A DNA stretch of 24,000 bases, from positions 147,268 to 171,267 of the forward strand of contig NZ_FNHQ01000001.1 in NCBI RefSeq assembly GCF_900103535.1. Reading direction: 5' to 3'. Shown piece after piece: positions 1-24,000 of the stretch (its first letter is position 1; every line of letters begins with the position of its first letter). The stretch is from Megasphaera paucivorans (GTDB lineage: Bacteria > Bacillota > Negativicutes > Veillonellales > Megasphaeraceae). Below the pieces are notes generated by a model. It had not been told where the DNA came from and ran no database searches. It worked only from the letters and a program-made list of their open reading frames with translations. Made by a program: the position numbers and the translations under genes.

Positions 1-503
1 TCACTATAATCTTCCGGATCACCTAATCCATAAATGCACGATACCGATGCCACAATAATGACATCCCGCCGTTCAAACAAACTCATCGTGGCCGAATGGC
101 GAAGCTTATCAATTTCATCATTAATAGATGCATCTTTTTCTATGTATGTATCCGTTGTAGCAATATAGGCTTCCGGCTGATAATAATCATAGTAACTGAC
201 AAAATACGCCACTTCGTTATCCGGGAAAAAAGCTTTAAACTCACTGCACAACTGTGCTGCCAAAGTTTTATTATGGGCAATCACAAGTGTCGGTTTCTGC
301 ACTGCTTCGATGACCTTGGCCATCGTAAAAGTCTTCCCAGTTCCAGTAGCACCAAGAAGGACCTGCGCCCATTGTCCATCTGTAATGCCCTTTACCAAGG
401 ATTTGATCGCATCCGGTTGATCCCCCATTGGCTCATACGGGGCAACAACGCGGAACGGTGTCGTTGTATTATAATCTTTATTACGATGATTTTGAATATC
501 CAT
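1..503 (-). CDS. uvrB: Excinuclease ABC subunit B (UvrB), N-terminal part; the gene continues past the left window edge
   Basis: My own minus-strand translation from the ATG at 503 gives [114 protein letters not shown]... The Walker A motif GATGTGKT and the [10 protein letters not shown] block are UvrB hallmarks. It is missing from the ORF track because the frame is open at the edge. Confidence 0.9.
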
Positions 504-566
504 ACGGCCCCCCGCATCCAGTAAATAATAACTATTATTTGTAGTACGTTTAGTATAGCATAGGTC

Positions 567-580
567 CGAACATATGTACA
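567..580 (-). promoter_or_regulatory. Putative LexA (Cheo-type) SOS box overlapping the uvrB promoter
   Basis: The plus strand reads CGAACATATGTACA, which matches the Bacillus-type consensus CGAACATATGTTCG at 12 of 14 positions. On the minus strand it overlaps a TGTACA -35 (575-580), followed by a 17-nt spacer and a TATACT -10 (552-557), about 50 nt upstream of the uvrB ATG. uvrB is a classic SOS gene. Confidence 0.5.
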
Positions 581-609
581 GTATGAAAAAGGCAGCAAAA
601 ATATATGTG

Positions 610-667
610 AAAAAACCCCTCTGTTATCTCCGGCAAATAAAATACTCCACCAAAAATAACAGAGAGG
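610..667 (-). terminator. Probable rho-independent terminator of htpG
   Basis: On the minus strand, CCTCTCTGTTAT pairs with ATAACAGAGGGG across a 28-nt loop (12-bp stem with one G-U), followed by a TTTTTT run. It lies about 75 nt downstream of the htpG stop. Confidence 0.5.
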
Positions 668-742
668 CTCCTTCTTATATAAAAGAAATGCGTCCTTTTT
701 TTTACATATCGCGTTTTCGTTGCTACCTTAATTTTTTTCGAT

Positions 743-2698
743 CTATTTAGCCATTAATTGTGCTACTTTATTGGCAAAAGCAATGGGATCATCCGGCAAA
801 ATGCCTTCGATAAGCAAAGCCTGATCATAGAGCATCGTACAATAATCTTTGAAATCTGCCGAATCCTTGCCGTCCGTATGTAAATTCTGCAGGCGGGCAA
901 ACAAATCATGATGCGGATTAATTTCCAAAATGCGTTTTGCCTTGAGAAGTGGATTATTGGCACCGGCAAAAGCCTGTTCCATCGCAATGCTGGGACCCGC
1001 TTCATCAGCAACAAGGCAGACCGCCCCGGATTTCAGACGATTCGTAAGTTTGACATCAGAAACTCTATTTCCCAGCGCTTCCTTTATATCTTTAATAAGA
1101 TCTTCATTGGTTTTAGACAATGTTTCCGTTTCTTTCTTTGCTTCCTGCGATTCTACATCATCCAAATCAAGATCGCCGCGGCTGATCGAGTGGAATTGTT
1201 TTCCATCATACTCACGGATGCCTTCCAGAGCAAATTCATCCACCGGATCGAGCATGTACAATACTTCAATACCTTTATCCCGGAGCAATTCCATCTGCGG
1301 CATCTGGTCAATTGTTTCCTTGTCCTTACCCGAAGCATAATATATTTTTTTCTGGTTTTCAGGCATACGATCACAATATTCTTTGATCGTACAAAGTTTT
1401 CCATCTTTAGACGAAGTGAACAAAAGCAAATTCTTCAATTGATCTACTTTATTTTCTCCGGAAACAAGGCTGTTATAAATGCCAATTTTCAAAGACTTTC
1501 CATACTCAGCCCAGAATTTTTCGTATTTTTCACGATCTTTCTGCAATGTCCGTTCCAATGTCTTAAGAATATTTTTTTCCAAATTTCTGCCGATAAGTTT
1601 CAATTCCCGGCTTTGCTGCAGCAATTCACGCGAAATATTCAAAGACAAATCCGGAGAATCAACAAGCCCTTTGACAAAACGCAGATAATCCGGCAGGAGG
1701 TCCTTGCATTTATCCATAATAAATACGTGCCGTGAATAAAGCTGGATTCCCGGTTCATAATCACTATAATAAAGATTGAACGGTGCATGCGCCGGAATAT
1801 ACAGCAATGCCGTATATTCTACGGTACCTTCAACCTTTGTGTGGAAAATTTCCATAGGATCTTCCCATTCAAAGAATTGATGTTTGAAGAAATCCGTATA
1901 CTCTTCTTTCTTGATATCAGATTTGTTGCGAGTCCACAAAGGCTGCATGGAATTCAACGTCCGTTCTTCATTACGCTTGGTTTTTTCGGCCCCTTCGATA
2001 GGTTTGCCATCTGCATCTTTGGGCGTTTCTTCAATAACAAAATTCATTTTTACAGGATACCGGATATAGTCAGAATACTTTTTTACAAGTTCCTGCAGTT
2101 TATACCGATCCGTATAATTTTCTTCCGATTTTTCACCATAAAAACCCTGCGACAACGTCAGTATAATCGTCGTTCCATGTTTTTCTTTTTCACACGCTTC
2201 AATACTGTATTTTCCATCACCTGTCGATTCCCAGCGCACAGCTTCTGTTTCTCCTGCTTTCCGAGTAACGATGGTTACGTTATCTGCTACCATAAAAGCA
2301 GAATAAAATCCAACGCCAAATTGACCGATCATTTCTTTATCTGTAATTTCCGTATTCGATTCACGAGCTTCCTTCAACTTAGCCAAAAAAGCTTTTGTCC
2401 CGGATTTCGCAATAGTTCCAATATCCTCAATAACTTCCTTGCGATTCATTCCAATCCCATTATCAGAAATAGTTAAGGTATGATTTTGTTCATCCGGCAC
2501 TAAATGAATTTCAAAATTTGCATCCCCTTCTAATAATTCATTGTTTGTCAAAGACTCAAAATGCAGTTTATCAATAGCATCGGACGCATTAGAAATAAGT
2601 TCACGAAGGAATATTTCGTGGTTCGTATAAATAGAATGGACCATAAGATCCAATAATTGCTGTGTTTCTGCTTGAAATTCGAACGTTTCTTTCGCCAT
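743..2698 (-). CDS. htpG: Molecular chaperone HtpG (Hsp90 family)
   Basis: 651-aa ORF. The N-terminus FEFQAETQQLLDLMVHSIYTNHEIFLRELISNASDAIDKL and the block GQFGVGFYSAFMVAD are canonical Hsp90/GHKL ATPase motifs. An AAGGAG RBS precedes the ATG. Confidence 0.97.
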   Translation of the reverse strand: MAKETFEFQAETQQLLDLMVHSIYTNHEIFLRELISNASDAIDKLHFESLTNNELLEGDANFEIHLVPDEQNHTLTISDNGIGMNRKEVIEDIGTIAKSGTKAFLAKLKEARESNTEITDKEMIGQFGVGFYSAFMVADNVTIVTRKAGETEAVRWESTGDGKYSIEACEKEKHGTTIILTLSQGFYGEKSEENYTDRYKLQELVKKYSDYIRYPVKMNFVIEETPKDADGKPIEGAEKTKRNEERTLNSMQPLWTRNKSDIKKEEYTDFFKHQFFEWEDPMEIFHTKVEGTVEYTALLYIPAHAPFNLYYSDYEPGIQLYSRHVFIMDKCKDLLPDYLRFVKGLVDSPDLSLNISRELLQQSRELKLIGRNLEKNILKTLERTLQKDREKYEKFWAEYGKSLKIGIYNSLVSGENKVDQLKNLLLFTSSKDGKLCTIKEYCDRMPENQKKIYYASGKDKETIDQMPQMELLRDKGIEVLYMLDPVDEFALEGIREYDGKQFHSISRGDLDLDDVESQEAKKETETLSKTNEDLIKDIKEALGNRVSDVKLTNRLKSGAVCLVADEAGPSIAMEQAFAGANNPLLKAKRILEINPHHDLFARLQNLHTDGKDSADFKDYCTMLYDQALLIEGILPDDPIAFANKVAQLMAK

Positions 2699-2723
2699 GT
2701 AAATCTACTCCTTTATATTATAT

Positions 2724-2750
2724 TTAGCACTCCATTTGTCCGAGTGCTAA
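2724..2750 (-). promoter_or_regulatory. CIRCE operator (HrcA binding site) in the htpG leader
   Basis: TTAGCACTC-catttgtcc-GAGTGCTAA is a perfect match to the CIRCE consensus TTAGCACTC-N9-GAGTGCTAA. It sits between the predicted -10 and the htpG RBS. Confidence 0.9.
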
Positions 2751-2762
2751 TCTCACATATCT

Positions 2763-2790
2763 ATCATACAACAAAAAGTCAAAAAGTCAA
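2763..2790 (-). promoter_or_regulatory. Sigma-A-type promoter of htpG
   Basis: The minus strand has TTGACT (2785-2790), a 16-nt spacer and TATGAT (2763-2768), immediately upstream of the CIRCE element. Confidence 0.5.
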
Positions 2791-3202
2791 TAGAAATAGT
2801 ACAGTAGAACAAAAACAGACGGTATATAAATTTTTCATTCATATTCTCCTTCTATCGTTATGAAAATATGATAGACAGTACCTATGATTAAACTATAATT
2901 TGCTATATAATTAGCATGTAGTATATATTTGATAATACCTATATGGTTTCTGAAAATGTCAACTACTACGCTGAATTAAGCAACCATTGAGAAACTGCTG
3001 TTATCCGGCGGACTGCCGGCATACTTTTATACAAGCGGTCCGCGGCGGCTGCAGCAAATTTAAAAAGATGTACCGATCTATATAAAACAACATGAATTGC
3101 TGCTATCACACAGGAAGTATGCATTCTATTTTAAAAAGCGGATACACTTTTCAATAAAAATCTCTGCCTTGTTTGATTTTCATACAGAAAAGAGGTATTG
3201 AT

Positions 3203-3490
3203 ATGAATAAAACTAATTCTGACATTAAATACACATCGGCAAGTAAGAAATCTCAGACAATGCATCCCGGAAAAATAATTGAAGCCTATATTGAATCTGT
3301 TGAAATGACTACCGAAACATTATCTAAAACGCTCGGCATTCCTACAGAAAATCTTAAAAGCATCATGACCGGAGATGCGGATTGTCCGTTTGATATTATC
3401 TCAAAATTAGCTAAAATAACAAAAATTCCACTGGACAAATGGTTGGAATGCAAAAAGCAGGAAGACTCGAAAGATAAACAAAGCAAATAG
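3203..3490 (+). CDS. HigA/VapI-like XRE-family HTH protein (antitoxin-like), with no adjacent toxin gene
   Basis: HPGKIIEAYIESVEMTTETLSKTLGIPTENLKSIMTGDADCPFDIISKLAKITKIPLDKWL follows the HigA pattern HPG..I.E...E....LA..LG.....I..I..G.....D.A.RL.K.......W. I prefer the ATG at 3203 (AGAGG RBS 7 nt upstream) to the TTG at 3173 used in the ORF track. Confidence 0.7.
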   Translation: MNKTNSDIKYTSASKKSQTMHPGKIIEAYIESVEMTTETLSKTLGIPTENLKSIMTGDADCPFDIISKLAKITKIPLDKWLECKKQEDSKDKQSK

Positions 3491-3619
3491 CCTCACACCG
3501 GCAGTATTCTACAATACTTTAAAAATTTCCATCAATATCAATAAATATTTAATATTTTGTTGTCAAGTACCAATACTGCATGATATACTGATAAGGTAAT
3601 CTTGATTTGCTTTAATCAG

Positions 3620-3656
3620 AAAAATCCGTTCATGTCCTAGCATGAACGGATTTTTT
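3620..3656 (+). terminator. Rho-independent terminator (bidirectional shape)
   Basis: AAAAATCCGTTCATG-tcctag-CATGAACGGATTTTT forms a perfect 15-bp stem that includes the A and T runs, followed by a further T run. It lies 130 nt downstream of the HTH gene stop. Confidence 0.8.
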
Positions 3657-3864
3657 CTTTGTCGCAGCATGATCGTGCCGTAACCCCCTACTCCCTGTAT
3701 GATTGTCCGTTGCCTTCCTATACGAAAGAAATTTATAACACTTTCCTTTTTCTGCCTGATATATAATGCACAATGTCGTATATATTTTTATATAAACTAC
3801 TTTTATGTTTATATTTGTTGTGATAAACTATACCTATGGACACTTCATCGTCCATCACACCTTG

Positions 3865-3896
3865 AGCCGTTGGTCCTTCACCTGCCAACGGCTTTT
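3865..3896 (+). terminator. Terminator-like hairpin with no obvious upstream gene
   Basis: AGCCGTTGG-tccttcacctg-CCAACGGCT (9-bp perfect stem) followed by TTTT. No credible plus-strand ORF ends just before it. Confidence 0.45.
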
Positions 3897-3937
3897 ACAT
3901 TTGCCACTTTCCTTGACGAACAAATCTCACCGTCCAA

Positions 3938-3969
3938 TAAAAAAAGCCGCTACAAACTTACATAGCGGC
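3938..3969 (-). terminator. Rho-independent terminator of yebC
   Basis: On the minus strand, GCCGCTA-tgtaagtttg-TAGCGGC is followed by TTTTTTT, starting 15 nt after the yebC stop. Confidence 0.8.
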
Positions 3970-3983
3970 GCGGTTATCATATA

Positions 3984-4718
3984 TTATTCATCTTCTTCAG
4001 GGATGTCTCCGTTGTGGTATACATCTTGCACGTCATCAAGATCATCTAACGCATCTACAAGATTTTCCAGTTTACGGCCATCTTCCATTCCAAGAGAAAT
4101 CGTATTATCCGGAACCATCGTGATTTGAGCAACTTCCATACCGATGTTATTTTCCTCCAACACTTTTTCTACTGCATCAAAAGCGTCCGGTGCTGTCGTT
4201 ATTTCGTATTCTTCATCACCTGTTTTGACATCATCAGCTCCTGCATCCAGAGCCATCATCATCAGCTCTTCTTCATCTGCTGAATCTTTAGTCACAACAA
4301 ATACGCCCTTATTCTTAAACATCCAGGCAACACAGCCGGTTTCTCCCAAGTTGCCGCCATGCTTAGAAAACACGTGACGCACTTCCGCAGCTGCACGATT
4401 GCGGTTATCCGTAAGAACACTTACCGTAACAGCAACACCTGCCGGTCCGTATCCTTCATATACGATTTCTTCGTAATTTTGTCCATCAGCAGCACCTGCG
4501 CCCTTCTGGATAGCGCGCTTGATATTTTCTTTAGGAATATTGTTTTCTTTTGCTTTCTGCAATGCCAGCTTCAGCCGCATATTACCAACGGGATCAGCTC
4601 CACCCATACGAACAGCAATGGTAATTTCACGGCTTACTTTTGTAGTAATCTTGCCGCGAATAGCATCGTTCTTGCCTTTCTTACGTTTAATATTGGCCCA
4701 TTTTGAATGTCCAGACAT
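3984..4718 (-). CDS. yebC: YebC/PmpR-family DNA-binding transcriptional regulator
   Basis: MSGHSKWANIKRKKGKNDAIRGKITTK... is the canonical YebC N-terminus. The start is the ATG at 4718, with a GGGAGG RBS 6 nt upstream. The longer ORF in the track (up to 4847) overlaps the upstream gene and is not credible. Confidence 0.95.
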   Translation of the reverse strand: MSGHSKWANIKRKKGKNDAIRGKITTKVSREITIAVRMGGADPVGNMRLKLALQKAKENNIPKENIKRAIQKGAGAADGQNYEEIVYEGYGPAGVAVTVSVLTDNRNRAAAEVRHVFSKHGGNLGETGCVAWMFKNKGVFVVTKDSADEEELMMMALDAGADDVKTGDEEYEITTAPDAFDAVEKVLEENNIGMEVAQITMVPDNTISLGMEDGRKLENLVDALDDLDDVQDVYHNGDIPEEDE

Positions 4719-4731
4719 GAAAATGCCTCCC

Positions 4732-5310
4732 TTATTGATTCCACCAAGCTTCGCCTGCCAAACGGTCAAGAATAATAGCCGCTGCCGAACGTACGGATAG
4801 GTGGTTATACTCCCCAGCGCCATAAATAGGTTCCAGGATGAAATCAAACTGCTCCATCGTTTCCTTCGTCATACCATAACCGGTCCCTAAAAGCAACAAG
4901 ATCGGCACCGTTTCTGTTTCACGTTTATGCCGCAGGTCCTTATAGGAAATCGTATTGGCATACGTGCGCGCATCGGTCGTAACAATATACGGACGTTGTC
5001 CTTCCTGTTCCGTCACCGCATCAACAGCCGCTTCGATGGAAGGGCGGATGTCGACAATATCAAAAGCTTCCGTACGGTACGAATTATATTTCCGTCCCGC
5101 CGGACTGCGCCAGAAATCGATAATTTTATGCACCATATCAAGTTGTCCCTCAATATGATGGATAATAAAATATTTTTTTACGCCATACGTCGTAGCAGAT
5201 CGCGATATGTCGTGAAGATCATAATTCGTGATAGCCGTAGCAATGACGTTAAAATTCTTATCATATATTGGATAATGCACCAACCCTATATATAAGGATG
5301 ATTTCATCAT
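4732..5310 (-). CDS. Predicted SPOUT-family RNA methyltransferase (trmD-adjacent, TM1570-like family)
   Basis: 192 aa. The ATG overlaps the trmD TGA within ATGATGA. The C-terminal LLLLGTGYGM...YNHLSVRSAAAIILDRL resembles SPOUT knot motifs. I recognise this as the family that sits next to trmD in Thermotoga and many Bacillota. Confidence 0.7.
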   Translation of the reverse strand: MMKSSLYIGLVHYPIYDKNFNVIATAITNYDLHDISRSATTYGVKKYFIIHHIEGQLDMVHKIIDFWRSPAGRKYNSYRTEAFDIVDIRPSIEAAVDAVTEQEGQRPYIVTTDARTYANTISYKDLRHKRETETVPILLLLGTGYGMTKETMEQFDFILEPIYGAGEYNHLSVRSAAAIILDRLAGEAWWNQ

Positions 5311-6038
5311 TCCATCTCCCGTTTCAGCTGCGCTAATAGTTCCTTGTCAGATGATGATAATGCGCAATTTTCCAACAAGTCAGGCCGTTTCGCAAGTGTT
5401 CTCTGCACGGACTGCCGATGCCGCCATGCATTGATTTTTGCATGATCGCCGTTGCAAAGCACCTCAGGAACACGATAGCCGCGAAAAAGTGCAGGTTTTG
5501 TATATTGCGGATATTCGAGCAGCGATGTGTAAAAAGAATCTTCTGCCGCACTGCCTGCAGTAAGAACACCTGGCAGCATGCGGGCTACCGCATCGGTAAC
5601 CGCCATAGCAGGAATCTCTCCTCCTGTCAGTACAAAATCTCCCACGGAAATAGTCTCATCCGCCAGATAATCTTCTACCCGGTGATCCACCCCTTCATAA
5701 TGTCCACAAAGCAAAATAAGCTGATCATAGGCCGCCAGTTCTCTGGCTTTCGCCTGATCAAAGGTCGAACCACTTGGTCCCATGAGAATAATACGCCTTT
5801 TGTCCACACTCCGCCGCACTGCTTCTACCGCACGGAACAGCGGTTCTGCCTTCATAAGCATTCCTCTGCCGCCGCCATACGGTGTATCATCCACCATATG
5901 ATGTTTATCATACGTAAAACTGCGGGGATTCGTTACATCGAGATCCAAAATTCCAGCCTCACGGGCACGTTTAATAATGCTGTGATGGTAAAAAGCTTCG
6001 ATAAATTCAGGAAATAAGGAAATTATATCGATTCTCAT
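5307..6038 (-). CDS. trmD: tRNA (guanine37-N1)-methyltransferase TrmD
   Basis: MRIDIISLFPEF...YGGGRGMLMKAEP...LLCGHYEGVDHRV...SVGDFVLTGGE are TrmD signatures. The ATG at 6038 overlaps the rimM stop in TAATG. The GTG at 6050 used in the track would add 4 residues. Confidence 0.95.
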   Translation of the reverse strand: MRIDIISLFPEFIEAFYHHSIIKRAREAGILDLDVTNPRSFTYDKHHMVDDTPYGGGRGMLMKAEPLFRAVEAVRRSVDKRRIILMGPSGSTFDQAKARELAAYDQLILLCGHYEGVDHRVEDYLADETISVGDFVLTGGEIPAMAVTDAVARMLPGVLTAGSAAEDSFYTSLLEYPQYTKPALFRGYRVPEVLCNGDHAKINAWRHRQSVQRTLAKRPDLLENCALSSSDKELLAQLKREME

Positions 6039-6532
6039 TATTCTACCCACTCCGGTGGATCTACCACCATTTTTTTCGTTTCCACATCAATGGATTTAAC
6101 AACTTCATGAATTGCCGCCAGCAACGTTTCTTTTCCTTCTGCGTCGGTCACAACATATACGTCGTTACTTCCCGTTTTCAGGACATCCGTAACGGTTCCT
6201 AAATAATGATCATGCAAATCATACACACCGATTCCTATAATATCAAACACATAGTACTGTCCCTTTTTAAGGGGTGTTAGGTTTTCCCGCGGTATTTTCA
6301 GTTCCTTCTTCAAAAGAAGTTCTGCAGCATTGCGGTCATTGATACCGGCAAGCTTCATGAGCACCACGCGCTTGTGAAAGCTGGCATGCTCTATTTCATA
6401 CTGTGTCCCGTCAATATAAACACGTTTCATGTGCAGAAATCGTTCTGGAAAGTCCGTATCAGGATAAATACGAACATCACCCCGCACGCCGTGCGGGGCA
6501 ACTATTTGTCCAATCGTAATGAAATCAGCCAT
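6038..6532 (-). CDS. rimM: 16S rRNA processing protein RimM
   Basis: 164 aa. ITIGQIVAPHGVRGDVRIYPDTDFPERF is the RimM N-terminal signature, a PRC-barrel-like C-terminus follows, and the gene occupies the conserved position. Confidence 0.93.
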   Translation of the reverse strand: MADFITIGQIVAPHGVRGDVRIYPDTDFPERFLHMKRVYIDGTQYEIEHASFHKRVVLMKLAGINDRNAAELLLKKELKIPRENLTPLKKGQYYVFDIIGIGVYDLHDHYLGTVTDVLKTGSNDVYVVTDAEGKETLLAAIHEVVKSIDVETKKMVVDPPEWVE

Positions 6533-6537
6533 CTTAC

Positions 6538-6945
6538 TTATTGACGAATGGCAATAATTTTGCCATCTTCCAGCAAGATTTCGGTACCAACTAACTTATC
6601 CAAATCGTCACCGACTTTTACCAAAACAGTCTGTTCAAGCTGTCCTTGATTGATTTCGGATCCGATATCCAGCTTCTGTGCTTCTTCGTAGGCATGCTGA
6701 GCCTGTGCCTTCGTAGCATTGAGTCGCTGCCGCTGTTCTTCCAATTGAGCACGCAGGGAAATAAGCCCTTGCGCATCCATTTTAGCCTGATCAACCATCA
6801 TGCGTTTTGCCTGAAATTCCAGGTTTTGCATTTCACGGTCAACATCAGTCAGATTCTGCTCGGAATTTTTGAGGATTTTAGCTTTGAGCGCTTCTGTAAC
6901 CTTTGACTTAACAGCAACAGGACAGCGCAATGTAATTTGATCCAT
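6538..6945 (-). CDS. ylqD: YlqD-family protein
   Basis: 135-aa coiled-coil-rich protein located between the KH protein gene and rimM, as in the Bacillus subtilis ylqC-ylqD-rimM arrangement. A GGAGG RBS is present. Confidence 0.7.
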   Translation of the reverse strand: MDQITLRCPVAVKSKVTEALKAKILKNSEQNLTDVDREMQNLEFQAKRMMVDQAKMDAQGLISLRAQLEEQRQRLNATKAQAQHAYEEAQKLDIGSEINQGQLEQTVLVKVGDDLDKLVGTEILLEDGKIIAIRQ

Positions 6946-6953
6946 GGCTCCTC

Positions 6954-7181
6954 CTATACAATATCTACTGATACTTTTTTATCAGCCTTCACTGCCGCAG
7001 CTTTTACAACCAGGCGTATTGCTTTTGCAATCTTTCCCTGCTTGCCGATAACTTTCCCCATATCTTCCGGGGCGACATGAAGCTCATACACTTCGAGGCC
7101 TTTCTTTTGATTCTTCGTAACTGTAACTGCTTCCGGGCGTTTCACCAACGCTTTTGCAATACATGCAATTAATTCTTCCAT
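6954..7181 (-). CDS. ylqC: KH-domain RNA-binding protein (YlqC/UPF0109 family)
   Basis: It carries the KH motif VIGKQGKIAKAIRLV and sits in the conserved position after rpsP. I prefer the ATG at 7181 (MEELIACIAKALV..., GAGG upstream) to the GTG at 7196. Confidence 0.85.
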   Translation of the reverse strand: MEELIACIAKALVKRPEAVTVTKNQKKGLEVYELHVAPEDMGKVIGKQGKIAKAIRLVVKAAAVKADKKVSVDIV

Positions 7182-7196
7182 AGCAATCAGCCTCAC

Positions 7197-7463
7197 TTAC
7201 TTTTTAGACTCTTCAAACTTAGCCATAATACCGGCTTTTTTGAAAAGAGAACGAATCGTATCGGTCGGTTGTGCACCTTTGCCGAGCCATTCTACAGCAG
7301 TTTCAACATCGACATTCAAAGATTCTATGCCTTTAGCAGGATCATACTGACCTAAGGTAGCAACAGGACGACCATTATTGCGGGCATTGTGAGAATCAGC
7401 AACAACAACGCGATAAACCGGGTTCTTTTTAGCACCTAAACGAGCTAAACGAATTTTAATCAT
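7197..7463 (-). CDS. rpsP: 30S ribosomal protein S16
   Basis: MIKIRLARLGAKKNPVYRVVVADSHNARNNGRPVATLGQYDP is the canonical bS16 sequence. A GAGGAGGTG RBS is present. Confidence 0.98.
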   Translation of the reverse strand: MIKIRLARLGAKKNPVYRVVVADSHNARNNGRPVATLGQYDPAKGIESLNVDVETAVEWLGKGAQPTDTIRSLFKKAGIMAKFEESKK

Positions 7464-7504
7464 TACATTTCACCTCCTCAACGTAATATCCTCACTATCG
7501 AGGC

Positions 7505-8860
7505 CTACATATGGAATGGGAGACGCGGCATGAAGCCACGTTTCTTCCCTTGTTGTTTTTTAGCCATTTTCATCATTTTCTGCATTTCTGTAAACTGCTT
7601 GATGAGACGGTTTACATCCTGGACGCGAGTACCGCTGCCTTTCGCTATACGGCGTTTGCGGCTGTCCTTTATAAGCATCTTCGGATTGGAGCTGGATCGT
7701 TCCTTAGTTGTCATAGACTGTATAATGGCCTCTAAGTGTTTAAATTCCTTTCCATCCATATTGATTTTATCAATTTCTTTCTTATATTTTCCAACACCGG
7801 GAATGAGTCCTACCAAGCTGCTCATATTCCCCATCTTTTTAACCATGTTCAGCTGGGAAAGAAAGTCATCAAATGTAAAGCTGCCGCTTTTCATGGTTTT
7901 CTTCATTTCTTCCATGGATTCTTCATCAAAAGCAGCTTGTGCCTTTTCAATGATCGTTTCCACATCGCCCAAATCCAATATACGCGAAGCATACCGGTCT
8001 GGGTGAAATTCTTCAAGACCATCCAGCTTTTCACTGACGCCAATAAATTTGATGGGTTTTCCGGTAACAGCTTTAATGGACAAGGCGGCACCGCCGCGGG
8101 CATCCCCATCAAGCTTGGTCATGATAATGCCGTCGATTCCCAACGCCTGATCAAAAGCTGACGCAGCCGTAACCGCATCCTGCCCGGTCATCGCATCAAC
8201 GACCAGCATGATTTCATGAGGATGCACGGTTGCCTTAATGCGGACCAACTCATCCATCAAGGTTTCATTGACGTGCAGACGCCCTGCCGTATCGACAATG
8301 ATAATGTCCTTTAAATGGCTAAGCGCAAAAGGAATCGAATTTTGAGATATCTGCACCGGATCCTTGCTGCCTTCTTCGGTATACACAGGAATATCCAGCT
8401 GTTCCCCCAACACTTGCAATTGGGAAATAGCGGCCGGCCGGTATACGTCACCTGCAACCAGCAAGGGATTCTTCCCCTGACTCTTAAGCATTTTAGCCAA
8501 TTTAGCAGCTGTCGTCGTTTTCCCGGCTCCCTGCAACCCTACAAGCATAATGATCGTAGGCGGACGGGAGGAAATGGTAATACGGCTCTGCGTGCCACCC
8601 AATAAGTCGGCTAATTCGTCCCGGACAATTTTAATGACCGTCTGTGCCGCATTCAATGTACTGAATACTTCTTCGCCAACGGCTTTTTCTTTTATTTTCT
8701 TTATAAAATCTTTTGTTACATTAAAATTAACATCAGCCTCAAGCAATGCCCGACGCATCTCTTTCAGTGCTTCGTTGACATCCTCTTCGGAGAGTTTTCC
8801 TTTACCGCGCAGTTTTTTAAAAGCTAACTGAAATCGTTCCGATAAACTTTCGAATGGCAT
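7505..8860 (-). CDS. ffh: Signal recognition particle protein Ffh
   Basis: 451 aa. It has an NG domain (GLQGAGKTTTAAKLA, DTAGRLH, TKLDGDARGGAALS) and a Met-rich M domain (QFTEMQKMMKMAKK). Confidence 0.98.
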   Translation of the reverse strand: MPFESLSERFQLAFKKLRGKGKLSEEDVNEALKEMRRALLEADVNFNVTKDFIKKIKEKAVGEEVFSTLNAAQTVIKIVRDELADLLGGTQSRITISSRPPTIIMLVGLQGAGKTTTAAKLAKMLKSQGKNPLLVAGDVYRPAAISQLQVLGEQLDIPVYTEEGSKDPVQISQNSIPFALSHLKDIIIVDTAGRLHVNETLMDELVRIKATVHPHEIMLVVDAMTGQDAVTAASAFDQALGIDGIIMTKLDGDARGGAALSIKAVTGKPIKFIGVSEKLDGLEEFHPDRYASRILDLGDVETIIEKAQAAFDEESMEEMKKTMKSGSFTFDDFLSQLNMVKKMGNMSSLVGLIPGVGKYKKEIDKINMDGKEFKHLEAIIQSMTTKERSSSNPKMLIKDSRKRRIAKGSGTRVQDVNRLIKQFTEMQKMMKMAKKQQGKKRGFMPRLPFHM

Positions 8861-8878
8861 GGGGATCTCCTTTTATCA

Positions 8879-9208
8879 TCAAATATCCAAATGATGTAAG
8901 ATATGTTTTGCTTTCTCTATCTGCACTGCATCACCCTGTTCAAGCAGTGACACCGCTTCCGATAAGCCTGTCCGCAGCGTATCGATGCGTTCCAGCAAAT
9001 GTAACCGTCGTTCATATTCTTCCAACGCGTTTCCGGCACGATGCAACATATCATAAACACCTTGTCTTGAAATATGAAGTTCTTCACCGATTTCTGCTAA
9101 CGACAGATCCATGAAAAAATACAGCTCCATACAACGATGCTGCCGCTCTGTAAGCAGCGGCCCATATACATCAAGAAGCCGTCCCTTGCGGACAATATCC
9201 TCTAACAT
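8879..9208 (-). CDS. ylxM: YlxM/UPF0122 putative DNA-binding protein (sigma-70 region-4-like HTH)
   Basis: 109 aa. LLTERQHRCMELYFFMDLSLAEIGEELHISRQGVYDMLHRA is the YlxM HTH, and the gene lies immediately upstream of ffh as in Bacillus. Confidence 0.9.
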   Translation of the reverse strand: MLEDIVRKGRLLDVYGPLLTERQHRCMELYFFMDLSLAEIGEELHISRQGVYDMLHRAGNALEEYERRLHLLERIDTLRTGLSEAVSLLEQGDAVQIEKAKHILHHLDI

Positions 9209-9243
9209 ACCTTCACCGCCTCATGACAATTGTGCATATTGTC

Positions 9244-9272
9244 AGTATACAGCAGCTCCTTTTATCTGTCAA
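9244..9272 (-). promoter_or_regulatory. Sigma-A-type promoter of the ylxM-ffh operon
   Basis: The minus strand has TTGACA (9267-9272), a 17-nt spacer and TATACT (9244-9249), 36 nt upstream of the ylxM ATG. Confidence 0.6.
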
Positions 9273-9470
9273 GTATTTTTACTTGTCAATGCTATTTTTG
9301 TTCGTATAGATATACGTTGTTCACATATGTACACAAACTGTTCAAATCATACAATTTATTTCTATATTAATTGAAAATTCGACAATGACAACATAAATAT
9401 TATGCGTTATAATTATATTAAATGTGTACTCGTATATACAATATATCGGAAGGGGAAAACAAAATAAGCT

Positions 9471-10466
9471 ATGAATACTAAGCAATTACAATATTTTATC
9501 GCCGCTGCAGAAAATGAAAGTTTTACAAAGGCGGCTCAACAATTTCATATTACCCAAACAGCCATCACACAGCAAATCAAATCGTTGGAAGATCAACTGC
9601 AAGTTATGCTGTTCACCCGGATTAACCACCGCGTCGTGCTAACACAAGCAGGCCGTTATTTTCTCAAAGAAAGCCGTGCACTGGTATATACACTCGATAA
9701 ATCGGTCGATCAGGTCCGTCTCATCGGCAAAGGCATTTCCGGTTCCCTGCGAATCGGCTGGATCACCGGTTTTGAACAAGCACCGCTGCATCTGCTGATC
9801 CAGCGGTTTCACGAGTCGCATCCGCAGATATCACTGCAGTTAGAACGCAACAGCGCCGTGAATTTATATGACAAACTGCAAAACAACGACTTAGATCTGG
9901 TTTTTAACATCCGTTTTGATATCGGCCGTTACAAAAATGTTTTACAACTCCCTATTCATGAATTTCCCGTTGTCGCCGTTCTCCCTAGTTTTCATCCGCT
10001 GACGAACAAAAAATATTTATTCCGTGATGATCTGCGTGCTCAGCCCTTTATCGTAAGCCGCACAGGGGAAACCATTACCGACCAAAATGAGTCGATCAGC
10101 CGGTATATGACAGCAAACATCAAATATGGGCAAATCTATTATGCGAATGACACCGAGACCATGATGCTAATGGTTTCCGCCGGTTTGGGTATTTCCATTG
10201 TTCCTTCTTATATGATTCCCGCTATTAATAATAACCGTATCAAAACCCTTCCCATTCGCGGCATCAACATGAAAGCCGAAATTATTACTGCCTGGCTGGA
10301 TGATACAGACAACCCATCCCTGCCTCTGATGATTCAAACCATAAAAGATTGGAAACGGATTATCGGCTATGTTCCGAAACAGAAAAAAACACATCCCAAT
10401 GTAACAGATACGGGAACCTTATCCCGTAATTTAATTAATCATAAAAAGACAAATCCCAGATATTAA
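9471..10466 (+). CDS. LysR-family transcriptional regulator
   Basis: The N-terminal HTH is MNTKQLQYFIAAAENESFTKAAQQFHITQTAITQQIKSLEDQL, followed by a LysR substrate-binding-type body. At 331 aa it has a roughly 30-aa basic tail that runs into the terminator stem. Confidence 0.9.
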   Translation: MNTKQLQYFIAAAENESFTKAAQQFHITQTAITQQIKSLEDQLQVMLFTRINHRVVLTQAGRYFLKESRALVYTLDKSVDQVRLIGKGISGSLRIGWITGFEQAPLHLLIQRFHESHPQISLQLERNSAVNLYDKLQNNDLDLVFNIRFDIGRYKNVLQLPIHEFPVVAVLPSFHPLTNKKYLFRDDLRAQPFIVSRTGETITDQNESISRYMTANIKYGQIYYANDTETMMLMVSAGLGISIVPSYMIPAINNNRIKTLPIRGINMKAEIITAWLDDTDNPSLPLMIQTIKDWKRIIGYVPKQKKTHPNVTDTGTLSRNLINHKKTNPRY

Positions 10467-10486
10467 TATCTGGGATTTGTCTTTTT
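10443..10486. terminator. Bidirectional rho-independent terminator between convergent genes
   Basis: AAAAAGACAAATCCCAGATA-ttaa-TATCTGGGATTTGTCTTTTT is a perfect 20-bp palindromic stem flanked by A and T runs. The LysR stop codon lies in the loop. Confidence 0.85.
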
Positions 10487-10517
10487 ATGACGGTATCTCA
10501 TTCTTTTATAGATCGGA

Positions 10518-11693
10518 TCAATGATGGAACAGGCGCAATCCGGTCATGGCCATGGCAATGTCATATTTATCACAAGTTTCAATGACATTATCATCCCGGA
10601 TAGAACCGCCTGCCTGCGCAATATAATCGACGCCGCTGCGATGAGCTCGTTCAATATTGTCACCAAACGGGAAAAATGCATCGCTTCCCAAGGCAACACC
10701 ATGAAGCTGTGCAATCCACGCCTTCTTTTCTTCTCTGCTTAAAGGTTCCGGTTTCTCTGTAAAAAGGTTCTGCCAGACGCCCTCCGCCAACACATCTTCA
10801 GCATCATCAGAAATATATACATCAATTGTATTGTCCCGATCAGGCCGGCGAATATTTTCTTTAAACGGCAGCGACAGTACCTTGGGATTTTGACGAAGCC
10901 ACCAAACATCTGCCTTGTTCCCAGCCAGACGAGTACAGTGAACGCGAGACTGCTGCCCCGCACCAACGCCGATCGTCATGCCATCCTTTACATAACAAAC
11001 AGAATTAGACTGTGTATATTTCAAAGTGATGAGTGCCACGAGTAAATCTCGTTTCGCCGCCGCAGGAATATCTTTGTTTTTTGTCGGCCGATTTTCAAAA
11101 AGATCGTCCGTAATTTTTACATTATTCCGTTCTTGTTCAAAGGTTACGCCGTATACTTCCTTGCTTTCTATACCAGCCGGTACATACGCCGGATCAATTT
11201 TCAGCACGCAATAGGTTCCCTTGCGCTTGGATTTTAAAATTGCCAAGGCTTCCTCCGTATATCCGGGAGCAATCACACCATCAGAAACTTCACGTTTCAA
11301 GAGCGTCGCTGTTTCTGCATCACACATATCGGACAGCGCGACAAAATCACCATAGGAACTCATACGATCTGCCCCGCGTGCACAAGCATACGCACAAGCC
11401 AGCGGAGATAACTGCAAATCATCTACATAATATATCTTTTTAAGCACATCGCTCATACCGGCAGCTACTGCGGCTCCGGCAGGACTGACATGCTTAAAGG
11501 AGGCCGCAGCAGGAAGCCCCGTTGCTTCTTTTAATTCTTTGACCAGCTGAAAACTGTTAAATGCATCCAGTAAATTAATATAGCCGGGACGTCCATTCAT
11601 TACTTCAACAGGCAGTTCGCTGCCATCCTTCATATACACCCTGGCTGAGGCTTGATTTGGATTACAGCCATATTTTAATTGCAGTTCCTTCAT
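10518..11693 (-). CDS. purH: AICAR transformylase (PurH-like, AICARFT domain only, with no N-terminal IMP cyclohydrolase/MGS domain)
   Basis: 391 aa. LKYGCNPNQ..., FKHVSPAGAA, GVGAGQQSRVHCTRLA, ALGSDAFFPF and the C-terminal GLRLFHH match the C-terminal half of PurH. The protein starts directly in the transformylase domain. A GGGAGG RBS is present. Confidence 0.9.
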   Translation of the reverse strand: MKELQLKYGCNPNQASARVYMKDGSELPVEVMNGRPGYINLLDAFNSFQLVKELKEATGLPAAASFKHVSPAGAAVAAGMSDVLKKIYYVDDLQLSPLACAYACARGADRMSSYGDFVALSDMCDAETATLLKREVSDGVIAPGYTEEALAILKSKRKGTYCVLKIDPAYVPAGIESKEVYGVTFEQERNNVKITDDLFENRPTKNKDIPAAAKRDLLVALITLKYTQSNSVCYVKDGMTIGVGAGQQSRVHCTRLAGNKADVWWLRQNPKVLSLPFKENIRRPDRDNTIDVYISDDAEDVLAEGVWQNLFTEKPEPLSREEKKAWIAQLHGVALGSDAFFPFGDNIERAHRSGVDYIAQAGGSIRDDNVIETCDKYDIAMAMTGLRLFHH

Positions 11694-11708
11694 CGTGAAT
11701 TACCTCCC

Positions 11709-11810
11709 AAAAAAATAAATGCCGACACCTCTGGAATCATTGCCCAGACGGTCGGCTTTTCTTAGTCATGCTCCCCGTGGTCATTCCACTTCCGTCAGTC
11801 ACATGAACTC
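11709..11810 (-). promoter_or_regulatory. ZTP riboswitch (pfl motif) with an intrinsic-terminator expression platform
   Basis: The minus strand reads UCAUGUGACUGACGGAAGUGGAAUGACCACGGGGAGCAUGA-uaagaaaag-CCGACCGUCUGGGCA. This matches the pfl consensus blocks GUGACUGGCG...GG..CC.CCGGGGAGC and CCG..CGCCUGGGCA. The GACG/CGUC pair replaces the consensus GGCG/CGCC and keeps the pseudoknot pairing. The 3' sub-domain is shared with the terminator GCCGAC..TCTGG-loop-CCAGA..GTCGGC followed by a T run. Confidence 0.85.
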
Positions 11811-11818
11811 ATGCATAA

Positions 11819-11848
11819 ATTATACCTTTGAAAAACAAACTTTGTCAA
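11819..11848 (-). promoter_or_regulatory. Near-consensus sigma-A promoter driving the ZTP riboswitch and purH
   Basis: The minus strand has TTGACA (11843-11848), an 18-nt spacer and TATAAT (11819-11824). Confidence 0.75.
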
Positions 11849-11865
11849 TGAAAAAATAGCATCTA

Positions 11866-12681
11866 TCACGACAGTTCGATGACATCCAAATCATCAGGAA
11901 CATATAGTCCCCCATCGTAGTACATGGTTCCCTCTGCCGTATATTGCGCCTTACGCCCTGCCAGGTCCGTATCTTCCGTATGATATAAAACCAAATTGCT
12001 GCACTGCAAGGCCGCCGCCGTTTCACAAGCTTCTTTTACCGTACTATGATGTTTCTCATACGGCTTAAATCGTGTACGGTCACGGTACAGACAAAAAGCT
12101 TCTGCTAACAGCCAGTCACTATGCTCTGCATAGATACGGGAATGTTCGTTAAACGGCTCATCCCCCAGGCAGGTAAGTTTCTTTCCGTCAGGTAACTGCA
12201 ACCGGTAGCCGAATTGTTTTGCCTTTGTAGACAAAATATCGAAAGCCTGTATATCCATTCCCAAAACAGAAAACCGTGTACCATCTTTTATTTCATGGAT
12301 ATAAATTCCGTTATCAATTTTCGCCTTATGTTTTCCCGTTAATGTCAAATCACAAATAACACGCAGCATATGCGCCGCTTCATCATGGCAGTAGATATGA
12401 AAGTCTCCCTCATAACTGCCTGCCAGCATATACATGGCAATGCGCCGAATAACCCAGACGACTCCCAGGATATGATCGGTATGCCCATGCGTGACAAACA
12501 AATGATGCAGCCGCGGATACGCAACCTGAGCAGCCTTCAGCTGCTTCAATATTCCGTTGCCCCCGCCGGCATCGGTAAGAAAGCAATCGCCCGCTGCATT
12601 CTGTATAACAAAACACGTGTTGTAGCATTCTGTTACCATAGCACAACCGGTTCCCAGCATAATTAATTTTTCCTTAGCCAT
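11866..12681 (-). CDS. MBL-fold metallo-hydrolase (RNase Z-like or phosphodiesterase-like superfamily member)
   Basis: It carries the HxHxDH motif VTHGHTDHILG after LIMLGTGCA...FLTDAGGG. I prefer the ATG at 12681 (GAGGAG upstream) to the TTG at 12720. Confidence 0.8.
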   Translation of the reverse strand: MAKEKLIMLGTGCAMVTECYNTCFVIQNAAGDCFLTDAGGGNGILKQLKAAQVAYPRLHHLFVTHGHTDHILGVVWVIRRIAMYMLAGSYEGDFHIYCHDEAAHMLRVICDLTLTGKHKAKIDNGIYIHEIKDGTRFSVLGMDIQAFDILSTKAKQFGYRLQLPDGKKLTCLGDEPFNEHSRIYAEHSDWLLAEAFCLYRDRTRFKPYEKHHSTVKEACETAAALQCSNLVLYHTEDTDLAGRKAQYTAEGTMYYDGGLYVPDDLDVIELS

Positions 12682-12723
12682 GTCAAAAAAGCTCCTCTTC
12701 CTGATTGTAATCTCTGCCAAACG

Positions 12724-13560
12724 CTATGGCTTACTTGGTACAATACCATGAATCGTTATTCTCAAAACATCGACAGACATGCCGGTAGTATATTCGACCT
12801 CATGTTGAAGCGCGTCCTTGACTTGGTGCATTAAGGCTCTGACATTTTCGCCGTACAAAATCGTGACGGACAGCATGACATCAATGCCATTTCCTACATC
12901 TTGCGTGCTTTTTCCTACTTTCACCTTGTTTACTCCGGCAATGCCGTGAATACCGGTTAAACTATGCTGAATCAAATGCTGCAATACATCGTCCGTAAAA
13001 GTCAATTTCCCATAATAACTAAATACAGGGCGTACGACAGAACGTTCATACGTTTCCTCTGATTTCCTGCCGTTTTTTTTCTTAAAAAATGAACGGATAG
13101 ATCCCAGCAGATAGCCTCTAAAATGAGACTTCAATTCCATTGTCGGAACAGGAATTACATGTTTTCCTTCTCTGACGCGTATCATATGGGCTTTGGATAT
13201 TTCTTCAGCAGAGGAAATTTCTTCTATGTGGATAAACGCCTCAGGTTCAGGAATCGCAAGCATTTCTGCAATCTTCCGCACCATATGCACGGAAGTCCCT
13301 AACACCAAAAGTTTCTCCGGCTGGATAGTTGCCAGTGCTTTCTGTACCTCGCCCGCCTGCGCTGCATCAGAAAAAATAGCGCGTCGTGTCGCCTTCAGCT
13401 GATTTGTTTCTTCCTTGGCCGAACGTCCGGCAATAATTTTATTCTGATAAATCAAGATCCCGTCATCAATAATGCAATCTATATCGTTGTCATGTGCTAC
13501 CACCAGTGCATGATGGCTTTTACCTGTTCCAGCCGCACCGATAAACCCTATAACTTTCAT
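12724..13560 (-). CDS. Fusion protein: N-terminal P-loop NTPase-like domain plus C-terminal Asp23/Gls24 (alkaline shock protein)-like domain
   Basis: Walker A MKVIGFIGAAGTGKSH and a CIIDDG (Walker-B-like) motif lie at the N-terminus. The C-terminal roughly 100 aa (GKLTFTDDVLQHLIQHSLTGIHGIAGV...IDVMLSVTILYGENVRALMHQVKDALQHEVEYTTGMSVDVLRITIHGI) follow the Asp23-family pattern. The start overlaps the stop of the PHP gene by 4 nt. Confidence 0.7.
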   Translation of the reverse strand: MKVIGFIGAAGTGKSHHALVVAHDNDIDCIIDDGILIYQNKIIAGRSAKEETNQLKATRRAIFSDAAQAGEVQKALATIQPEKLLVLGTSVHMVRKIAEMLAIPEPEAFIHIEEISSAEEISKAHMIRVREGKHVIPVPTMELKSHFRGYLLGSIRSFFKKKNGRKSEETYERSVVRPVFSYYGKLTFTDDVLQHLIQHSLTGIHGIAGVNKVKVGKSTQDVGNGIDVMLSVTILYGENVRALMHQVKDALQHEVEYTTGMSVDVLRITIHGIVPSKP

Positions 13561-14366
13561 TTTTTTCTCCTGTATTCAAGTAATGTATGCAGCCGTTCCG
13601 ATGGAACATAAAACTGTCCCACTACTTCGGGAAATCTTCCCGGAACACCATGAAAATCAGAACCGCCGCTGATAAGCCAATGCCGCGTTTTCGCAATTTC
13701 CATAAACTCGTTTTCCCGTCCCCAGTTTTTGGGATGAAAAACTTCAATACCATCAAATGCATAGGGAAGCACAGCCTGCAGATTATGCTGAATCAGTCCC
13801 GGATGTGCGAGAACAGCCACTCCGCCAGCCTCATGTATCAGCTCAATACATTCCTCGATCGTACAGCGCTGATACGGTACATACGCCGGAGCACCTCGAT
13901 GCAGCACCTCTTGGAACACGTCTGCAATCGTTGCAAAGTAACCCTTTTCAATAAGCATTCGTGCAATATGCGGCCGTCCCACCGCCACGCCCTGCTTGAT
14001 CAGTCCTTCGAGCGGAGTGCGATCCAATTCATATCCAAGCCCAGCCAATCTATCCACGATTTGCAATGCCCGTTCCAATCTGCGCTGATGAAACGTCTGA
14101 CAATATTCCGCTATCGCTTTATGCTCCGTATGGATATAATACCCTAAAACATGAATATCCTCACCATTATATTCCGTGCTGATTTCAATACCTCGTATGA
14201 CGCTGACCGACGAAGAAACGACACAAGGATGAGAATACGCCTCTACCGTATCGTGATCGGTAATAGAAATTTCACCGAGTTGGGCAGTCTCTGCCATCGT
14301 TAGGAGTTCTTCCGGCGTATACACCCCATCTGAGCACGATGTGTGCATATGTAAATCAACATTCAT
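13557..14366 (-). CDS. PHP-domain metal-dependent phosphoesterase (TrpH/YciV-like)
   Basis: MNVDLHMHTSCSDG...ISITDHDTV...VLAHP...GGSDFHG are the PHP-family metal-ligand motifs. The start overlaps the pepA stop by 4 nt. Confidence 0.88.
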   Translation of the reverse strand: MNVDLHMHTSCSDGVYTPEELLTMAETAQLGEISITDHDTVEAYSHPCVVSSSVSVIRGIEISTEYNGEDIHVLGYYIHTEHKAIAEYCQTFHQRRLERALQIVDRLAGLGYELDRTPLEGLIKQGVAVGRPHIARMLIEKGYFATIADVFQEVLHRGAPAYVPYQRCTIEECIELIHEAGGVAVLAHPGLIQHNLQAVLPYAFDGIEVFHPKNWGRENEFMEIAKTRHWLISGGSDFHGVPGRFPEVVGQFYVPSERLHTLLEYRRKK

Positions 14367-15814
14367 GGCTGCCCTCCTTTCAGAAGTTCCAATACCGTTT
14401 TGATTCCAACCCCCGTAGCACCAAAAAATCCGGTTTCATCTTTTTGTTCACAGAAGGCAGTTCCGGCAATATCAATATGAGCCCAGGCAACCCCCGGACG
14501 AATAAACTGCTTAATAAATAATCCCGCAGTAATCGCCCCGGCGTTACGGCCGCCTGTATTTTTCAAATCTGCTACCTCACTATGCAGCAGGGACTCGTAT
14601 TCCCGATCTGCCGGCAGCTGCCATACCCGTTCATTCATGCGGGCAGCTCCTTCAAAAATATGGTTGATCCACTGCTGATCATTCCCAATAACACCGGAAC
14701 GAACCGTCCCCAGTGCCGTTACACAAGCTCCGGTCAAAGTCGCCAAGTCTATAACCTTCGTCGCACCCAGTTTCTGGGCATAGGTCACCCCGTCAGCCAA
14801 AACAAGCCGGCCTTCGGCATCGGTATTCTTGATTTCCACCGTTTTGCCGCTTAACATCGTAATAATATCATCCACATGGAACGACATGCCGGAGGGGACA
14901 TTCTCAGCCATCGGCATGACAGCCATCACATTAACCGGATATTTCAGCAACATCAATGCCCGAATAACACCTAACGCCGTAGCAGCTCCTGCCATATCGG
15001 ACTTCATGAACTCCAGATTTTCATGGTCCTTCAGCGACAATCCACCGCTGTCATAGGTAATTCCCTTGCCGACAACAGCCAATTTATCCCGGCTTTCCGT
15101 ATTGCCGGTGTACGTGACCGTTACCATTTGGGGATTATTCATACTTCCCTTTCCCACAGCCAGAAGCCCGCCCATTTTTAACTTTTCCAGCTGCCATTTA
15201 TTCAAAGTTTCTACCGTAATATTTTCGCTCTTGCACAACGCCGCAGCAATATCGGAAAACTTGCGGGGAGTCAGTTCATTCGGTGGCATATTGACGAGAT
15301 CCCTCGCTGTTTTGATACCCTCATAAATAGCGGTATACACATAACACATCATGTTCAGCTCTTTAACATCCTCTGTAGAAGTCACGAGATTGACCATGGG
15401 TACAAGATGGGATTTTGTGTTTTTCTTATAATGATTAAACTCATAATTGCGAAACAACAGTCCATCGATCAATGTCGGTATATCTGCCTCCAACGTATCC
15501 ACCAAAACTGCCAACTCGGAAACACCCCACGCCATGGCAGCTGCCATTATTTTACGAGCAATACGGAAATCATCAGCCTGCCCGTAAGGATAGGGCTTTT
15601 TACCGATACCGACAAGAATATAATTCTTTACTTTTTCTTCATCAATCAGAGGAAACACAGACACAGACGGATACTCTAAAAGCTCCGGATGTCGGTCTAC
15701 ATATATGCGAAGCTTCTCGCTATCCTTTTTCGGAATTTGTGTCAACACCCGCATCCGGTTATCCACACCGACGGCAACATTATCCAAGCTGCCACTGCCA
15801 TTACAAGTAATCAT
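14363..15814 (-). CDS. pepA: Leucyl aminopeptidase (M17 family)
   Basis: 483 aa. VGKGITYDSGGLSLK and the M17 signature NTDAEGRLVLAD are present. A GGAGGG RBS lies 6 nt upstream of the ATG at 15814. Confidence 0.95.
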   Translation of the reverse strand: MITCNGSGSLDNVAVGVDNRMRVLTQIPKKDSEKLRIYVDRHPELLEYPSVSVFPLIDEEKVKNYILVGIGKKPYPYGQADDFRIARKIMAAAMAWGVSELAVLVDTLEADIPTLIDGLLFRNYEFNHYKKNTKSHLVPMVNLVTSTEDVKELNMMCYVYTAIYEGIKTARDLVNMPPNELTPRKFSDIAAALCKSENITVETLNKWQLEKLKMGGLLAVGKGSMNNPQMVTVTYTGNTESRDKLAVVGKGITYDSGGLSLKDHENLEFMKSDMAGAATALGVIRALMLLKYPVNVMAVMPMAENVPSGMSFHVDDIITMLSGKTVEIKNTDAEGRLVLADGVTYAQKLGATKVIDLATLTGACVTALGTVRSGVIGNDQQWINHIFEGAARMNERVWQLPADREYESLLHSEVADLKNTGGRNAGAITAGLFIKQFIRPGVAWAHIDIAGTAFCEQKDETGFFGATGVGIKTVLELLKGGQP

Positions 15815-15992
15815 GTTTATCCCTCCAGCTAATCGCTATCTATATATGCTTATTATACATTTTTCCTACAGATAAAATCAATGAAGGAACCTGCATATTC
15901 GGTTGTTTACTGTATTCTCCTCACTTTTTAGAAAATATACTTGATTTTTTCAACAAAATAGTGTAACATATCTTTTGTGCTCATAAACATAT

Positions 15993-16068
15993 GGACCACT
16001 AGCTCAGCTGGTAGAGCACCTGACTCTTAATCAGGGTGTCCAGGGTTCGAGCCCCTGGTGGTCCACCA
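15993..16068 (+). tRNA. tRNA-Lys (anticodon CUU), with encoded CCA
   Basis: Cloverleaf folded by hand. The acceptor stem is GGACCAC/GTGGTCC and the D stem is GCTC/GAGC. The anticodon stem is CCTGA/TCAGG with loop CTCTTAA. The T arm is CAGGG-TTCGAGC-CCCTG, and the 3' end is ACCA. Confidence 0.95.
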
Positions 16069-16081
16069 TAAAAAGTATGAT

Positions 16082-16119
16082 AACCATGCCGTTTGCGCGG
16101 CATGGTTGTTTTTGTTTTT
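16082..16119 (+). terminator. Rho-independent terminator of tRNA-Lys
   Basis: AACCATGCCG-tttgcg-CGGCATGGTT (10-bp perfect stem) followed by GTTTTTGTTTTT. Confidence 0.85.
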
Positions 16120-16134
16120 AAGTAATATTTCAAT

Positions 16135-16158
16135 CTTTCTACCGCACTTTCTACCGCA
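16135..16158. repeat. Perfect 12-bp tandem direct repeat (2 copies)
   Basis: CTTTCTACCGCA CTTTCTACCGCA, located 16 nt past the tRNA terminator. Confidence 0.9.
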
Positions 16159-16242
16159 ATCAACAAAATTTTGCTTTTAGTTACATTTTTTTCGTGCAAA
16201 AAAGAAGCCCTATGTTTTAATTGGGACCTCTTTTCTATATAA

Positions 16243-16284
16243 TATTTACTATTGATAAATACTACAACTTCTTACATGTCTAAT
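16243..16284 (-). repeat. Decayed relic copy of the last 12 codons plus stop of the giant ORF (left copy of a 42-bp direct repeat)
   Basis: tatttactattgataaatactacaacttcttacatgtctaat matches 17471-17512 at 37 of 42 positions. All 5 differences are transitions, with A/T in this copy. One of them turns the penultimate Gln codon (the first of the two C-terminal Gln) into TAG. Confidence 0.8.
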
Positions 16285-16438
16285 AAAACTCAGAATCTGG
16301 CAGTTTACGCTATAGGGGTTCAAGTTTCTTCACTTGCACCAGACTATACATCAGCTATATTTGTAGATAGTTTTATTATGCCTGACTCCACAATATCTGA
16401 CAGTCTTTGCCCCCGTCTCATAATCGTATGTTAGAAAC

Positions 16439-16465
16439 GCTCCTCGATATTGAAGAGCTTTTTTT
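16439..16465 (+). terminator. Terminator-like hairpin with a T run
   Basis: GCTCCTCG-atat-TGAAGAGC (7 of 8 pairs, including one G-T) followed by TTTTTTT. Nothing credible lies upstream except a 60-aa ORF with no RBS. Confidence 0.4.
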
Positions 16466-16517
16466 ATATACATCAATTTATTTACTAATCGCATCACAAT
16501 ATTATTTTTTTCATTGT

Positions 16518-16546
16518 TTGACTCAATTTGTTTCCAGTGCTACTAT
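16518..16546 (+). promoter_or_regulatory. Sigma-A-type promoter of the racemase gene
   Basis: TTGACT (16518-16523), a 17-nt spacer and TACTAT (16541-16546), 40 nt upstream of the ATG. Confidence 0.55.
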
Positions 16547-16585
16547 ACAAGAAAAATTATAAAATATAGTGAGGACTGATCCAAA

Positions 16586-17281
16586 ATGAAAACAATTGGA
16601 CTTCTTGGTGGTATGAGTTGGGAAAGCACAGTTACGTATTATCAACTTATTAACGAATCAATTAATCAGAAATACGGTGGATCACACTCTGCTAAAATAT
16701 TACTTTACAGTGTTGATTTTCAAGAAATTGAAACCTGTCAAACAACGGGAAATTGGCAACGTATTATCACAATATTAACAGATGCTATCCATTCACTTGA
16801 AAAAGGTGGCGCAGATTTCATCGCAATTTGTTCTAATACTATTCATAAAGTCGTTCCCGAACTTCAATCCTCTACTAAATTACCTATTTTACATATTGTA
16901 GATGCTACAATAGAACAGTTAAAAAAACAGCATATACAATATGCAGCATTACTTGGTACAAAATATACTATGCAACAAGATTTTTACAAAAATAAATTGA
17001 AAAAATCCGGCATACAAGTTTTTCTACCATCAGAAACAGATATGTTGATCGTAAATCAAATAATTTTTGAAGAACTTTGTCATGGAAAAATTTTACCTTC
17101 TTCAAAAAAAGAATACCTTCGCATCATAAGGACTCTCACTAATCAAGGTGCAACAGGAGTTATCCTTGGTTGCACTGAAATTGGTCATCTAATTCATCAA
17201 GAAGATATTTCATTTCCCGTATTTGACACTACTAAAATTCATGTTGAAGCAATAGTACAATATGCACTTAATGATAAATAA
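16586..17281 (+). CDS. ygeA: Aspartate/glutamate racemase-family protein (YgeA-like broad-specificity amino-acid racemase)
   Basis: 231 aa. MKTIGLLGGMSWESTVTYYQLINE..., ICSNTIH and GCTEIG (the two catalytic Cys motifs) are nearly collinear with E. coli YgeA as I remember it. Confidence 0.88.
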   Translation: MKTIGLLGGMSWESTVTYYQLINESINQKYGGSHSAKILLYSVDFQEIETCQTTGNWQRIITILTDAIHSLEKGGADFIAICSNTIHKVVPELQSSTKLPILHIVDATIEQLKKQHIQYAALLGTKYTMQQDFYKNKLKKSGIQVFLPSETDMLIVNQIIFEELCHGKILPSSKKEYLRIIRTLTNQGATGVILGCTEIGHLIHQEDISFPVFDTTKIHVEAIVQYALNDK

Positions 17282-17428
17282 TTATAAAATTTCACGTATT
17301 TGCTTATATATTTTTCCTAAACCACAAATTAAAGAATCCCACCCTTGAATTTATGGTTATTCCTGATATTTATCTTATACATACCCACCTCTGCTAATCC
17401 GAATTAGTTGATAGCACTTTTAAACAGC

Positions 17429-17463
17429 AAAAAGCCCCGTACTATTAAGATACGGAGCTTTTT
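17429..17463. terminator. Bidirectional terminator shared by the racemase gene and the giant ORF
   Basis: AAAAAGCCCCGTA-ctattaaga-TACGGAGCTTTTT (8 of 9 stem pairs) with an A run on one side and a T run on the other. It lies 10 nt from the giant ORF stop. Confidence 0.75.
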
Positions 17464-17470
17464 GACATAG

Positions 17471-17512
17471 TATTTACTGCTGATAAATACCACGACTTCT
17501 TGCATGTCTAAT
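17471..17512 (-). repeat. Right (functional) copy of the 42-bp direct repeat, equal to the 3' end of the giant ORF
   Basis: tatttactgctgataaataccacgacttcttgcatgtctaat encodes ...IRHARSRGIYQQ plus the stop on the minus strand. Confidence 0.8.
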
Positions 17513-20500
17513 CTTTTGTTGTAATACTCGATCTAAAACTGGACGTTCTGTTTCATCGGCAATTGGTAATAATCCTTGTAAGTCTTGCATACTCAGAGCA
17601 TCGGCACTTCGTTCTAATGGTGTTAGTCGCCCTTTACGCAATAACGTCTTATACTCTGCCCTGTTAATATCGCCGTTCCTATACGCATCAGCAAGGCTGC
17701 TTGTTGGTTTACCACCATTTTCTTGCATATCACGCAAAATAGAACGTTTGAGATCTGACTTATCAGATTGAGCTTGTGTCTTAGCACCTGCGGGCATTCG
17801 TGCTTCCACCAATTCAGACATTCGGCGTTCGAGCGGCGATTTATTCACATCAGATGGTGCAGGCGTAACACCAACAAAAGGTAATGCCTTACTTAAGAAA
17901 TCACCGCCTAAATCAGCTTGCCGTTTACCACCTTGTAAAGAATACGGAACGAACTGTGACAGCACGTATTTACCCATTTCTCCGATCTTATCAAGCATGT
18001 TATCATCTTCATTATAAATTTTTGTGCCGTAAAAATCTTTATTCTCAAGCATACTTGCAATCATCGACAACATCGGATGCAGCTTATTGACAAGGGTACG
18101 CCCCGGATGATCGTAATAAGCATACAAATCCTTCATATAAGACGGCAGTTCGACTCTCTGCGTTTTCCCATTCTGATCAAGCATCCCTGTCTGCGGATAA
18201 TACAAATCCTTAATGGATTGTGGGGTTTGACCAGTATAAAGATACTGTGTAACGGCACCTACTAAACCTACCGTAATAGGAAGTGCCAACGCATACGACA
18301 TTTTATATGTCATTTCCGGGTGTCTACCATGAAGCAGATTGTTCATCTGTTCAACAGTGTCAACACCTGCACCCCCCAATTCACGGAAGGTACCTAAGTT
18401 CCAGCCAACAGACCGGACGCTTGCCATCGTTAAGTCTTTCAAAGTTTTATTCCAAAACAGATTGACATAGGCCAATTGTCCCATTCTATTATCAACACTA
18501 TTCCAAATTTTTCCACCAATTTGCCGCATTTCGTCACGCGTCATATTAGGTTTTCTTGTCATTTCATATCGCATTGCATCAGCCCATACCCCCAATTTTT
18601 GACGAGGTACAATATATTCCATAATAGGTTTTGTTGCTTTATCCATAATGGCAAATGGGATACGCCATACTCCGCCTAAATAGTTCTTAGCATTAAATGC
18701 ATCGCTCATCTTATCCCACATACCAGTTCTGTAGAATTTATCCATCTGGACACGACCACCGGAAGCAACCAATGCATCTGCAAGTTTGGCAACTTCTGCT
18801 CCCTGCGTACCCGGTGTATACCATTCCTTCAAAACCTTATTGCCACGCAAAGCATTTTCAACCGGCGCAATGGGGGCATGAAAGAAATCTTTTAATCCTG
18901 AACCAATATCACCATGAGAAACTTTCAAAAATCCTAACGCCACTTTAGATACAGTAGCATCCATGGAAGTAAAACCTAGATGGAATGCGGAAAGTCCTAA
19001 TTGGAACTGATTTAAAATATTAGCTGCTCCCAGATACGATCTATACAAACCCGACATGGGACGGCCATGCGTCCGTAATCCCGGTGATAAGTAGTTGTTA
19101 ATCAATCGTGCTGCTTCCTTTGGCATATAATAATATCCTCTGATGTGTAATCCGCCAATAGGTTTACCGGTTACATCAACCGGTGCACCATATACTGTTG
19201 CAATACGATCATCAATCCTTTCCCAGTTATACGGAATATCTTTAGAGGTAGCTTTAATATATTTGGTAAGTCCACGGGCTTTTGCCTCATTTATAACATT
19301 GTGGGCCATAATATATTTATCCATTTCACGCATTTTAAGCATGGCAATATCCACGGGATTATCACTAACTGGTTTTAGTCCTGATTCTATACCCTGCTTA
19401 GTAGTTGGAATAGAACGTTTCTTCAGAAATGATTTACCACCTTCAAATGGCCGTCTTCCCGCCCACGCTGCAAACAAGTTCCCTGCATGATTAGGATCTT
19501 CCCACATATGCGGAAAGTAATTTACAATAAAATCTTGCAGTTTGCCGGTTCCTAATTGTTGTATAGCTACACGCCGTTCATCCAACATCTTTCTCAACGT
19601 ATAAGCAAATTTCTGCAATTCTGGCGTAGATTGACCTCTGCCGGTTTCAATACGGTTTACAAAATCAAGATTGTCTACTGATGATTGTTTGGAAAAATAA
19701 CTCCGCGCAGTATGGAGTGCATTTTCAGCACGATCAGCTTTCTGTGCCATCTCAGATAAATTTTCACGCATGATATTGGCCATAGTTTTTGCGTTTTCAC
19801 CCGCTGTCGCAGGAGCTAATGTATCTTTGATATCTTTTATGCCATCTGAAATAGTATCTTTAACCGATTGTACAGCTGGCTTTATATCTTGTTCGTTAAG
19901 ATTTTTTAATGGATTATTGGAATCATTAACAGGCACACTTGTTCTCTGTTTAAATGCAGTCATGCCATTGTTTTGCTGCTGATACTGATCTATTAATGAT
20001 TTTACATTATCAATTTTTGACTTTAAAGCCGGATCATTATCTAGACTCTTTTCAAACGCTTTATAATAATTTGGGAATTCTTCTTTTACAAGATCCGGAT
20101 CTGTAAAATACTTCGAGCCAAAAATAGATACCCCTTCACGCCGTGCCTCTAATGGAGTTAAATTTTGCCCTTTTAGTTGGTTAAGTGCTGTATGAATCAA
20201 TTCTGCATTACTCCGCAATTTTAATTTATCATCCACATATTGAGCTACTAACCGGCCATATTTAGACAAGTCAAAACCATTTTTTATTTTACCGGCAGGA
20301 GTAATCGCATTCACGGCCTTTGTGATGTCATCCGGTGTTACGGATTTATCATTAGTTGATTGACCATTATTTTCTCTGATGGAATACTGTCCTGCATTTT
20401 CATTTCTCATATTGACAAGATCTCGTTCGGTTAGTATACTCTGATTAGATAAAGCACTAGATAGTGCAGGACCCACAAGGGTATCTCCTTTGATGGCCCG

Positions 20501-23500
20501 CACCCAATCTAGTGCTTTTGTCTTGTTCGCATATATCAGTTTCCCTGCTTTTAAATTGGCTGCAAACCAATTATAGTTTGGTGTAGACGATCCCTGCTTT
20601 GTACGAGCGTATGCAGTATTAAGCACATTAATAGCATGATGAGCATTATCGTTTTTTTCTAATTGAACAGGAACAACGACACTGGCACCTTGATCAGTTT
20701 TTAACTCCAATGCCAATACAAATTTATTAACATCAGCTGTTTTAAAAACCATAACAGGATCTGCAATTGCTTTCGGTAACTGTCTTATAATATCAGTTGT
20801 CATTCCGTAGTGCTTTGGCTGTAAAACATGTTCAAAAAAGCTTCCATATACGGACAATTCCTTGTCATTTTTGCTAATCATTTGTAAAACCAATGGCATA
20901 TCCATAACTCTATAAAGACGACCATTGTTATTCTCTTTCCATACTTGTTTATCAGCTTTGTCATATGCATCAACAACATTATTCCATTTTGCTATATCTT
21001 GATTCAAGTGTTGTTCCTGTACATCCCGTGTTTTAATATCAAGGTGATCCTGATTAATTGATTTTTGTTCTCCTAAGATACGTACATCATAATTCAATGT
21101 TCCGTCCGTATTAACATATGGTTTCCCTTCACGATCATTGACACCTCGTAATAATTCTGCTACACTGACAGTGTTTAAAGGAGATATCTTCCCACCTTGC
21201 ATACCCATTTGCGGCATGCTTGGGGAGACATCTCCTTTTTGTTGTATCATATCGTAAAACTTAGCATCTCTTATGGTAAATTGATTTGCGTTTTTATCTC
21301 CTTCCTTGGCTACAATTCTAAATCTTACTAATTTGTTGCCATCCTTAACAACGGAGAAAAGTTCAATATAAGGTTTACCACTAGAGTGTCTATCATCTAT
21401 ATGCTTCTCAACATATATTGTATTATTTAAAATATTTTTAATAACTGATAAGGCTTTTCCTCTTGTAGCCAACCCTTGTCTTGACAGATTTGACGAATTA
21501 ATTAAATGCCTGCCATCCGAAACAGAGGCTACCCTTCCCGTACCTTCACTACCAATAATAGTAAATGTTTTTCCAATTAAACTTTTAGCTATTGCCACTT
21601 TTTCTTGATTATTTTTTACATTCACTTTTGGCTGATCTGTTACATCTATAACAGGCACACGTGTATCACCTGTAATATTTTTATTCGTTACAGAGTAATC
21701 CTCATCTTTTATATAGTCTGCCTGCTCACCTTCGCTTTTCCACACTTCATTAGTTTTAATCTTCCGCATCACATTATGAACATTTTCCGTCCCTGTTAAA
21801 ACAACTTTTATTTTGTTTGCGAAGTCAATTAATTTATGATATAACTTACCAAATATACCCTGTGGTTTAGCCATACCGGCATACTTGGAAAATGCATCTG
21901 CCATTACTTCATTAACATTTACGCCTTGTTTTTTTGCAATAGGATCGTAATGATTCAGCATGGCATCTTTTTCACGCCGTGTTAAAGCCATATCCCATGC
22001 CGCATGAAAAGCTTCATGATAAACTGTTCCTTCTCGGCTGCTCTGTGACAATTCCATTAATCCAGAGAGATGATCGAGAGATGTTTCGCGCCACGCCCCT
22101 TCAAGGCTGATGGTTGATTTAGGAGAAACACCATGCGCCAATTTTGCGTTTTCTATTTCTTTGCCGTTCCGTATAATTTGATTTTTAATATCGACTACAA
22201 TTCGTTTACCGTTAGGCATATCAACATTTATCAAATTCCCGTCTTGTGAAAATTCACCGGCAGGAAAAGCTCTTTTAACTTCTGCTGCAACATCATCATA
22301 CGCACGTTTAACTTCCGGATGATTTGTTGGAATCATATGATTCTGTCCGGCAACCTGGTATAAGGTAATACCTTTATCTGTTTTTTCTTGTTCAACAGTA
22401 TCAAAAAAGGCATCAAATGCTTTCCGAATTTCAGGCATTTCTTTTGGCTGTACATAAGGATACCCTTTTTCTCTGTCGCCTTTTACATTTGCTTCCCATG
22501 CCGACGCTGGGACGATATTAGCAAGGTAATCATCTGATTCGCCACGTTCTTTTAACTTATCTACAATATAACTTTCAAAGGCACGAGCATATAATTCTTC
22601 CGGTTTACTCCAATATGGTTTTGAACGGTATTGATCCAATGCTTCTGCCCGTTTCACCATACCTGAATTATAAATAGCTTTGCGAATATCACCCCACTTC
22701 TTTACTATTTCAGGGCGTATTCCTTCAGGCGAATAATATTTGCTGCCTTGTGCTGCTAACCGTACATCAGATGCTGTTGATAAAAATTCATCTTTTTTAC
22801 GTTTTGTTCCAAAGAAGTAATCTAAAGCATGTAACCATTCATGTGCTAAACTTCCTGCACCTTCATTCTTTGTAAGATTGATAACATTATGTAACGGTTC
22901 ATAATGTGCCGCTGCCGGGTGCTTGCCGCCAATACCACGGGCACCAAAGGCAAGTCCTAATTGTCCGTTTAATGACAGCGCTTCTGGATCGACATCAATA
23001 ATATTAGCCATATCACGTAGTGAATCATACGCATTATTTAAGTCCGACTGGCGACGTTTGCCTTCCACCCAATTACCAAATTCAACACCTCTGAATCCAA
23101 ATGCCTTACCGAAAATTTCCGGAGTAACATCTTTGCCCTTTCGATAGTTGGTACCAACACGCTGTTCATTTGCCTCTCTGCGTTCATTTGGCACATACTT
23201 CATCTGCTTCAGCTGTTCTTCTAATTCTGTTGCATGATTGTCACGATAATTAACTGCATCTTTAACGTTCTTGAATCCATCTTTCATCAAAACAACTCGG
23301 TTACCAATTTTTTTACAAATTTCATATTCCTTGGTACCACGGTTTATATAAATTCCAAATGACTGCTTTGTTGTATTATCGGCATTATCTCCCATAATAC
23401 TATCATATTGTTTTTTAAATTTATCAATTACCTGTTGTTCGGTATCACCATCAACAACGGTTTTATGAAAGTGCACCTGCCCTTTTTGTGCTTTTACTAT

Positions 23501-24000
23501 CTCCCATATATGTTTAGGAGGATTATATTCTTTGCCGTCATACATACTATATGTACCTTCTGACAATGTATATTCTTTTAAAGAATGCGCATGCCCGACT
23601 GCTTCATATAATTTGGCATTAGAAACGACATCACGAATACCTTTATGTCCGCTTGAATACAACCTTTTTTCTATTTCATCTCCTTTACCATCCAATATCA
23701 TTTGTGCCATTTTCTTTACAGCATCAACGCCTTGAGCCCAGTATTTTATATCTCTCCGAGGTTTATTGCTAATAGAATCCCGCAATGCATGAACAAGAGC
23801 TATGGCATGTTTATCTGCCCCCGCCTTTATTAATGCATCATATTTTGGTTCTGGAAATGACTTCGATAATGGTTTGGTTTGAGTATCAATCTTATCACTG
23901 TCATCCAATTCTTTTTTATAAGAAGTATATATATCTTTCCGTGCGCCGCCTATTTTTTCGCCAAAATCTTCAATTTTAGTAGTTTTGGATTGTTCATTCT
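17474..24000 (-). CDS. Giant multi-domain protein, at least 2,174 codons in the window with the N-terminus outside it; polyvalent-protein-like, with two HExxH zincin motifs, tandem MuF-C/PBECR-like domains and a hydrophobic C-terminal module
   Basis: A single uninterrupted minus-strand frame. The ORF track starts at the TTG at 23908, but my translation of 23909-23998 in the same frame has no stop (NEQSKTTKIEDFGEKIGGARKDIYTSYKKE-LDDSDK...). Motifs include HEWLH (22829-22843), HEAFH (22004-22018) and the hydrophobic helix SYALALPITVGLVGAVTQYLYT (18233-18298). A terminator follows directly after the stop. Confidence 0.85.
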   Translation of the reverse strand, partial: NEQSKTTKIEDFGEKIGGARKDIYTSYKKELDDSDKIDTQTKPLSKSFPEPKYDALIKAGADKHAIALVHALRDSISNKPRRDIKYWAQGVDAVKKMAQMILDGKGDEIEKRLYSSGHKGIRDVVSNAKLYEAVGHAHSLKEYTLSEGTYSMYDGKEYNPPKHIWEIVKAQKGQVHFHKTVVDGDTEQQVIDKFKKQYDSIMGDNADNTTKQSFGIYINRGTKEYEICKKIGNRVVLMKDGFKNVKDAVNYRDNHATELEEQLKQMKYVPNERREANEQRVGTNYRKGKDVTPEIFGKAFGFRGVEFGNWVEGKRRQSDLNNAYDSLRDMANIIDVDPEALSLNGQLGLAFGARGIGGKHPAAAHYEPLHNVINLTKNEGAGSLAHEWLHALDYFFGTKRKKDEFLSTASDVRLAAQGSKYYSPEGIRPEIVKKWGDIRKAIYNSGMVKRAEALDQYRSKPYWSKPEELYARAFESYIVDKLKERGESDDYLANIVPASAWEANVKGDREKGYPYVQPKEMPEIRKAFDAFFDTVEQEKTDKGITLYQVAGQNHMIPTNHPEVKRAYDDVAAEVKRAFPAGEFSQDGNLINVDMPNGKRIVVDIKNQIIRNGKEIENAKLAHGVSPKSTISLEGAWRETSLDHLSGLMELSQSSREGTVYHEAFHAAWDMALTRREKDAMLNHYDPIAKKQGVNVNEVMADAFSKYAGMAKPQGIFGKLYHKLIDFANKIKVVLTGTENVHNVMRKIKTNEVWKSEGEQADYIKDEDYSVTNKNITGDTRVPVIDVTDQPKVNVKNNQEKVAIAKSLIGKTFTIIGSEGTGRVASVSDGRHLINSSNLSRQGLATRGKALSVIKNILNNTIYVEKHIDDRHSSGKPYIELFSVVKDGNKLVRFRIVAKEGDKNANQFTIRDAKFYDMIQQKGDVSPSMPQMGMQGGKISPLNTVSVAELLRGVNDREGKPYVNTDGTLNYDVRILGEQKSINQDHLDIKTRDVQEQHLNQDIAKWNNVVDAYDKADKQVWKENNNGRLYRVMDMPLVLQMISKNDKELSVYGSFFEHVLQPKHYGMTTDIIRQLPKAIADPVMVFKTADVNKFVLALELKTDQGASVVVPVQLEKNDNAHHAINVLNTAYARTKQGSSTPNYNWFAANLKAGKLIYANKTKALDWVRAIKGDTLVGPALSSALSNQSILTERDLVNMRNENAGQYSIRENNGQSTNDKSVTPDDITKAVNAITPAGKIKNGFDLSKYGRLVAQYVDDKLKLRSNAELIHTALNQLKGQNLTPLEARREGVSIFGSKYFTDPDLVKEEFPNYYKAFEKSLDNDPALKSKIDNVKSLIDQYQQQNNGMTAFKQRTSVPVNDSNNPLKNLNEQDIKPAVQSVKDTISDGIKDIKDTLAPATAGENAKTMANIMRENLSEMAQKADRAENALHTARSYFSKQSSVDNLDFVNRIETGRGQSTPELQKFAYTLRKMLDERRVAIQQLGTGKLQDFIVNYFPHMWEDPNHAGNLFAAWAGRRPFEGGKSFLKKRSIPTTKQGIESGLKPVSDNPVDIAMLKMREMDKYIMAHNVINEAKARGLTKYIKATSKDIPYNWERIDDRIATVYGAPVDVTGKPIGGLHIRGYYYMPKEAARLINNYLSPGLRTHGRPMSGLYRSYLGAANILNQFQLGLSAFHLGFTSMDATVSKVALGFLKVSHGDIGSGLKDFFHAPIAPVENALRGNKVLKEWYTPGTQGAEVAKLADALVASGGRVQMDKFYRTGMWDKMSDAFNAKNYLGGVWRIPFAIMDKATKPIMEYIVPRQKLGVWADAMRYEMTRKPNMTRDEMRQIGGKIWNSVDNRMGQLAYVNLFWNKTLKDLTMASVRSVGWNLGTFRELGGAGVDTVEQMNNLLHGRHPEMTYKMSYALALPITVGLVGAVTQYLYTGQTPQSIKDLYYPQTGMLDQNGKTQRVELPSYMKDLYAYYDHPGRTLVNKLHPMLSMIASMLENKDFYGTKIYNEDDNMLDKIGEMGKYVLSQFVPYSLQGGKRQADLGGDFLSKALPFVGVTPAPSDVNKSPLERRMSELVEARMPAGAKTQAQSDKSDLKRSILRDMQENGGKPTSSLADAYRNGDINRAEYKTLLRKGRLTPLERSADALSMQDLQGLLPIADETERPVLDRVLQQKIRHARSRGIYQQ

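Follow-up and report, generated by a model that had tools for sequence, protein, structure and literature searches.

A giant open reading frame in Megasphaera paucivorans, probably encoding a virion-packaged polyvalent protein of a podovirus-type prophage

The last 6.5 kb of the window analysed here, a stretch of 24,000 nucleotides from Megasphaera paucivorans (a Firmicute of the Negativicutes, a group with two membranes), are filled by a giant gene that is probably the late gene in distal position of a podovirus-type (SU10-like) prophage; its product is a polyvalent protein that is probably packaged in the virion. Proteins of this kind are already known, although the module at the tail end of this one is uncatalogued, and it does not amount to a new type of system.

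The frame lies on the minus strand (17474..24000) and holds at least 2,174 codons: the minus-strand translation of window positions 17477-23998 gives 2,174 sense codons, which are followed by TAA at 17474-17476, and the window edge is reached with the frame still open, as the initial annotation had described. Given the minus-strand orientation, it is the N-terminus of the protein that is missing. The remaining two minus-strand frames contain 138 and 252 stops, and the chance of 2,174 stop-free codons at the given base composition is about 3e-73; the automatic ORF listing, counted from the first TTG, gives 17474..23908. The GC content of the ORF is 0.385 versus 0.446 for window positions 4000-15990, so the statement that this DNA is more AT-rich than the side carrying the ffh and pepA operons stands. 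Directly after the stop codon there is a putative terminator-like hairpin with a T-run (17427..17464, minus strand), which was judged by eye from the sequence and was not reported by a consensus terminator scan.

The N-terminal part of the available protein is a conserved block of about 550 residues (aa 1-550; 22349..23998, minus strand), beginning with the DFGEKIGGARKD motif and containing an LPD5 domain, a first zincin and an LPD1 domain. PHROG 616 matches aa 3-559 with an E value of 2.2e-115, tblastn of the giant protein finds 193 phage records with 37-43% identity across aa 1-551, and the block is 37-47% identical to the giants of Stx phages and many further LPD5/LPD1 giants. The LPD5 domain (aa 153-299; 23102..23542, minus strand) is recognised by Pfam PF18799 at E 1.5e-49, with 168 bits against a cutoff of 27, and LPD5 is counted among the potentially enzymatic LPDs by Iyer et al. 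(PMC5512222). LPD1 (aa 454-538; 22385..22639, minus strand) is recognised by PF18796 at E 2.4e-20; these two domains, both above the Pfam threshold, had not been named in the initial annotation. Between and partly overlapping them lies the first zincin-like metallopeptidase region (aa 280-499; 22502..23161, minus strand), where the NCBIfam model CLCA_X matches with E 5.6e-42 yet falls below threshold (143.9 bits, where 260 are required) and encloses the motif HEWLH (aa 386-390; 22829-22843, minus strand). The prediction of two separate HExxH metallopeptidase-type motifs is borne out by a second one, HEAFH (aa 661-665; 22004-22018, minus strand), in another zincin-like region (aa ~573-771; 21686..22282, minus strand). 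No Pfam model matches that second region; its HExxH and a downstream glutamate-containing helix are kept in three homologous copies (one in P0122 and two in P0121), and homologous segments are present in viral and metagenome loci L104-L107 and L110-L113.

Further along the chain, two tandem domains of the MuF C-terminal/PBECR type had been proposed, and one of them was found. A MuF_C/PBECR-type domain (aa 1062-1162; 20513..20815, minus strand) is recognised by Pfam PF18819 at E 4.5e-17, with 62.5 bits against a cutoff of 27.6, and is predicted to be an RNase-fold effector; PBECR is described in Iyer et al. (PMC5512222). The other is an alpha+beta region (aa 805-903; 21290..21586, minus strand) that is weakly assigned as LPD3-like on a sub-threshold match to PF18798 (E 0.02-0.026, with 15 bits where the cutoff is 27), and pairwise similarity between it and the MuF_C region is absent. 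A linker (aa 1250-1369; 19892..20251, minus strand) separates this last Pfam domain from the conserved C-terminal module, and its distal part, from about aa 1320 to aa 1370, is rich in N, Q, D and K, in keeping with the Q/N/K-rich linker noted earlier. All Pfam-matched payload domains score as intact. With LPD5, LPD1 and MuF_C above their Pfam thresholds and two HExxH motifs, the protein fits the definition of a polyvalent protein given by Iyer, Burroughs, Aravind and colleagues. Like the proteins described by Iyer, Burroughs, Anand, de Souza and Aravind in 2017 (PMC5512222), which are encoded by mobile elements, it joins many unrelated domains in one polypeptide, among them zincin peptidase hubs, LPD domains and PBECR/MuF-C; unlike the LPD domains described there, its C-terminal module matches no LPD model in the Pfam library used.

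This module had been put at roughly 600 residues with hydrophobic helices. It does exist, but it covers about 800 residues (aa ~1370-2170; 17489..19891, minus strand), and only one segment is markedly, if moderately, hydrophobic: aa 1902-1920, YALALPITVGLVGAVTQYL (18239..18295, minus strand; 1.46 in a Kyte-Doolittle window of 19 residues), which falls in helix 539-563 of the AF2 module model. No Pfam, NCBIfam or PHROG model matches the module, and the earlier remark that the C-terminal half fits no known family was thus correct. Homologues are nevertheless abundant in metagenomes, with 4,249 cluster representatives, and the module is encoded on 188 IMG/VR viral contigs. At E <= 0.001 there are 307 homologues, on contigs that reach about 77 kb and in many cases measure 30-60 kb; identity across these more than 300 sequences is 40-58%. 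About 36 positions are invariant across the 800 residues of the family, and the giant protein retains the invariant residues. In each of 84 inspected loci, from 80 IMG/VR viral contigs and four contigs of other origin, the module forms the C-terminal end of its ORF, and these ORFs span 0.6 to more than 4.2 kaa. Overall, the proteins that bear it measure 0.7-4.7 kaa; it stands nearly alone (forms of 785-850 aa) or behind classic polyvalent domains, and the N-terminal extensions of relatives include Sno/SNF2 helicase, methyltransferase, MutS_I, RadC, Zeta toxin, ddrB-ParB, InPase, ART-PolyVal, PBECR1 and SLT domains.

The AF2 model of the module (pLDDT 89.7, pTM 0.88) gave no match in a structure search of the PDB, solved ejection proteins included. 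Its matches in BFVD reach E 1.9e-14 and nearly all are the C-termini of polyvalent proteins, including two entries named LPD38 and an "internal virion protein" of Vibrio phage VP2. The LPD38-type module, of which Pfam PF18857 represents about 190 aa, likewise comprises about 800 aa and, like ours, is always C-terminal, found alone or fused behind variable effector domains. In its AF2 model the order of helices and of two small beta elements equals that of our module, and of the 50 best BFVD matches the two models have at least 21 in common; TM-scores between the module model and entries on the LPD38 side are only about 0.3-0.5. Unlike the LPD38-type module, ours has no significant sequence or profile similarity to LPD38: the LPD38 Pfam model found nothing in it at E <= 10, and hhalign of the two modules scored no better than block-shuffled controls. 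Because a sequence-level link is absent, the relationship is drawn from predicted structures and Foldseek alone, and evidence on LPD38 proteins reaches our module through this structural relationship only. By predicted structure, then, the C-terminal module is a sibling of the LPD38-type module. In contrast to that type, which is represented, for example, by Burkholderia phage JC1 gp69/Bcep22 gp75 and Escherichia phage PTXU04 gp25, our branch is absent from all 50,697 deposited phage genomes, in which tblastn of the module gave no match. The suggestion that the C-terminal part is the best candidate in this DNA for an undescribed function did not hold up, since the same part recurs as the end of thousands of phage proteins; as a free-standing undescribed function it was dropped in favour of a recurrent module with an LPD38-type sibling.

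The genes that surround the module in its relatives place it in a phage setting. SU10_adaptor, GP7 capsid and Bbp16 genes lie upstream of the module gene, as do genes of the tail-protein PHROGs 376 and 394; downstream comes the large terminase subunit. The module genes are positioned between the tail genes and the terminase/lysis genes of podovirus-like, SU10-type modules. The closest relative, at 61% identity, is a prophage gene that follows SU10_MCP and SU10_adaptor genes; after it come genes for a GH25 lysozyme and a LexA-like repressor, and beyond these the genes of the chromosome.

Several known phage giants are instructive. Those of the phi24B gp47/933W type from Stx phages (PHROG 616) are about 37% identical to ours over the N-terminal 550 aa; within the PHROG 616 profile the shared block is preceded by about 900 positions, and the N-terminus of our protein lies beyond the window. 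As in ours, a MuF_C domain is present in phi24B gp47 and the protein ends in a helical module of about 800 aa, but that module is of the LPD38 type, to which ours has no sequence match, and the hosts differ (E. coli versus a Negativicute). The gp47 protein (LPD5, LPD1, LPD38, MuF-C) is abundant in virions, is invisible in the cryo-EM map and has been proposed to be an ejection protein. Mass spectrometry shows JC1 gp69, which carries LPD38 close to its C-terminus, to be virion-associated, and the polyvalent giant PTXU04 gp25 is required for plaque formation. A chunk of a PTXU04 protein, perhaps gp25, ranks high in the structural matches to the LPD38-type model. The phage P1 DarB protein and the N4 virion RNA polymerase are head-packed, early-acting giants delivered with DNA, as proposed for ours, but their domains differ (methylase/helicase and RNA polymerase, respectively) and no homology was detected. 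T7-like phages encode their internal core proteins after the tail genes; in T7 these are gp14-gp16, the internal core or ejectosome proteins, and gp16 has an N-terminal lytic transglycosylase. Their gene place, after the tail-tube/nozzle genes and before the fibre/terminase genes, resembles that of our relatives, some of which have an N-terminal SLT transglycosylase that may be likened to gp16. No solved chain, those of the T7 proteins included, matches in sequence or structure, and the likeness is one of role and position alone.

The giant gene sits in strain-variable, AT-rich DNA. A tRNA-Lys(CTT) gene (15993..16068, plus strand; ARAGORN and Rfam) does lie near it, at a distance of 1.4 kb, but the two are not adjacent as had been thought: an Asp/Glu racemase gene (16586-17281) intervenes, and the break at the tRNA 3′ end (window 16065-16073), where homology to L007 and L010 stops at 16073 and homology to L014-L019 starts at 16065, represents in other strains the point where another island joins. 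The element bearing the giant gene begins about 1.3 kb further right, past the racemase gene. A 55-nt imperfect direct repeat (family D1, two copies with 84% identity, found by repeat search and blastn) marks the locus: the right copy (17458..17512) takes in the final 12 codons together with the stop codon and 16 nt beyond it, and the left copy (16230..16284) is a scar resembling the 3′ end of a giant gene, left of the racemase gene. Comparison with related genomes, which had been suggested as a check, revealed that strains with an identical pepA gene lack the giant gene, whereas in other strains about 50 nt of its 3′ end survive as a scar, with a 76-aa integrase fragment after it; similar scars occur in the related locus L014 at 5952-6051 and 11117-11219. 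Within the 24-kb window, which ends inside the gene, no portal, capsid, terminase or integrase gene lies beside it.

From these comparisons a sequence of events can be envisioned. The C-terminal module of about 800 aa most likely steers the protein into the capsid interior and most likely aids its ejection through the tail at infection, in the manner of T7-like internal virion proteins. The variable N-terminal payload, namely LPD5 (possibly enzymatic), two zincins, LPD1, the LPD3-like region and the MuF_C/PBECR RNase-fold domain, would enter the new host together with the DNA; there, the peptidases would probably cleave it into separate effectors, and these would act against host defences or host RNA, with MuF_C/PBECR possibly active as an RNase. 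A narrower role for the module, as no more than a tag for encapsidation that attaches to the inside of the capsid or to the portal, has no channel function and leaves the N-terminal domains as the sole functional cargo, is possible if rather unlikely. The giant virion RNA polymerase of N4 has a region required for encapsidation (cited in PMC5512222), solved ejection and membrane proteins bear no similarity to the module, and its single weakly hydrophobic helix provides thin support for a membrane conduit. However, 800 residues with some 36 invariant positions are large for a tag, the nearly stand-alone forms are placed after tail genes as internal core genes are in T7-like phages, the SLT transglycosylase of relatives recalls T7 gp16, and PTXU04 gp25 is essential for infection.

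As to the element itself, the initial annotation had left phage and ICE side by side, and the phage side is favoured by the viral contigs and by their tail, capsid and terminase genes. Polyvalent proteins are known from phages and conjugative elements alike (PMC5512222), 429 plasmid records match the N-terminal LPD1/LPD5 block and no structural phage gene is visible within the window; that the protein belongs to a conjugative element (ICE or plasmid) and passes through a type IV secretion system along with single-stranded DNA, in place of being packaged in a virion, is very improbable all the same, as tblastn of the C-terminal module matched 0 of 72,556 plasmid records, ArdC-N, primase and relaxase domains were not found by Pfam search, and the protein shares a MuF_C domain with MuF, the head protein of phage Mu. 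Its very large size, and PBECR and MuF-type domains that are known from toxin systems too, might also suggest that the bacterial chromosome simply encodes a surface protein, an adhesin or a secreted polymorphic toxin here, but this reading is close to refuted: repeats, adhesin domains and secretion domains are absent from the available 2,174 codons, the locus is missing from closely related strains, and both halves have homologues on viral contigs or in phage genomes. The prophage is presumably complete; it could be defective. That the gene is the survivor of a decayed, non-inducible prophage, its protein unmade or co-opted by the host as a toxin or competition factor, seems to us unlikely. 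The short scars and the integrase fragment in related strains indicate that decay occurs at the locus, the same window contains a second scar 1.2 kb left of the gene's end, and the upstream side of the gene lies beyond it; against this, an open frame of at least 6.5 kb in DNA of 38.5% GC argues for recent or continuing selection, every domain is intact by score, and the module has kept the invariant residues of its family.

The minus-strand frame described in the initial annotation as a giant open reading frame is real. It runs stop-free from the right edge of the window to a TAA at 17474-17476, a translation of 2,174 sense codons; the chance of such an open run at the given base composition is about 3e-73, and the remaining two minus-strand frames carry 138 and 252 stops over the same stretch. 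Its base composition is, as had been stated, more AT-rich than that of the ffh and pepA DNA (GC 0.385 versus 0.446 in the ffh-pepA region). The mechanical ORF call begins at the first TTG (17474..23908), and since no stop interrupts the frame up to base 23998, the N-terminus is beyond the window edge; residues are numbered here from the first in-window codon.

The product was proposed to have the architecture of a polyvalent protein, and this reading is right. Polyvalent proteins were defined by Iyer et al. (PMC5512222), who proposed that they are delivered with the invading DNA and that their zincin domains act in autoprocessing; they string together several (2-15) unrelated globular domains, LPD-type domains among them. 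The giant protein has LPD5 at aa 153-299 (Pfam E 1.5e-49) and LPD1 at aa 454-538 (E 2.4e-20), both above the curated cutoffs, and MuF_C (PF18819) at aa 1062-1162 (E 4.5e-17), whose 62.5 bits against a gathering score of 27.6 place it in the MuF_C/PBECR group; two zincin regions, an LPD3-like region and the C-terminal module complete the set. Both of the HExxH motifs noticed initially were found, HEWLH at aa 386, inside an NCBIfam CLCA_X zincin match that falls below the NCBIfam cutoff, and HEAFH at aa 661, followed about 45 residues downstream by a glutamate-containing helix and kept in three homologous copies. The HExxH motif with a downstream glutamate that marks the zincin hub (Iyer et al. 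2017) is therefore present at motif level rather than model level, as the CLCA_X match is sub-cutoff and the Pfam MPTase-PolyVal model has no match in the giant protein. Two tandem PBECR-type domains had also been claimed, and here the claim shrinks to one: MuF_C stands, while the putative second copy is an LPD3-like region (PF18798, aa 805-903) that scores 15 bits against a cutoff of 27 (E ~0.02), too low for LPD3 membership, and pairwise similarity between residues 780-1000 and 1000-1250 is absent; a second MuF_C/PBECR copy was rejected on these grounds. A linker rich in N, Q, D and K precedes the last module, in keeping with the Q/N/K-rich stretch first described.

The block at aa 1-550 corresponds to PHROG 616 (E 2e-115) and is common to many giants, including those of Stx phages; it is matched in 193 phage records and in many LPD5/LPD1 proteins. 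Among relatives the start of the LPD5/LPD1 block varies between residues ~1 and ~1,500, and complete relatives of about 877 aa have some 40 residues ahead of it, so the giant protein is probably short of at least a few dozen residues at its N-terminus, and possibly of far more.

The C-terminal half had been called unassignable to any family and the best candidate for a new function. It is true that no sequence family covers the module (aa ~1370-2170), which has no match in Pfam (to E <= 10), NCBIfam or PHROGs; the claim to a new function was overstated, given the module's structural kinship to the LPD38-type module described below. The C-terminal half represents a branch, very common though uncatalogued, of the anchoring module of phage polyvalent proteins. 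A word-indexed search returned 307 homologous proteins at 40-58% identity. The exhaustive search gave 4,249 cluster representatives (clustered at 50% identity), and for 2,856 of these E is <= 1e-30. Among 82 aligned members, 36 columns do not vary. The module is encoded on 188 IMG/VR viral contigs, and tblastn found it in none of 50,697 deposited phage genomes and in none of 72,556 plasmids; the branch thus abounds in metagenomes and is missing from cultured phages as represented by deposited genomes. Whole-protein scans of genome, metagenome and viral contigs returned distant relatives only, and the giant protein itself was not among the results of the homologue searches.

The module closes its ORF at the C-terminal end in every one of the 84 loci inspected, 80 of them on IMG/VR viral contigs and four on other contigs; the shortest of these ORFs has about 0.6 kaa and the longest over 4.2 kaa. 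Near-bare module proteins of 785-850 aa occur among the family members, and the N-terminal extensions scanned in others include Strawberry-notch/SNF2 helicase, methyltransferase, MutS_I, RadC, Zeta toxin, ddrB-ParB, sigma-70 region 2, InPase, ART-PolyVal, PBECR1 and SLT transglycosylase domains; in four viral loci, as in the window, module and LPD5/LPD1 block are joined. In one giant gene (L028 1226-9985, on IMG/VR contig 3300049617_000191) sigma-70 region 2 (E 1.2e-7) accompanies Zeta toxin and ddrB-ParB domains ahead of the module and may be an injected transcription factor. Several homologous proteins (P0001, P0002, P0008, P0020 and P0044) carry an insertion of ~100-200 residues at a point corresponding to aa ~1607/1608 (window ~19177-19180), so the module accommodates an inserted domain there.

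An AlphaFold2 model of the module, built on the 82-sequence alignment, is confident and mostly helical (pLDDT 89.7, pTM 0.88). Foldseek against the PDB gave a best E of 0.33, and a profile search of PDB sequences gave no relevant match; the PDB entries returned, membrane transporters and helical bundles, are non-significant. As the module has one hydrophobic segment only, the hydrophobic helices initially ascribed to it reduce to that one, and the idea of a hydrophobic transporter-like domain was dropped. Against BFVD, a viral structure set, Foldseek returned 48 matches at E <= 1e-3, nearly all of them to fragments from the C-termini of phage polyvalent proteins. Two of the matched entries bear the name LPD38, and another is Vibrio phage VP2's "internal virion protein", a weak match (E 7e-5, TM 0.22). 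Homology of the module to a characterised ejection protein of the T7 gp14-16 type was not found, the PDB giving no match and BFVD the weak VP2 one only.

For the comparison with LPD38, the last 820 aa of an LPD38 protein served as query. Conservation of the LPD38-type unit extends over some 800 aa, and the unit is found by itself or following variable domains. Its AlphaFold2 model (pLDDT 77) and that of the module agree in the succession of their long helices, and in both a small sheet follows the first third and a hairpin the hydrophobic helix; at least 21 of the top 50 BFVD entries are common to the two, with E down to 1e-9 on the side of the module. The two modules thus appear to share both predicted fold and place in the protein, as expected of an LPD38-type structural superfamily of ~800 aa. 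At the sequence level the Pfam LPD38 model (PF18857) has no match in the module even at E <= 10, HMM cross-searches between the module family and LPD38-type C-termini were empty in both directions, and hhalign gave E 0.09 over the whole module and 0.0096 for the region of the NKDFYG / N.DF.G motifs. Reversed and block-shuffled alignment controls scored as well as or better than the module-LPD38 pair, and by-eye correspondences such as NKDFYG / N.DF.G were therefore discarded as evidence. Since the predicted structures are alike and the sequences unrelated, we place the two modules, with moderate confidence, in one structural superfamily and do not file the module under Pfam LPD38. The Pfam LPD38 model spans ~190 residues of the ~800-residue conserved unit (seen in the LPD38-type proteins P0135, P0302 and others), and free-standing proteins of 780-860 aa consist of the unit alone; the boundary set by Pfam is thus too narrow.

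Because BLAST clusters of the neighbours of the 80 viral loci are small (at most 10 loci each), the context of these loci was read through PHROG and Pfam profiles. Upstream of module genes in relatives lie SU10_adaptor, GP7-type capsid protein and Bbp16 genes and tail proteins of PHROGs 376 and 394, and downstream lie large terminase subunits. This place, after the adaptor and nozzle genes, is the one that the internal core proteins gp14-16 have in T7-like phages. The closest relative (P0378, 61% identity in the module) is encoded in a prophage after SU10_MCP and SU10_adaptor genes, and is followed by genes for a GH25 lysozyme and a LexA-like repressor and then by chromosomal genes; in the window the giant ORF ends 190 nt from a chromosomal gene, and the position of the giant gene near the end of the P0378 prophage mirrors this layout.

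The window's sole tRNA gene, tRNA-Lys(CTT), lies at 15993-16068, and between it and the giant ORF stands an Asp/Glu racemase gene on the plus strand (16586-17281; protein WP_091647330). The setting beside a tRNA gene thus stands in part: the tRNA is there, the racemase gene intervenes, and the break at 16065-16073 belongs to another island, that of other strains. Related-strain contigs with identical pepA follow the window at 99.7% identity up to 16073, and beyond it these strains (L007-L010) hold another island, encoding SEC-C, GH25 lysozyme, HTH, Fic and SSB proteins. Other related contigs carry the racemase segment (16065-17317) at 91% identity, followed on its right by a 116-aa ORF, a ~50-nt remnant of the giant gene's 3' end, a 76-aa phage-integrase fragment and TerC. 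From these breaks in homology and the scar we place the start of the giant-gene element between ~17317 and ~17440; the locus is strain-variable, with the element absent or reduced to a scar in relatives. As the racemase segment to the right of the tRNA is shared with strains that have no giant gene, tRNA-Lys is not demonstrably the attachment site of the element and was rejected as such. At the tRNA 3' end the two homologies, ending at 16073 and beginning at 16065, overlap by 9 nt, which has the appearance of a duplication at an insertion site.

A 55-nt imperfect direct repeat (84% identity) occupies 17458-17512, comprising the last 12 codons, the stop and downstream bases, and 16230-16284, so the racemase gene is bracketed by repeats. 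Further short copies occur in related strains (contig L014, 5952-6051 and 11117-11219), one followed by the 76-aa integrase fragment; the copies could be scars left by prophages that came and went repeatedly, or belong to an attachment site. In relatives an IS-type transposase gene (UPF0236) adjoins the racemase gene and the left flanks vary, and this, together with the 91% identity of the racemase segment versus 99.7% for pepA-tRNA (14000-16073), suggests a mosaic, mobile neighbourhood. Logan unitigs of SRR4136329 (L011, L003) end at 16053/16086, at the tRNA 3' end, and at 21198, within the giant gene at aa ~935 and thus between the LPD3-like and MuF_C regions; these breaks hint at a second sequence path in the sample, for instance a variant whose N-terminal half differs. 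An exact search for the racemase gene gave a single 5.1-kb unitig, with the same sequence as the window.

Among phage proteins few are larger than the polyvalent ones, and what they do is mostly a matter of conjecture. LPD38 is confined to phage-type members (PMC5512222), and published virion presence or release concerns LPD38-type relatives only: the phi24B preprint describes gp47 (2,811 aa; LPD5, LPD1, LPD38, MuF-C) as abundant in virions and missing from the cryo-EM map, and proposes it to be an encapsidated ejection protein, and mass spectrometry finds gp69 of JC1 (4,515 aa, LPD38 at 4195-4401) associated with virions. Knock-down of PTXU04 gp25 (2,198 aa) abolished plaque formation. Beyond architecture, context, structural kinship and strain variability, all of them observed, we infer packaging, ejection, cleavage and enzyme activities. 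The C-terminal module would carry the giant protein into the capsid interior and take it out via the tail at infection, perhaps helping to bridge the two-membrane envelope of this Negativicute, and the N-terminal domains would be cargo, with two zincins for self-cleavage, a PBECR domain of RNase fold and LPD5 as a possible enzyme. Our tentative reading, which we regard as possible, is that the module is a class of its own among phage genome-delivery proteins, with no structure solved, a chassis for swappable anti-host payloads with the LPD38-type module as its sister, and that podovirus-like polyvalent proteins are at root ejection proteins with cargo.

A variant of the mechanism proposed above, in which the C-terminal module is a packaging tag only, is rather unlikely; the near-bare module proteins speak against it. 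That the giant gene is a remnant of a decayed prophage is unlikely, weighing the scars and integrase fragment of relatives with the unbroken frame. A protein of a conjugative element is very improbable, with phage genes around its relatives and no tblastn match to the module in the 72,556 plasmids. Least credible of all is a chromosomal surface protein or toxin, for which sheer size and the occurrence of PBECR and MuF-type domains in toxin systems might be cited, and to which strain variability and the homologues on viral contigs are opposed.

If the tentative reading is true, the module branch would represent an uncultured phage group, here present as a prophage in the culturable, two-membrane Megasphaera paucivorans. 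Both branches, sequence-unrelated and alike in predicted structure, are found either by themselves, where internal virion proteins are encoded, or attached behind exchangeable effector domains, which suggests a rule by which effector cargo is delivered by fusion to an ejection or core protein. None of the family libraries searched has the module, and a profile of it would put a name to thousands of giant phage genes now called "hypothetical". For this large, confidently modelled family, which has no solved homologue, the presumed prophage would be a culturable entry point.

Elsewhere in the window, a ZMP/ZTP riboswitch (Rfam RF01750, 58.7 bits; 11735-11812, minus strand) lies upstream of a short purH-like AICARFT/IMPCHase gene (10518-11693), which is the expected pairing. 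A protein of metallo-beta-lactamase fold (11866-12720, minus strand; 13134-13949 in the related contig L007) has a precomputed Pfam match to Anti-Pycsar_Apyc1, a family named for phage enzymes that degrade cyclic-nucleotide defence signals, and is encoded in a conserved host operon.
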